Assembly (NCBI GenBank): GCA_977020255.1 | Contig: CDROCS010002783.1 | Location: forward strand, 1 to 64,000 | Source of the DNA: Obrimoposthia wandeli | Lineage: Eukaryota | Direction of reading: 5' to 3' | DNA length: 64,000 nt | Shown: in pieces, positions 1 to 64,000 of the stretch | Position numbering within the stretch: position 1 is the stretch's first letter | Layout of the letters: each line of letters begins with the position of its first letter | Position numbers and translations under genes: made by a program | The notes under the pieces: model-generated | Databases searched by the model: none | Told to the model about the DNA's origin: nothing | Seen by the model: only the letters and a program-made list of their open reading frames with translations

Positions 1-2205
1 TGTCTGATACATTGTCAAATAATATTCATCTACAGACTTCCTGATCTGTTTCAGAACTTTGAATGGGTGAAGCAGAAATGATTTCTGATTATCAAATAAT
101 GAAGACACAAGATATTAATCCACTATCTCAATCGTATTTGATACTAAGAGGTTACAATACATATCCTGATTGTATAATAATATTCGAAAATAAGTATTTT
201 AAAGGAAGGATATTAAAATGCGAAACAGACATGATAAGTCTCAAATATCTTCCATTAATCTCAAATAAATCTTTTTTATTTCAAAATTTCTAATAAATAT
301 AATTAAATGGAAATATATTCTTTGTTTAAGTTGCTTAGCTCGATTTATATATATTTAAGGTTTAAATTCATATAAAGTAAGAGCTAGCAAAAACTTGCAG
401 TAAGAAACTTTTTTTAAAATATTTTAAACATATATCCTAGAAATAAACGAAGAAAATATATTTTGAAAATTTTCAATTTAAAATTAGCATGATATTTCAC
501 ATGATAACCAAATTTTTGAGTTTTATTAATATTTGGAAGGCATTCTACACTTTTGCTATACTTTATAACTATGTTTTATGTTAATACTTTATATAATTAA
601 ATTTAAAGAATAACACAACATTTAAAATAAGTTTTAACTTATTTAAAACAACAATAGTGTATTAATCTACAGTAACCTTAAATTGAATCAAAGTAAATTT
701 AGAACATTTTAGAAATATGTGCATTACGAAAATTGATTTTAAGTGAGTCTTGATAATTTTTTTACTTTACACGAATACATGTTGCAATTTAATATATATT
801 TTTTTTAATAAAATCGCTTTTATTAAAATTATTTTTATATAAAATTGCACAATTGTTGACTACTTCTAGCTAAAGCTTTCAATTTGATAATGTTACTTAA
901 TCGTGATAAAATCCAACTTTTGATGTAATTTAAAAAATATTTATTATTTGTTTTAATATGTAGTTATTACAATTTTCGATACGGTTCAAATTACAAATGT
1001 GAATTTGAGAATGGCAGTCTTTTTATCTCAAGTAGGGTTCTATATTTTCAGTTACTAATCGCAAATTCAGTTGATAATGCAGTACAACGTAGGCCAGAAT
1101 ATCCGAATTTAGAAGCAGTTTTTAGAAAGAGATCAAAGCTAAAATCTGACCCAATGATTCAAGATTAAACGGATTCTATGTAAAACTATAACGTACGTAT
1201 TTCAAAAATGTTAAGAAAAAAATTATTAAGTTTTATAAATAACTAATAAAATACGTATATAAACAAATGGATTTGAAAGAAAATAGTGAAGGTAAAGATT
1301 AATTAGTTATTCCCAATTCGGTCGATAATTCCAATACTTTTTTACATAAGCTTGTATTATTTTCTCATCAAGAGTTCAATTTTTGGCATCAGCATTTCTG
1401 TCGCCTCCTATATATATGTAAGGTCGATCATTAACTACCTCAGGAATATATTCTCCACGAAGTTGGAAGTGATTTACCTGAGATTGATCTTGTTGAGGGA
1501 TCCTTTATACCCACACTTGCTTGGCCTGCATGTCAGTTGTAGGCTGCTGGCTGTCGCATCTGCTACATTGATCATTCGTTGAAGACCGATCTCAGATCCA
1601 TATATGAGCGGAAAGTCATCTGCGTACGCTAGAACGCATATTTCTTCGCCGCTATCGAATTTGTATCCAGGGCCACTGGATTGTTTCACCGCCTCAATGA
1701 CTGGGTTGATGGCCATGTTAAAGAGCAGCATCGAGGGAGGACATCCTTGTCGCACTCCTCGTCTGATCCTTATTCGATCAATCTTCTGGCTACCACAAGA
1801 GATGTTCGTCAGATTCTTTTTGTAAATGTCTGCCAGTAGTTCGATGGCGGCTTGATCCATTTTACTTCGCTGGAGCATGCCCCAGATGAAGTTTACAGGC
1901 ATCGGCTAAATCAAGGAAAGTAATATATGCTACTCCTGTTCCGGTCTCGATGTACATCCGTTGAGATCAAGTTGATCAACTCGATTCGTCCAGGCCCAGT
2001 CGCTCATTCTCCTTGCGATTATTGTTGCGAAAATCTTATAACTACAACTCATAACGGCAATAGGCCATATGTCATCATATCTGTCCTTGTGTGGCTTCTG
2101 GATGAACTTCGTTTTGAACGTTCGCCATGCATCAGGTGTCTCACATTTGTCAATGCAAGTATTGTAAAGCTTGAGTATACTTGACCTGATCAGTTCCTGG
2201 AGGGT
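1..2205. repeat. Left arm (part A) of a large inverted duplication; reverse complement of ~22850-25083
   Basis: Bases 1-63 are the reverse complement of 25021-25083. ORF 63..293 and ORF 24791..25021 encode 76-aa peptides differing at 3 residues. The RT fragments are mirrored. The arm may extend beyond the window start. Confidence 0.95.
1385..2200 (-). pseudogene. Non-LTR retrotransposon RT fragment (R2/NeSL-like RLE group), frameshifted and truncated
   Basis: Motifs IAVMSCSYKIF, GVRQGCPPSMLLFN, VLAYADDF, TCRPSKC, then HFQLRGEYIPEVVNDRPYIYIG. No thumb or endonuclease domain follows. Confidence 0.85.
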
Positions 2206-2815
2206 ATGTAGGTATTTAGTAATGCAAACATTAACACGCATAAGCCCTAATTAAAGACCCTTAATCTGCTAATAACAGTTTGTACACAGTTCTTTGAAAT
2301 TTGTGAATTTGTTTAGTAAATATTGATTACATTAAAAATATGATAACTTGAAGGAATAAAGGATGGCAGATATCACATTTCCTAACCTAATTACATAAAC
2401 ATAATTATAGGATTTCTTAAATTTCAATAAATTTTGTTTTGAATTAATCTTAATAAAGAGTACGTAAAACAAACTTATGTTTCACCTGTAGTAAAGGATT
2501 TATAATTAGCGTGACCCTTGAATAATTGTGTTATCATTTATATATTTTGCTTGTATATCAGATTCATAATTTTTTTTTAAAGTTAATTGTATATGTAGCA
2601 TTTATTGATATTGTTGAAGTTTTCTATTAAAACTTAGAGTTCTGTAGTGATATGGCTTACATATGGATGTGGCCTACCTTTCCTGTCTCTGGCGTTTTTT
2701 ATTTGTTAAATAGTCTGTGTTCAAGGATAATGTAAAATTCTCTAAAACTATTTTTGTGTTGTGTCTAATCTAAAGTCTAAAAGCCCTGCGAGAAGGCTAA
2801 AGGATGTCGGGTTAA
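2206..2815. repeat. Left arm (part B) of the inverted duplication; reverse complement of ~20267-20900
   Basis: gtatttagtaatgcaaacattaacacgcataagccc (~2215) mirrors 20860-20895. ...gccctgcgagaaggctaaaggatgtcgggtt (~2785-2813) mirrors 20268-20297. The ~1.95 kb between parts A and B in the right copy is absent here. Confidence 0.9.
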
Positions 2816-3031
2816 TTCTGAAATTTTTGTAAGTATTTTATTTATTCTTTCAACATCAGCTTTAATAATATTGGAAATGAGATAATTGAATTTCTGTTTT
2901 TCCACCGATACTGGATATCTGAAATTATAATGGATGGGGTTCTTGAGAAAATGCATCTCGTAACCATGAAAAGTATGAACACGTTGATACAAATCGGTTA
3001 TGGCTTGCATTTTTATGAAATTTCTCATCAT
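2777..3031 (-). pseudogene. Polinton accessory ORF X (unknown function), 3'-truncated by the inverted-repeat boundary
   Basis: DLYQRVHTFHGYEMHFLKNP...VEKQKFNY aligns with DLYQRVHNY*AYEMHFLKKP...VEKLKFDY at 38159-38551. Similarity stops at ~2815. Confidence 0.75.
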
Positions 3032-3189
3032 TTATATATAAAATCAATGTAGATATTAACCAATGAGAGTTAAATGGTGTGTTTATAGAACTTTATTAAT
3101 TATTCAAAACAAATTATCTATAGAATATTCTAGTTAAATAATTATATTATATTTGTTTTATCGCATCAATGAATTAATTATCAAAAAAA

Positions 3190-3399
3190 GTGTTTAATAT
3201 GGAAGAAGAAACAATTCAAAGGAACCGCAACAGAATTCTGGATCTCGAAGACTTATCCTTTGAAGAGAAGGTCCATATGCTTCAACCGTTTATGGTCAGA
3301 GAAGCTCTGGAGGTAGAGGACATACCTGGGTTTGTGAGATTTAACCCAGGACTTACATTTAATCTTGCTCCTCAGTGGACTTCATTGGTTACATCGTGA
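3190..3399 (+). CDS. Small Polinton accessory ORF S (69 aa, unknown function)
   Basis: SFEEKVHMLQPFMVREALEVEDIPGF aligns with SLEEKIELIESFLKKEALEPREQPGF on the minus strand at 38826-39004. Confidence 0.6.
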   Translation: MFNMEEETIQRNRNRILDLEDLSFEEKVHMLQPFMVREALEVEDIPGFVRFNPGLTFNLAPQWTSLVTS

Positions 3400-3736
3400 C
3401 CTATGAGAATGAACAACTGGCCCTCTTCAGTTCCAAAAAACTTTAATTGTGTCTTGTTTATTTTTTATTAATTTGTTATTGCCTACGTTTCTTTTTAAAA
3501 TACTTAACATTTGTAAAGTCTAGAGAAAACATAAAGTCTATTCATTTTATAAATATTTAGTTTTTATTTAACCTATTTTACTTAATATTTATCATAATAA
3601 TGAAGATCTAAACTATATAAGTTTTAATTAATAGTCTAAAAAAAATGAAGACATTTTTAGCACATATTTTGCAAATAGTTGTAAAAAAGTTTAAATATAT
3701 TTTTTCAAATTTTTTGCTGTTAATAAATATTTTTAA

Positions 3737-4255
3737 ATGTTTCTGCATAATATCAAATTGGTAACATGAATTATAAGGGAAAGGTTTTAAGCTCAATCAA
3801 GGACTTACCTTTTCGCTAATCAAAACCCCAACAATATCGTCTCAAATGTCTATACTATAATACTTTTTAAATCTGGTAAATTATTTTATTATAAAATATT
3901 AATATTTTTAAGACTCCTGCCGAGTAATGGGTTGTAAAAAAGTGTTAGATGAAAGCACTTTACCATTTGATATAAAAGAATTCAATCAATTACTGTTAGT
4001 GTTGACTTGGAACATTGGATAAATCTTAACAATATGAGTGAAAATATGGGAATTGATGCAGTTTATGAACCAGAAATATTTCCTGGACTTCGTTGTATTA
4101 AGTATAATCCACTTTGTGTAAACATTTTTGCTAGTGGGAAAGTTATGATTTTAGGTTTAAAGATTATGAATTTCTGGTTGAACTTATTTTGTATAATATA
4201 TCTCTGTTCACTTGTGTTTTTCCTATTCTTGTTTTATAAACAAAGCTTATTTTGA
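3737..4255 (+). pseudogene. TBP-like gene, copy 1 (intron 3876-3912; frameshifts and an internal stop)
   Basis: MFLHNIKLV...YTIILFKS / 37-nt GT-AG intron / SCRVMGCK...YEPEIFPGLRCIKYNPLCVNIFASGKVMILGLK. The YEPE-FPGL and IFxSGK motifs are TBP-repeat hallmarks. Confidence 0.8.
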
Positions 4256-4267
4256 TCTAAAATAAAA

Positions 4268-4804
4268 ATGAATGATAAAGCGATTAGTGGAGTAGATAAT
4301 GATCAAATTGATGAACAGCGAGTGGAATTTTTAAATGGATTAGCTTTTATGGAGCCTTTAATAGCTAATGCTTCTAGAATGGAAATGATGCATATGTGTC
4401 ATCTTCTTGATAGATGGATTGATTCTAAATATAGTGCTTTTATTAAAGAGATGTTAGAAAGCACGAAAATGAGTGAAATTTTAATAAATCATCTTTATAT
4501 TGATAATTATCGTGATGGGTCTGATGAAACTGAGCTCCTTCAAGCAGGATTTACTCATGTTATCAATACATCTCAATTTGTTATAATTCAATATAAAAAG
4601 TTAAAGTATACTTCTGTTTTCGTTAAAAGGAAAGAAACAATAATGAAATATTTTAAACACCCAAATAAAATTATCAAAGAAAATATTTAGAAAGGAGGAA
4701 AGGTTTTAGTATGTGGTCATTATGGAATACATACTGCTGTAGGAATTGTTATAGCCTACTTATCTCTTTCTATGTCTGTTAGTGCTGTGGCATTATGTAT
4801 CTAA
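4268..4804 (+). pseudogene. Dual-specificity-phosphatase-fold gene, copy 1 (in-frame stop at 4688)
   Basis: SEILINHLYI, GFTHVINTS, then after the stop GGKVLVCGHYGIHTAVGIVIAYL. This is a DSP scaffold with a degenerate P-loop. Confidence 0.75.
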
Positions 4805-5183
4805 AATGAAATCTATTTGGAGTTCAATGAGTCGTAAATCAAGAAAAATCAATAGATATTTAGTTGATAATTATCATAAATTGAACTTAACTGATGGGAA
4901 TATTTATTTTAATATAGTTGAAATTAATAATAAAATCAAAAGTATGTGTGATGTTTCAAAGGCAATTTTCTATATTTTAGATGAACATGATGGAGAAAAA
5001 GTAAAAACCATAAGAAAATATTTCCCAGAATTACAAATATTTAATTACTCTAGAACATTTAGACAGTTAGATCCTATTCCTTTTAATATTAAATGTCCAT
5101 TTAAAGAACATGGAATGCATTGTGCATATAAGAAATGTCTAAGTTTAAGTTTGGATTTCTTAATTTCGAATCGGCAATGTTAA
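4805..5183 (+). CDS. Hypothetical protein between DSP and PolB, with a C-terminal Cys/His cluster
   Basis: Open ~126 codons from the ATG at 4805. Ends in CPFKEHGMHCAYKKC. No family recognised. Confidence 0.45.
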
Positions 5184-5301
5184 CCTTACGATTATGTCAT
5201 GCATGTTTTTGTCAACTGCTGAATGTTATGTAATACAAGCAGCTTGAATTATAATAGAAGTTAATTGCTTGTATGTAAAATAACACACATCATCTTTTTA
5301 G

Positions 5302-5332
5302 TATATAAGGTTCGACGAAGTAGAAATCAGTT
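5302..5332 (+). promoter_or_regulatory. Candidate Pol II core promoter (TATA + Inr) for the PolB gene
   Basis: TATATAAG at 5302 and TCAGTT at 5327-5332, ~25 nt upstream of the ATG at 5355. Confidence 0.4.
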
Positions 5333-5354
5333 CTTCTACAAACAAACTTAGAAA

Positions 5355-8300
5355 ATGGTAAGATTGTTTTTTCTCAAAAATTATTTTTTAATTTATTTTA
5401 GAATTGTAATATGCGAAGAAAACTGTGTTTCAACACAAATCATGACGAGTGCCGAGCTCAGATGGAGCAGTACTTTGAAGTACGCAACAATGGTAGAAAA
5501 TTATTTGTCTGTCCTGTGTGTCTGTCGGCAGAACAGATCGACTGGACGAGTTTTGCAGATTGACATGAAGATCACCTGACGCATTTCCAGGTTCGAGACA
5601 AGAAATCAATTTTCAATCCTGCAAGATCTTCTCCACAATCTGCTATCACCAACTCCTCTACTGCTATCATGCCTGCTCCTATTCCTGTTGCCGTCAATCC
5701 AGCAGGTCGTAATCCTTCTTTACTAACGCATCTACTCGCAAGAGAAGTGTTATGCCCACTTCAGGTAGCTCTGCATCTCATGGAATTAGTGCGGGGGCTA
5801 GTCGGAATGTTATCCCTGCTAGCTCTGCCGCGAAGAGGGTGCGACCTAATACGTCAGTAAGATCGGGTTTAAGGGGTTCAATAGAAACACTCTCTCTTGA
5901 TGTTTCAAGTGAAGGGATGTTGGTTTTAGATGTGCCAGAATATTTTATTGATACTCTGCGCACAACAATTTCTAAATATATTACCTGTAAGGTGCAAGTC
6001 GGAGTTAAGGTAGAATTCTCTAAGGATGAGGAGACAAAATTTTGGAATGTCTCGAATAAGGGAGTTGAATTCAGCAATGAGTTTATTACTGATGGGATTG
6101 CAGCCCTTAATCAAAAAATTGAGAATTACTCTCAGAATGGTAGTAATTGGACGGTAACCCGTTTCCATGAGATATCATTTATTGTCACAAAAACAACGAC
6201 AATGAATTATCTTCAAGGGCGGAGTTATATTCCAACTCCTTATAGGCTTGGACACACGCTGTGAATATGTCAAACGTTTTCTGCTTTTTATACAGTATTT
6301 TAGCTGTACTTTTTAGGGATTTATTTAAAAGTAACCCTACAAGACCTCGTCAATATTAGGGACTTTTCTCAGAGCCCTTTTATGATGAGGCCGATATGCC
6401 AATGCGTCTGGGCAATATACCGAGCTTGGAGAGGGAGAATCCTAAACTCTCAATCAACGTATTTTCTTTCAATAATTTCGGTTGTATTCCTCCCAATGAA
6501 GAAAATTTTAAAAATCCATTCATTGATGTAATATACCGAACCACAAATCCCAGCGGCACACCGGTAAATCTTCTTCTTTTAGAAAATGATTCTGGTTTTC
6601 ATCATGTGGCGGTTTCTAAACTAAGCAAATTACTAAATTTTAGGAATAAAGGACCTGCTACTCGAATTAGGTGTAATTGGTGCCATAAGTGTCTTCATGG
6701 CTTTAGGAATCCAGTTAGTTATACCAAGCATGAGGCTTTGTGCACAATGAACAAGGAGCATACGACTCTTTATAAGATGCCTTCAAATAAATATATCGCT
6801 TTTACTGATTTCAGTAAAACGGTATCACCTCCTTTTGCCGTTTACGCCGACTTCGAGGCAGTTTTGCCGCCGCATGGGATTCATCATCAGATTCATCTGC
6901 CCATTGCGGCCGGTATGCTGATGTCTCCAATCACAGCTGCTTCAAATGGATTTACACAGGACTAATCTTTTTTCACAGGAGAATCTTGTGTGGTGTCTTT
7001 TCTTAAAAGTTGAAGAAGTTGGCTAGGGATGTTGTTCTTCCATGGTATCGAGATCATGCTGTTGCAGTAATGCGCGCACTAACCCCGGAGCAAGTAGCTA
7101 GTTTCCATGCAGCTACTACTTGTTACCTGTGTAATAAGCGCTGCGTTAACAAGGTCAGGGATCACGACCATATGACTGGGGAATACCTTGGAGTATCTCA
7201 TTTAAAGTGTAATTTATCGCGGAGAATAAATCGTTCTTTTCCTGTTATTTTTCATAACTTGAGAGGATACGATATGCATCCTTAAGCATGCGATAACTCA
7301 GTTTTCACATTGGGATATATCAGTCATACCCCAATCAACTGAGAAATTTCAGGCTATGATCGTACACGTTCATGGAATCAGTATTCGATTTATCGATTCG
7401 CTGCAGTTCCTGAATAGCTCTCTTGCCAAACTTGTAAGTTACCTGGATGTTACACCACTTACGCATTCTGTCTTCTCATCTCAACTCGTGTCCCGGAAAG
7501 GCATATTCCCGTATGACATGGCCACTTCAGAGACTGCTCTCCGGGCAATCACAAGTCTCCCGCCTAAATGGAGTGAAGCTATAGAAGATGTCCAGTATGA
7601 ACAAGCACTGAAGGTTTGGGACGAGCACAGCTGTACATCTCTTTGGGATTACATGCTCCTGTATCTGAAGATCGACATATACCTCCTTGCCGATGTTTTT
7701 ACAACGTTCCAGAAGAAAGCCATCGCTGATGAGTCATTGGAGCCGCTCAACTTCTTCTCGATTCCTGGTAAATTTTAGTAGTAGATTTTAGTAATCATTT
7801 TCAGTAATCGATTTTCTGTAATTTTCAGTAACAATTCTTTTAAAAGTCTTTATTTTAATTCTTTAACAATTCTTTAAAAATCTTTAATTTATTTTTCTTC
7901 CCAGGATTATCATTCGCGAGCGCTCTCAAGTCTTTGCTTCCTTCTACCTCATCGCCTCATGAAATCAAGGTGGAACTTGTTCAGGATCCAGAGATGTACT
8001 CCCTGTTTCGTGACGGCATCAGAGGAGGAATGACATTTGTCAACGAACACAAGGTTGATGCAGTGAATGGTTGCGAGCTCTTATACATTGATGTAAATAA
8101 TCTGTATGGATGGGCTATGTCCCAATTTTTACCTTGTTGGGATTTTAAGTTGGTAACTGACCAGTTAGAGTTAGGGGTTATAATTTCGGAGCTCTCATTT
8201 AAGGATTTACGTTGTAGCAGCTTTGCTCATTTGATGGAGGTGGACTTATCCATTCCTAAAGAGCTGCACGATAAACTAGCCGATCTCCCCTTAGCTCCGT

Positions 8301-8690
8301 GAAAGGAATGCCCTATTGGTAGTAAACAACCAAAATTACTTCTGACTCATTACCCTAAAAAACATTATATTGTGCATTCCAGATTGCTTCAAATGTATAT
8401 AAGACTTGGTGCGAAAGTAGATTATGTAAATAGAGCAATACGGTTTGCACAAACTAATGTTTTTGCAAAGTATATTGAGGATAATTCCGCGAAAAGGGCT
8501 AGTGCTGCAAATGATTTCGAACGGGAATATTATAAATTGAAGGTTTATTCTCTGTTTGGTAAGTTAATAGAGAATTTAATGAAGAGAATTAACCTCCGTA
8601 TTTGTAATATGCCACAAAAGCTTGTTACCTATTGTAGTAAGGCCCAATTCCGTAGGACGATGGAAATCGACACTAACGTAATAGCTGTTT
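5355..8690 (+). pseudogene. polB: Polinton/adintovirus protein-primed family B DNA polymerase with embedded endonuclease VII domain; spliced, frameshifted, 3'-truncated
   Basis: Ordered motifs: GSNW...GRSYIPTP; LSINVF; PFAVYADFE; EndoVII CYLC...RDHDHMTGEYLGVSHLKCN; FHNLRGYD; FIDSLQFLNSSL; RKGIFPYD; GIRGG; YIDVNNLYGWAMSQFLP; KLKVYSLFGK. YxDTDS is missing. Predicted introns 5358-5401 and 7768-7904. Confidence 0.92.
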
Positions 8691-9573
8691 AGGTTAGATA
8701 TTGAGTAATAACGATTAGTGGGCATATTCCCAATTATTGATTTTATAGTTGAAAATAATCAATGATGTTGTAAATAGCTACTTATAAGTCAATAGGTATT
8801 AAGGAAAACTTAAAGAAACAACTTCTGAGTATTGATAAAGTCATCATATTTTTATAAAAAATCGGGTAAAATCTTTATGATTACTATTAATAGTTTTGGT
8901 TCATATAAATGGATTCTATCTTCATTAGACATTAAAAAATACTTTAAATCAATTAATATTAAGACATTGAATGAGAATTATTCAAATTTACGATTTCATT
9001 AATACATAGTAAATAAGTTATTTTCAAAGAGAGTTTTATCGAAGTCATCAATATTATCATTCCAAAGCCAATATTTAAGCATTTCATCTATTCCTTCTAC
9101 ATTCCTTCAATTAAAATCAAAGCTAGGTATGCTATTCTTTTAAAGATAAAGTTTGAAGTACTTTATTGAAATTTAGATGCAATAATGAAGAATAGTGTTA
9201 AAGAATTGACATTATGATGAATTAGAGGCTATATCTGAAAGGTATAATCTAGAATTGATTGATATATGTGAGGAAATTTATGAATTATACCTGGTTTGTT
9301 TGACATCTTGTTTGAAATAATTATGAGTAGACATTATAATGACGTATGGTCAAAACGTTGACTGTTTATATACAACTAAAATTTGATTGGATAATGGTAG
9401 AAACATGACAAATACAATTTATGTATGTTGATGATTAAAAATACGTATTTGATTAAGCAAAGTTGTATTAAGCGCTGCAATACTACGTTTAGCTTTAACA
9501 AGATTCCATGCAGAATTATTCTTTAAATCTATATTAAAAATATTAGTATTAAGATAGTGTTTATAAGACAAAG

Positions 9574-9855
9574 TTACTTCAAATATTTAATTACAATATA
9601 TCCACCAACAAACAATAAAAAACTCTTCTCCCAGAAAAAGCTCCTCTTTTTTTCTTTCATCTCTTCTTTCTTCTTATTATAGCCCAGAATTAGAAAATTG
9701 ACTGCCTTATTGTGAATTATTTTTCGTACATGCTCCTCCAGAGGTAGATCCATTGCTTCGATGATTCTCAGAACATTTTCTTCTATAAGATATTTCGATA
9801 TGAAACTCTTCACTGCCCGTTCAATATCTTGCTTGAAATAATTGCGAGTAGACAT
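9574..9855 (-). CDS. Hypothetical 93-aa protein with a hydrophobic C-terminus, in Polinton remnant 3
   Basis: ORF track; basic stretch followed by FLLFVGGYIVIKYL. The upstream ~230 bp (9830-10030) is repeated, diverged, at ~9300-9530. Confidence 0.35.
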   Translation of the reverse strand: MSTRNYFKQDIERAVKSFISKYLIEENVLRIIEAMDLPLEEHVRKIIHNKAVNFLILGYNKKKEEMKEKKRSFFWEKSFLLFVGGYIVIKYLK

Positions 9856-9899
9856 GATAATGAAGTAGGAGTGAAAGGTAAACTGTTTATATACTATAC

Positions 9900-10561
9900 A
9901 ACTAAAATCTGATTAGATGATAGGAGAATCATAAGAAATACAATTTTTGTATGATAATGATTAAAATTACGTATTTGATTAAGCAAAGTTGCATTAGGTG
10001 TAGCAATACTATGTTTAGCTTTAACAAGATTCCAGACAGTTTTAACACTCATTGAAAGAGATAAAAATGCAATAACAATACAAACAGCATGTAAACCTCC
10101 ATAATGACCACATACTAGAACTTTCCCACCATTTTGATGGTTTCTTTAATTATATTATTAGTCTGTTTCTCCTAATTTCGTATTTACATAGATTGATTTT
10201 TATTTTAATTCCTTATAAGATATCTTATCTGCTGGAGATGTATTGATTACATGTGTGAATTTCGATTTTAGAAGCTCAGTTTCATCAAACCCGTCACGAT
10301 AATTTCCAATATATAATTGATTTACTAAAATCTCGCTCATTGGGGTTTGTTTAATTTTTCCACACTAAGTTGGTTAAATCTAGCTCTAAACAAACTATCA
10401 AAAAAGGTGGGTCATATGAGACATATCCATACTGGGAGCATTACGGGTTCAATAAAAGTCAGAGCATTTAAGAAATCCAATCACTTATTTTCTTCTTTAT
10501 CAGTATCTTCAATAATTTCTTAATTTTTCTCTGCTGATGATGGTTCACCGAGGTTTTCCAT
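9900..10561 (-). pseudogene. Dual-specificity-phosphatase-fold gene, copy 3
   Basis: Minus strand reads GFDETELLKS...HVINTS...HQNGGKVLVCGHYGGLHAVCIVIAFLSLSMSV, with frameshifts. Confidence 0.75.
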
Positions 10562-10669
10562 TTTATTGACAAATTTAAAGCTATAAGAGTATTGTTTTTT
10601 TGCAAGTAATGTCTTTGTTTAGGAAATTACACAAGTTTGAAGATGTTTATTAAATAAAATACATTCAAC

Positions 10670-11127
10670 AAGATATTCATATTATAGGGTCTTAACGCCA
10701 AGTATCAAACCCCTTCCCGCTCGCAAAAAATGTTCACGCATAGAGGATTGTATTTGATATAACGTAGCCCTGGAAAAATTTCTGGTTCGTAAACTGCTTC
10801 CACTCTCATACTCTTGCTCATCTTACTCAGGTTTATTGGTTTTTCTAAGTACTAAGTACTGACACTGATTGATTGAATTCTCTCGATTTTGATATTGAAC
10901 GGAAGAGTGCTTTCATCTAGCACAGCTTTACACCCCATGATTCGACATGTTCCAAAATTATATTAAAACTTAAATGTAAAATAAATTACCAGATATGAAA
11001 ATTATAATAGTATAACTATCACACTTGTGTCGGTACTGATGTGGCTTCGAAATGGTAAGTGTTGAATATTGCTTACAACAATTCCCTTGTAATTAATATT
11101 TACAAATTTGATATTATGAAGTAACAT
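10670..11127 (-). pseudogene. TBP-like gene, copy 3 (37-nt intron at the same site, acceptor mutated)
   Basis: MLLHNIKFVNINYKG...YTIIIFIS / gtaattt...ttttg / GTCRIMGCKAVLDESTLPFNIKIERIQS...YEPEFF. Frameshifted. Confidence 0.75.
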
Positions 11128-13453
11128 TTCTGGTTATTATAAACTGATTATTATAAACTAATTCTTATATATTATTTGAAAATCTATTTTTAGATTACAA
11201 ATTATCTGTATAAACAATATTCCGATATTGATTTTTATTGAAAATGGATAATCAAGATAGAGCAAGCACATATATTGGTTCTGGTAGTAATTTATATGCT
11301 AATATGGATTATAATAGAAATAATCATAGAGAAAATATTAATCCAGTAACTGAAACAATAACAAGACCCACGCGCGTAACCGAAGAACGTGAGCCCTTCA
11401 AGGATATGACTAATACGAAGCGATTTACATAAACAACATTATCAACCAATTGGAATCAGACTTCAAAGGATAAACAATTGAATAATATCACTAAATAACT
11501 TTTCTCGAAGAATTCTCCTCTGTAAACACCTTTTAAATTCCATCTCTGAACATGTATAAATCAGTACATAATATATATTTCTCTACATATTTTAAAATGT
11601 ATATTTAAAAATTTATTGATTATTTTAATTAATTGCGATAATGAAGATGAATGAATAGAGATTGTGATAATGAAGGATGAAGATGAGTGATTGCTTTGAT
11701 GAGAAGAAGGATTGTGATAATGAAGATGGATCGAAGTAATGAAGATTATGATGGTGTAACAATGTATGTATCTTTAATAAAAATTATTCTTTGCTATCTC
11801 TATTTACTTGTTTAACTCATAGGTTTAAAAATGTGTAATAAATAGCTTAAGATTACAAAAACGTTTTCTAGTGACAAATAAAAGTAGAATCAATTATACA
11901 AAATAAGTCATCACTTTTCACTACTTCTACAAGTTGTGCCTCATTTATGGCTTGTTGAAAATATTTTACTTCTAGTAGTGCTGGGTGATTTTTGATTTTA
12001 TCGTTTAGTCCATATAAAAACTGATGTAGTAGTAAACGTTCTCTTAAAGATTATATAAAATCATAATTGATTATCTGATCATTATATTGACGTAGTATAA
12101 GTTTCTTGAGAAAATAACCAATATGATTCACTTTATTTTCTTTAAGCTCTTAAATATACCGTAATTCTTCTACTTATTATTACTTCACACTTAACCTCAA
12201 TGGTGATTTAATTGAAATATTTAATGACTGTACAACTTGATGAGTAGAAGAAATATATGAAAAACTTGAATTTGATTTACTATATTGAAATAATAGTAAA
12301 ATATTGATAATTTAAATACAACTTTCAAGGTTTTATATAGAACTTTAAAGCTTACGATAACTGTTATAATTTTGATGAATTATATGCAATATTATTACTT
12401 TGGTATTAGTTTCTTAAGAAAATTATCAATTACATGTGATATAAAATCATCTTTCAATACCTGTTATGATTGTAAATTTGATATAAGATTCTTTGACATG
12501 AGGTATTTTCATCAGGTTTATGCATAATATTGATACAATACATACATTATTGATATCTTATATCTTTGAAAATAATCAATAATATATGAGGTTATGTAAA
12601 GATTTCGTCATGCAATACATGTTATTATCGTGATGATTTGTATGCAGTCCTTTTAGAGTTGCTTGAAGAGAAAATATCCCATCTCACTTCTAAAACTTTC
12701 TTAATATTCCGTCATACATCACAATATCTGATTAATTCCTCAACTCCTTTTAGGGTATATTTTCTCTTCTGAAATCTCCTAAATACTTCGTAATATCTTC
12801 TTCTACTTTGCATTGCTTCGTGAAATGCTACATAATAAATATCAATGATGATTCAAGGCTGGCTGATGAAATGAATGTAGATAAGTTGCTTGAATATTGA
12901 CTTTGGAAGTAGTCTTTGGATATTTGTTAAATCTATATAATTTCGGTATAACTTTCTTTGAGATCTCGGGTTAAGACTATTTATGATCACGAAGCATCTT
13001 CCAGAGATTTCTCTGTTATGTTTGAAGTTATTGATTGAATCAGATGATCCATGAATTTGAAACGATGGATGAAATTGATAAGTAATTGATAGATATGTCT
13101 CTGTAACTATTTGATTCATTCTCACTAATACTCTTAGAAATGTTCAATATTTTCCTTTTGAAACATATAAATAGTAATTAATCATTTCTATTCTTGAATA
13201 TTGCATACGCTTTAATTACTATCTCTTCTCATATATAACAATCCGGGTATAATTTCTTCATATATCACAAGTCCAACATTTAGAACATAATTAACAAACC
13301 AGGTATAATTCATAAATTTCCTCACATATATCAATCAATTCTAGATTATCCCTTTCAGATATAGTCTCTAATTCATCCTAATGTCAATTCTTTAACACTA
13401 TTCTTCACTATTTAACATTATTTTTTGGGAACCCCCCCTTGTCCTTTAAAACC

Positions 13454-13495
13454 GTGCATGTGTGTGGAGTGAAATTTCACTCCACACACATGCAC
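13454..13495. repeat. Perfect 42-bp palindrome
   Basis: GTGCATGTGTGTGGAGTGAAA|TTTCACTCCACACACATGCAC, with an extra outer 9-bp pair ttgtccttt/aaaggacaa. Confidence 0.97.
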
Positions 13496-13529
13496 AGAAA
13501 GGACAAATTAGACCGGACACAACCACCTA

Positions 13530-14465
13530 CTTACTCACTCTAAAAATGTGGGCGATGTAATTAAGTTACTTTTAGTAGAGTTATTTACTCTAAAAATATG
13601 GGCAATGTTATTTAGTTAATTTTGTCTTTAATTCTCTTAAATTAATTCACGATCAATTACTTGTCTTTAACTTTTCTTAAAACAAATTACGATACTCAAT
13701 ACTTGTCTTTTCACGATACTCAAATACTTGTATTTTTAGAACAGTGCAAAACAATTTACGATACTCAATTCTTGTCTTTTTAGAACAGTGCAAAACAATT
13801 TACGATACTCAAATACTTGTCACCTCTAATTTCCACTAGGGATTTATCCACGTAGTTTGGCTGCTGTCCTCAGTCGAGATCTCTGGTTGGTCTCGTACGG
13901 TCAAGTTGGCCTTCCTTTCCTTTTCTTTATGTCCTGGTTGACTTCTCTTGGAGTCAATCGGTGCCTGAGTTACCGAGCTCCACTATCACTCTGTATAATG
14001 ATAAGGATTCATATTTACGATACCAGCCAGAGATCTCGACTGAGGACAGCAGCCAAACTCCGTGGAGGAATCCCTCGTGGAAATTAGAGGTGACAAGTAC
14101 TTGAGTATCGTAAAAAGACAAGTATTGAGTATCGTAAATAGTTTTGCATTGTTCTAAAAAGACAAGAATTGAGTATCGTAAATTGTTTTGCACTGTTCTA
14201 AAAAGACAAGAATTGAGTATCGTAAATTGTTTTGCACTGTTCTAAAAAGACAAGAATTGAGTATCGTAATTTGTTTTAAGAAAGTTAAAGACAAGACATT
14301 GAGTATCGTAAACTGTTTCAAGAAAAGTTAAAAACCAGTAATTGATCGTGAATTAATATAAGAGAATTAAAGACAAAATTAACTAAATAACATTGCCCAT
14401 ATTTTTAGAGTGAGTATACTCTACAAAATAAACCAAACTAACTTGCCCATACTTTTAGAGTGCAT
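13530..14465. repeat. Foldback-like quasi-palindrome with 44-bp subrepeats and a ~118-bp spacer
   Basis: Arms 13530-13897 and 14016-14465 are inverted. Unit ttgttttgcactgttctaaaaagacaagaattgagtatcgtaaa occurs 2x (left) and 3x (right). Confidence 0.92.
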
Positions 14466-14489
14466 ACTCTGTTGAACTAAAACCAACAA

Positions 14490-14790
14490 TTAAAATCGAT
14501 ACGTGAAACGTCCCCACTTGTGTAAAGACTTTGTGAAAAGTACTTAAGATTAGCTGTGGTCATTTTTAGAACGTAACTAGTGTGTTAAAGAATAAAGATT
14601 TCCTACAACTAAACAGCATTGTTACATTCCCACAACACATAGACATAACAAACCTTCAGATAAGAATTGAAACAGGTAATCACAATCTAAGTAGGCCATA
14701 AACTGTAAACCCTACTTCTATAGAACTCACGTTGGGTCCCTCCATCAGAGGATCTATCTGAGAGTTTCATATAGAAACCCCAACATCAGT
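14490..14790 (+). repeat. Dispersed module M (copies at 20400-20500, 2590-2690 partial, 58760-59110 inverted)
   Basis: Shared blocks AAAATCGATACGTG, AGTAGGCCA, GAACTCACGTTGGG, CCTC, GTTTC...GAAACCCCAAC. Confidence 0.75.
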
Positions 14791-15478
14791 AACATCGTTT
14801 ACTGTACAGCTCCTCACATCGACTTAATGGCTGGTGCATTTAATAATATGCACTATCACTCTCAATTTTGGTTATCTGATTGCTATAATAAGGATGTTTA
14901 TGTTGCGAAAGATTTAATTTGGATAATTTTAACGTTGGCTATTTTAAATTCCTGATAGAAGATTTAAAGCGAGAGTTTTTTAGTAAAACAAATTATTTAA
15001 TCATATTTTTATTGGTTATGTAAATTTGAATCATATTGACTACAATGAAAAATTTAGTTTCTAATTTTGAGGAGACTCTTAATTCTATGATAACAAGTGA
15101 GTACAATGAAATCATTAAATCAACTATGCCTGCATTGGAGTGCAACGAAGCTTTCTGTGTCATATTCAAAAATATATCCAAGTTTTTCTACAATCAAGAG
15201 GAGAAATCGGAGAATGGTCAGCAACATTTTTTTGTGCATGGATTTGATCTTCTCGAATATTTCTGTTGACTCCGACAGCGAATACCAATTAGGCGAATTT
15301 ATCAAGGCAATGCAATCGTCAAACTTATATATTTACAAACATGGAGAGTAACAGATTTAACATTTAATCACTCATTTTTGACTTTTAAAAAAAATTGTAG
15401 CTCGTGTAAAATATTGGGTAAACTGTGGTTTACGGATCTACGAGTCTTTAGGTAATATGTATGCTGGTTAATGTGTGA

Positions 15479-16348
15479 TTGTTTAGTATGTTTGTATATG
15501 TTTGTATACATCCTCAGCACAAAAATTTGCAAGCGACATTCATCAAGGCGTTCCTGTCGAATGAAGCCAATAATGAATACGATAAGACGAATAAAAAATA
15601 TGGCAGTTTTGAAGAACGATGCAGAAAAGCCTTTCTACAGAAGAAAACATTGTTCCAGTGTTTATCAAAGACTATGAGTTACAAAAAAACTACAGAAAAT
15701 GTTGATGCATACTTTAAAAAATAGAGAATTTGACAAAAAAGATTATGGGGCATGATATTACGAAAGAAAGTATCAATAAATGCAGTTTTTATGAGTTCAG
15801 ATGCATTGAAAGAATTGAAGGAACGCAATGTTCAGGATTTGGACACGATGGACACGATCAGAAAATATTTGACATCAACTGATAAACTAGCTGCTATCAA
15901 AATAAGAAGTAATTATGCAAACGCAGCAGAAAGAAGATCACATCATTAATGGTTTGTGAGAGCACCTTATCAACAGCGTCGATTGATTCAATAACATGAT
16001 TACCGACACCAGAATCATGCAATGAAAAGAAACAGCGGTCCATAACAGTTTGAGGAAAAAGAATATAGAAATAGAAGAAAGTATCAAAGAAATGCATATT
16101 ACAATCCTCAGCTTACAAAACGATTCTGGGCTTGTAAAGAGCTAGGATATATACGAGCAGAATGCCATAATGTAAGTTGTTTTCATTGTAAGAAGAAAGG
16201 CCATTTCAAGCACCAATGCTACGAAGTTCGAGGAGATCACATAAGCCGGATTCCAGTTGCTGCAGTTGAAGACTACGACTCTGGAGATCACAGTGAAGAA
16301 GATGCTAGAAGAAGCGACCCAAATTTCAACGCTCCACTGCAGGTATAG
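15479..16348 (+). pseudogene. Retrotransposon gag-like ORF with two CCHC zinc knuckles, disrupted
   Basis: FEERCRKAF...ENVDAYF (gag-like). At ~16125-16220: (F)WACKELGYIRAEC and CFHCKKKGHFKHQC. Confidence 0.7.
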
Positions 16349-17040
16349 TAAAACATAATATAGTGACTAAAGGACCTCCGATTGTACCGATTGTAATTAT
16401 TAACTTATATTAAAATTATACAATTTTATATCATTTAATAAGATTTTGAAAATTTATAGCTCAATAATTCTGTGATTTGACTTTAATTTCCACTTTTGTT
16501 GTTGTTTATGGGCAAAGCTATACTAATGCATAAATTATTTTCTAATATCTAAATTTACTGCATAACTTTCTTTATTAATTAACATATTTAGATTAATATA
16601 AACATTAGATAAATTCGTTCTAAATCTTAAAACGAATTTACACAATAAATTAGAGTTGTATTTGAAAAAGTTTTATAAATTTTGAAAATCAATCGCTCTT
16701 GGTTATATAGAGATTTTCAATATAACCGAAAAGATTTTGTAACTTATTTATAGATATGTGATTTTATTTTTCACATTTATACGGTCTTTTTAGATATATT
16801 CAAAAATCTGAGATAAGTTTCCTCTTGCAATTGGTGATGATTTGTGAAATAATCCGAATAATTGGTACTTTTGTGGTAGTTTCAGCAAAATTATTTTGTG
16901 GATGAATTTTTTTTTATGTTTCTTGCTCGAATATTTCTGTTGACGCCGACATCGAATACTGATTCAGGAAATATATCGTGGCTTAAGGTTGCATTAATAG
17001 TCTCGTAGGCCCTAGGAAAATTGAGAACTCATGTGACTTA

Positions 17041-17120
17041 AACCCGATATTATTATTGATTATATTTTAATTGCTAAATAAACCCGATATTATTATTGAT
17101 TATATTTTAATTGCTAAATA
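17041..17120. repeat. Perfect 40-bp tandem duplication
   Basis: aacccgatattattattgattatattttaattgctaaata x2. Confidence 0.95.
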
Positions 17121-17389
17121 AATCTATAACGAATTACAGAATAAATTCTTCGATTGAAGGATACTTTTGAAAGTAAATATAATTAAATATTTAACTGTTT
17201 ACAAAAAAGCTACGAGACGATATGACGAGAAAATAATGAAAGGATTTACACTTCAGTATTTTGGTCACACAGGCATCGTAGCGCTTTTTTCGAGAATGGG
17301 GTCGATTTGTGGGCTTAAAATTTTGTGTATGTGTCCTGTCTTAAACCCATTTTTTAACAATCTAATTTAACATCAAATTTTACGAATAA

Positions 17390-17520
17390 ATTAAATCCAC
17401 AACTTATCCTCATTGACATCATTCTCATCAACTTCCAAGATTATCGAATATGGCAGAGTCATGAAGCTGTTCACCAACTTGAACATCTGAAACCCTCCTG
17501 TATTTATGGGCTCATACATG
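17390..17520 (+). pseudogene. Decayed copy of the ankyrin-gene exon at ~43300-43430
   Basis: Nucleotide similarity (ttatcctcattgacatcattctc...gaagctgttcacc-aacttgaac) to the reverse complement of 43310-43430 and to 18660-18780. Confidence 0.6.
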
Positions 17521-18229
17521 GTATACACTATACCTCCAGACTAGGTGACGAATCGTGTTTAATGGAGCTGCTAACGTGATGGGAGAAACCTTGAAACATA
17601 AGAATATCAGCAGTACCACGAGACCTTTTACCAGAAATGTGTCGGTAAGCACCCGGTGTATTTATGTAGCACTAACGAGTTTTTTCGGGAGAAACCACTC
17701 TTCGGGGATGCCTTGAGGGCGGTGACGGATAATGAGAATACCAGTTGGTCACGAACCTGTCATTGGACTCGGGGAATAACAACTCTGACTTAAGGGACTG
17801 TAGTGGTTATTTTATTTGCGTATTTTACACGTTTATTATTTTAAGTAATTTGTTGTATTATTAAAAATAATATTATTCTATTAATTCATTTGAAAAACAA
17901 AATGGAGTAAAGAGGTTTGTTTTAATTGTTAATTGTATTTAGTTAATTTAGGTTTAATTTTTATTATATATATGCAACAAAATGAAGCTAATTATGGACA
18001 GAACTATGCAAGGGATTTAACTTTGTGTCGCAACATCTGAGACTGAGCCATCCAACGGAGTACAATGTCAGATATGTTGAGAAAATAAGCTAGGCAGCCA
18101 CAACGTGCGCGGCGAATTTGGCTAAGAGACCACGTAGGGAGGACGATCAGATAAAATCAAGGTACCAGGTGTTACACTTACTGCCCAGGAACTAATCAGG
18201 GGAATAGGTTCAATTGAGTGATTGATGGC

Positions 18230-18790
18230 GTTGGGATAAAGAGACTGACGGACTGCTACGTCTCTGAACTCCATTGCAGTGGTCATCGAGATCAGGGTCA
18301 ATTTATGGGCTAGAGATGAAGTGAGTGGTTTATTTGTGTAGATTAACCAATTCATACAGGCAGACCTACTCGCACTTGATCTAGCGAATTAGAAGAAAGT
18401 CAACTGTGTGAAGATGTTGGAGGCGGCCACTGAGAAAAAGAAATGAAACGTATCTAGTGCCGTTGCCGATTTATGGGCCGAAGCGGATAAAGACAATCCA
18501 CAAATCTGTTTGCTTGCTCAATGAATTTGTGAGTATCGCCATAATAAATACAAACTAAAATAAAATGTTTATCACCTTCAGGCGCTAATCAGATAATTTG
18601 ATATGTGAATATGCACAATGAATATTTCATATTTCTATGAGAAATAGTCAGAGTTTTAAAAATTAATTCCACAACTTATTCTCATTGACATCGAAGATTA
18701 TCGAATGCGACAGATACGACGACATGCAAAACTTTAAGAAGCTGTTCACCTCCAACTACTTGAACTTCAGAAACCCCCATGTTATCGAAT
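18230..18790 (+). pseudogene. Decayed paralog of the ankyrin gene block at 43300-44060, introns retained
   Basis: ...ARDE / gtgagtggtttatttgtgtag...catacag / ...ALDLAN*KKVNCVKMLEAATEKKK matches exons 3-4 of the gene at 43853-44472. Downstream sequence matches 43640-43870 and 43310-43430. Confidence 0.8.
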
Positions 18791-20266
18791 GATTGAATCA
18801 GTGATTAAACATGTTTGTACATGAATTGGAAGAATTAAATGAAAAATTATTAAAATAAATGGCTATATTTATAGTCCTTGCAAAGGACATATCGTAACCC
18901 TGAAGATTAAATTAAATTATTAAAAGGGGAACAATTTAAGAAAATTAGAAATGTAGATTAATCAATCTCATGTGACCACTGATTCAACAGCGTAAATACA
19001 GGTCACATGAGACACCACAACACAAGAAGTGGATTTAGATAAGAAAAAACGAAGTGGATTAGTTGTACTAGGAAGTACCACATACAATTTGGATTTTTGT
19101 TAAATTTTTTAACATATCATTAATACAGGAAATGGACACTGGAAATCCTATAAAAGAAGGAATAGGAGATTTAAGTAGAATATTGAAGCACGACATAAAA
19201 GTGGACTTTTACCACGAGAGGAAAACTGGATGAGGACTACGCAAGAAACAAGGAATAGACCCACGAGAAGAGAACGAGACAAGCTTAAATACCAGTACTG
19301 GACGAACTCGAAACAGGACCAAGTATCGAGTGTTAAACGGTGAGTAGAATTTAAATAAATTGTTAAAATTCATAAGCAATCTCATTTATTTAGTTGTCCT
19401 GAACATGGACTATTTTTAGTAGAATTAAGATCAGGGAAAAATCTGTTAGATTAAAGAAATTGAAAATAGGATAAATAAAATAATTATTTATATTAAAAAT
19501 TTTAACCTTAAAACCAAAGGTCAAAATGAATTTAAATAGAAAATTAAAAATAAAATAAGATTTTAAATAAAATTAAATGTGTCAGAAAAATTAAGACCTT
19601 GAAGAGGTCATAAAAATATGTGTTTATTAAGAACAAACAATGTACAAAAAGTGTAAAAAGGAAGATAGATTGAATAAAGTATTAATTGAACTAGAAAGAC
19701 AATTTAGAAGAAAATCCCTCGAAAATACGAGAAAAACAATTTCGTACCTCATGTTTGTAAATGAAGTGTAAATGACTATTGAGGTTGTGGTTGTTTTTAA
19801 AGATAATTTACATAATGGAATTGTTTAAACAATTTTTTCCCAAATTGACAAACATCATAAAGATTGTCTGTATTTTAAATGATTTTAGGGTTGAGATTAT
19901 TTTGTAGACTCAAAAGTCAAATTTACAGGCATATAAAAACATATTTGTGTCATTTTTTTTTGTGTCAAATATTTAATAGAAAATATTATCATGTTTTGTT
20001 TAAATGATTCATAAGTTAACATTTCTAAATATTTGTGGTTATTAGGTAATTTTTAAGCGTGCCAACAATAATATTTGACTTTATAATAATGTGAAAAAAA
20101 GTATCGGAAGAATGAACAAAGAGTTAGTTTATACATTTTACAAACCTGGTCTTAGGTTTACGATCGCTTAACAGGCCCACACTGTAAGAAAGACAATATA
20201 TACAGCACTCAAGCGACTGTGTGGACTTCGGATGCCACAGTAACATCAATAGCAGTCTTCAGGACA

Positions 20267-20900
20267 AACCCGACATCCTTTAGCCTTCTCGCAGGGCATT
20301 TAGACTTTAGATTAGACACAACACAAAAATAGTTTTAGAGAATTTTACATTATCCTTGAACACAGACTATCTAACAAACAAAAAAACATCAGAGACATGA
20401 TAGGTAGGCCACATTATGGATGAGAGCCATATCACTACAGAACTCATGCTGAGGGCCTCCATACGAGTATTCTAAGTTTCGATAGAAAACTTCAACAATA
20501 TCAATAAATGCTGCATATACAATTCACTTTTTAAAAAATTATGAATCTGATATAGAAGCAAAATATAGAAATGATAACACAATTATTCAAGGGTCACGCT
20601 AATTATAAATCCTTTACTACAGGTGAAACATAAGTTTGTTTTACATACTCTTTATAAAGATTAATTCAAAACAAAATTTATTGAAATTTAAGAAATCCTA
20701 TAATTATGTTTATGTAATTAGTTTAGGAAATGTGATCTGCCATCATTTATTCCTTCAAGTTATCATATTTTTAATGTAATCACTATTTACTAACCAAATT
20801 CACAAATTTCAAAGAACTGTGTACAAACTGTTATTAGCAGATTAAGGGTCTTTAGTTAGGGCTTATGCGTGTTAATGTTTGCATTACTAAATACCTACTT
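20267..20900. repeat. Right arm (part B) of the inverted duplication
   Basis: Reverse complement of 2206-2815; includes a copy of module M at 20400-20500. Confidence 0.9.
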
Positions 20901-22819
20901 ATACATACAATAAAATCTCGTTACAAAGTACACCGGACATAACGTACATCGATATAGATATATTTTGGATCCTTAGAAGATATTTTCCCTGTTAATGCAA
21001 CTGGTTGCAAATATATTAACATGTATAAAATTGTGGTTAGCATTAAAAGTGGAATTTTAAATTATATCGGATTTAACTTAGTCTTTAATTAAACAATATA
21101 TAATATTCAATTTTTATATGGTAAAATATTAAGATCCCAAAATTTTTATAGATTTTATCATATTAATTATTTTTTCTGAATGCTTGCTTAATTTTTAATA
21201 ATTTTGTTAATTTATTCTAATGGATACTTTTTTAATGTTAAGATGACCCATTTTAGTTTAAATGTGTTGCATCTCAAAACAAAAAATAAAAGTAACGAAT
21301 TAATATATTAGAAGTATCGAGGCATATTCTTATTATTCTTAATTATTTTGGTACCGAACATATCCTTAGCCAGAACTATAAATACAATAAGAATATTTGT
21401 TTGTTATTTATCTTACATAGCGTCACAATCTGGATTTGTATCGAATATACTGGTTAATGAAAGCGTTATAAAGGTATTTTATAGTTTGAAAAAGATAGCG
21501 ATGAAATTTTTTAAAAATTGATAAAAAATTAATACATAGCGAAAGAATTGGATTTTTTGACTCACTGCGATCAAACTTTAGAAAAGTTGAAGAAAAAGAA
21601 TATGCTACAAATATTTCAAGAATTAATTTACTCTTTAATTTTAGTTCACAATATTTGAATTTTTCAATTTCCTTTTATTCATGATCTTCAAAATGAGTTT
21701 ACACCAATAAATCGCAGCAATTTTTTCTTCTGTTTCTGATTTCTATAATAACAAATTATTTCTTTTTTGAATTTATATGCTAAGGTATTTGAAATTAGTG
21801 AATATTACCTAATCTTTTTTTGTTGAGAAAACCACTGGTTACGCATTATACCGAATCATATGGGTTTTTACAAATTCAACCAATTATCAAGGTTATTATT
21901 ATTTTCGATTAATTTTACTTTTATGAAAAATAACATTTTATTGTAAAGTTTATTCAATCAGAAATGATAGCTTTCTTCCTGTCTGTGATATTTTCTAGTA
22001 TTATCCAAAGTTAAATGACGACTGATACCACAAATGAAGTTATTTTGGAAATAAAAGCTATTGAACAAAAAGTTATTTAATTATAAAAAATTAAAGATAA
22101 ACCCTGTGAAGTAAAAAAAAATTATTGACATAATAGCGACGCAAATATTCACTAAAAGAAAATCATTCAATTTGGTTCTGACGAATTAACATTAAATAGA
22201 AAACCAGCAATGACAGATCATAAAGTCTAATCTCTAAATTACTAGGTAGAAATTTAAAATCAATACGTCATCGTAGTTTAAAGTGTGTTTGAATCGAGTA
22301 TTAAAGGACAATCTACTTGTCAACTGCTAAAACCTTTTTAATTAGTGTAAAATAATATAGCATTTTCCTACATATCGAACCGAGTTATTTCGATTACCCA
22401 ACATATAGGAATAAAACAAGACGATTCCCTCTACACACCATACTACATTATGATTTTTAAAAATATGAATCTTTATTATTATACAGAGTGATAGTGGACT
22501 ATTGGAAGTCTGTATTGATCTACAGAAACTGTACCGAAATGGCCATATGCGATAAATTACTTCAAATCAGAACTCCGACAACTATGCTACGCTCAAGAAA
22601 TATGCAAGTTCCTGGAGTTGGAAACAAAGAACCCAAAAATAGGGGCATCAGATGCCACAACAGATACAATCGCAGTTGTCCAAACAAAACCAGACAAGAA
22701 GACCAGCATGTCAACAAAAATCGAGCCCGCTAACATATATTTGCAAGAAGCTTGAGCATGTCTGATACACTATTCAGGAGAGCAGAGTGCTTCAAGATCA
22801 AGCATACTGATCCTGCTGA

Positions 22820-23700
22820 GGTCACTAAAAGCGGCACCGAAAACCGCTCCAGGAACTGATCAGGTCAAGTATACTGACCTGGTTCTGCCGCACGAGAACG
22901 TCTGAGCGAGCTTTACAATGCTTGCTTTGACAAATGTGAGACACTTGATACATGGCGAACGTTCAAAACGAAGTTCATCCAGAAGCCACAAAAGGACAGG
23001 TATGATGACATAACTACATGGCGGCATATTGCCGTTATGAGTTGTAGTTATAAGATTTTCGCAACAATGATCGCAAGGAGAATGAGCGACTGGGCCTGGA
23101 CGAATCGAGTTGATCAACTTGATCTCAACGGATGTACATCGAGACCGGAACAGGAGTAGCATATATTGCTTTCCTTGATTTAGCCGATGCCTGTAAACTT
23201 CATCTGGGGCATGCTCCAGCGAAGTAATGTGGATCCAACCGCCATCGAACTACTGGCAGACATTTACAAAAAGAATCTGACGAACATCTCCTGTGGTAGC
23301 CAGAAGATTGACCGAATAAGGATCAGACGAGGAGTGCGACAAGGATGTCCTCTCTCGATGCTGCTCTTTAACATGGCCATCAACCCAGTCATTGAGGCGG
23401 TGAAACAATACAGTGGCCCTGGATACAAATTCGATAGCGGCGAAGAAATATGCGTTCTAGCGTACGCAGATGACTTAGCGCTCATATATGGATCTGAGAG
23501 CGGTCTTCAACGAATGATCAATGTAGCAGATGCGACAGCCAGCAGCCTACAACTGACATGCAGGCCAAGCAAGTGTGGGTATTAAGGATCCCTCAACAAG
23601 ATCAATCTCAGGTAAATCACTTCCAACTTCGTGGAGAATATATTCCTGAGGTAGTTAATGATCGACCTTACATATATATAGGAGGCGACAGAAATGCTGG
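22820..23700 (+). pseudogene. Non-LTR retrotransposon RT fragment (R2/NeSL-like), less decayed copy
   Basis: KTAPGTDQVKY; TWRHIAVMSCSYKIF; AFLDLADA; GVRQGCPLSMLLFN; LAYADDLALI; CRPSKC; PYIYIG. Confidence 0.88.
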
Positions 23701-25083
23701 TGCCAAAAATTGAACTCTTGATGAGAAAATAATAAAAGCTTATGTAAAAAAGTATTGGAATTATCGACCGAATTGGGAATAAGTAATTAATCTTTACCTT
23801 CACTATTTACTTTCAAATCCATTTGTTTATATACGTATTTTTTAGTTATTTATAAAACTTAATAATTTTTTTCTTAACATTTTTGAAATACGTACGTTAT
23901 AGTTTTACATAGAATCCGTTTAATCTTGAATCATTGGGTCAGATTTTAGCTTTGATCTCTTTCTAAAAACTGCTTCTAAATTCGGATATTCTGGCCAACG
24001 TTGTACTGCATTATCAACTGAATTTGCGATTAGTAACTGAAAATATAGAACCCTACTTGAGATAAAAAGACTGCCATTCTCAAATTCACATTTGTAATTT
24101 GAACCGTATCGAAAATTGTAATAACTACATATTAAAACAAATAATAAATATTTTTTAAATTACATCAAAAGTTGGATTTTATCACGATTAAGTAACATTA
24201 TCAAATTGAAAGCTTTAGCTAGAAGTATAACAATTGTGCAATTTTATATAAAAATAATTTTAATAAAAGCGATTTTATTAAAAAATATATATTAAATTGC
24301 AACATGTATTCGTGTAAAGTAAAAAAATTATCAAGACTCACTTAAAATCAATTTTCGTAATGCACATATTTCTAAAATGTTCTAAATTTACTTTGATTCA
24401 ATTTAAGGTTACTGTAGATTAATACAATCTTTACGTTGTTTTAAATAAGTTAAAACTTATTTTAAATGTTGTGTTATTCTTAAATTCTAATTATATAAAG
24501 TATTAACATAAAACATAGTTATAAAGTATAGCAAAAGTGTAGAATGCCTTCCAAATATTAATAAAACTCAAAATTTGGTTATCATGAAATATCATGCTAA
24601 TTTTAAATTGAAAATTTTCAAAATATATTTTCTTCGTTTATTTCTAGGATATATGTTTAAAATATTTTAAAAAAGTTTCTACTGCAGTTTTTGCTAGCTC
24701 TTACTTTATGATAAATTTAAAACCTTAAATATATATAAATCGAGATAAGCAACTTAAACAAAGAATATATTTCCATTTAATTATATTTTACTAGAAATTA
24801 TGAAATAAAAAAGATTTATTTGGGATTAATGGAAGATATTTGAGACTTATCATGTCTGTTTCGCATTTTAATATCCTTCCTTTAAAATACTTATTTTCGA
24901 ATATTATTATACAATCAGGATATGTATTGTAACCCTTTAGTATCAAATACGATTGAGATAGTGGATTAATATCTTGTGTCTTCATTATTTGATAATCAGA
25001 AATCATTTCTGCTTCACCCATTCAAAGTTCTGAAACAGATCAGGAAGTCTGTAGATGAATATTATTTGACAATGTATCAGACA
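22850..25083. repeat. Right arm (part A) of the inverted duplication
   Basis: Reverse complement of 1-2205; judged by eye as mid-to-high 90s percent identity. Confidence 0.95.
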
Positions 25084-27054
25084 TGAAGTCTAGGTAATCT
25101 CTCCATCACGGACATCCAATCCGAATGCGTTCTCCCAGCATCCACCAATGTCAGAAGAAGCTTAACATATATAATCGGGTAAACTCAGCTCAGCCGGGCT
25201 AGTACCCATTCTCTTTAAATTCCATTCTCTCGTACCTGTGGTTCTTGTTGTCATTTTCAATCATGGCCACTGTGCTGAGCCACTGTCAGAGCTGTAACTT
25301 CACGGTACAGGCCCTTGTTCTCGTCAATATTCCCAGTGACATTGAGCTTTTTGAGTCACTATTCAACTACACCAATCGTAACAAATACCTGTGGGGTCTG
25401 CATCAAGGGCTCCTACAGTGTCTTGTCGGTGAGCCCAGGTTTTGCTATTGTTCTAGTTGTCCAGGCTGGGGATCGACCTCCGTTTACCTGAACCTCTTCC
25501 AGAGGGAGAATGCTTGCACAGGTTTCAGGCAAAATTTGGACACGGAGTATATAATGCTGCATCCATAGAAAAATGTGTTCTGTGTCCTTCTTTCTAAATA
25601 TGTCGCTATCTTCGGCTAGTTGCTCTCTAAAGCATACACCTTCCTGGGCAAAAACTATTTTCGAGAGTAATATGGAGTTATAGCACTCGTTTTTATACGG
25701 TTATTGAATCCATTATTCAGAGATTTCCTGGATACGCCCTGAAGAAGATGATCGATACCATTGTTTAGTTTGTTGCTTGAAATATAGATGTTTGAGTAAT
25801 TCAGAAAAGATTAAAGTTACATCATAATTTGATATATTATGAAAGTAAATGGGAATAAAACTGTGATAAAATTCCGTTGCTTCAATAGTACACTGACGAT
25901 GATAGTATCCCTTAATTCACCATTGAAATGAGCATGATAACGATCAATCACGTAACCTTCTTTGAATCATTTTCACAATAATAGCGAAAACAATATCCGA
26001 TTCTATTTTTTATTTATTTCCTTCATTGGGATATTATTTGAACTTGAGATCCACACTAGTTTCTTGAAAATGATTGCTAATTGACACAAGAATTTTATAG
26101 CTGCATCTTTCCATTATATTCATAATATTGGTCTTTGATTAATTCAGGGTATTCAAATTTTCCTTGTAGTTGATATGAAATTATTTATTGGGTGAACTTT
26201 GTGCCGTCTTGGTTAAATATTTCAAAATCAGCATAAAGCCTAAATGGTACCTTGTTTTCAACCCAAAATTTATTGAATTATAGATAATCCTCCATTGGGA
26301 ATATGGATATAGTGCATGATTGTTCCCACAGATTTTCCTGGGAAACTCAACTTTCTTCTCACCTCTAAATGAACCCATGCAATTAAAACAAGCATGTACA
26401 ATGTTTCGAAACTGACAAATGTAGTTACGTTTATTTTGAAAAAGAGATAATGGCTCCTGTGCAATAAGATGCTTCACCAAGTCTTTTCGCCGATTGTTGT
26501 GATTACTTGATGGTTGTAAAGAATCTTTATTTTACTAATCTTTTTGTGGTCATCAATCTCGAATATACTCACTTGGATCGTTGGCTTTTGCTTATTGAAT
26601 TTTCGAACTTAAGACATGGTCCTTCAGACTTGTTTTGCATTGAATAAGAATAATTTGCGAGTTGTTATTTCCTAAAGTGTTTTTTCTCTCAGTAACTCAT
26701 TGTTTTATCATGACTCTTCATCCTTGTATATCGTATATAAGTGTATGCATGTCGTGTTTGTACCTTCAGTTTGACCCTTCGTGTACAAACCAAGTATTTC
26801 CTATTTGAATTTAAATGTTTCTCCTTTTCTTTCTAACTCCTTGAAATCATCCAGTAATTCACGAAATTCTATGCCTGTATTATTCTCTGATGATATTCCA
26901 ATAGTACACTTCTCTTTGTTAATCCATTTCGTTTCCTCATTCCTTCTTCTTCCATTATTCGCTCCTCTAATTCAAGGCATTCAGGACTACAAATCTTTCG
27001 AAAATTACCATGGTAAAGATATAACGGGGTACTTGATTGCCCTGGAAAACCGAA

Positions 27055-27309
27055 CTACCGAAGCCAATGATGGTCATGGAGGAAACTGGACAATACTCTG
27101 GAAAACGTACACAAAAACTGAAATCCTTTGTCTAGGACCATCACCCCCAATATATTTTTACAAACAGTAGGACAGTAACCTGCAAATATGATGTGACCTT
27201 CACTGTCTAAAGTGTATCTGCGCCAATGATGTGACGCCAATAAATAGTTACTGCAGAATAATAGAAATATGAATTCAAAATATAAAATCGTCTCTTCTGT
27301 CGCTTCCAT
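27055..27309 (-). other. Possible NHL/beta-propeller repeat fragment
   Basis: LDSEGHIIFAG...VMVLDKGFQFLCTF resembles the NHL pattern (VDSDGNIIVAD...VFDxxGxFLxxF). Single short match only. Confidence 0.3.
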
Positions 27310-27835
27310 ATTTAGGATTGAATAAAAGCCGAACTGGTCATTTGTCTTTTCGAATTAGTTGCCAAAAAAATTTCTGTATCTTTTCGACATTTCAAACACT
27401 TCCAGAAGTTGCTTTTTTAAAATATTACAAAATTTAAGAAGAATGTTTACTGAATCGCACGAATTGGTATTTTACTAGATTGAACTTTGATGATAAACGA
27501 GAAAATAAATAAATTCGACCTACACGTGGATCCACAAAGTTTCATTATCACTCGACATTTTGCAAGACAACGAATTTAATTGAGCTACACTTTATTTTTA
27601 AACAAAACATCAAAGAATGCAAATGAAACAAAAACCAATAGAGATAGAAATGTGGTTAACGAGTCAATAAGAGAAAATCACGAATCAATGACAATCACAA
27701 CTGGAGCTTCCTCGGATTCGTAGGACTAGCTCTGCAGAAGGGACACGCCTCGACCTTACCCCCACACGGCATACATAAAGTATGGCCACATTCAAGCACA
27801 CAATCTTTGAAATTCTTGTTGCATACCCCGCAAAT

Positions 27836-28886
27836 CTAAATGAGGCTATAATAGAAATTACAAGAACAATAAATTACAAAAGACGGCAAAACTGCAGCTC
27901 CTTCTACCACTTCTGGACTCTCTGTGGTACTTTTATTGACCTCGTTGTAATGTAGCTCAATCCTGGATCTTATTTCCTTATCACAACACAGCAATATTGG
28001 CGACATTCCAGTTTGCTCATTTACTCGATCAATCTTCGCTCCTTTATCGATCAAACTGAATATTAGCTGGATTATCTGACCAACTTCTTCACTCTACAAA
28101 ATATAAACGATAAATCAATATACATTTTACTTTTTCACGCTTGTTTAATTTTTTCATCAAAAACGCAACAGCCGTGTCTCCATTTTTGTCTTCCTGATTT
28201 ATATTATTGATGTGTGCCAGAAGATAAAATATTATTTCTGAGAACTCCTCCATCAAAGCCACATGAAGAGGAGTAGATTGGTTGACATCAGATTTGTTCA
28301 CAAGCCCTCTCACACCTTTGACACCCAATAAATCAATGCAGTGTTTCATTTCTCTCATCTTAATTAAGTATGTCAATATGGTGTCGCCTGTCGCTAAAAT
28401 ATTCCATTGCGTAACACTCAACTTCATCAACTTTCTAATAAAGTCCGAGTCGTTGTTCTCAAAGGCAACTAACAGAAATTTATCCATATATCGTTGTTTC
28501 AGGGCATATTCTGTAAAGGTATAAATCTGCTTGACAGTGTTGAATGGGACGATGTCAAAGGCATCGTCAAAGAAGTCGTCAGTAAGAATTGCTGAAATGT
28601 CTTCTTTAGCCATTAGTGGAAGAGCCTCTTCTATCAATTTAAAAAAGCCTTTTTCAATACACATAATAAATGTATCCTTGTTGATGAACTGTAATGCTGA
28701 CTTTGACTGCATAAATGAGAGAGCGATCCTGATCAAATGGAATGGGGAAAAATATCAATGAAATTACTTTTCATTATTCAAATCGAGGGCCTTTTGGAAA
28801 ACTGTGATATTGTTTCTATATTTAGCTCCGATATCAGATCCAAACTGCACCAACACACTGATGGTATCCACTGCTCTTTGCGGAAT
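27836..28886 (-). CDS. Ankyrin-repeat protein; 5' exons not located
   Basis: NQSTPLHVAL, DKNGDTAV, LIDKGAKID, TGMSPILL. In-frame GT-AG introns 28767-28729 (39 nt) and 28130-28094 (37 nt). Confidence 0.8.
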
Positions 28887-31200
28887 CTGGAGAAGGCAAA
28901 TAATCGAATGTCAAAGTATTAAATACATTTTACAATGCACAAGAAATATAATTAATGACGGAAATTTTTATTTTCATTCTCTAAAGGAATTTTAAAATAA
29001 TTTAAAATTTTGAATAAATGTAAACGGTTTAGATATTGTTTTCTAGTTTTGTTTTTATTATTATCAAGCTTTAGGGGTTCAAGAAGGCACTAGAAAACTT
29101 ATTAAAATGAGATGGTTTAATTATTAAAATTAATGCTTAAGTAATGTATGGGTTTCACTCTCACACTTCACTTCACCAGAAATCTTCCTGAAGTTAAGCG
29201 ATGAACTGTAGTGAAAGACAGGTAAAAAGATCCAGGACATCTCTGAACTTTGGTCTGTCTTTCACTCTACAACACTTCCCTTCACTTCAGGGCGAGGGTT
29301 GAGGGTTGAAGCCTGTTGAACTGATCTTTGGGAGGAGACACTTAAAATACTATATATGTACTCAGGAAAAACCAAAATTTGATACATCTACATGTGAAAA
29401 ATCCAATTCTGATGATATTATTTAATTAATATAATGTTCGCTAATTTTAAAGTGTTTTTTGGTGAAAGGAAATCCTCCCTTTTTGTACTCATGCCATTAA
29501 AATAATACTCACAAGTTTATTAGTTTAATTTATTTATTTCAAGTTAATTTTTGAAATCAAATGTTTATTTAAAGGATCTTATTACTTTTGTTTCACTGAA
29601 CTATTTTTAACAGCAGTGCGATAAATTCCAAATTATTACTGTCCTATATAATTTATGTGGCCATGACCTCGGACGAGTTTAACTGTCCTTCCTTGCTGGA
29701 TAGCAATCATGTCACCAATTCATTTTTTGTTTTTATTTGTACTTTAATACAACAAAACTATATAATAACATTTTATTAAACGAAATGTACAGCTCCTTCA
29801 CTAATTTTCAAAATAGCTTCTGATGATTGATCGATTTCACCTTGAGTTCTTGTATGTTTGAATATATAAAATCCAATTGAGTTCAATATCAAACATATTT
29901 TAGCAAAATTGTGATATTCCTTGAATATATTAGTATATCCTCGAATATAGAAATAGTTCCCAATTTAAACGAAACTATTCATCTTTCTGAAAAATTCATG
30001 TATTCCATCAACATTGGATTGTTTGAATTGTGAGATTTCGTAATCAAATTCGGTATTGTATAATGCTACTGGCCCATCAAAGCCATAATTGGTATCTTCA
30101 AAATTTTAATCTGCCAACTATTGTACATAAATTGTTTGCAGAATTTCTTGTTTCTTAACTTATTCGTCTTTGTCGAATAATAGCAATGTTTCAAACATTG
30201 TATTTAGTGATTTAACCGCTTTTAATGTTCTTATCTATTCATGATTAAGATTTATCAACTGAAAGTGTTGCTAACTTATACTTGCGTGCTTGACTCTGTT
30301 AGCCTAATGATTTCAGCATGTTTACAAGTGCAAGGGTTATTCACACTTATAGCTCCGTCAATTATTCCATTTATTTTGTTTAATAATCACTAGGAAATCG
30401 CAGGATAACAGGTTAATAAAGTCAGGATTTTTTACTGTTCTTTCTTTAATAGGATACAATGTGGTAACGTCCATATATTGTCAAGGTACTTTATCAAATT
30501 GGTTAAAAGGTGATGAATCCATGATTTTAGGTAATTTTATTAACCTATGTTATTAATATATAAACTCTATCATAAATAATCTTTCGTCTTGTTGATTTTT
30601 ATTCGAATGAAATTAAAATATTATACAATAATATAAGATAACGTATGTGTAAATACTGCACAAAATGTATTGGAACCCCAGAAATCTGCACTATCAACTG
30701 TTTGTGTCTAATGGCTGATTGTGCTGTTTGCTGAAGCAGCAGTCTGTTATTGCTAAAGTCAAAATATTTACCCAGTGAGGCCAGAAAGGCCAATTGGGGA
30801 ATTTTGCAATTTGAAGTACTTGTTAGTGAGAGTGTTGTTACTGGTGTGTGTGGCTATATTGTCATTGCTTCATCAATGCAGGGATGAAGTTGAAATTGTT
30901 TGGTTACGAAGTAGCAGTTTTTTGTGAACAGATTGTTAATGAAGAATATTATGTTGAATAACGAATAGAAGATTTTATATGACTTCAATCAACCTCGTCT
31001 TCTAATTAGTGAGCGAAGTTGGTGGTACGGTAACTGAAGTAAAGACTACAGCAAGCAAAGTATATAATGTTATTAAAAGGCGAAGTAAGCAAAGCGAAGT
31101 GTTGAACCAGAGGAGCCAGTCGAGCCTTTGACAGAGCAAAATGGCAGTGGACGAAGACATACTATAAACAAATGTCAAAAGGGGGAGTATATTTGCTTAA

Positions 31201-31500
31201 TTATGGCTTGTGATAAATCTGAACTCTGTATATTTGATCGTGCACCTTCACAAGTAGTTGTTGAAATGCTTCTTCAGAAGATATTAATTCAAAAAACGAC
31301 ATTACCGTTTCAGTCACTACAGAGATCCGATGTTGAATATTCAGATTTGAACAATTCTCTCCCAATGTTGAAAATAAAAATACTGGAAGCTGATGGTGGA
31401 GCCCTCGCTGCAGCTGATAATGTAGTCGTAACATATCTTCCACTTCATAGTCGGGTCAGAAGCATTGGAATTTCAGTGAACAATCAATTGTCTTCACACT
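31201..31500 (+). pseudogene. Polinton/adintovirus major capsid protein (double jelly-roll) N-terminal fragment
   Basis: KSELCIFDRAPSQVVVE...YSDLNNS..LKIKILEADG...LPLHSRVRSIGISVNNQLSS matches the recalled Maverick MCP N-terminus (KSELDLF..PPTQ, YxDL, LHSLFSxVxVxLN). Confidence 0.8.
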
Positions 31501-32229
31501 TTAAATTCGAAAAACAATATAAATCTGAACTTGACATTTTTGAAGTTTATTATACACAATTTGAAAATGATCGGTCGTAATTGATATAAAATTACCAAAT
31601 GGTTTTCAATCCCGATGTTCTTATGCATATTTCACGCCAAAGATTTGTAATGCACTTATGTCAATCATTACGCCATAATCTTTAACGATAAATCAACGAA
31701 TTTATTTAATACTGCGATACATTGATCATTTATTCATCATTCCTGGGCATGTATAGCTGCAAAATAATCTCGATAGCACTGTGGATATCTTCATCGAGTT
31801 TTATCCAGATTGTTTATGTCGTTCTGGTCAAAATTGGCTTCAAGGTTGAGAAAGGCAGATCTGGATGTGTTGGTTCTGATTCTATTCTGAATTGACCAAC
31901 CGACTGAGGGAGTTATTATGCGATAAAGATGATTAGAGACGGTTAAATGATTTATATGAGGACATTTGGTGTGGGGAAATAATGTTTAAACAAGTTTGAG
32001 GAAGTCATTTCTATGATTAGTTACGATCTCACACGAGTCCATGAGTTACCTTTTCCCACATGACCAGTGAAATGAAATGACACAGCAAATATCGATCAGT
32101 GTGGTGCATTACAACCCATTTTGCAGTGTACATGTTTTATGGGAGCATTGTCTGACTATTCTCCGAAACTTTAGTTGCTGTCTGTCATGCAGACTTTCTA
32201 AGACTTGCAGATGTCAACTGAGATGTGCT

Positions 32230-33045
32230 AATGGGTAGATGTGGCATTTCTAAGGGGTATGAGTTAGGGTCGTGATGAGGTCAACAAGTAAGTAATTTGA
32301 AATCAAAAAGTAGGTCGAGGTCATGTGATGTAGGTCAAATTTCTCCCGAGAATACATGCTTTTTTCAAGATCATGTAGCTCACACTAAGTCATAATAAGG
32401 TCAAAGTTATGTGACCTCACGAGATCACATTACGTCATACGTAGGTCAAATTTCTCTAGACTACGCATGATATTTCAAGATTTTGACTCATGTCATTTGT
32501 TCTATAGTGCACTTTTATACATCAGTTGAGCTCATTTGCTTACTATGAGCACAAGGTCATCTTATGTTCGGTAATATAGTGTACTCATCACTTGAGCACT
32601 TGTGCTTACTATGAGATCAAGATTATTATAAGGTTATGAGCTCAAGGATATTATAAGATTATGAGCTCAAGGTTATTACGAGGTTATGAGCTCATGTGCC
32701 CACCACGTGCTCAAGGTCAAGGTCTAGGTCATGAGCCCATGTGCTAACTATGAGTTCATGGCTTGAAATGCCTCACATCAGCCAATCATAAGACAGTTAT
32801 TCACACCCACATCAGCAGCTCTGGACAAAGTGGATAAGCTCACAGCATATTCCCGTCATAGAACATCCCATTTTGTTGCTTAGATAATTTCTACAGTTAA
32901 AATATGATGTCCATAAAAGGTTCGATGATTATTCCAATAATGTTTGAAAAACACAATTGAAGGATAATGTTCTTAGATATTTGTCCTACTATCATGTCTT
33001 TCAAACATATACTAAAAGTCAATTAGAAATAAAATATAAATAAAA
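32230..33045. repeat. Left TIR
   Basis: Reverse complement of 39360-40028. Inner ~350 bp is nearly identical; the outer part has short GAGCTCAAGG/AGGTCA subrepeats and indels. Confidence 0.9.
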
Positions 33046-33416
33046 ACTCACCTGAGCAGAATAAATAAATCCATCGTCAATTGTGATTTTCTCTGCCCCG
33101 GCATTCAATTAGCCGCACATACTCCGATACAAGAGAGAGGAATTAACAAGAGAAAATTACGCACTCACACAGATGTGATGAAAATGTCACGTGACTGTAT
33201 GAGTGTGTGATTTATAAGTATTTGCAACTATTTGCATCATCACGTGTACATGATGTTCTTTGTGAATTTTTTCCTACGGCAACTATCACATGTTGAGAAC
33301 ATTTCAACGACTACGAGCACATGGTTACTCACTCAGTCTTGAAGGTTCTTTTAAAGGTACTTCTTTCTGCTGTTTATTTGAGTTGCTTTTTTAAGGAAGT
33401 TTTTTGAGTTGCTTCT

Positions 33417-33495
33417 TCAATAAGTCAGCCCAAAGAACCAACTCGAAGAACTTATTGCTGGTTCTTCGAGTTGGTTCTTTGAGCTGATTTATTGA
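33417..33495. repeat. 35-bp-stem hairpin (2 mismatches, 9-nt loop)
   Basis: tcaataagtcagcccaaagaaccaactcgaagaac / ttattgctg / gttcttcgagttggttctttgagctgatttattga. Confidence 0.9.
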
Positions 33496-33841
33496 TTCTT
33501 TAATATGGTGTTTCGAATGGGGTTCTCTCAAGGGTCTAAAACCTTCCAGGATGGACTTTTAAATGTTTAATCCTTCAAAATTTTATATTTTTATCCTTTT
33601 TAAAATTTTATAATATGCTTGATTAGAACTTGACCAGACCTTCGAAGATGGATCTTCAAAAGTTTATTTTTTTCAAATGTTTAAAAATTATTTTTTTATT
33701 TATTTTGTTTGAATATTCAAAATCTTTTGACGCCAAAATTTTAAAAAATTTCAAATCACTTGTGCATAATTTTCACCATGAACATTTTTGCCTCTGAAAT
33801 TTTTTTTTCAAAACTTTATTATTTTAAAATCAATTACTAAT

Positions 33842-34429
33842 CTAATTACAAAGACTTTCAACATTGGAAAATAAGCAATCATTTTTGAATGCATACTGCT
33901 CACGTACATCCACTTGATTATAATGATGCATATTTATCTTTAAAGTCGGTAAATCATATATTTGATTAGGTAATTCCGATTCATAAAACATTCTTTCAAT
34001 ATCAGCTTCTTTCATACCGTAACTTAATGCTAAACTTTTATTATCAATTTCTAATTTGAAAGCTTGTCCTTTAGTGCGAGTAATACGTATTTTGTCTTCA
34101 TTGCTAAGGTAAATGACATATTTACTATTAGTTGGAGTTATATACTTGACGAAAAATTCTCCATATTTCATTTTCAAACCTGATTCAACTTCAGTTTTTA
34201 TTGATTTCTCCACAACATAATCTATAATTAACCCCCCTTTAATGGATAAAGGAGAATAATAAAATGAAAATTCCGTTAGAGCATCTTCCCAAGCTCCCGG
34301 TAAATTGATTGAGCTTTGATAATCAATTTTGAAACTACTTGCATTATTATCCGGTTGAGTTAATGGCGATCCATTACTTGGTAATACAACATACATTGAA
34401 GTCATTATATTTGAGAAGCTAATATCCAA
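33842..34429 (-). CDS. Polinton minor capsid (penton) protein, N-terminal part
   Basis: MYVVLPSNGS...PDNNASSFKIDYQSSINLPGAWEDALTEFSF matches the recalled penton motif (LPSN..N..S.F..L.G.WEVAL.EI). Confidence 0.8.
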   Translation of the reverse strand: MDISFSNIMTSMYVVLPSNGSPLTQPDNNASSFKIDYQSSINLPGAWEDALTEFSFYYSPLSIKGGLIIDYVVEKSIKTEVESGLKMKYGEFFVKYITPTNSKYVIYLSNEDKIRITRTKGQAFKLEIDNKSLALSYGMKEADIERMFYESELPNQIYDLPTLKINMHHYNQVDVREQYAFKNDCLFSNVESLCN

Positions 34430-35429
34430 CTAGGTTCAGTGTATCCATGCCACTTAACTAGATATTGTTTATGCTTTCCTCGACCCTTTGTTTTCACTAT
34501 TTCTTGAATTCTATATACTTTGGGCTTTGACGGTAATACTTGTAGTTCTTCATGATAAAACTTGCCACTAATTTCATTATTTGTTTCATCTTCAATGAAA
34601 TACATTAGTGGGTTATGACTAGTATCAATTTTAGTTGTTTGGAAAACCTCATCACTCCAATTCTCTTTGAAATTCTTTATAAAAGGAGTAGTACTTATTT
34701 GTGATATTCGAACATAATCTCCAATTTATATTTCGGTTTCTTTACAACCTGTTTTTGATTACGTTGTGACCAAATTTCCATTGCATTTTTATCAGAAATA
34801 TCAACTGGTCTCTTTCCATCTAAGCTTCTATATGGACTATGATTATATGCTCGTATTATTTTGGGTATAACGGTAATCCATCTCTTATTTCCCACTTTAG
34901 TGAAATATCTTTTCAAACGATCTCTCAATGTTTGATCAAACCGTTCTACTAAAGCTGTTTTATATTGAGAAAACACAGAATAATGATTGATACCATGTTT
35001 CTTCAATAAGCCACTAACATTTGTATTGTAAAACTCCTTCCCTTTATCGGTTTGAAAATTAACTGGTTTCACGTCTGAAAATAATTTTTCCATTGCTTTC
35101 AGTACGTCAGAACCTGTTTTAGACTTTAATGGTATAGCTCTTGCTGTTCTGCTGAAAACATCAACACACGTTAAAATATATCGGTATCCATCATTAATAC
35201 GATCATAAGGAATCATTTCCATTAAATCAGCATGCCATAAATCATTAGGTCCGCTAGTCTTGTATGATCTCGTTGGAAAACGACGTCTCATCGGTTTGTT
35301 TAAACTGTACGCTAACTGATTTCCCAGCCATGTTTTGGTTTCCTTTTTTGTCTTCTTCACTTCTTTTGCTAATTTTGAAATTCCAGTATAACCAACGGGA
35401 TGACTTGGATTGAACCATATCTTCTCCAT
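34405..35429 (-). pseudogene. Polinton retroviral-like (rve) integrase with C-terminal chromodomain; one frameshift near 34715
   Basis: WHADL; LTCVDVFSR; FQTDKGKEF; VERFDQTLR; then IGDYVRIS, NWSDEVF, GKFYHEELQ, QYLVKWHGY (chromodomain). Confidence 0.92.
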
Positions 35430-35944
35430 TACAACAGGATGAATTGATTTTTATTTTGAACTTCAGTATAGATGGAAGTGAACTCATACAAAATTAATGT
35501 TTTTAGCTCAAAATACATGTTTATAACCACCATTTTATAAATCTGCTTAATAGAGCCAACTATAGGAACTAGAAAACCAAGAAATCTTCCACTCTGTTTA
35601 TACAATAACTTACGTTTACCAGCTTGTGTTTTAGCTCGAAACATATCAAGAAGTGGCTTTTTATGCTGTTTTAATTTATTTGGATTTTTAACCGATATTT
35701 TACCGGAAACTATTTTCTGGATCATATTTAGCATATCATCAATTACAAACGTAGGAAACGATTTAAGAATAGCAGGTCGTCGATTTGTGGGTGCACGCAT
35801 AAGAAAATTGAAATAGGCAATACTCCTAGATTTCTTATCTGATTTCAGAACAACTATTTGTTTCATATTCTTTCGTTCGTTTAACACTGATTTAAATAAT
35901 GTCTTAGCTTCAGGTTTAATAATTTCCTTTTTGAAAGTCATCAT
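35429..35944 (-). CDS. Polinton basic protein with a QxGG(R)FL amphipathic motif
   Basis: KRKLLYKQSGRFLGFLVPIVGSI. Paralog at 46741-47070 has KQNGGFIGAVIP. Confidence 0.65.
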   Translation of the reverse strand: MMTFKKEIIKPEAKTLFKSVLNERKNMKQIVVLKSDKKSRSIAYFNFLMRAPTNRRPAILKSFPTFVIDDMLNMIQKIVSGKISVKNPNKLKQHKKPLLDMFRAKTQAGKRKLLYKQSGRFLGFLVPIVGSIKQIYKMVVINMYFELKTLILYEFTSIYTEVQNKNQFILL

Positions 35945-36588
35945 CGCGAAACTTGTTTTTTCATTTGTTTATAGATGCTAATACCATTAGGATTGAATAT
36001 ATCAGTTTTAATTCTTAATTCATCGGGACAATCTTGAGTAAAATCAATGAAAATGTATCCATGAGGAGTAGTAGTAGCATCTTGAAATGATTCGATTAAG
36101 AAATTTCTATTATTCGGATAGGCTTGACGTGAAACAAAATCAACAACAGTTTGATCACGTGGATTCTTGAAAAGAACAAAATAATGTACATTTAAATTAC
36201 GAGTTCTATGATTACCACCCTGATGAAATAAATTTTGTGTAATGAAAATAACAGTCACTTCACGATGTTTTGCTATTTTAGTGAATACATTATTGAAATC
36301 ACTCTCTTTATTGGCTTCCTGGTACAAATCATGAATAACAATAACATCATGACGTTGTAATCGATCAGTCCAATTATCATCAAATCCCTTAATGACTTTA
36401 ATATTTTTAATTTTCTTAAACTCAATACTAGTTAAACCAGCTTCTCCATCTCCACCCTGATGCCAATATATCTTATTAAACTTGAATTTAAAATATTTAT
36501 TATTTTGAAGTAATTTACAAATAAAATGGGTTTTCCCACTTCCACTTGATCCTACAATTTGGAAAACCGCATTATTTTTCAATTCCAT
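35941..36588 (-). CDS. A32/FtsK-like packaging ATPase
   Basis: Walker A GSSGSGKT; Walker B VIVIHD (D to H); FITQNLF; LNVHYFVLFKNPRD. Confidence 0.92.
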   Translation of the reverse strand: MELKNNAVFQIVGSSGSGKTHFICKLLQNNKYFKFKFNKIYWHQGGDGEAGLTSIEFKKIKNIKVIKGFDDNWTDRLQRHDVIVIHDLYQEANKESDFNNVFTKIAKHREVTVIFITQNLFHQGGNHRTRNLNVHYFVLFKNPRDQTVVDFVSRQAYPNNRNFLIESFQDATTTPHGYIFIDFTQDCPDELRIKTDIFNPNGISIYKQMKKQVSR

Positions 36589-36681
36589 ATTAAAGGATTA
36601 GTGTAATAGGATAATGTTTATAAGACATAAATATATCAAAAGTAATTTATTATAAAACATAGACAGACTATAAAGAAACAT

Positions 36682-37320
36682 TTACATAGATTCACAGAAT
36701 CGATTAAAAAGACGGATTTGAGAACACATAATATCCGTTGGTGTAGCAATACTACGCCTAGATTTAACAAGGCGAGAAGCAATACTAACAGGCATAGAAA
36801 GAGATAAAAATGCGATAACAATACCCACAGAAAGATCAATCCCATAATGTCCACAAACTAAACCTTTTCCTCCGTTTTCGATATTTTCTTGAATAATACT
36901 ATTAGTTAGTTTATAATACTTCATCACTGTTTCTCTCTTTTTTATGAAAACAGATGTAAACTTTAGTTCTTTATATTTAATATGACCTGAAATAGATGTA
37001 TTGATAACATGAGTAAATCCGGATTTGAGTAGACTAGTTTCATCAAACCCATCACGATAATTAACAATATAAAGTTTATCTGTTAGAATTTCACTCATTT
37101 TTTGACCTGACTAACTTTTCTTTACAAAGTTGACAATATCTAGAATTAAACAATCTATTAAAAAGACGTCTCATATGGTTCATTTCCATACTAGAAGCAT
37201 CGCCTATTATATGCTCTATCAAATCTAATCTATTTAAAAATTTTAATAATCATAGCATCTTCTGTTCTTCCAGGTGTTACTGCTCCTGATTCTGTTTCTT
37301 CATTTAATTTTTCCATCTTT
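36682..37320 (-). CDS. Dual-specificity-phosphatase-fold protein, copy 2 (DSP domain ORF 36682-37098 is open)
   Basis: SEILTDKLYIV, GFTHVINTS, GGKGLVCGHYGIDLSVGIVIAFL, ASRLVKSRRSIATP. The N-terminal extension is frameshifted. Confidence 0.8.
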
Positions 37321-37470
37321 TAAAGAGTTAGATTATTTTATCTTATAATGAATTACTTTGATTGCGGTATGAGACACATTATCTGGAGTAGATTTAATTG
37401 AAACATCATCAACAATCAATTCATTCATCTTTATATTAGAACTAAATAAGCTTTGTTTATATATAATAAA

Positions 37471-38014
37471 TCAATATAAATGTAAATCACATGAGTGAAT
37501 AAGAAAGAAAATACAAGTATGAGAAGATATATTATACAAAATTGTTTCAATAAAATATTCATAGTCTAGAGTTTTTATACCTAATATCTTAATCTTGCCG
37601 CTTGCGAAAATATTTACACATAGCGGATTATACTTGATATATCGCAGTCCTGGAAATATTTCTGGTTCGTAGACAGCTTCAATTCCTATACTTTTGCTCA
37701 GCTTGCTCAGGTTTAGCGCTTCTTCGAAATTTGTACTAACAGTGATTGATTGAATTCTTTCAATTTTTATATTAAATGGTAACTTGCTTTCATCTAATTT
37801 TGATTTACAATCCATTATTCTACACGAGCCTAAATATTATAATTAATTTTTTAATATAAAATTATATACCAGTTTTAAAAATTATTATCGTATAATCTTC
37901 GCATTTGTGTCGATACTGATGCGGTTTTGAAGTGCGAAATGGTAAATCCTTGATACAACCTTTAATCTTTCCCTTATAATTTATATTCACTAATTTAATA
38001 TTATGAAGAAACAT
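37471..38014 (-). CDS. TBP-like protein, copy 2; intact after splicing (exons 38014-37870 and 37829-37471; ~167 aa)
   Basis: MFLHNIKLVNINYKG...YTIIIFKTG / 40-nt GT-AG intron / SCRIMDCK...RIQSITVS...YEPEIFPGLRYIKYNPLCVNIFASGKIKILGIK. Confidence 0.85.
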
Positions 38015-38158
38015 GTTTTAATAATATAAACAAGTTCAGGTTTTATACTAATTTGAAAAATCAATATTATTATTGTTATCCAATTAGAATAGAGAATTAT
38101 AGGATAAACAATTGATTATTTTATATTATTATCTGTTATAATTATGTATGCCGCCAAT

Positions 38159-38551
38159 ATGAATGAAGAAGATCTTTATCAACGAGTTCATAATTATTAA
38201 GCATATGAGATGCACTTTTTGAAGAAACCTCAGAATTCTAATTTTATTTTCCATGCTAATGTAGAGAAGCTTAAATTTGACTATCAGGTTTCAAATTTGA
38301 ATTCAGTAGATGTAGACCGAACCAATAACTTTTTCAAACAACTTCGAATCAAATATCAAATTCAAGAAAACAAATTTATAATCAAAGGACATGAAGCTAT
38401 TTTCAAGCGTGAGAATGGAATTATTGTTAATGAAATTCCTTCAGGAAAGCAATGGTCTCTATGCATAAGAATTCAAGGATACAAAGTCAGTACCTGTGGA
38501 ATTGTAACCCCGGTATGGAAGATTATTGATGGAATATTGACTGAATTTTAA
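38159..38551 (+). pseudogene. Accessory ORF X, full length with one in-frame stop
   Basis: MNEEDLYQRVHNY*AYEMHFLKKP...WSLCIRIQGYKVSTCGIVTPVWKIIDG. Paralog at 2777-3031. Confidence 0.7.
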
Positions 38552-38825
38552 TGATTTAATAAATATTTATCCTTATGTAATTTAAATATTTTATATCAGA
38601 TTTTTATAAGAATTATTTGTGATATATTAAAGATCAAACACACACATGTATTAATATAAATATGATGTAACCCTATTTTAAAAATAGAAAATACATACAT
38701 TTAAAATTATTTTATCATTTAAAGACAATAAAAAGAAGAAAACTCATAAAATTACTAAAATTTATTTTAAAAACAAAAAGTCCTAAAGAGGACTGATGAT
38801 GCCTTCTCATGTAGATCATCTACTT

Positions 38826-39004
38826 CTAACTTGGGTGTGGAATGATGATTGGGTTTCCATCACTCCAGAAGCAAAGAAATCCGGGTTGTTCTCTAGGCTC
38901 CAGTGCTTCTTTCTTGAGAAATGACTCAATCAGCTCTATTTTCTCTTCCAGTGAACAGCTGCTCTCCAATATATGAGCTAACATTGTATCCTTATTGATT
39001 CCAT
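38826..39004 (-). CDS. Accessory ORF S paralog
   Basis: MLAHILESSCSLEEKIELIESFLKKEALEPREQPGF; homologous to 3190-3399. Confidence 0.55.
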
Positions 39005-39359
39005 TTTAAAATAATGATAAGAAATGAAAAAAGGTTTTCTTATATAATCTTCTTGAACAGTTTAATTGGTTTAGCATATGCACATGTATTGACATTTAGT
39101 TACGTAAGATACAAGCTTTTCATATGAAAAGTCAAGGTTCATACTAACATGTAATTATTTAACGAAATAATTTCAACATTAAATATGTTGTTAATTATTA
39201 TTTCATTTATATAATAACTTTTAAATTATTACTATAAGAATACTACTGCAACTGTATATTTACTTTAAAAATTATACTTTATACATTAATTTAACGACTA
39301 ATTTATTTAATTCATATTCACAACTGTAAATCGAACTGATAATTATTTGACTAATTGTA

Positions 39360-40028
39360 AAAGTTTATTTTTTTTTATTTCTATTTGACTTTTAGTATAT
39401 GTTTGAAAGACATGATAGTAGGACAAATATCTAAGAACATTATCCTTCAATTGTGTTTTTCAAACATTATTGGAATAATCATCGAACCTTTTATGGACAT
39501 CATATTTTGACTGTAGAAATTATCTAAGCAGCAAAATGTGATGTTCTATGACGGGAATATGCTGTGAGCTTATCCGCTTTGTCCAGAGCTGCTGATGTGG
39601 GTGTGAATAACTGTCTTATGATTGGCTGATGTGAGTCATTTCAAGCCATGACTCATAGTCAGCACATGGGCTTAAGACATAGACCTTGACCTTGAGCACA
39701 TGGTGGGCACATAAGCTCATAACCTCGTAATAACCTTGAGCTCATAGTAAGTATATGAGCTCCAGTGATGTATAAAAGTGCACTATAGAACAAAGGGCAT
39801 GAATCATGACTTTGGAATATCATGCGTACTCTAGAGAAATTTACTACTTAGAAAAACCTACTTATGAAGTCATGGGACCTACATGACCTTGAACAATTCA
39901 TGTGTACTCTGGATAAATTTGACCTACATCACATGACCTTGACCTACTTTTTGACTATATCATGACCTTAACTTGTCCTCATACCCCTTTAGGAGGGCTT
40001 TGTTCCAGAAGTGCCACATCTACCTACT
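39360..40028. repeat. Right TIR
   Basis: Reverse complement of 32230-33045. Confidence 0.9.
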
Positions 40029-43000
40029 GCCATCGCCGATATTCCCAGGAGAAGAAGTGGTGGAAACACAAACGAAGGATTGCCTGGTCTGGGCAGGGAG
40101 GAGCAGTATCCTGATGCAACAGCTGGATGAGCCGCATTAGAGGCGTGTGGCCCGCCTTATTGGGTATGGCCAGAGTTGCGCACGACACTCGCAGCAGACT
40201 CGAGCACAAGGCCGCGTCCATTGTCACTGCAGCTGCCGAACTCACGATCGTGTTGCCCTGACCATCCGGGAACATCAGATCATCTGGCACCAGTCTGTCC
40301 CTCAGGCATTGGAATATGGTGCCAGACGACTTGATGTTGAGTGACACCGCGTTCTCGCGACTCGTCAACTCCGCCAGCAGCATCTGCGACAGCATTTCCT
40401 TCCTGGCATCGATTTGTGACGCTGTTGTCGCTGTGATGAATGCGCTGAGCTCACTCTGAATCTCGCAGAGACTTTCGATCAGCGGCTACCAAATATGGGC
40501 ACCAATCAATGACCTCTCACATAGTCCAGATGCAGAATCAGACAAATCTCGAGTGAAAGATTTTGAAAGGACTTTAATTAGAGCCACATTCCCAATACAC
40601 CAGGAGATTATCTGAGTTCTAGTCCAGGCTACTTCTGGGAGATAATGATGACAATTTTAGAAATATTCACTACTAGAATCATCGCTGTAGATAATCTGCA
40701 AACAGTGACAGAGATGGATCTGGAAAGGTTTGAAATAAATAATTTCTAGCTTATTCGATACATTGTAGAAGTAGTAAAATTTCATTTCAAATAACAAGTT
40801 AAATTCGCATTTGATGTGGTCTTTACAGAGTTAGGTCAAAACTGAATACAGCACAGTTCGGATGTAGTAACAAAATCTCAGAGCTCGTCATTGAGTTTGA
40901 TTTCCAACAGAGTTCTGATGCAGTAATAATTCATATTTAATAACATTTGTCAAGCACCATCAGATGTTTCTATATCCTAACTGTACTGTGTATTTCTTTG
41001 TCAGCAAATTTCAGAATATCACAATCAGAATTTACGAATAATTTGTATCAAAGATATTTCCTCATTTCACAGGACTCGGATTAGCATGTTTAATTTCACA
41101 ATTTCCCAAATAAGCGGCCATTACAAAGTGGAGAGAAAGCAGACAAATAGAAGAGGCTTGCTCCCACCTGGACTGTGATATTCCAGTTGCTCGTCTTCTC
41201 TGCCAAGGCCGCACAGAGTTGCTCGTTCTCGGCCAGCACAGCTCTGTGGACCACAGCAAGACCCATCTGGAAACGACACTGTTATTGCGCCATCTATCAG
41301 CACAGCACTTACAAAGTCAAAACGGTCGAGCTCCGCCATCTGGTCCACGAGATATCTGCAGCAGTCTTCTCCCATGTCTCTGTCTATGGCCACGTGCAGC
41401 AGATTCTGCTTGAACTGCGCTCTCAGTAACGCTCTCGGACCCTCTACTCAGACTTACCTTGTTCACAAAGTCCAGCTTGGGAGAATACTGCAGTAGGCTG
41501 TGGAAGCAGTCGTCAGAGCCGCGCTCAACCGAGTGGTAAATGGCGCTGCCGATTGTCTACGTCAGAGTGGAGGGTCATTAATGGGATTCTCTGATACGAA
41601 TGTCACCTCGTAGCCGTCATCGATTATGCTTCTATCGGCATTTAACAGATATTGGGCCACGTCTGGTCTGTTATCAAGCATGGCAATATGCAGCCGGGAA
41701 TAGCCTCTCTGGGACCAGGGTAAACACGACTCCGATAATCAAATCAAACTTTGTATCGTCTCTCCAGCTTATCGATTCTCTTCATCACAGAGCAGCGGAT
41801 ACTTCTGCCATCATCAGTGTCGGTGTCAAATCGCAGTTGGGTCCACTAAAATGCGTCAGTGAGACTCAAGAGCATAACAAACATCTTCGTGCTCGAGGAG
41901 ACCCTTCATGATGAACTTGGTCATCAGTCTCGAGCCGTATTCAATCGCCAGTTGGAGCGCGCATTCGCCGTTCTATTTCCAGTTAGCACAACATGACAAA
42001 ATGGCCGTCACTTACGAAAAGAGTTTTGGAGTTTATCAAGGACAAGTCGTAGCACTTCTCGAAGGGTCCAATGATGCCGTGAGTGATGGCTCTACAGAGA
42101 AGACTCTAAATTTCATCGTCAAGGTCAACAAATCTGGAGGGATTTTACTTCGTGAGTGGATCTGATCTGATCTCTCGAAGCTGCGGTCTTCCTCATTTCC
42201 TGGAAGTGGCGCATCTCCTCCTTCGTGACGAACTGGGACCGGATGTGGTCCATGATCTTGACAGAGCCGCTCTTTATCAGGACGTCCACAAAATAGTCTC
42301 CAGTCTGAATTTGGCGTGACCGTCACAATCCAGACTCCAGAAACAGTCACCAATTTATCATTTGACATTTTAAACTTCCCTCTGTGTGTGGGATATTGGC
42401 GCAGCGTGGGGAATCAACAAACAATTTACAATGTGGGGAATTCCCATATACTTCACAATGGATCATTATCGAATTCTGGGATGATGCGCTGTGAGACCTG
42501 AGTCCTACAGAACTGTTGCATCATAATTATTCCCCGCAATATAAATGAAGATGTTGTGACTGCTTTTGTGTATTTTTACCTGAATTGCCTCTTCTGTGAG
42601 AGCGAGATCAAAGTTTTCCAGGTCAGCAAGTCCATGATATATTCTCTGATAAACTATTCTCACTATTTGAATGGCTCTGGGAGTCGTGACTGATTTCTGA
42701 TAATGGAGCTCGAGAAACCCAAAAAGGTTATTGAATTAAGTTAGGGAAAACAGGGCCGGGATTTATGCAGTATATTATGGATTGTTCTGTTATTTTTGAT
42801 TGATTCTGAAGTCGAGACAAAGGATGGGAGATAAAAGAAAGTTTTCATGAGAGATGGAATAACAAAACATTTATTTATAAAATTGGTCATGCAAATTTGA
42901 TTCAACTTTTGGGAGTTTATTCCCTTCCTCTCACTTACTCCTCAGATGATAAATCCCACAATTTAGAATTACATCAACTTTGTAAAATATGCAAAAATGT

Positions 43001-43430
43001 GATAAATTTTGTGGATTGTTCTGCTGTTTTTGTTATCATTTGAAAATCCCCAAGGAACAGAGAGAAATAACTGAGGGAAGATATTGAGGAGAATACAGAT
43101 TTTGTGACAATCATTTTATTTCCTACATTTTAATTGGAGATTGATAATTGAGTCCACTACTCAAAATCTTCCTCTAAATTGGGTAACCTAAAAATATAAA
43201 TAAATTTCCCAAATAATCGTATTAATTATCCCATTTATTTTGACTCTGATTTCCATTTCTGTTGTGCTATTTACAGAGCATGTTTAGGGTCACTGAGACT
43301 GTCTCACCTGAGGGTCTCTGACGTTCAAGTAGTTGGAGGGGAACAGCTCTTTGAAGCTCTGCACATCGTCGCCTCTGCAGCGTTCGAGGATCTGGGAAGT
43401 CGGGAGAATGAGGTCAATGGGGATAATTTG
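40029..43430 (-). pseudogene. Multi-exon ankyrin-like gene, probably disrupted; ends at the Polinton TIR
   Basis: GC-richer exon patches: FKELFPSNYLNVRDPQ (spliced), TGDYFVDVLIKSGSVKI, LHFVMAAYLGNCEI, DGQGNTIV, NKAGHTPLMRL. The last ORF terminates inside the TIR. Confidence 0.55.
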
Positions 43431-43852
43431 TGCGATTGATTTTCACAGCTTTGACTATTTCTCATTATCGCATCAAAATAGTTTATTAAATTAATTTCAT
43501 TTTCTCATGAAACTTGATGGAATAAAAGCACCAAAGATGACGGGAGTGAATGATCGAATGTTGGGGAAATATTTATCGAAGCGGCCATTGCGGTAAATGG
43601 GAATATTAATCCGAATTGTTCATTAACCGAAGATCTCTGAAAAGTCTCCGGCTCCGATGAATTCCGTCTGCCACAGTGAAAATCGGCAGAAACGTGAAAT
43701 ATTCACTGTGCACATTCGCGGATTAAATTATCTGATGATCGCCTGAAGGTGATGGACATTTTATTTGGTTCGTATTTATTATGGCGATGCGCACAAATTC
43801 ATTGAGGGAGCAATTTCCGCTCTGATTTGTCTGACGATGTTCTGTGGGTTGT

Positions 43853-44472
43853 CTAAGTCCGCTGGGCCCGGAAATCCGCCACCGCACCGGATACGCCACA
43901 CTCACTCACCTTCTTCTTCTCAGTGGCCGCCTCCAACATCTTCACACAGTCGACTCTCTTCCATTCTCTAGCTAGATCGAGTGCAGTGCGGTCTCTCTGG
44001 ATGAATTAATCAATATACACAAATAATCCACTCACATAATCTCGAGCCCCCAAATCGACCCCGATCTCGATGAAATGCGATACAACATCTGTGTGACCAC
44101 GACAAGCTGCATGATGAAGACACGACTGTTGATACTGCACTATCACGATCATCTACGATTTATATAAGATCATTACCGGGCTCTTCAATGTGTGGTCGGC
44201 TCCGTGATCGAGGAGGACCTTCACGACAGTCAGATGACCCCGCCAAGACGCCGACATCAGAGGAGTTTTTGACTGATTAATGAGAGTGAATATTTGTGGA
44301 TAAAATTATTTACTCCATCATCATCTCTGTCCACAAATTCAGGCCGCAGACGATCGCGGACCTCCTCACCATCGCCTCTCCTCACAGCCGCGATAAATTC
44401 CCCGAATCTGAATCGGTATTCGATGGCGGTATCAGCAGAAATATCCGAGCAAGAAAGATTAAATAAATTCAT
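43853..44472 (-). CDS. Small ankyrin-repeat protein, 5 exons, ~149 aa
   Basis: Phase-0 GT-AG introns 44313-44273, 44176-44135, 44035-43997, 43909-43862. Exons SKTPLMSASWRGHLTVVKVLLDHGAD, SCLHHAACRGHTDVV, RTALDLA. The start codon is tentative. Confidence 0.85.
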
Positions 44473-44559
44473 GCCCAAAATAATTTTGCTGAAACCTTCT
44501 CTATTTCGATATTTAGTTGCAGAAATGTTTAAATGCTGGTTGTTCCAGGTTTGTGCGCA

Positions 44560-45400
44560 AATATCTCCGGAAGAAATTAAGATTTTTGAATGAAACTTTG
44601 GAATTGGTGGCCAGACATCGATCACAACTTGATTGCAAATTTTCAGTTCCATCGGAGTTTTATTACTTAGTGAATTTTTTTTTTGAATCCCGGCTAAATC
44701 CCGGCTGGAAAAGATGCCTTATTGTAAAATGTATAAACTAACTCTTCATCCATTCTTCTGATGACTGAGCAGAAATTATATTTAAATTGAATATTATTGT
44801 TGAAGCTCATAAAAATTAATATTAATTAAAACAACTTTCAAAATGCATGTAAAATGAAGTTAAAATTTGCCGAAGAAATAATAATCCAAAATAGCTACAG
44901 GAAAATGTAAATAAAACGATTCATAAATCATACCGAGAACAATATATTTTGAAAAATTTAAATGTATAAATGCTGGTAGAACCTGGGTTGCGGGAGAATA
45001 TCTCCGGAAGGAATAAATATTTTTGAATGAAACTTTGGAAACGGTGGCCAGACATCGATCACAAATTGCTTGCCAAATTTCAGTTCAATCAGAATTTTAT
45101 TACTCAGTGAAAAATTTTTTTTGTTGAATCCCGGCTGGAAAAGATGACGTTGCCATTATCAGGTGCCTCTTCAGCAGAAACAAAATGATTTTGTTATATA
45201 AGAGCTGCACCACTTTATTTCTAAACACAATTTAATGTTTATTGTTCAGAGAGCATCTATGAACAATTTTAATGATAATTTAGTTTAGTTCTTAAGATCC
45301 AGGTTGTAAAATGTATAAACTAACTCTTCATCCATTCTTCTGATGACTGAGCACGAATTATATCTAAATTGAATATTATTGTTGAAGCTCATAAAAATTA
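44560..45400. repeat. Diverged local direct duplication
   Basis: 44560-44715 resembles 44998-45147; 44723-44818 resembles 45305-45400. Confidence 0.8.
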
Positions 45401-45911
45401 CGAAATGATCCCGAAAGTTCACTTGCAAATTGCAAAATTATTGAAAACACGATTCGAGAGTTTAAATAATACACAAGTTATATTCTAAAATTATATTAAG
45501 ATATGAAGGATTAAAACAAACCCATTTTCATTTAATAAATTTATGTATTTATTTAAAATTTCATTTAATAAATTTTATTAATTTAATATTTTATTTTCAA
45601 TTGTATTCATATTTTTACAATCATGTGAAATTATGTAACTTTATATTTAGTAACAGTTCGAAGGATTTCAAGAAGTCAACAGCAGAAATATTAAGTTTAG
45701 GAACAATTAAGAAACTAAATTCTAATATTTTTGTCTGAATTTCAGTTAATTAATGTAACTTATTTTGAAGTTGAAGCTCCAGTGAATTGAATTTCATATA
45801 TGAAATATTAGAAGAAGAAAAAACATAACCAATGTGAAGGATGTTTGTGTGTATGATTTGTGAGCTCGGATTCTTTGAGTTTACTGTGAAGGGATTTCGT
45901 GAAATTGATAA

Positions 45912-46370
45912 TCAATAAAAACATTGACAATGTAAATTCTCCTCAAAACATTTATTAAATCCAACATAAAAAACCATATTGGATTCACTCAAAGTCAAAA
46001 GAGGCTGCATTTTCCCGTCATCAGCAAAATATCTATTGAGACGTTTTGAGATATTCCATAGTTCTTTATCTAAAATTGGAGCAATCAAATATCCTAGATC
46101 ATCTCTAAAAACCAGATTGGGATCAGTTTCAAGATGGAAATAATTTTCTTCATATACATAATCAGGAATGTAGAATCCCAAAATATTTTTCAATTGATCA
46201 ATATCAGATTTTGTTAAAATTTCGATTAGATATTTATTCTCCACTTTTGATATTTTCACAGGATTCATAACTCGTATAATTTGATGCCTCTTTAATATAT
46301 TACATAGTTTTCCTTTCGAAATTCTTTCTGGATAATAAAAATTTCCTACATATCTCAGAAGAGGATCCAT
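45912..46370 (-). CDS. Hypothetical 152-aa intronless protein next to a Polinton fragment
   Basis: Long open frame in very AT-rich DNA; no family recognised. Confidence 0.45.
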   Translation of the reverse strand: MDPLLRYVGNFYYPERISKGKLCNILKRHQIIRVMNPVKISKVENKYLIEILTKSDIDQLKNILGFYIPDYVYEENYFHLETDPNLVFRDDLGYLIAPILDKELWNISKRLNRYFADDGKMQPLLTLSESNMVFYVGFNKCFEENLHCQCFY

Positions 46371-46740
46371 TGTAACATAAGGAAACTGATTGATAAGAAC
46401 CTTTTAGTTGATTCATTCCATGATGCTACTAAACAAGCACATTGGTATATATTTATTGATTTTACACAAGCTTGCCCAGATAATTTACGTGTTTTAACAT
46501 ACATACTTATTTCTGAGGGAGTAATTCTATAAACAAATTGACAACAATTATAAAAAATAAATTTGCAATTCCTTTTAAGAAGTTGATAGTGAAACGTAAT
46601 CAAAAAGTAAAGCCTAATAAATCAAAAAAATAATCATTAAGAAAAAAGAAGTGAATAAATTAATCAAATCTGTAGTTCGAAATAAAAGAAAACTTAAATG
46701 GGTTTGAATATAACAATATTCAAATTGAACTTGTTTTAAA

Positions 46741-47070
46741 ATGAAGAAAATACAAAGAAGCATACCCTATTTTAAAGCTTTGGTCAAAGCCTCTTCTCAT
46801 AAGAGAATAATTATTCTTAAAGTATTTCCATCTTTTGTTGTAGATGATTTATTAGAAGTTTTGTATAATATAGTTTTGGGTCGAATAAAAGTAAGTAAAT
46901 GTAAAAATGTATGAAAGAAATATAGAAAAACACTTCTAGATATTGCTAATCTAAAAAGTAAAAAAAGGAAACGAAATATTATTCTTAAACAGAATGGTGG
47001 TTTCATAGGGGCTGTTATTCCAGTTGTTGTTTCAATTATCAGTAGTATTATAGCTGCGACACGTACATAA
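46741..47070 (+). pseudogene. Polinton QxGGF protein paralog (one in-frame stop)
   Basis: RSIPYFKALV...FPSFVVDDLL...ILKQNGGFIGAVIPVVVSII; aligns with 35429-35944. Confidence 0.75.
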
Positions 47071-47144
47071 ACAATTATTTCAAAAATCAGCTAACCCTTT
47101 ACCTAAATTTTAATTTTCTATATATTCAAATTTTTGTAATATAG

Positions 47145-47636
47145 AAGATATGGTTCAATCCAAAAGATCCAATTGGCTACACAGGAGTTTCAAAATTAGC
47201 AAAAGGAACAAAACAGAATTACAAGAAAACTCAGAAATGGATGAGCGATCAGTTAGCCTACAGCCTTAACAAGCCGATGAGAAAAAGGTTTTCAACTAGA
47301 GCTTAAAAACCAGCGGTCTTAATAATTTTTGGCAAATGGATTTGATGAAGATGATTCCATATTCTTCCATTAATAAGGGATATCGATGTATTTTAACATG
47401 TATTGATGTATTTAGCAGGTTTGCTCGTGCAATTCCAGTTAAAGCAAAGTCTTCAATAGTTATGCTTGAAGCAATTACAGAAATATTAAAAGAGGATATT
47501 CCACAAAATGTGCAAACTGATTTAGGAAAAAAAATTATAATAAGCAAGTTCAATCTTTATTTAAACCAAATAATATAAATCACTACTCTGTGTTTTCACA
47601 GTATAAAGCAGCAGTAGTAGAAAGATTTAATCGTGT
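47145..47636 (+). pseudogene. Polinton integrase N-terminal fragment, cut by the Gypsy insertion
   Basis: IWFNPKDPIGYTGVSKL, LAYSLNKPMRKRF, LTCIDVFSRFARAIP, HYSVFSQYKAAVVERFNR. Confidence 0.85.
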
Positions 47637-47639
47637 AAG

Positions 47640-50600
47640 GGTTGTTATTGTTGGTTGATCTCCTGAGCGTGGAGTTGTCGATTGGATCGGGGTTGTCGAC
47701 AGGATTGGTGGGATCTCATCATGAATTTTACAAGGAGTGGCTTTTACTGATGTTAGCAGTATCGAGGGCGTCAATTATGCGGTTGACTGCAACGCCGGCA
47801 CAACCTCTCTGTTGATTGTTTCACCGTCATGTTCCACGATTACTGGCGGATTATTTCTCGGAAGTGAGGCTATGTGCTGACTGACGCGCACTTCATGAAA
47901 TGGAGGCAGAGTGGACCTCACTATTTATGTGGAGAAGGGAATGAACTGAGGGAGGTATTTCCGGTTTCTAATGATGACTTGATGCAATACTTGTCATGAT
48001 CTAACACCTCCGTCACCATGCCTGTTCTATCCCACCTTTTGGGATGGTTTCCTGGGCCATTCTAAACAAAGCACTTGTCACCAACATAAAGGGGCAGTAG
48101 TGGACGGGTGCTAGCATCAAGGGTCTCTTTTGATCGAGTATAACGTGCACGTAGAGATGATTCTTTCAGAGACCAGGCCTCTCGCCAAGTCATTTTAATA
48201 TGTGGGTTGGATAACTTTTCCAGTCGATTCACAAAGGACATTGAATCTCGCAGGGGCTTTCCAAATACGATCTGAGAGGGTGATATTTCGCAGTCTGGAT
48301 CATAGATGTTCCGCTGTTGCAAGAGCGTCCGGAGGAATCGGTTGTTGTTGAGGTTACAAGTGGGACCCGTGTTAGATCTGCGGAGTCGTTTTGTGGCTTT
48401 TACGGCAACTTCAGCTCTACTGTTGGACTGTGGATGATAAACGGAGGATACGCAGTGGATGAAAACCCATCAGAGGAAAATATTCTGAGTTTAGCTACTT
48501 GTAAATTCTGGTCTGCCATCACTGGAGAGTTCTGCTGGAACCCCGAAGGTTGCAAAAACTGATCGAAGACATCCGGGAGGGAAACAGAACACCTCGGTCC
48601 AACAGGATAGTCTATCACCAATGACTAGATAGTGGTACCCAGCAAAATCAAAGTAGTCGGCATAGATAGACTCGAATGGTGTTGAGGGGGTGACGTGGGA
48701 ATGGCTGGGAGAGATGGCTGTGATGGGGCGTTGAGATTGCAGTCAGTGCAGGCTGCCCGATCAGCGTGTATATCTGCTGTAATTCCTGGCCAAAACCCAA
48801 TGGTGCGAGTGCGAAGCTCCATTGACGACGTGCCCTGATGGGCAGCATGGATGTTGTCTAGAACGGTGCGGTGCAGTGATGGTGATATTACGACTCGATC
48901 CATATACATGACGGCGCCATCGGATAAGTATAGGGCCTCGCGAAACTGCCAGAATGGTGCAGCGTTAGAAAAGTTAGGAAGGTTTCCGAGTCGTGGTTAC
49001 AACGCACACCGGCTGCTAGAAGAGCTGGCCTCCCATAGCGATCCGGCATATTTGAGATGGTGGCGGGACTATATGCTGATCACCATCATGTCAGCTGATG
49101 TCTACAACAATCTTCCGCTTCCACAGATCAGCGCAGATACAGTAGAGGAATATTTTCGCATGCATTAGACAAACAATCCATACGTGACACAAGTATCACC
49201 AGTTAGTAACCACATCAGCTGACACTGCATGAAGCCTATAAGCATAGTCTTCTATTGGGAATCTTCACAGTGCAGAAAGATGATGGGGATAGCGTTGATC
49301 TCGACGCACGAGTGCATACTCTCGCGAAGGTTGGATATGCACCGTACGCATCAATCAAAGCCTCAAGACAGCCAAAGAGATTTATACATGATACAACTGA
49401 AGCCACACACATCAACGCATGTGTTCCAGCCCTCTTATCCAGAGGCATCATAGAGAAGACAAGCAAAGGACCTTTCTGCTCACAAATAAGGCTTGTACTC
49501 AAAGCAAATTCACAATTATGACGTTTCCAAAATTGTTCATGAAAATCCCAAATATGGGTGAAAAGTTAAAGACCATTCCAAAAGGTTTGGCTGCAGCAAA
49601 CATTGATTTGACTGGCACATTTTACCAAATGCCCTTGGACAAAATGTCAAGAAATTTGACAAATGTTTGGCACCAGAACCAATACTCTCGATTCACGAGA
49701 CTGCCGATGCGTCTGAGGCAAAGTCCCGCCATTTTACAGTGGACATTGACGACAATAATGAAAGTTTTCAAAGGATCTGGCAAATACCATTAATTCATGT
49801 CCATATCGATGATATTTTGATTATAGCGCCTATGAAAAGTCCTATGTAGTAACATCTTTAAAAATGTTTAGACAAATGGAACCTACAAGTAAATCTGGAA
49901 AAGTCGCAATTGTCTCCTGCGCACCAAGTAGTATACTGTGGTATAAACCTTGATTTGACGACACAGCAAGTGAGCTTGTCAAAGGAAAAGTGGAGCATGT
50001 ATAAACAGCTAATACTCGAGAAAGACTATTCGCCACAGGCAATAGGATACGCGAAATACGTGGCAAACGTTTTAAGATGACCTTCTGTCGGTAAATTATT
50101 TACATGCCGATTTGCAGGAGAACATTTTTGATCTTTTCAAAAGACAAGCAGCTACTTGGAAGTGGAATGAGACTCCACATTCAAAATTATGGGCCACAGA
50201 TGCTACCCCCCACATCTATCGCTATAATGCAGTTGAAACCAGTTCAAACTGTACATGCAGCACTAAAAATCCCCGAGCAGAATATTTATATTCAGGAAGC
50301 TAAGGCTCTCCTCTGGGCCTGTTGGATGGGGAAAACGGGAAGCACAATTCTCTGCGACAATCAAGTTTTGGTATGGACAACCAAGACCAAGAGGATTCCC
50401 AGCGATATGCAGGAGTGGTGGATTATCGTGTCAGTTCAAATGTTAGTCACAACTAAGCGAATAAAGGTACAGTTTATTCCAACGGAGCAAAACCCGGCAG
50501 ACAAGCCATCGTGTGACATGCTTCGCACACAGGAGCAGGAAACAAGCTGGATTACAGCATTCCAGTAGATGACCTATAATTCTATTACATAACCAGTGTG

Positions 50601-52283
50601 TGTTTGCGTGTGTTTCCTGCTGAGGAAGATTTTTATACCTAAAATTTCTTTGCCTAAACTTTTTTTGCCTTAAAGTTTTCTCAGGTTTACATCTTTTGTG
50701 TTTTTGTTAAGCCTACCGGTCACATCACTCTCTGCCAGCCACTTACAATTCCAGGCGTGATGTTATTGGTGGCGTTTTTATATATAAAAGCTAGCTAAAT
50801 ACATAGAAATTGCCAGTCTCTCTCATTCTAGTTTATAATTATAAATTATAATTGCCTATGGCGAATAGTCTTTTTCAGAGACAAACTGGGAGCCGGTCAG
50901 GATAATGTGCCATCCGTCCTGGCAACAGTCCAGTACTTGAAGGTGATATGGGCATTGCTTTAGAATAAGGAAATATCCAATTCCCTGTGTCGACCAGTCA
51001 GGTCTGAGACAAGTGCTTTTCGACGCGTCGAAGATTCGTACGCCCTATTTGATGGCTTTGATGATGGCGTACTTCGAAAAATTGAATGCTTCGTCGAGTT
51101 ATTGAAACCAGGAGAATTTGTTTTTCGGACTAAGGTGTGGTCTTAAAGAGTGCATAATTTCTTCAGTTCACCAGGCCAAACCAGCTACGAATGCGCCACT
51201 GATTGTGGAGATCCTCATCATAGTGAATTGTATCATCCACGCACCTCTCTTTCCGTTTGAAGTCAGATAATATTGTGTCGAAACGACGGTTGTAGCCATC
51301 GCCGGATGACACGAAACCTTGAGGGTCACGACAGTACTGCCATCTACCGAATGGGGTGATGAATGTCGTTAAATGTCGATCAGATTTACGGAGCGGGGCT
51401 GAATGGTAACCGTTCCAGGCATCAGTGACTGTTTTCCAAGTGTCACCGGGTATACCGGGAAGGGAGATTCAGTGGCAAATGAATCTTGTGCGCAGTGTCG
51501 GTTAAGGGGTGAGAGAACAAGGGTTCTCCGAGGGGTACCATCGTGTTTCCGCGTAACTATCATCCTATGGCACCAGGTTGAAGGCTCACCATAAGGAACT
51601 AGTTCGATGACTACAAGGGCTTCGTCACGGAGTAAGTCTTGATGTACCTTTTCTTGTCAGTGCACTGGAATCGATGCCACGGTGTGACAGATGCGAGGGG
51701 TGGCAGATTCATTTAAATGTATTTCGACCGGAGGGCCATCCATTGTTGGTAATGGCCGATCTGGGCAGATGTTGAAAGTGGATGACGAGTATCGGTCTAC
51801 TAACCAGTTGCGCATCTTCTCATTATTTTCGGACCGACATGAAAATTGGAGTGATGAAGGGTGTTCTGTCAGTGCCTGATGCTGAGGGTAACCGCAGTCC
51901 TCCCACTGGTGACTCCTGAGCCACATCCGTCGTTCATTGCTCTGATTGCAGCGTTAGCAATATATGTTTTTGCACAGACGTTTTTTGTTGTTTGTGCTTC
52001 CTATAGTTAGAAAGTCGTCTAGCAAGATGCCGAGGGCTAGCAGTGATTCATGTGATAAGAACAGGTGGTGGATTTGACTGCTCACGTAGATCATGGCGCG
52101 GTCTTCGAGTACACCAAAGAAAGCTCCGTCTATATGTATTTTCGAATTATTGGCAGCTTGTAGACGGAGGGAGACTGGGCGGAGGTCATTGCGAGAAAAT
52201 CCGTTTGCTAAGTATTGATCAAGTGAACAATCATCTGATTGTGTTCCACTGTCGGTTACAGCTTCAACATCGGAAAATATCAA
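47640..52283 (-). mobile_element. Ty3/Gypsy pol remnant (protease-RT-RNase H / integrase), interrupted by a foreign RT element
   Basis: Protease VTDSGTQS (~52260); RT WCHRMIVTRKHDG, DAWNGYH, PQGFVSSGDGYN, CVDD; RNase H TDWS; integrase HAAHQG, WPGITADI, CTDC, SPSQIVFGKPLRD. Confidence 0.9.
49000..50568 (+). mobile_element. Decayed RT-RNase H element, hepadna/nackedna/HEART-like (DIRS-like not excluded)
   Basis: LLSRGIIEK; IDLTGTFYQMPL; LPMRLRQSP; HIDD; VNLEKS; CGINLD. RNase H: WATDATP, IYIQE, ILCDN, FIPTEQNPADKPS. Confidence 0.8.
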
Positions 52284-53049
52284 TAATTTGATGTTTTTGA
52301 AAATATTACTTATTCACAAATTTTCGCTCCTTGGCTACTTTTACTTGTTGAAACTAAAAACCACTTTCTTAATTTGTCAATTTGATTGCTTATGGGAAAA
52401 ATTGAAAATTTTGTGTAAAAGTTGGGTTTTTTCCTCAAAGACTGACTTTATCCACTACTTCAATTTTGTAATTATTAAATTATTAATATTAAATCTAACA
52501 CTTATAGTAGAAATTTCAGTCCAACTGTATCATCTGAACCCAATCAAAAAAACATTTGATTTTAAAAATTGAGAATGGAAAATTTTCAAATGAATAATTA
52601 ATACTTTAGTGAAACTTGTAATTTCAGACTATTGCAACTTTAATTTCACATAAAAATAAAATAAATAATATACACCACCAAATTTTAATTGTAGTTTTTG
52701 TGGAAATTTTTTTAAAACAGTAGCATCAAAAATTTCACTTGAAAAAAATTTAAACGGTAATATTATCAATTTTCATATCCAACAATATGAATTATTTAAA
52801 TCAACTTAATAATGAAAAAATTGATCTGTCAATCAACAATTTTAAAATAGTCAAAAAATATAATTTAAATTCAAAAAGAGAATATGAATGAATATTTAAA
52901 TAATTACATTTATGTTTTTAAAGCCAAATTTAAATAGTTATAATAGACAAGTTAATTTATTAAAATCTTTTATATATTGAATTAAATTAAATGTCAGATT
53001 TTTCTATCCTAGTGATTCTGAATTTTATGCAATGAAATTATCTTCTGAA

Positions 53050-55038
53050 ATCAGTATTATATGGAGAAATACTGGAGAAAAAGCGAGAATCTATTATATT
53101 TAAAGGACTGTTTAAGATGTGAGTCATTAAGGTTGATAGAAAACTTGGGTTTTCTGGGACGGTCTATGAGGTAGATAATGAAAAACTGTAGCGAAGGTAT
53201 ACAGGACAAGAGAAGAGGTATAACCTCATTTTGAAGGAAATAGAAAGTATCAAAGCTGTACGGCATGAAGAGGTCTGAGATCAAGAACGGTTTTCAGAAT
53301 TCCAGGAGACTGTTATAGTGAAATTGACAGCGACGAGGAAAGAAGTCGAGTTGGAAACCGTATGTTATTTTACAAAGTTTTAAAACTAATTCCGCAAACA
53401 GCCATTATCAGTTGGGGAGGAAACATCCACACCAATAAGGAGCCAGAAAATATGGGAGTATTAGCCACTTGGACGCGAGAGGAACTTAAAGGGAAGCGGT
53501 AAACTGATAGACAAAAAGGAGAGAGACAAGAGGGTATATCATATCCAAGGACTGTTAACCCCAAATTTATCAAGGCAAAGAAAATGTCTAAAATGTGAGT
53601 AAAATTACGAACTCAGTCAATGTTCAGCCTTTGAGCAATTATCGTTAGAAGATCGGTGACAGTAGGTTATGAAGAATGTTGAAATATGTACCAGAAGCAA
53701 AATGGTTACTGATAGAGTTAAATTTCAAAGAACATTAAAATAACAAATTTTTAAATAACTATCCTTAAAAAATATAAAGCAAATAAATAACAATTGCTTA
53801 AGTTATGCATAAAGTTTATACCAAAATAGTTATTAAAATGTTATATTGAGAATAATAGTTTTAAAATATTAATTAATTTTATTTAAAATTCACCTTTTTA
53901 CGATAACATTTTTAGTGATTTCATGACTACGTTAAGTTTGGATGCAACAGCATAATCAGTGGTTCAAAACGTTTGTTGCAAATAGAGTGGCAAATATCCA
54001 AAAAATCACGATATACAAACATAGGTAGTGCAGTTGGAGATGGTGTTTGACTTGACAACAGACGGATTTTTGCGAGCCTTAAAATGGTTTATGGGAAGAC
54101 TGGGTAAACCACAATCAATCATCTTCGATGGCGGCACCAAATTTAAGGGAGCAACGAATGTCGTACAGAAACTCAGAGTGGATGACTAAAGGATGTGAGA
54201 AGTGTTACAAAAAGAAGAGATTCGTTGGGTATTTACGCCACCTGATGCACCTCATTTTGATGGAGTGTTTGAGAGCTTGATCAAGAGCGCCAAGAAGGCG
54301 ATAGGAATCGTACTGTTGAACGCAGCTTTTAAAGATGCGGAGTTAATGACGGTGTTCGTGGAAGCAGAGGGACTGTTGATTTCACTAGCAATAGCGTTCC
54401 AATCTGCAAATAGCATGGAAGAATTACCGAGAGGAACATCTGGAAAAAGAGACCGCATTAACCGAATGAGGAAAGCTTCTACATCGATGGTGTATAATTC
54501 AGGAGGTGGTAAATCATATGTGGAAGAGATGGATTTGCGAAATGGTACCTACTTGGGTTAGAACAGCTAAATGAAGAAGTACTGAAAAAGCGTTGCGGGA
54601 AGGACAACTGGTATGGATATTAGAAAAATTACCAAGGAGTATGGCTACTAGAAAGGATCAAAGAGGTAAGGAGAGACTGGAAGTGAGAAGCTATGTAGTA
54701 GTTGTAGAGTTATGAGGAGGGGAAGCATGAGTAAAGGAGAGGAGGCTCAAAGTTGGGCAGTAGGTCATCTCCCGAATGACTATAGGTTGATAAACCAGGA
54801 GATCTGGTTTGATCAAGGGCAGGGGAATGTTCTAACGCGAGGTCGGATATTTTGAAAAAAGTAAATGTGTTTATAATAATTAATAAGAGTTTTTTTGTAT
54901 AGTTTTAGGAAATGTTTGTTTAAAAGAGTGTTTTGTTGACATTGACTAAAGAGATTTGAATGTGTAAAAGTGTAAAGAAGTTGAATAAATTGATGAATCC
55001 AGCGATCCTTTTATTTTTGATGGAAACACAAAACAACA
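53050..55038 (+). mobile_element. BEL/Pao LTR retrotransposon 3' remnant
   Basis: FKTFVANRV; LEMVFDLTTDGFLRAL; DGGTKFKGA; RWVFTPPDAPHFDGVFESLIKSAK. Confidence 0.85.
54828..55038 (+). repeat. Putative 3' LTR of the BEL/Pao element
   Basis: Purine tract aagggcaggggaa immediately upstream; TGTT...AACA termini; AATAAA inside. Confidence 0.65.
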
Positions 55039-56270
55039 TCTGAATTTGTGAGTATCATTCCACTAATTGGGGATTATTACAATGTCTGAATACCATGTAT
55101 GATCTTTGTCATAAACCTGGACATTTACATTATTTTCGTTTGCTAAAATATTTATGATGTAATTCATTTATAAGTTGCATTTGTTCAGAAGTTGGTTCTT
55201 GTTTAAATTTTTTAATTGCATTAGTTTTAGCATGTCGAACATTTGATTCTAACAGCTTTGCTGTGTTTAGTAAACCCGCTTCAACCATATTTTTCCCTTT
55301 CATAACTAATTTAATTAAAATGGAAGTTGAGTTTTCAATATTATTTAAGTCATGTATAATTTTTACGTCAGCTAATTGACTATCTCATATAACATTGGAG
55401 TAGTTAAAAATATTTATTAATTAGTTCTTCTCCTGATTTGGAATTTTGAGTTTCATCAAGTCTTATATCTAAAAATGTTCCAGAACCACAATCTGAATAT
55501 TTTGGTAATGTTTTTCACCCGGATATTTTGCCCAAGGAAAATTACGAAAAAATTTACACGACAATTGTTGAAGATCTCCACCAGTTCGAGTTGAAGACTC
55601 GAAAGAGGTTCTACAGTTTTAAAAATATTCTAAAATATTTGAACATTTAATAGTTTTATTATGATCCTATTTATGATGAGAAATTTCAAATTTCATATCT
55701 TCAATATTTTTTAATAACTTTTGTTTATAAAAGGCTCTTTTTTATAAATAAAAATAATAAATTATGCACTAATGAAAGTTACGCATCTCCTCTAACATTT
55801 TCAATAATACCTATTCTAGAATTCAATATTATCTCATTGCTAGTTTGTTATCGTTATTTGAAACATTTATGCAAAATATTGAAATTTTAATAGTGAGTTT
55901 TAAATCCTTACAAATGCTTACATATTCTTGATAAGGAAATAGACTTTACTTTTCTTTTATATTCAATTACATTTTATCTCAGCACTAGTATTTAGAGTCC
56001 ATTCAGGAATATGAAGTTCAATTGTAGAAAACTGAAGTTTTGCCTCAGTTCCAGCAGCACCAAAATAAATTAGCTTATTGTCAACTTGTCTAATGCAAAT
56101 TAACTCTATAAAACAAAATGAATTACTTTATTATAATTTAAGAGAAATCCAAAAATATGTTATATTTCAACAATATGTTAAATTTATCTTATTCATTATA
56201 TAAAGATCGTTGGATTCTGACATGTTTCAACAATTTCAAGACATAATTTCATTATATGTTCATGTGTGTT

Positions 56271-56811
56271 TCAGCCTTTCATTTGAAATTCAAGTAATGG
56301 ACTGTGAATTTGATTTGCAAGATAAATTAATAGAGTTATAGAATGATAATGGTGCAAAAATGCGATATAAACTAAATGGTAAGGAAAGTTTAAGGTACAA
56401 TCAAAGCATATGCAATTCTTACCCAAATTTATGGAAGCATTTGAAGCTGATTTTGCTTGCCTTTCCAACTTCCTACACAGTAGAAACGGGCTTTAGTCAT
56501 GCGAGTACGTTGTTGACAAAAAGTAGAAACCGAGTGAACATTACTACACGAGTTGATTTACATTTAGAGATGACAAATCTAAAGCCTTTTTCTGCACTAG
56601 TATCCTCACGTCAACCACAGGGCTCTCATTAGCCACCCTTAACCTATTTTATTAAAGTACTTTTTATTTTCAATTTATTAGTAAATGTGCATTAGATAAT
56701 ATAACAGTTAGTGTTAGTGCAAATTTTTAAAATGTTTACTATATAGGTGAACGATTAAAAATAGGTTATCGCTGAAATGGACGTCACACATAAAATAGCT
56801 GAGAAACCCTG
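56271..56811 (+). mobile_element. hAT (Charlie/Buster-type) transposon right end
   Basis: YPNLW...LLAFPTSYTVETGFS...TKSRNRV...QPQGSH (hAT dimerisation domain). Terminal TGAGAAACCCTG at 56800-56811. Confidence 0.85.
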
Positions 56812-58049
56812 TTCTAGAATAATATTTTCATTTTCTCCGACATCTTCAAATTTAAATTTATAATAAAATTTTGCAGTTGAAATATCTAGAGGATTAGAAG
56901 TTTGAAAAGATTGAAAGACAATGTCTCCCGACTTATTATCATTAGAAATAGATCCTGATGTTGGTGAAATTCTCAGATCATACTTTTTCTTTCTGTCATG
57001 AGAAAATGTTATGTTGTGATCAAGATTTATTTTGATTTTATCAGATATTAATTTCCGAAATATAATACAGAATAGGAATCTAAGGTTTTAAAAATTATGT
57101 AATGTCCTTAGATAATCTTCAGATTAATATTTAGTGCATTTATTACAATTTATTAGAATCATAAATATATTAATAGTCTACTGGAACTGTTACTTCTGAT
57201 CAATATTTACAGTGTAGAATTAACAGCCAACCACATCAATATTATAAGAATATAAAATATGAAACTACCAGATTCAATGGATTTATCATCTCAAGCATAA
57301 ACAATACCTCAACAAAGTAATCCAACAAATTCCAAAGAAGAAATTAACCATGAATTAAATCTTGCAGATATAGAAGAAAAATATTTTAAAATTATTGCAT
57401 TTAAGTTTTTTAATAGATTAATTTTTGAGGATAATATTAATGATGGTTTTATTATTAGTTTGGATAATTAATCTTAAATTCTGTAAATTAAATAAGAAAA
57501 TTGAATATCATTCATTAATGCACTGTCCAAATAATCCTTTCAGCATAAAGCCTAATTAACTTTAAATTGTGACAAAATGACAATGGTGTCTCTTTGTTAC
57601 TAAAAATAACTATTGAAAAATTTATATTTCCTTATTGAAATTTGATTTGATTTTGATATAATTTATTTACTCTTTTTTACTGACAAAATTTTGTGAAATG
57701 AAAAAGAATCGCTTGATTTTTGCAACATAAAAACTTTGTAATATGAATAATTTAAAAATTTGAGTAGTTGATCAAGTTAGTCTTTGAGAAAAAGACCCCA
57801 ACTTTTTTCACAAAATTTTCCATTTTCTACATAAGCAATCAGATTGATTATTTAAGAGTGGATTTTAGTTTTGACTAGCAAAAGTAGTCAACAAAAGACT
57901 CTTTAGGATAGGCGTGCGGAAATTTTGTGATAAACTTGGGTGTTGTTCTCAGACTGACTTCATCGACTATTGGAAAAGTAGGTGGGTCATCATCAAATAA
58001 ATGTTAAAACACAAACAACGTATTGAAAGAATAATTTTGCCACAAGCAC

Positions 58050-58285
58050 GGTCTCATAGTTCAGCTGGACAACGCACCATTACATTCCGAAAATAAGTTC
58101 ATACAACTCTTATTGATTTCTTTGGGAAGAAATTGGTCGAACATTATCTGAAAGAGACCATCTACTCATAACTATGATCAACTAAAACAATTTTTATATA
58201 AGAATGGAATAAAATATATATTATTACTATCCAGCATTTAATCAATTTTGTACCAAGAAGATTAGCCGGATGTGTTTCTAAACTT
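58050..58285 (+). pseudogene. Tc1/mariner transposase C-terminal fragment
   Basis: QLDNAPLH; KEWNKI; FVPRRLAGCV...GHTR. Confidence 0.7.
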
Positions 58286-58759
58286 GATGGACACACTCGA
58301 TAATGATTTTTTTTATCAGTTTTACCTTTGAAATTTTATTTTAATCTGATAGCTTATGAACGAGGCATATCCCTTTTTGTTGCTGAGTGTGAATATGGAT
58401 ACAATTTAGTAATCGCTTGTGAATACATTTTGGTTTATCCCTATATTTAAATCTGCACATGGGAAGTTTGATTATTCATACAAACAAACAACAATGCATT
58501 TAGAAATAATTTCTAAGTCACAGGCTCTAATGATCCTACTTTATTCCCATGGATAAACAGGCGCTCTCTTCTGTGGAATTGGAAGATCTGGATATGTACC
58601 TTTTTAAGGTTCAATAAAACAGCATTTTCTCCTCGTCTTCTTCATCCTCTTATAGATTCGTGGTAAATAGTACTATCTGAAGTATGACTTAGCATGTACT
58701 CATTTAGTTCTCTGAAATAGTTATTACCTCACCTTTGTTTGGCTGATGCACTGCCATGA

Positions 58760-59110
58760 TATATATGTTGGGGTTTCTATACGAAACTTGGTATAGAGCC
58801 TCTTATGTGCGGAGGGCCCCAACGTGAGTTCGATTAGAAGCAGGTCTTAAAGTTGGTCGTGGCCTACTTAGTGTTATGGTTGCCTAATCTCTTGTACTAT
58901 CTGAAGGTATTTGATTTGATGTCTCTTAGTCTGAAGGGTGTAAAAACAACTTGTTCAATGTAGGAAATTGTTTATTCAAAATTCACGTAACTAACACCAC
59001 AATACGTTTATGTACGTATTTTCTAAAAAGTATGATAAAATTCCTAAAGGACTTCGGTGAGTCTCTACAAGAAGTGGGGATGAACCACGTATCGATTTTA
59101 CGTTCAGGTG
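58760..59110 (-). repeat. Module M copy, inverted relative to 14490-14790
   Basis: Reverse complement shares the AAAATCGATACGTGG, AAGTAGGCCA, GAACTCACGTTGGGG and GTTTC...GAAACCCCAAC blocks. Confidence 0.75.
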
Positions 59111-59280
59111 ATTAAGTTTCTTAGGTTTAGTCTTCTTACTCAGGTTGGTTAATCTATAACGCAACTCTCCTAAATTTCTTCGCTCCTACTTCTTATCTCT
59201 AGCTAAATGTTTCTTTGTTCCTTACTCTCTCTGTGTGTTTGACCCAAATTGTCTACTGTAGACAAGGGATCTCCTAAAAA

Positions 59281-59680
59281 CCTAATTGTCAAGATGACAA
59301 TAAAAACTTACTCCTAATTGTCAACTACGGACAATGAGCGAACCGAATTGTCAGCTAGTGGACAATGAGTCTTACCGAATTGTCTACTAGGGACAATGAA
59401 TATTTATCCGAATTACCAACTAGGGGCAATGAACGAACCTAATTGTCAGCTAGGGACAATGAATCTTACGGGAAAAAACGTCTGGTAGGTTTCCTAATTG
59501 TCGCTGGGGACAATGAATAAAGGTCCGATCCTAATTACCAACTAGGGGCAATGATTGTGCTAAAGAGACAATGATCCTAATTACCAGCTAGGGGTAATGA
59601 ATTTGTTTATTATTTTAAAACGTAGAATTACCAACTAGGGGTAATGAAAGTAACCTAATTGCCTACTAGGGGCAATGAAT
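59281..59680. repeat. Array of 12 imperfect palindromes, consensus CCTAATTRYC-N5-8-GRYAATGAA
   Basis: Units seen directly, spaced ~25-55 bp apart. Confidence 0.92.
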
Positions 59681-59777
59681 GAACCTAGTCGGTGGTCTTA
59701 CCAGTTACTCGCTGATTCCGTCGACTAGCGGGATGTCCGATGTAGATCCGTAGGTAGTTTGTGGAATCGGCTTCGAG

Positions 59778-60180
59778 TGACTTCGACTTTATCTTTCAAT
59801 TTGACTTCGACTCTAATTTTCAATTGACTTCGACTTTATCTTTCAATTTGACTTTGACTTTAATTTTCAATTGACTTCGACTTTAATTTCAATTTGACTT
59901 CGACTTTAATTTCAATTTGACTTCGACTTTAATTTCAATTTGACTTCGACTTTAATTTCAATTTGACTTCGACTTTAATTTCAATTTGACTTCGACTTTA
60001 ATTTCAATTTGACTTCGACTTTAATTTCAATTTGACTTCGACTTTAATTTCAATTTGACTTCGACTTTAATTTCAATTTGACTTCGACTTTAATTTCAAT
60101 TTGACTTCGACTTTAATTTCAATTTGACTTCGACTTTAATTTCAATTTGACTTCGACTTTAATTTCAATTTGACTTTCAA
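59778..60180. repeat. 23-bp minisatellite (GACTTCGACTTTAATTTCAATTT), ~17 units
   Basis: Period 23 (59942, 59965, 59988...). The first four units are 24-25-bp variants. Confidence 0.97.
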
Positions 60181-61028
60181 TTTGTCGACTAATGATCTAG
60201 AACAGTTTATTTTTAATTGATAATCACACAAAAAATGTCACCTGTCTATTTCGATTTTCTCCTCGTAGTTCCTGTGCCGTTACCTCTTAGTCGATTCCGT
60301 ATTTGTGTTTGTGCTAAATTGTCGCTTCCTTATATATGAACAGTCGTGTCAATCAAATGACAGCTGTTAACCGTAGTTGCTGAAAGTTCCTGTTGAGTCT
60401 CCGAAGCCTGTCAATCAATGACAGCTGCAAAAAATAAATTTTAGTTATTGCACGCAAATGTGCTTACCTTTCTTCTTCTTGATTGACGGTTTTAATTAAC
60501 CGTTTTTCTTTCTTAATTTAGTGTCTTTTCCTTAATTACTTTTTGCAATTGTCCCTTTTGGGTTAATTAATTTAACTTTTATACATTTTCGCATAATACA
60601 CGACCTTCGTGGTCCTCCTAATTTTACCCTAATATTTCACTAATTTTACTTCTAAAACTCAACTTAATATTTTAATTTAATTTTCGACCTTGCTTTCAAG
60701 GATTTTTATTTTAGTATTTAATCAACTAAAATATTTAATTTTCTTAATTCTCAACCTTAACATACCTCGGGGGTTCCAAAAAAGTTACGTCCCCGGAACG
60801 TATCGATTTTACTTAAACAAGCCTTTGGCTGTTGTTTTTAGGTTCATCCCTACAAAATCAATCATTCAACTTCAACAAACATGCCCAAAAAAAAATTTTC
60901 CAAAACCCGGTTTTTAGTGGAAAATTATAATGCATAAGTTGGAGCATGTCTCAATTTATACATTATTACTACGACAACCAAAAAAAATTATACAAGGGAA
61001 AGGATCAAGGGTGATTGTCGGGGATTTG

Positions 61029-61532
61029 TCAATTGTTCCGGTCTCTCAAAAACAGCAAGACCTGCTCCAGTGGTAGTTCTGGATACGATGGTGGGCCGCC
61101 ATCGTACAGTATCATCTGCTGGCGCATGGTGAGGTGTTGACTCGGGTGGAAAATAGTTGTATATCGCCCGTGTATTCCGCGATTTCCGAGCCATATTTGA
61201 CGGCCACGCTGCCATGAGCGGGGGTCGCGAGTTGACCGGTATTTCTCGCGGAGGGCGAGTTTTGCATCGCGACGGCGCGCGATACAGTCGGGGCACTGGC
61301 AGTGCTCGCCACCAATACAGCTGGTGAGCGAATGGGTGCCCTTGTGGCGCCCTCGACACTGTAGTGTCCATTCCGCGAAGGGAGTACGGCAAAAGGGGCA
61401 ATTGATATGTCCTTCGGGTCGAAGTCGGGCCCAAGTATATAGGCAGGATTCGTGGAACTTGTGGCGGCAGCCGACAGGGGATGCTGATGCCGCCCAAATT
61501 TTCTCCATGCATACAGCGCACTTCATCTGCAT
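61029..61532 (-). CDS. RING-H2 protein 1 (167 aa) with a second Cys motif and PPSY
   Basis: CAVC...CRHKFHESC..TW...CPFC; then C-x5-CQCPDC; GGPPSYP near the C-terminus. Confidence 0.85.
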   Translation of the reverse strand: MQMKCAVCMEKIWAASASPVGCRHKFHESCLYTWARLRPEGHINCPFCRTPFAEWTLQCRGRHKGTHSLTSCIGGEHCQCPDCIARRRDAKLALREKYRSTRDPRSWQRGRQIWLGNRGIHGRYTTIFHPSQHLTMRQQMILYDGGPPSYPELPLEQVLLFLRDRNN

Positions 61533-61866
61533 GAGAAAATAACTCCTTTCAATTTGGGGTTCACCGTTCTCATCGTTAATTTAAATTTTATTTCAAAATG
61601 AATCTTTAGTTATCTAATCCTACCGAGTTTTGTTTCGATTTTAGGCATGTTTACGCATTCACACTAAGCATAAAAATTGTCTTTTTTAGAAATTCAGTAT
61701 AATAATTACAATTTCAGTTAAACATCATACATAAAAATGGTAATGGTCAATTTACAGTTCACAAGATTATATAATTATGATTACAATTATGGTAGCTAAT
61801 TTATCGCGGTATGCGATACACAGGGTAGTTCATGATGTCACGTTCAAGTCAGAAAGTTACCTTCGA

Positions 61867-62172
61867 TTATTGTTGGGGATTGGGCTGGCCTGTGCTTCGC
61901 TCCTCCACGCAGAACGAGCACCAGCAATCGCAGATGGTTTTCCAGCAGTGTACGATGGGTACCACTGCTTGGAGGCTGTCTTGGTTGTACACGTAGTGTA
62001 CTGAGAAGGTCGCTCTGCACATTGGGCAGGTTGGGAAGTCGAGGGGGTTGTTGCTGTTGGCAATGGGGATCCACGTCTCGAGGCATTCGACGTGGAAGAG
62101 GTGGTCGCAGTTGTTGGGCTTGGTGTAGAAGTCCACGATGCTCTCGTAGCAGATGGAACATTCTCCAGACAT
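61867..62172 (-). CDS. RING-H2 protein 2 (101 aa)
   Basis: CSIC...CDHLFHVEC..TW...CPMC; then CWKTICDCWCSFC. Confidence 0.9.
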   Translation of the reverse strand: MSGECSICYESIVDFYTKPNNCDHLFHVECLETWIPIANSNNPLDFPTCPMCRATFSVHYVYNQDSLQAVVPIVHCWKTICDCWCSFCVEERSTGQPNPQQ

Positions 62173-62232
62173 TACTGTGGGAGGGTTGATGTTGAATTTG
62201 GGCTCGATTGAGGACTGGTGGTTGTGTGATCT

Positions 62233-62532
62233 TTACACAAAAGTGGTCTGATTTTGTCGATCTGACAAACAGTAATAACACCAACACTCTCCGAAATTCT
62301 TCCAGCAGAATACCACCTGTACATATACATCCCTTTGGTTGGGTTCTAACATGACGAATCTTGCGAATTGTCTTCTGCATATAGGGCAACGAGGGTATGT
62401 TGGGTGTCCGAACTGTCCATAAGTTCTGATCCATGTCGATAAACATTCCTCGTGGTGTAAATGGTTGCAGGTTTCGGGTCTTGTTCTTCGTTCGGTTAGA
62501 TCTTCTAAACATATTGGGCATTCTTCGGCCAT
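62233..62532 (-). CDS. RING-H2 protein 3 (99 aa)
   Basis: CPIC...CNHLHHEEC..TW...CPIC; then CWKNFGECWCYYC. Confidence 0.9.
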   Translation of the reverse strand: MAEECPICLEDLTERRTRPETCNHLHHEECLSTWIRTYGQFGHPTYPRCPICRRQFARFVMLEPNQRDVYVQVVFCWKNFGECWCYYCLSDRQNQTTFV

Positions 62533-62655
62533 TCTAAATACATGATGATGATTAAATTCTACATGAGTTTTATATACTTCTACTATTTGTACAATCGCTT
62601 CTAGATATTTCTACATATTTCACACACTAATTTATCTACAACCTCCTCTGACTCA

Positions 62656-62913
62656 TCATATCTTGATGGGAGGCGGAGGTAAGTCTAATTCCACTTCCTC
62701 CATGATGGGTGTGTCACAGCATCGCAATCCTTCGCATTTTCGTCGTATTCCTGGGCATACTTGACTGCCTTTTACGCACACGACTGTCAATAGAACCACT
62801 GCTGTTGATACTACGGCCATTCCAATTAGGGCATTTACCGCTGTTATTCCGCTGTCTGATGTTTTATAATCATACTTCATTTTGTTGTTTGTCGGTTCGA
62901 ATGATATTTCCAT
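62656..62913 (-). CDS. Small single-pass membrane protein
   Basis: Hydrophobic ITAVNALIGMAVVSTAVVLLTVVCV, followed by juxtamembrane Cys residues and LPPPP. Confidence 0.6.
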   Translation of the reverse strand: MEISFEPTNNKMKYDYKTSDSGITAVNALIGMAVVSTAVVLLTVVCVKGSQVCPGIRRKCEGLRCCDTPIMEEVELDLPPPPIKI

Positions 62914-63161
62914 GGGTTTTGATCAGTTTCCATGTATTATGTCCGATTTTCTAAAAATTCGGGGATTTGGGTGTTTTGTTTCTGATGGAACAGGTATTAT
63001 TATTTTGGATTGGAAATGATGTTTGGGATCTAGTGGGATCGTTCCCCTCACTCTTGTCCTCTTAATAATTGTACTTTGGTTTCTGGGATTGGACTCTTTT
63101 TCTTTCGCTTCTGTCTTTGTTTTGATCACTGTCGGTTTCTTGGAATGTCGTTTACTTTCGA

Positions 63162-64000
63162 TTACCTTTGCCTTCTTTTGACTAGGATTGGTCTTCTGGG
63201 AATGATTTTCCTGGGTTTGATACTTATACCGTATCTACGAAATCGACGGTTCTGGTATCTTAGAGTTATGTAGAATATTTCACCTGTTATTATCATGATT
63301 ATGGTCGAGGTCTCTGTAGAATTACTGGCAATTCGATTACACAGACATTCTGTGTTAAAATGTGGTACTAACATTTGGCTTTGGATTTCGAATCTGATTA
63401 CGCCATCTGGGTTGGGACACATTACTGTCACGCTGTCAGTTTCTAGCAATCTGAAAAATATCCTAACGGAATTCCATACGGCTTTACGTCGTCTACCTGT
63501 GATCATAATCCTGTCAACAATTTTCCAGATGCGCTCATCTCTAGGTAATATTAATGACTTTGTTCGGATACTTTGGATAATCCGCTTCCTCTTTGATATT
63601 GTTATCCGTAGGTATAACACTCTTTCATGATGCAATAATATTAAATTGTAAACGGGTGTATTTTGGTCGATTTTTATTCTGACCTGTCGGATGACATACA
63701 ATTTCTGATCGATATTGTCAGTTGCTGACGTCTGTAGATGAATGTCTACTACGTGATTTGTTTTTAGTAAGGGAATTTCTATGTATATTGCCCGTATTAC
63801 GTCTTGTCTCCATTTACTGATCATGATCTCATAACTAGCCTTGGTAGTGGTGATTTGTACGATCAGCATGATTCCTATGATCGTTCGATTCCTAAACTCA
63901 GGAACTTCAATGAAACAAGTCAAATTACTCATATAGTACGGTCTTTCCTCTATGTGTTCATATATCGTTGGCTGGTACTCTGGTGCTGGTTCATCTAGAA
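63162..64000 (-). CDS. Long Ile/Arg-rich hypothetical protein; frame open to the window edge
   Basis: ORF 63162..63932 continues upstream as LDEPAPEYQPTIYEHIEERPYY with no stop before the window end. No family recognised. Confidence 0.55.
   Translation of the reverse strand, partial: LDEPAPEYQPTIYEHIEERPYYMSNLTCFIEVPEFRNRTIIGIMLIVQITTTKASYEIMISKWRQDVIRAIYIEIPLLKTNHVVDIHLQTSATDNIDQKLYVIRQVRIKIDQNTPVYNLILLHHERVLYLRITISKRKRIIQSIRTKSLILPRDERIWKIVDRIMITGRRRKAVWNSVRIFFRLLETDSVTVMCPNPDGVIRFEIQSQMLVPHFNTECLCNRIASNSTETSTIIMIITGEIFYITLRYQNRRFRRYGISIKPRKIIPRRPILVKRRQR

Follow-up and report, generated by a model that had tools for sequence, protein, structure and literature searches.

Candidate spliceosomal introns shared by the polymerase genes of Polinton families in Obrimoposthia wandeli

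In the passages of the respective papers that deal with gene structure, the core genes of Mavericks/Polintons are stated to be intronless both in vertebrates, where only elements with intronless frames were called intact (PMC8097293), and in nematodes, where introns were assigned to cargo genes only (bioRxiv 10.1101/2022.07.12.499685). A survey of protists used a prokaryotic gene caller since endogenous viruses 'do not contain introns', as its account of gene calling puts it (PMC10120064). An earlier note on the DNA analysed here, which described Polinton core genes as usually intronless, is in line with what is said of the vertebrate and nematode elements.

Introns of spliceosomal type are known from several related systems, as described in the relevant sections of the papers cited. 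Inside integrated Maverick-Polinton-like elements of dinoflagellates they are introners, that is, recent, multi-copy, intron-making transposons mostly inserted after integration (PMC11957031). A host-spliced intron is present in a185r, the family B DNA polymerase gene of the chlorovirus PBCV-1, and its conservation was studied in 42 related viruses (PMC7019647); PBCV-1, however, is a large lytic algal virus with an RNA-primed polymerase and not an integrating, protein-primed element. Adenoviruses, which are relatives of Polintons, produce the terminal protein and polymerase mRNAs of their E2B unit by splicing (PMC9499273). They differ in that they do not integrate. Both of these mRNAs probably begin in a tiny upstream exon, and we know of no intron within the body of the adenovirus polymerase between its exonuclease and polymerase parts. 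The intron passages found in PMC10748475, PMC12220804, PMC8502044, PMC11296320, PMC6431247 and PMC10175614 deal with group I introns or with different subjects. In our literature search no report of inherited spliceosomal introns in Polinton core genes was found, and the supplements of PMC8097293 and PMC10748475 or the flatworm Polintons of Repbase may hold such cases.

The lineage described here, from Obrimoposthia wandeli, resembles the vertebrate and nematode Mavericks, as far as those accounts go, in its pPolB, chromodomain integrase, A32-like ATPase, adenain-like protease and probable double jelly-roll-like capsid, and also in its terminal inverted repeats and its target duplication of 6 bp. 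It is unlike them in that its polymerase and protease genes are interrupted, at positions shared across families. With the dinoflagellate elements, as portrayed in that paper, it shares spliceosomal-type introns inside integrated elements, but here the introns appear to be old, inherited with the spreading element and confined to a single site, with no transposon marks seen. Two segments interrupting the polymerase gene are very probably ordinary GT-AG spliceosomal introns, which the host would splice from the polymerase transcript of a Polinton lineage that is still spreading.

A broken polymerase gene with two interruptions

The stretch studied, referred to as the window, comprises the first 64 kb of a contig in the 1.35-Gb, AT-rich genome of O. 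wandeli. The inferred start of the polymerase gene, on the forward strand like all its parts, is a start codon that forms exon 1 by itself (5355-5357). As the earlier note had stated, a 44-nt intron follows it; this intron 1 (5358-5401, phase 0) adjoins the start codon directly, begins with GTAAG and ends with TTTTAG. Exon 2 (5402-7767), which is broken in this copy, would comprise an N-terminal Cys/His module and a terminal-protein and vOTU region, labelled by analogy to the arrangement described in a part of PMC11161782, followed by an endonuclease VII-like insert and an exonuclease domain. In a Pfam scan, its fragments matched PF03175 (E 1.3e-6) and, weakly, PF02945 (E 0.004). Intron 2 (7768-7904, 137 nt, phase 1) separates the exonuclease from the polymerase part, and the exon 3 remnant (7905-8692) holds the start of the polymerase domain (PF03175, E 8.5e-5). 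In the Pfam DNA_pol_B_2 profile, the frames flanking intron 2 correspond to consecutive stretches, 24-161 and 181-255.

Intron 2 starts with GTAAAT and ends with a pyrimidine run and CCCAG. Its G+C content is about 19%, versus 47% and 44% in its flanks, stops are present in all three of its frames, and short tandem duplications make up its interior. The word TTTAAT lies 10-20 nt upstream of the AG in both introns of the window, such words being common in AT-rich DNA. Left unspliced, the polymerase frame terminates three codons into intron 2; by our own labelling of the motifs, this stop presumably lies 60 residues ahead of the first polymerase motif and about 30 behind the final one of the exonuclease. 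The segment splits the Gly codon of FSIP-G-LSFASALK after its first base, and its removal restores the pPolB motif that the earlier note had named. The homologous proteins agree with this: out of 120 fetched, 117 span the site, and all 117 are gap-free there, reading PG[LYMF]x[WFL] or close variants. Because these proteins are mostly the output of gene callers, which favour uninterrupted frames, the figure of 117/117 overstates the rarity of intron 2 outside this genome.

For comparison with the host, two confidently placed introns of the CCT4 gene, of 40 nt and 677 nt, are AT-rich and bounded by GT and AG, and both window segments appear to be like these in size and composition. A CCT4 frame of the host shares 62-66% identity with the animal sequences closest to it and, in a quick tree, joins the flatworms on a long branch (support 98); by this somewhat unsure placement, the host would be an invertebrate and probably a free-living flatworm. 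One of the three CCT4 candidates was a false call, and with CCT4 as the reference, four intron placements in other host chaperonin genes scored too low to be used. Separately, the genome yielded 94 chaperonin matches, 21 of which, situated on different contigs (L198-L221), are frames of about 530-590 codons without interruption and form a large intronless Cpn60/TCP-1-like family.

The window copy of the polymerase is a dead, truncated fragment of a high-copy Polinton family. Positions 4789-8690 align colinearly, at 95% identity, with a single stretch of a family copy, and the alignment stops at 8692, with 649 nt of the reference remaining unmatched. The gene carries four frame-changing gaps, near 5719, 6253, 7005 and 7278, together with several stops, and the exon 3 remnant has a stop at 8300-8302 in addition to its 3' truncation. 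The genes for ATPase, integrase, capsid and protease, which in a family copy sit between the accessory genes and the polymerase, are missing. Upstream of the polymerase, on the same strand, lie a TBP-like accessory frame (3971-4255; PF00352, E 1.9e-11), a second accessory frame without Pfam match (4256-4690), which we take to resemble a dual-specificity phosphatase, and what is left of the gene located ahead of the polymerase in family A (4755-5183; no Pfam match below E 0.09). For non-animal adinto-like viruses, a figure legend likewise mentions a TBP-like gene (PMC8502044).

Other repeated sequences are found in the window. Inverted repeats at 1-2822 and 20258-25083, at least 2.8 kb long, 90-97% identical and with reverse-transcriptase fragments, enclose the dead Polinton. 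Two copies on another contig show only 7 and 10 differences in 2.29 kb and have a stop in common, so that movement or duplication of the entire unit is conceivable. A second, inverted Polinton fragment (9574-11144, reverse strand) is 65-73% identical to 3735-4781, and its frame at 9574 resembles a family C frame. Farther along, 13536-14462 holds a fold-back element, each arm of which contains 44-bp tandem repeats, and a 7-kb element with 385-bp inverted repeats but without polymerase occupies 32660-39746, its frames resembling, by similarity only, the TBP-like, ATPase and integrase genes of Polintons. A cluster of short frames lies at 61029-62610 on the reverse strand. Presumably, their Cys/His spacing is RING-finger-like.

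The Polinton family behind the polymerase gene

At least 150 close copies of the polymerase are present at separate sites, with 92-100% amino-acid identity among the best candidates scored, and among the relatives that have a name is an adintovirus PolB at 38%. In a family copy, PF03175 is matched by each of the two large exons (E 1.6e-12 and 4.2e-15). A copy of family A, the family of the window fragment, encodes an integrase (PF00665, E 3e-13) with a chromodomain. An A32-like packaging ATPase (PF04665, E 1.2e-6) and an adenain-like protease (PF00770, E 4.9e-4, just under the curated cut-off) are likewise found in a family copy. The candidate major capsid frame had no Pfam match and reached an Atlas feature score of 0.98 to clusters in which 15-30% of the members are PF21738 DJR-like; a double jelly-roll capsid is probable, at the level of a lead. 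Between the integrase and the major capsid lies a frame of a size fitting a minor capsid, also with no Pfam match.

Two family A copies seen in their context measure 13.2 and 13.9 kb, and the elements overall 12.5-13.9 kb. Terminal inverted repeats starting with AGTAG and 6-bp target duplications flank 2/2 copies of family A and 1/1 of family B; for the window fragment itself, neither terminal repeats nor a target duplication were found. On all defining features for which a result was obtained, the family is a Polinton/Maverick.

Individual copies are decaying. Within family A the pN/pS ratio is 0.56, a stop is met within 291 codons in 6/28 copies, and splice sites, namely the donors, are mutated in 2/30 copies for intron 2 and in 3/30 for intron 1. 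These values would fit selection that acts on the spreading lineages and not on the inserted copies, as in a living family with decaying members.

Introns across copies and families

The earlier note had named the absence of the 137-nt segment from other copies as evidence that would speak against an intron. No such absence was seen, since 30/30 of the nearest family A loci, the window's own included, keep a segment of 103-173 nt, with GT and AG at its ends in 28. Its length takes any value modulo 3, and it contains 3-5 stops in the upstream frame. A degenerate donor-side pattern, made of the upstream residues and the donor, gave 599 matches genome-wide versus 0 for the reversed control and brought further intron-bearing families to light. 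Intron 2 measures 120-157 nt in family C, to which 14 of the 30 listed pattern loci belong, and 45 nt in 20/20 loci of family D, a length far too short for a group I or group II self-splicing intron. In family H, both sides are visible in 16 of 20 loci, where the intron has 207-453 nt and an AG end in 15 cases, and the donor-side motif was not found in 4/20. As the donor-side loci were picked by a pattern requiring GT, the unbiased evidence consists of their acceptors and lengths and of the separately fetched sets of families D and H.

In families A, C, D and H, all of them from a single genome, the break falls after the identical base of the identical codon. Conservation of intron position over the PolB copies, which the earlier note had suggested as a check, therefore holds down to the codon and the phase across the four diverged families. 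When single natural copies of A, C and D are compared, amino-acid identity is 71-78%, with pS of 0.68-0.90 and pN of 0.15-0.19; dN of their exons is about 0.17-0.21 with dS at 1.8 or saturated, which indicates strong purifying selection between families. The same copies have open frames of 786-988 codons before the segment and of 461-517 codons after it. As for the intron interiors, four of the six family pairs align no better than shuffles, and the pairs A-H and C-D, which consist of simple AT-rich sequence, are beaten by just 4 and 1 of 300 shuffles. Because these two pairs score above most shuffles, the interiors of different families do not seem to be wholly independent. GT and AG held at a fixed codon amid neutral turnover would be the expected mark of selection for splicing.

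Uninterrupted relatives are found in the same genome. Family B, obtained by a Pfam search of the genome and about 56% identical, has frames of up to about 1,250 codons across the intron-2 region; in a comparison read with X at the break, 29/30 loci were uninterrupted with no residue gained or lost, the alignment of the remaining one ending short of the site. Two family E copies are also continuous there. Among 94 distant metagenome and viral loci, of which 91 span the site, 2 gave abutting hits and 1 is cut by a contig end, none has an insert. An outside relative near enough to look for intron 2 in a second species was not found: identity reached 46% at best in metagenome contigs (80 of at least 529 matches retained) and 39% in viral contigs (14 loci), and a Protein Data Bank sequence search with exon 3 gave nothing below E 0.4. 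An intron-less junction of the A/C/D/H type had 0 pattern matches in the genome, and a looser version of the pattern had 2, belonging to families B and E.

A quick tree, calculated by maximum likelihood from 41 rows, placed families A, C, D and H in one clade (SH-aLRT 100), which was sister to family B (96) and nested among uninterrupted homologs. Because of this nesting, intron 2 was likely gained once, on the stem of these four families, and then kept under selection. Of the 55 hits of intron 2 in the examined loci, which amount to 1.67 Mb and are enriched for Polintons, none lies outside the polymerase gene, and the intron shows no flanking target duplication and no terminal inverted match longer than 6 nt. 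Hallmarks of a transposable element, the other observation that the earlier note had counted against an intron, were thus not seen in these loci. Nor were the features of introners found for intron 2, for which an old introner origin is possible.

Intron 1 is 43-44 nt long in 30/30 of the nearest family A copies, with GT and AG in 27, and the long open frame after its AG is the frame of the ATG. The ATG stands immediately before the GT in families A, C and E, where the intron of C measures 42-43 nt and that of E 47 nt, while family D has a first exon of three codons followed by a 44-nt intron. In family B, a Met comes shortly ahead of the first conserved Cys, and there is also a candidate acceptor further upstream. 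Relative to this Cys, the position of intron 1 shifts by a few codons among families. Families A and C make a weaker case for intron 1 because an internal Met lies three codons past the acceptor; an unspliced start at that Met would lose the first conserved Cys, and family D is without such a nearby Met. In family E, the polymerase carries the start-codon intron together with at least one or two more short introns in its 5' part (L096:3480-4260 and L173-L192), one of which is 44 nt in 17/20 loci, and it has no internal intron.

The protease gene is built similarly. After the ATG and two more bases, an in-frame GT..AG segment of 38-42 nt follows in 26 of the 29 gene starts seen, from families A, B, C and E (examples are L092:2200-2250, L146:155-200 and, on the reverse strand, L103:7980-8020 and L096:8465-8510), and a pattern for this intron gave 114 matches versus 2. 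Left unspliced, the protease gene would read two codons and then a stop. In the one family A copy looked at for this, the frames of the ATPase, the integrase and the major capsid run through without a break.

Splicing by the host, competing explanations and implications

If the segments are spliceosomal introns, the integrated or nuclear element would be transcribed by the host RNA polymerase II and the introns would be removed by the host spliceosome, and the spliced transcript would then encode a full pPolB of family B size. Elements that lose a splice site would have no polymerase and leave no descendants, and the intron interior, its length as well as its sequence, would be free to drift. 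In the nucleus, Polintons are copied from DNA to DNA, and because this involves no reverse-transcription step, the introns would be inherited and not purged. The start-proximal mini-introns of the polymerase and protease genes are likely to work in the same way. Four sequencing runs, all from one sample and one study, cover intron 2 evenly, as DNA would; no 7767-to-7905 joint is among the joints listed (15 of 107 and 15 of 16), and contigs cannot show its absence.

The earlier note had proposed a lineage that was intronised and depends on nuclear splicing, or is being domesticated. Its first half has good support from the shared codon and phase, the kept GT and AG and the uninterrupted sister families, from which we infer excision. 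The second half, taken to mean that the host is domesticating the polymerase gene, with the introns as a sign of this step, we hold to be extremely improbable. Introns are typical of host genes and the pN/pS ratio within the family is below 1, but the window copy is dead, being broken and truncated, the introns are common to hundreds of dispersed copies, and the close copies at separate sites decay singly, early stops and mutated donors included.

Another explanation is that the internal segment is an unspliced spacer, with two proteins made, the second restarting at an internal Met, or with recoding. A pPolB split is known elsewhere, between the terminal protein and vOTU, according to one part of PMC11161782, and an internal Met occurs about 30 codons into exon 3. 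However, conserved residues begin right at the acceptor, 30 codons ahead of that Met, and a spacer would leave unexplained why GT and AG stand inside one Gly codon in four families. Segment lengths of any value modulo 3, with no residue gained or lost compared to family B, also speak against a spacer, which we consider very unlikely. The segment might instead be a disabling insertion, a small transposon or a tandem expansion, in non-autonomous elements that borrow the polymerase of family B. This family is plentiful in the same genome and has frames of about 1,240 codons, lesions are found in most copies of family A, and tandem duplications are present in the interior. Nevertheless, the strong purifying selection on the exons of A, C and D, with long open frames on both sides, would hardly be expected of disabled genes, and the segment has neither terminal inverted repeats nor a target duplication, nor hits elsewhere in the 1.67 Mb. 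We regard such an insertion as highly improbable.

Removal of the two segments by the host spliceosome is thus the reading that we prefer. A further proposal, speculative and on the whole unlikely, is that the introns form a control layer, in which cell-type-dependent splicing gates replication and capsid maturation, for instance in stem or germ cells. Retention of intron 2 could then give a terminal-protein/exonuclease product without polymerase, serving as a primer supplier or repressor, by analogy with the P-element transposase, for which intron retention does likewise. If this were true, splicing would switch a Polinton between its life as a transposon and its life as a virion.

Surveys that assume intron-free core genes would score intron-bearing lineages as dead or miss them, and the lineages found here have hundreds of copies and show purifying selection. 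The conserved splice sites argue for nuclear transcription of these elements by the host machinery. Finally, the families would provide a dated case of a mobile element acquiring an intron, in a genome that also holds relatives with an empty site.

Follow-up and report, generated by a model that had tools for sequence, protein, structure and literature searches.

A short, intron-containing TATA-binding-protein gene in a Polinton lineage, and a candidate promoter word before its late-type genes

The mini-TBP gene and its intron

We analysed 64,000 nucleotides of contig CDROCS010002783.1 (C2783) from the 1.35 Gb genome of Obrimoposthia wandeli (assembly GCA_977020255.1); this whole stretch is called the window. 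A truncated Polinton fragment within it carries a gene for a short TATA-binding protein (mini-TBP), and the genome holds at least 150 close copies of the element. The fragment comprises the following features.

33843..39383, minus strand: truncated Polinton fragment of family A, 94% identical to a longer copy elsewhere, ending within the gene after the integrase
34405..35450, minus strand: rve integrase with chromodomain, split over two frames in the window's copy
35941..36597, minus strand: A32-like packaging ATPase (Pox_A32, E 2.6e-5)
36616..36622, minus strand: TATAAAC word, 35 nt before the ATPase start
36682..37428, minus strand: dual-specificity-phosphatase-like gene (DSPc, E 3.8e-7, below the curated cut-off)
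37455..37461, minus strand: TATAAAC word, about 30 nt before the ATG at 37428, the candidate start of the phosphatase-like gene
37471..37829, minus strand: mini-TBP exon 2 (2 nt, 118 codons and the stop), encoding the end of the N-lobe, a short linker and a complete C-terminal repeat with the YEPExF stirrup
37830..37869, minus strand: putative intron, 40 nt, phase 1, GT-AG, within the codon of the Gly that follows the second Phe of repeat 1
37870..38014, minus strand: mini-TBP exon 1 (48 codons and 1 nt, ATG at 38014), encoding the N-lobe strands, a shortened stirrup and the second Phe of repeat 1
38041..38047, minus strand: TATAAAA, an ordinary TATA-like word 33 nt before the mini-TBP start and a candidate promoter to be read by the host
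38201..38551, plus strand: small conserved ORF, diverging from the mini-TBP gene here, adjoining it in many relatives and sometimes duplicated

The mini-TBP gene is real and has two exons, which together comprise 167 codons. The original prediction had joined an upstream exon to the annotated reading frame across a 40-nt GT-AG intron, giving a product of about 167 amino acids, and its exon and intron coordinates are borne out. Without splicing, the exon 1 frame reaches a stop two codons into the AT-rich insert. Exon 2 matches the Pfam TBP family (PF00352, E 3.9e-11) and 35 solved TBP sequences in the PDB (best E 2e-13); exon 1 by itself has no Pfam match. The (V/Q)NIV motif named for the repeats is not literal here, reading VNIN in repeat 1 and QSIT in repeat 2.

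A database search with exon 2 returned 8 proteins, five of which are 149-153 amino acids long and intronless. All five match both exons, with 39-51% identity between exon 1 and their N-termini. In four of them the two matches abut at the Gly split by the insert, and in the fifth they are separated by a 4-residue gap. Since the intronless relatives match both exons and these meet at the Gly, the insert is missing from homologues and lies inside one codon, which supports by homology the intron predicted at 37869-37830. Comparison of families A and B shows purifying selection on each exon (dN 0.15 and dS 1.46 for exon 1, dN 0.15 and dS 1.04 for exon 2), other pairs being mostly saturated at synonymous sites. 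From these comparisons we infer with high confidence that the 40-nt insert is a spliced intron. Runs X1-X4 (contigs, one sample) cover genes and spacers alike, as DNA would, and among the joints listed none skips 37830-37869.

Short introns across the lineage

The insert is found in many copies. It is 40 nt long in family A (29 of 30 loci scored; GT in 28, AG in 29) and 36-39 nt in family B, to which the copy at 3737 belongs (GT and AG in all 29 scored of 30 loci). In families D, E and F it comprises 35-42 nt, with GT and AG in 5/5, 4/4 and 8/8 scored copies, respectively. The TBP gene of family G is intronless (2/2 scored, a third copy lying outside the scoring), as it is at 13 of 14 metagenomic loci; in the remaining one (L042) the same site holds a GT-AG insert of 40 nt. 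That is, an insert of this type recurs in five diverged families of the host genome and in one metagenomic element, with length (35-42 nt) and sequence varying between families, constant GT and AG ends and a fixed codon position.

Two further mini-TBP copies lie in the window, as does an insert in a polymerase gene.

3737..4255, plus strand: second copy (family B), with a 37-nt GT-AG insert and a frameshift, in an internally deleted element at about 2822-8689 with polymerase pieces
7764..7900, plus strand: GT-AG insert (137 nt) that interrupts the polymerase gene in the family-B copy, with the break matched in family A
10628..11127, minus strand: third copy (family C), dead, with a 37-nt insert ending in TG, in a 4.6-kb derivative at about 8687-13322

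An intron at the same position, of diverged sequence and 37 nt long, had been predicted for the copies at 3737 and 11127. The length holds in both, and the former keeps GT-AG ends in a frameshifted gene; the latter does not end in AG.

A derivation of the intron from the host TBP gene was considered and rejected: the host TBP genes on contig C238 are unbroken at that site, and introns in host TBP genes, about 47 nt long, lie at positions other than that of mini-TBP. Long open frames in the host genome were likewise dismissed as intronless copies, those checked containing 39-nt in-frame inserts.

Other genes of the lineage are interrupted in a similar way. In families A, B, E, F and G (for example L219, L238, L210 and L217), the second codon of the adenovirus-type protease gene is directly followed by a short GT-AG insert, which is present even where the TBP gene is intronless and absent from two metagenomic relatives, L035 and L045. 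Together with the polymerase insert, this suggests that short GT-AG introns are a habit of the lineage and not specific to TBP. A 40-nt GT-AG stretch with a CTAAC branch-like word at 37356-37317 (minus strand) is a candidate intron, recognized from sequence only, in the phosphatase-like gene; with this intron, the start of that gene would fall 30 nt after the TATAAAC word.

The GT-AG inserts in the TBP, protease and polymerase genes set these elements apart from vertebrate Mavericks, which are reported to be intronless (PMC8097293). Introner inserts are known from dinoflagellate polinton-like viruses (PMC12166617). Where short spliceosomal introns occur in core genes of non-protist Polintons, as we propose here, annotation by open reading frames alone misses half of the mini-TBP gene.

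Polinton context

The longer family-A copies are about 14.5 kb long. From one end the gene order is small ORF (reverse), TBP, phosphatase-like gene, ATPase, ORF and integrase, followed by a probable minor capsid gene, an ORF, the major capsid gene, protease, exonuclease-like gene (presumably so, from a motif), an ORF and polymerase. Imperfect terminal inverted repeats of about 190-890 nt, 77-85% alike and about 14.5 kb apart, were found in four of five neighbourhoods. The elements thus have the hallmarks of Polintons, namely pPolB, rve integrase, A32-like ATPase and adenovirus-type protease, with protease and polymerase taken from other copies or relatives. For the major capsid protein, the L042 relative, which shares 57% identity with family A, was modelled (pLDDT 67). 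The model is a double jelly roll that matches iridovirus and Sputnik capsids (E 3e-14); by sequence there was no Pfam or PDB match. The element has no RNA polymerase gene of its own. The Polinton setting proposed for the gene is supported by integrase, ATPase, protease, polymerase, capsid fold and terminal repeats.

With Polintons, Mavericks and adintoviruses (PMC8502044, PMC8097293) these elements share, as far as those are reported, pPolB, the rve integrase with chromodomain, the A32-like ATPase, the adenovirus-type protease, the double jelly-roll capsid and terminal inverted repeats. They differ in carrying mini-TBP as a regular gene, and in their short GT-AG introns. In the host genome, 17 of 20 stretches chosen around diverged ATPase and capsid matches contain the mini-TBP gene; two of the three sampled stretches without it also have no whole ATPase, and the third is L209. 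First-look candidate counts, which are not copy numbers, were similar for TBP, ATPase and capsid queries (30,582, 31,070 and 30,238). Mini-TBP is a regular gene of a wide Polinton/Maverick lineage, and since many metagenomic Polintons carry it as well, its description as an unusual Polinton gene was overstated.

All three mini-TBP copies in the window reside in decayed or truncated elements. The copy at 37 kb belongs to a 5.5-kb fragment and has one change at a position that is invariant in 116 relatives. The family-C derivative (8687-13322 type) occurs in at least 40 places in the host genome. It is non-autonomous: ATPase, integrase, capsid and polymerase genes are missing, and those for TBP and phosphatase are dead. 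Of 30 copies, 23 were scored, and these have three lesions in common. We did not accept family C as proof that TBP is dispensable, all core genes being missing in 6/6 family-C stretches.

No family could be assigned to the small ORF at 38201-38551, for which Atlas leads were unnamed NCLDV clusters, with DUF2738 at 10% of members. Its motif is W..I.G.K...G...P.W, and the product may perhaps be, at a guess, an OB-fold DNA-binding protein.

Protein fold and residues

A profile search gave 1,091 matches including cellular TBPs, the best 120 of which are mostly 144-165 amino acids long; 48 representatives at 50% identity have E<1e-30. The natural intronless relative P0003, modelled with AF2 from 116 sequences in place of the window's own product, folds into a two-lobed TBP saddle with a pLDDT of 95.7. 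In this model 150 residues align to residues 63-239 of yeast TBP (rmsd 2.8 A), and comparison with yeast, human and archaeal TBPs (PDB 1ytb, 1cdw, 2z8u and 1mp9) gave Z 13.4-13.7 and rmsd 2.4-2.8 A, in agreement with the two-repeat saddle that had been predicted. Each of the N-lobe segments with H1 and H2 comprises 17 residues, versus 27 and 30-31 in four cellular TBPs, and the model has no helix of 4 or more residues before residue 84. As modelled, the N-lobe is without most of helices H1 and H2.

Three of the four intercalating Phe residues are kept (in 115-116 of 116 relatives); the first slot is Lys in 96/116, these slots being taken from the sequence alignment of 116 relatives, in which the slot of the lost Phe could be off by one. 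The asymmetry that had been proposed for the protein is thus present in the reduced repeat 1, with the correction that this repeat holds only one of its two Phe residues. The Glu pair of the C-lobe stirrup (E in 111/116 and 115/116) corresponds to E144/E146 of plant TBP, a TFIIB contact (PMC10005294). Also retained are the Asn/Gln centre and the two basic residues at the ends. In place of the usual residues, family-specific ones occupy the N-lobe slots Asn (113/116), Arg (115/116) and Met (116/116), plus a near-invariant Lys, and the C-lobe slots Ser (113/116), Thr (100/116), Cys (116/116) and Asn (116/116). We take the Asn, Arg, Met, Ser, Thr, Cys and Asn slots to be positions that face DNA in cellular TBP.

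In summary, mini-TBP shares with cellular and archaeal TBPs (PF00352) the full-length two-lobed saddle, the YEPExFP stirrup and three of four Phe residues, but it is about 30 residues shorter, has lost the first Phe and has a rebuilt DNA face. It has the TBP fold, yet lacks two defining features of cellular TBP, the four Phe residues and H1/H2 in both repeats. One subclade (L047-L052, L225) has TBPs of 165-169 amino acids, with longer H1/H2 segments (L051 subclade) and the same DNA-face residues and upstream word (see below); KilA-N, phospholipase-A2-like and C2H2 genes lie near its TBP gene.

Origin of the gene

A quick tree was built from 50 rows. In it a long branch (SH-aLRT 100) separates the 29 mini-TBP-type Polinton proteins, without exception, from the TBPs of host, archaea and NCLDV, and recent capture from the TBP of this host was rejected on this basis. 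Polinton L227 encodes a canonical four-Phe TBP (11568-12122, minus strand) that is placed elsewhere on the tree, also on a long branch. It likely represents a second, separate capture by Polintons. The L227 contig is filed under a bacterial MAG and has TATAAAAG words before genes other than ATPase and capsid. A first scan of viral contigs had found two NCLDV-type TBPs only; L031 and L032, of this type, group with eukaryotic TBPs. The host's own TBP-family genes (L185-L190) include a tail-to-tail pair on C238 and further genes on C60, C1092 and C968; two are intronless, divergent copies without the first Phe, and the divergent gene on C968 is split. Features of the host TBPs suggest that the host is probably an invertebrate animal.

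A promoter word before late-type genes

We inspected the region from -75 to -20 before 49 late-type genes from 22 elements, some of which are related. The hexamer ATAAAC occurs 20-75 nt before 40 of the 49 genes and before none in antisense, compared with a mean of 2.8 and a maximum of 8 in 1000 shuffles. It precedes the ATPase in 11/11 cases, at -33 to -49 on the sense strand, the major capsid gene in 8/8, exonuclease-like and phospholipase-like genes in 4/4 each minor-capsid-like genes in 7/10, integrase in 5/10 and protease in 1/2. The signal is thus weaker for integrase, and it is seldom present before a further, 120-aa gene (1/9). None of 20 mini-TBP genes is preceded by the hexamer, and TATATAA (6) or TATAAAA (3) is found there. 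Late-type genes show no upstream enrichment of canonical TATAAAA (ATPase 0/11, capsid 0/8). With its flanks the hexamer reads Y-ATAAAC-R, where the C at position 7 is fixed by the definition of the top hexamer; 15 of the 49 words begin with C.

In the window's family-A fragment the word occurs 7 times in sense and once on the opposite strand, versus 16 and 15 times in 54 kb of flanking DNA. It is present across elements that share only about 36% ATPase identity, and absent before the ATPase in four distant Polintons (L226-L229), three of them partial. L227, with its four-Phe TBP, has no word before ATPase or capsid and one ATAAAC before the integrase; the hexamer is strand-biased in L226 (7 versus 2) and L228 (6 versus 1). 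Because the four elements without it before the ATPase are distant and three are partial, the link between word and protein is confounded by phylogeny and amounts to a correlation within one clade. For TBP-less control elements, scans of viral contigs gave no relatives, and genome contigs gave 5 loci. The TATA box of PolB, proposed earlier as the binding target, looks wrong, the word marking ATPase, capsid and other late-type genes.

Proposed function

We propose that mini-TBP is the element's own promoter-reading factor for late-type genes (packaging, capsid), acting through YATAAACR with host TFIIB and Pol II, and assign this reading a probability of roughly 0.6. Early on, the mini-TBP gene would be expressed by host Pol II with host TBP, in many cases from a TATA-like word of the ordinary kind, and the spliceosome of the host would take out the intron. 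Mini-TBP would then bind YATAAACR, which for host TBP is a weak TATA box, by its remodelled concave face. The kept glutamates of the C-terminal stirrup would recruit host TFIIB and hence Pol II. Surfaces of H1 and H2 are used by TFIIA, TAF1, NC2, Mot1 and Brf1, and loss of these helices from the N-lobe would remove regulatory surfaces and might give freedom from host control. The outcome would be an early-to-late switch within an element of about 15 kb. The N-terminal repeat of TBP covers the 3' half of the box, so the rebuilt lobe would sit over the changed letter; binding of TATAAAC by wild-type TBP depends on a Hoogsteen pair. It had been suggested that the protein redirects or blocks host Pol II: the promoter word favours redirection, and blocking of host initiation finds no support here.

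Other explanations account for parts of the evidence. Mini-TBP might act as a decoy, binding TFIIB or promoters rich in AT and dampening transcription of the host, with host TBP reading YATAAACR as a weak TATA box. The TFIIB stirrup kept beside lost regulatory surfaces would suit such a role, the host machinery is reported to be 27% as active on TATAAACG as on TATAAATA (PMC10005294), and host TBP can accept C(-25) in a TATA variant (PDB 1qn3). However, a pure decoy needs no near-invariant, rebuilt DNA face, the words that start with C weaken host use further (PMC10005294), and the word avoids the mini-TBP gene itself, which makes this reading unlikely. We regard it as rather improbable that the protein has another task on DNA, binding terminal repeats, a replication start or a packaging site, or repressing early promoters: the acidic stirrup and a sense-strand word at a set distance of 33-49 nt before ATPase genes would be left unexplained. 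Divergent TBPs can nevertheless switch substrate, as does the Giardia TBP that is reported to bind single-stranded DNA (PMC12209930); TBP-like folds are found in rolling-circle initiators (Z 6-7), and the usual neighbour ORF of mini-TBP has NCLDV-type leads only.

A general substitute that keeps ordinary TATA specificity and merely raises the TBP supply for element genes would fit the three Phe residues, the Asn/Gln centre and the basic ends, and YATAAACR is one or two letters off a TATA box. The lack of TATAAAA enrichment before ATPase and capsid genes speaks against it, the constancy of C7 being a matter of hexamer definition, and we give this version little credence. It is very improbable that the insert stays unspliced, leaving a broken passenger or a product of exon 2 alone. 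Such a product could start at an in-frame ATG inside exon 2, where the database proteins P0001 and P0006 begin, but comparison of families shows purifying selection on exon 1, GT and AG are kept while length and sequence vary, and host genes carry introns about as short.

Returning to the promoter-reading model, we tentatively extend it, at somewhat under even odds, to a fuller account. A wide Polinton lineage may run a private switch by means of the smallest known two-lobed TBP, whose rebuilt N-lobe would read TATAAAC and not TATAAAA, escape TFIIA, NC2 and Mot1 and bring host TFIIB and Pol II to the genes for capsid and packaging. At least two uptakes of TBP by Polintons would have taken place, and an intron gained in this host would tie the switch gene to host splicing. 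A preference of mini-TBP for C7 words among TATAAACA, CATAAACA and TATAAAAG would favour the promoter-reading model. If true, the elements would have a simple early-late cascade with a marker for late genes of Polintons, which would bear on gene timing and on virion making by animal Polintons. Mini-TBP would also be a natural altered-specificity TBP that, with a sixth of the core shed, shows which surfaces Pol II initiation needs.

Comparison with other viral TBPs

TBP-like genes of Nucleocytoviricota and mirusviruses share a viral TBP fold with mini-TBP (BFVD matches, E 5e-9 to 1e-4) and are distant in sequence. Most of these viruses carry their own RNA polymerase, unlike the mini-TBP element.

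In the proposed model, mini-TBP has in common with ORF24, BcRF1 and UL87 of beta- and gammaherpesviruses, as reported (PMC7498053), a virus-encoded TBP-like protein that uses host Pol II and a private TATA variant before late genes. In the Polintons this variant would be YATAAACR (assigned by sequence position only); that of the herpesviruses is TATT. The herpesviral proteins are described as large, with an N-terminal Pol II-binding domain, and act in a six-protein complex (PMC7498053). In contrast, mini-TBP is a bare saddle of 145-170 amino acids that keeps the TFIIB stirrup; an N-terminal CTD-binding domain of the herpesviral type is absent, the whole protein aligning to the TBP core, and the likeness is at fold level only (BcRF1 ranks 30 among structure matches). 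By analogy, mini-TBP would work like herpesviral TBP mimics without being one of them and, if so, would parallel the herpesvirus strategy by a separate route.

Starrett et al. 2021 (PMC8502044) use the label 'TBP' in their legend to Fig. 5, where the label alone gives neither element nor TBP type; the supplement of that paper does not mention TBP. We found no published description of a Polinton mini-TBP or of the promoter word in a search outside which Repbase, key reviews, figures and bioRxiv supplements lay, and these may mention the gene; 2026 preprints and a nematode Polinton paper did not mention TBP or TATA. New here are the intron and its spread, the lineage-wide introns, the residue map and the likely second TBP capture.

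Other features of the window

A further decayed Polinton fragment at 46392-47706 (plus strand) contains ATPase, ORF and integrase pieces. Positions 1-2171 and 22909-25083 form a 2.2-kb inverted duplicate (97% identical) with non-LTR reverse transcriptase pieces, and the self-inverted stretch at 13536-14462, with 44-nt tandem repeats, resembles the terminal repeat of a mobile element. An ankyrin-repeat exon at 28089-28754 (minus strand) probably belongs to a host gene, and tandem arrays with units of 30/95 nt and 23 nt occupy 59296-60184.

Follow-up and report, generated by a model that had tools for sequence, protein, structure and literature searches.

A probable HEART-grade reverse transcriptase-RNase H gene, decayed and nested within a Gypsy retrotransposon

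HEART retroelements were reportedly defined by Gong and Han in 2018. The passages of PMC12440569 consulted place them nearer to hepatitis B-like viruses than any other non-viral elements, and describe few sampled sequences and an unresolved mobilisation mechanism. Here we ask to which lineage a decayed polymerase gene with hepadnavirus-like motifs belongs, and how it came to lie where it does, in a 64,000-nucleotide stretch of DNA that was analysed as a whole (the window). An initial annotation of this stretch had proposed a HEART-like or proto-nackednavirus-like insertion relevant to hepadnavirus origins.

The decayed gene and its nearest relatives

A three-frame translation of positions 49100-50950 located all the RT and RNase H motifs listed in the initial annotation, each of them on the plus strand, colinear from RT to RNase H and spread over three frames. 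The RT motifs are DLTGTFYQMPL (near 49605), LPMRLRQSP, HIDD (49802) and NLEKS, and those of the RNase H are ATDATP (50193), IYIQE (50284), LCDN (50350) and FIPTEQNPADKPS (50473-50511). Translation and frame-aware alignment delimit a decayed RT-RNase H gene at 49411-50568 (+), interrupted by several stops and by five to six frame changes, which the alignment places near 49520, 49760-49790, 49825-49865, 50060-50082 and 50209. The gene can be divided into a decayed reverse transcriptase (49411-49990, +; frame changes near 49520 and 49780, and a disrupted stretch, 49825-49865, that contains stops at 49847, 49850 and 49859), a thumb/connection region (49991-50189, +; a frame change and a stop near 50060-50085) and a hepadna/HEART-type RNase H (50190-50568, +; ATDATP, IYIQE, CDN and NPADKPS, with a frame change near 50209), the last recognised from PF00336, phmmer and its fold. 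The final reading frame closes at 50568, 19 codons past the last motif, without a methyltransferase tail. Upstream of the gene, 49102-49410 (+) gave no BLASTP match and no Pfam family of note, and 48950-49300 scored at chance level against all nine proteins tried; within 49102-49410, the portion 49288-49410, included in the frame-aware alignment to protein P0008, may be the pre-RT region.

The only Pfam family matched by the last ORF is PF00336, which represents the C-terminus of hepadnaviral polymerases; at 17.8 bits (E=0.0022) the match falls short of the 22.4 cut-off. The RT pieces gave weak RVT_1 matches (best E=0.0005). The C-terminal 118 residues were also modelled (pLDDT 74.6), and a structure search with this model retrieved generic RNases H (E values of 0.001-0.1) and no hepadnavirus among its top 50 matches; the model confirms the predicted fold, not the family. 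Using phmmer, we compared the 157-aa ORF with 1.84 billion representative proteins and obtained seven matches at E<=0.001, five of which are RT/RNase H proteins (P0001, P0002, P0005, P0006 and P0007; four of the five above the PF00336 cut-off). The remaining two, P0003 and P0004, were dropped as repeat artefacts. Of 4504 longer candidate proteins screened with a profile, 11 matched at E<=10: P0008 (684 aa, on a 468-kb ENA contig) and P0009 (1033 aa, on a 3805-bp Logan contig), both with E<1e-89, three DIRS-like proteins and six Gypsy proteins. The DIRS label of the three (P0010, P0011 and P0017) is inferred from their RT-RNase H-methyltransferase layout, with weak Dam matches in two of them. 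An RNase H profile search among proteins of near length matched two of 2583 candidates, both known already. A word-seeded search with the RT piece yielded 23 candidates, none at E<=0.1; the PDB sequence search gave no match for the ORF and a weak retroviral pol RNase H match for the profile; the ESM Atlas returned nothing but unnamed or generic RT clusters, and none of the 73 pattern matches of a GTDB scan was confirmed.

The nearest relatives are P0008 and P0005, from ENA contigs, and P0009 and P0001, from Logan contigs, with 26-30% identity to the element; they were gathered by searching from its own RNase H, so their grouping with it is partly ascertained. In frame-aware alignment over RT and RNase H, P0008 and P0009 both scored 230, whereas the alignments of the three DIRS-like proteins (114, 71 and 45) and Gypsy (86) covered the RT only. 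Split by part, the element scored 87-150 against these two long relatives, P0008 and P0009, compared with shuffled-protein maxima of 39-53. For the RNase H alone, the four HEART-like proteins reached 100-132, five others scored 30-39 and shuffled proteins at most 51, all three DIRS-like proteins and Gypsy being at chance level; for the RT alone the gap was small (P0008 150, P0009 120, DIRS-like P0010 114). Given the PF00336 and RVT_1 matches, the alignment score of 230 and the part scores above the shuffled maxima, the hepadna-like RT-RNase H match exceeds chance.

Like the element, these four relatives carry H[IM]D[DN], end their RT-RNase H soon after NxADxPS (P0008 and P0009 within a few residues of the final RNase H motif), share its GII-to-K spacing and have no TP or Dam family; nor was a core family found in P0008 or P0009. 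They differ in their open frames and in long, low-complexity N-termini for which no homolog was seen in the element. The open HEART-like protein P0009 occupies most of its contig and is a candidate for a nearly complete unit. No family was recognised in its N-terminal 600 aa, which did not fold; the model of P0009 as a whole (pLDDT 36.9) was too poor to read.

In a maximum-likelihood tree of RT plus RNase H with 13 rows (the RNase H-only P0002, P0006 and P0007, the two artefacts and P0018 being left out), the element groups with the four HEART-like rows (support 100/99), its own branch being long (1.72). Frameshift repair and trees of this kind had been proposed beforehand, and they reject a grouping with DIRS on RT plus RNase H (AU p=0.0014, against three DIRS-like rows, with no Ngaro/PAT row identified), the RT alone speaking weakly: in the RT-only tree, from which P0005 was dropped and for which a non-LTR RT of the window served as outgroup, no starred group holds the element, and the AU test against DIRS gave p=0.046. 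None of these trees includes a hepadna, nackedna, PnNV, published HEART, VIPER or caulimovirus sequence, and placement relative to the viruses is a by-eye comparison.

Such a comparison with the HEART_Ixodes rows from ticks, in the portion of Data Set S6 of PMC12691608 consulted, shows P0009 and P0001 to match almost motif for motif. With the seven Ixodes RT rows the element shares the H that replaces the Y of YxDD (five of the seven rows; H-x-D), FTRLP, the R two places past the LPxG glycine (LPxxxR) and a short loop, from K to R, before the R..D motif; like HEART in this source, it occurs as a decayed genomic copy with no integrase seen. It departs from these rows in HIDD, where they have HLDN or YIDN, in LPM..SP and FPK..PN..IPKG, where they have LPF..AP and PxF.L.PL, and in its host, which is probably neither tick nor insect. 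The RNase H is of hepadna type, PF00336 being its sole family match, below threshold in the element and above it in the relatives. Because the nearest relatives, the tree and the by-eye motif comparison all agree, we regard the element as very probably HEART-grade. On its mixture of HEART-side and virus-side motifs, it is HEART-grade but does not closely replicate the lineage known from ticks.

The insert, its Gypsy host copy and the surrounding window

The initial annotation had given the coordinates 49255-50568; the insert is larger, about 1.8 kb (approximately 49090-50876), and is placed antisense inside a minus-strand Gypsy pol that had been missed. Several elements are nested here, with the insert innermost. 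The outermost is a Maverick/Polinton remnant (46392-47637, +) with an ATPase end, a small ORF and an integrase, recognised by an rve match and by tblastn using Maverick ORFs from elsewhere in the window as queries; Gypsy cuts its integrase at 47637. The Gypsy pol consists of an integrase side (47638-49088, -), with an H2C2 zinc finger (PF17921, E=5e-8) and core and tblastn matches to P0012/P0014/P0016, and of a protease, RT and first half of an RNase H (50877-52290, -; RVT_1 E=1.2e-5 and translation, left end approximate). The Gypsy RNase H is broken off just past its GSQF motif at 50877 and the integrase resumes below about 49090; the left boundary between Gypsy and insert is approximate (49000-49100), with a turn in strand composition at 48998-49100. 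The motif spacing is 164-171 aa in three of six stored Gypsy proteins, those in which both motifs were found, and about 90 codons remain here, so that the insert would have replaced roughly 75 Gypsy codons, the reference spacing being that of a different Gypsy clade.

Both junctions carry inverted copies of the insert's own sequence. At the left, 49089-49101 (-) repeats 49212-49224 in inverted orientation at 13 of 13 positions, a match length reached in none of 300 shuffles; this arm contains a palindromic core and is therefore weaker than the right junction. There, 50851-50876 (-) is a 26-nt inverted copy of the coding stretch 50018-50043 (+), identified as its template by self-comparison, with 24 of 26 matches compared with 20 for the best of 300 shuffles, and an AT-only palindromic filler that can form a hairpin lies beside it (50832-50850; self-match 50825-50852). 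We found no target duplication of at least 5 nt over the end positions tried, no LTR-like repeat between the insert ends (best 18 of 30), no integrase downstream of the RNase H and no second copy of the element within the window. The insert is thus without the hallmarks of an LTR retrotransposon, namely paired LTRs, an integrase past the RNase H and a target duplication. Scanned against Pfam in all six frames, 48900-50900 and 45001-55004 revealed no recombinase, TP or core family; the sensitivity of these scans is low, and the long frames of the second also lost the element's own weak matches. The earlier observation that neither recombinase nor LTR is seen agrees with these scans and with the terminal-repeat comparison.

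Templated inserts accompanied by a deletion are a mark of microhomology-mediated end joining. Capture by break repair would account for an insert that lies antisense, for the missing Gypsy sequence, for the absence of a target duplication and for the inverted junction pieces, and we lean slightly towards it. Double-stranded linear DNA from reverse transcription would have been end-joined into a double-strand break of an old Gypsy copy, entering the genome passively, with no enzyme of the element's own; a double-stranded donor is proposed because the junction pieces occur in both orientations. Template switching during reverse transcription is a capture mechanism reportedly described in work on insect EVEs. 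That Gypsy itself took up the fragment in this way and inserted the chimera would suit an insert that sits antisense inside Gypsy pol and replaces Gypsy sequence, but the main insert and the pieces at its junctions have opposite orientations, so that both strands or snap-back would be needed, and the window is so dense with nested elements that landing in Gypsy requires no special cause; we consider this origin unlikely. Break capture, by comparison, resembles what is described for integrated HBV dslDNA, which in the excerpts of PMC5408681 and PMC8398950 inserts at breaks by NHEJ/MMEJ with its core promoter separated from its ORF. The case in PMC5408681 has in common with the proposed event the insertion at a break, the lack of an integrase, the promoter at the far end and the rearranged junctions; it concerns a different family, and the mechanism for the element is derived from one old germ-line copy.

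The window has about 33% GC and holds Maverick, Gypsy, BEL and non-LTR remnants, a set that, given the range of BEL elements, points to an animal host. An ankyrin-repeat gene at 44500-43900 (-), the most informative locus as regards the host, has, by reading, GT-AG introns of 41, 42 and 39 nt, and its decayed paralog at 18283-18780 (+) one of 39 nt; introns of about 40 nt are unlike those of typical insects and ticks. Judging from these four introns of one gene family, the host is probably an animal that is neither insect nor tick, and BEL, Maverick and the 39-42-nt introns bear out the earlier view of a non-vertebrate genome. Maverick/Polinton remnants at 3700-11150, 33842-38030 and 46392-47637 encode PolB, ATPase, integrase and chromodomain, and a phosphatase plus TBP-like block is repeated three times in them at 66-78% identity. 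Two non-LTR retrotransposon copies (1-2171, -, and 22909-25083, +) are 97% identical, a BEL/Pao-type integrase remnant with a DUF5641 match lies at 54000-54700 (+), and 59296-60184 holds tandem arrays that include a 23-bp unit present 17 times at 95% identity. Three tandem intronless RING-finger ORFs at 61029-62610 (-) may have been carried by a large DNA element.

The 3' region and comparison with hepatitis B-like viruses

The gene is followed by a T-rich non-coding region (50569-50780, +) with a 15-nt tandem repeat in 3.4 copies (50629-50679) and a hairpin at about 50711-50773. The fold of 50690-50790, the best of five windows folded, has z=-3.66 (0 of 200 shuffles). An epsilon-like role for the hairpin was rejected: it has no Rfam support and lies upstream of the TATA box, unlike the epsilon of RMPV. 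The TATATAAAAG that had been reported about 200 bp after the P-like ORF was found at 50781, 213 nt past the ORF stop at 50568, as the only plus-strand copy in the window. An initiator-like YCAKTY follows it by 28 nt, and the two together span 50781-50818 (+), a pattern chosen after seeing the sequence. When the region is shuffled, the exact TATA 10-mer turns up in 0.17% of cases and a loose TATA consensus in 12.5%; three matches to the TATA plus initiator pattern were reached in 6 of 100 whole-window shuffles. The insert ends about 50 nt beyond the TATA box. In RMPV the order is P stop (95), a TATA-like sequence (about 223, read by eye) and DR1 (259), and the RNA of RTPV ends about 33 nt past its own TATA, corresponding to the position at which the insert stops.

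Because the TATA box lies behind the gene and the insert ends some 50 nt further on, the donor would derive from an RNA with terminal redundancy that, as in hepadnaviruses, was transcribed from a circular or tandem template; this is the weakest step of the proposal. That the template was circular is a tentative suggestion, to which we give somewhat less than even chances. The linearised circular genome put forward in the initial annotation fits the TATA position and the nearby insert end, as read from one decayed copy.

The same region bears on whether the element is itself an endogenised, proto-nackednavirus-like basal member of the Blubervirales, its TP and core lost by 5' truncation. By eye, FPK..PN, IPKG and DL are separated by 7 and 6 residues, just as in the SSNDV and BWNDV-2 rows, while PnNV rows are closer than tick HEART rows to its LPM...SP and FYQ.PL; ATDATP is identical in avian hepadnavirus rows, as the initial annotation had stated, and the TATA behind P is as in RMPV. 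Such an origin is nevertheless improbable. The catalytic motif is HIDD, not the YMDD of the Blubervirales rows seen, which deviate in YLDD (two GFPV rows), YMHD (one) and decayed eAHBV rows; the R occupies the HEART position of LPxGxR; by eye, the G-x-SP glycine pattern and the SD[GTN] motif of these rows are missing; and, by eye count, the GII motif stands 19 residues before the conserved K in the element, P0008 and P0009, compared with about 48 in RMPV. The TP-RT hinge is absent, and Pfam finds no TP family in the roughly 300 nt of insert that survive upstream of the RT. No core gene was seen in the Pfam scans of an insert that lacks its 5' part, no DR1/DR2 pair rises above the AT-rich background (best 11 of 14; decay could hide an 11-14-nt repeat), no epsilon was matched in Rfam at E<=10, and Rfam and tRNA scans of the window gave no matches. 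Nackednaviruses and proto-nackednaviruses, as described in the parts of PMC12691608, PMC11551314 and PMC5604429 consulted, share with the element a related RT and RNase H and a TATA downstream of the P stop, and possess TP, hinge, YMDD, core and DR1/DR2, none of which was found in the 5'-truncated element. Of the two affiliations first offered for the element, the HEART-like one is thus upheld by relatives, tree and motifs, and the proto-nackednavirus-like one is opposed by HIDD and by the missing TP hinge and DR pair.

Two stretches near the RT were compared with TP. YKHSLLLGIF, near 49240, was dropped as a TP-like candidate, having no Pfam support, and the GII motif before the RT being the better fit. 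The pre-RT LL..GII stretch (49411-49470) resembles by eye the avian hepadnavirus TP motif L.EAGILYKR in the rows seen of Data Set S9, which suggests that this motif may originally have been the N-terminal part of the RT, the spacer having come in between afterwards.

A relic of a tyrosine-recombinase retrotransposon (DIRS, Ngaro or VIPER-like) without its recombinase, whose right end and complementary internal stretch would be a DIRS-type ICR, is very improbable: DIRS ICRs are indeed complementary to element ends and the VIPER RNase H groups with that of hepadnaviruses (PMC6681497, in the sections consulted), and the evidence against DIRS from the RT alone is weak, but the RNase H is at chance against all three DIRS-like proteins, RT plus RNase H rejects the grouping, the gene ends without a methyltransferase tail, the internal stretch belongs to the coding sequence and is flanked by sequence unlike the left end (best 9-11 of 14), no DIRS-type ITR plus ICR or split direct repeats are arranged at the insert, and no recombinase was found in 10 kb (45-55 kb; an insensitive scan of a truncated copy). 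The DIRS-like proteins do share a related RT and a similar pre-RT spacing with the element, and differ in an RNase H that cannot be aligned to it and in DAS..[GA]WGG and a methyltransferase tail, which it lacks. On the features tested, the element is neither DIRS nor proto-nackednavirus. A virus-like element with a hepadnavirus-like polymerase and a captured DAM domain, described in the text seen of bioRxiv 10.64898/2026.05.21.726589, is possibly a further HEART-grade member.

Proposed origin and implications for HEART elements

We consider it probable that the locus holds a dead, 5'-truncated HEART-grade copy, passively captured at a break from a terminally redundant RNA product. The element would represent the RT-RNase H gene of a lineage next to the Blubervirales, without terminal protein, integrase or recombinase. 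It preserves the 3' end and both junctions, in one decayed copy with no direct placement relative to the viruses. If HEART copies generally enter by break capture, target duplications should be lacking, the junctions should be of repair type and vary between copies, and the ends should cluster shortly after the TATA box.

The element probably adds a divergent lineage, mixing HEART and Blubervirales motifs, to a group of few sequences, and probably does so from a new host group. Apart from the word "invertebrates", no mention of HEART in hosts other than insects and ticks turned up in the literature searched; the defining 2018 paper fell outside the search scope, and its host list and anatomy could lower this novelty. 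A bolder conjecture, which we hold to be doubtful, is that the element stands for a separate lineage between arthropod HEART and the proto-nackednaviruses, in a non-arthropod and possibly early-branching animal, and that this lineage already replicated in the form of an unintegrated circle, and had a hepadnavirus-like promoter downstream of its polymerase, before the TP hinge was gained. If this were true, HEARTs would be fossils of integrase-free, pararetrovirus-like replicons and not transposons.
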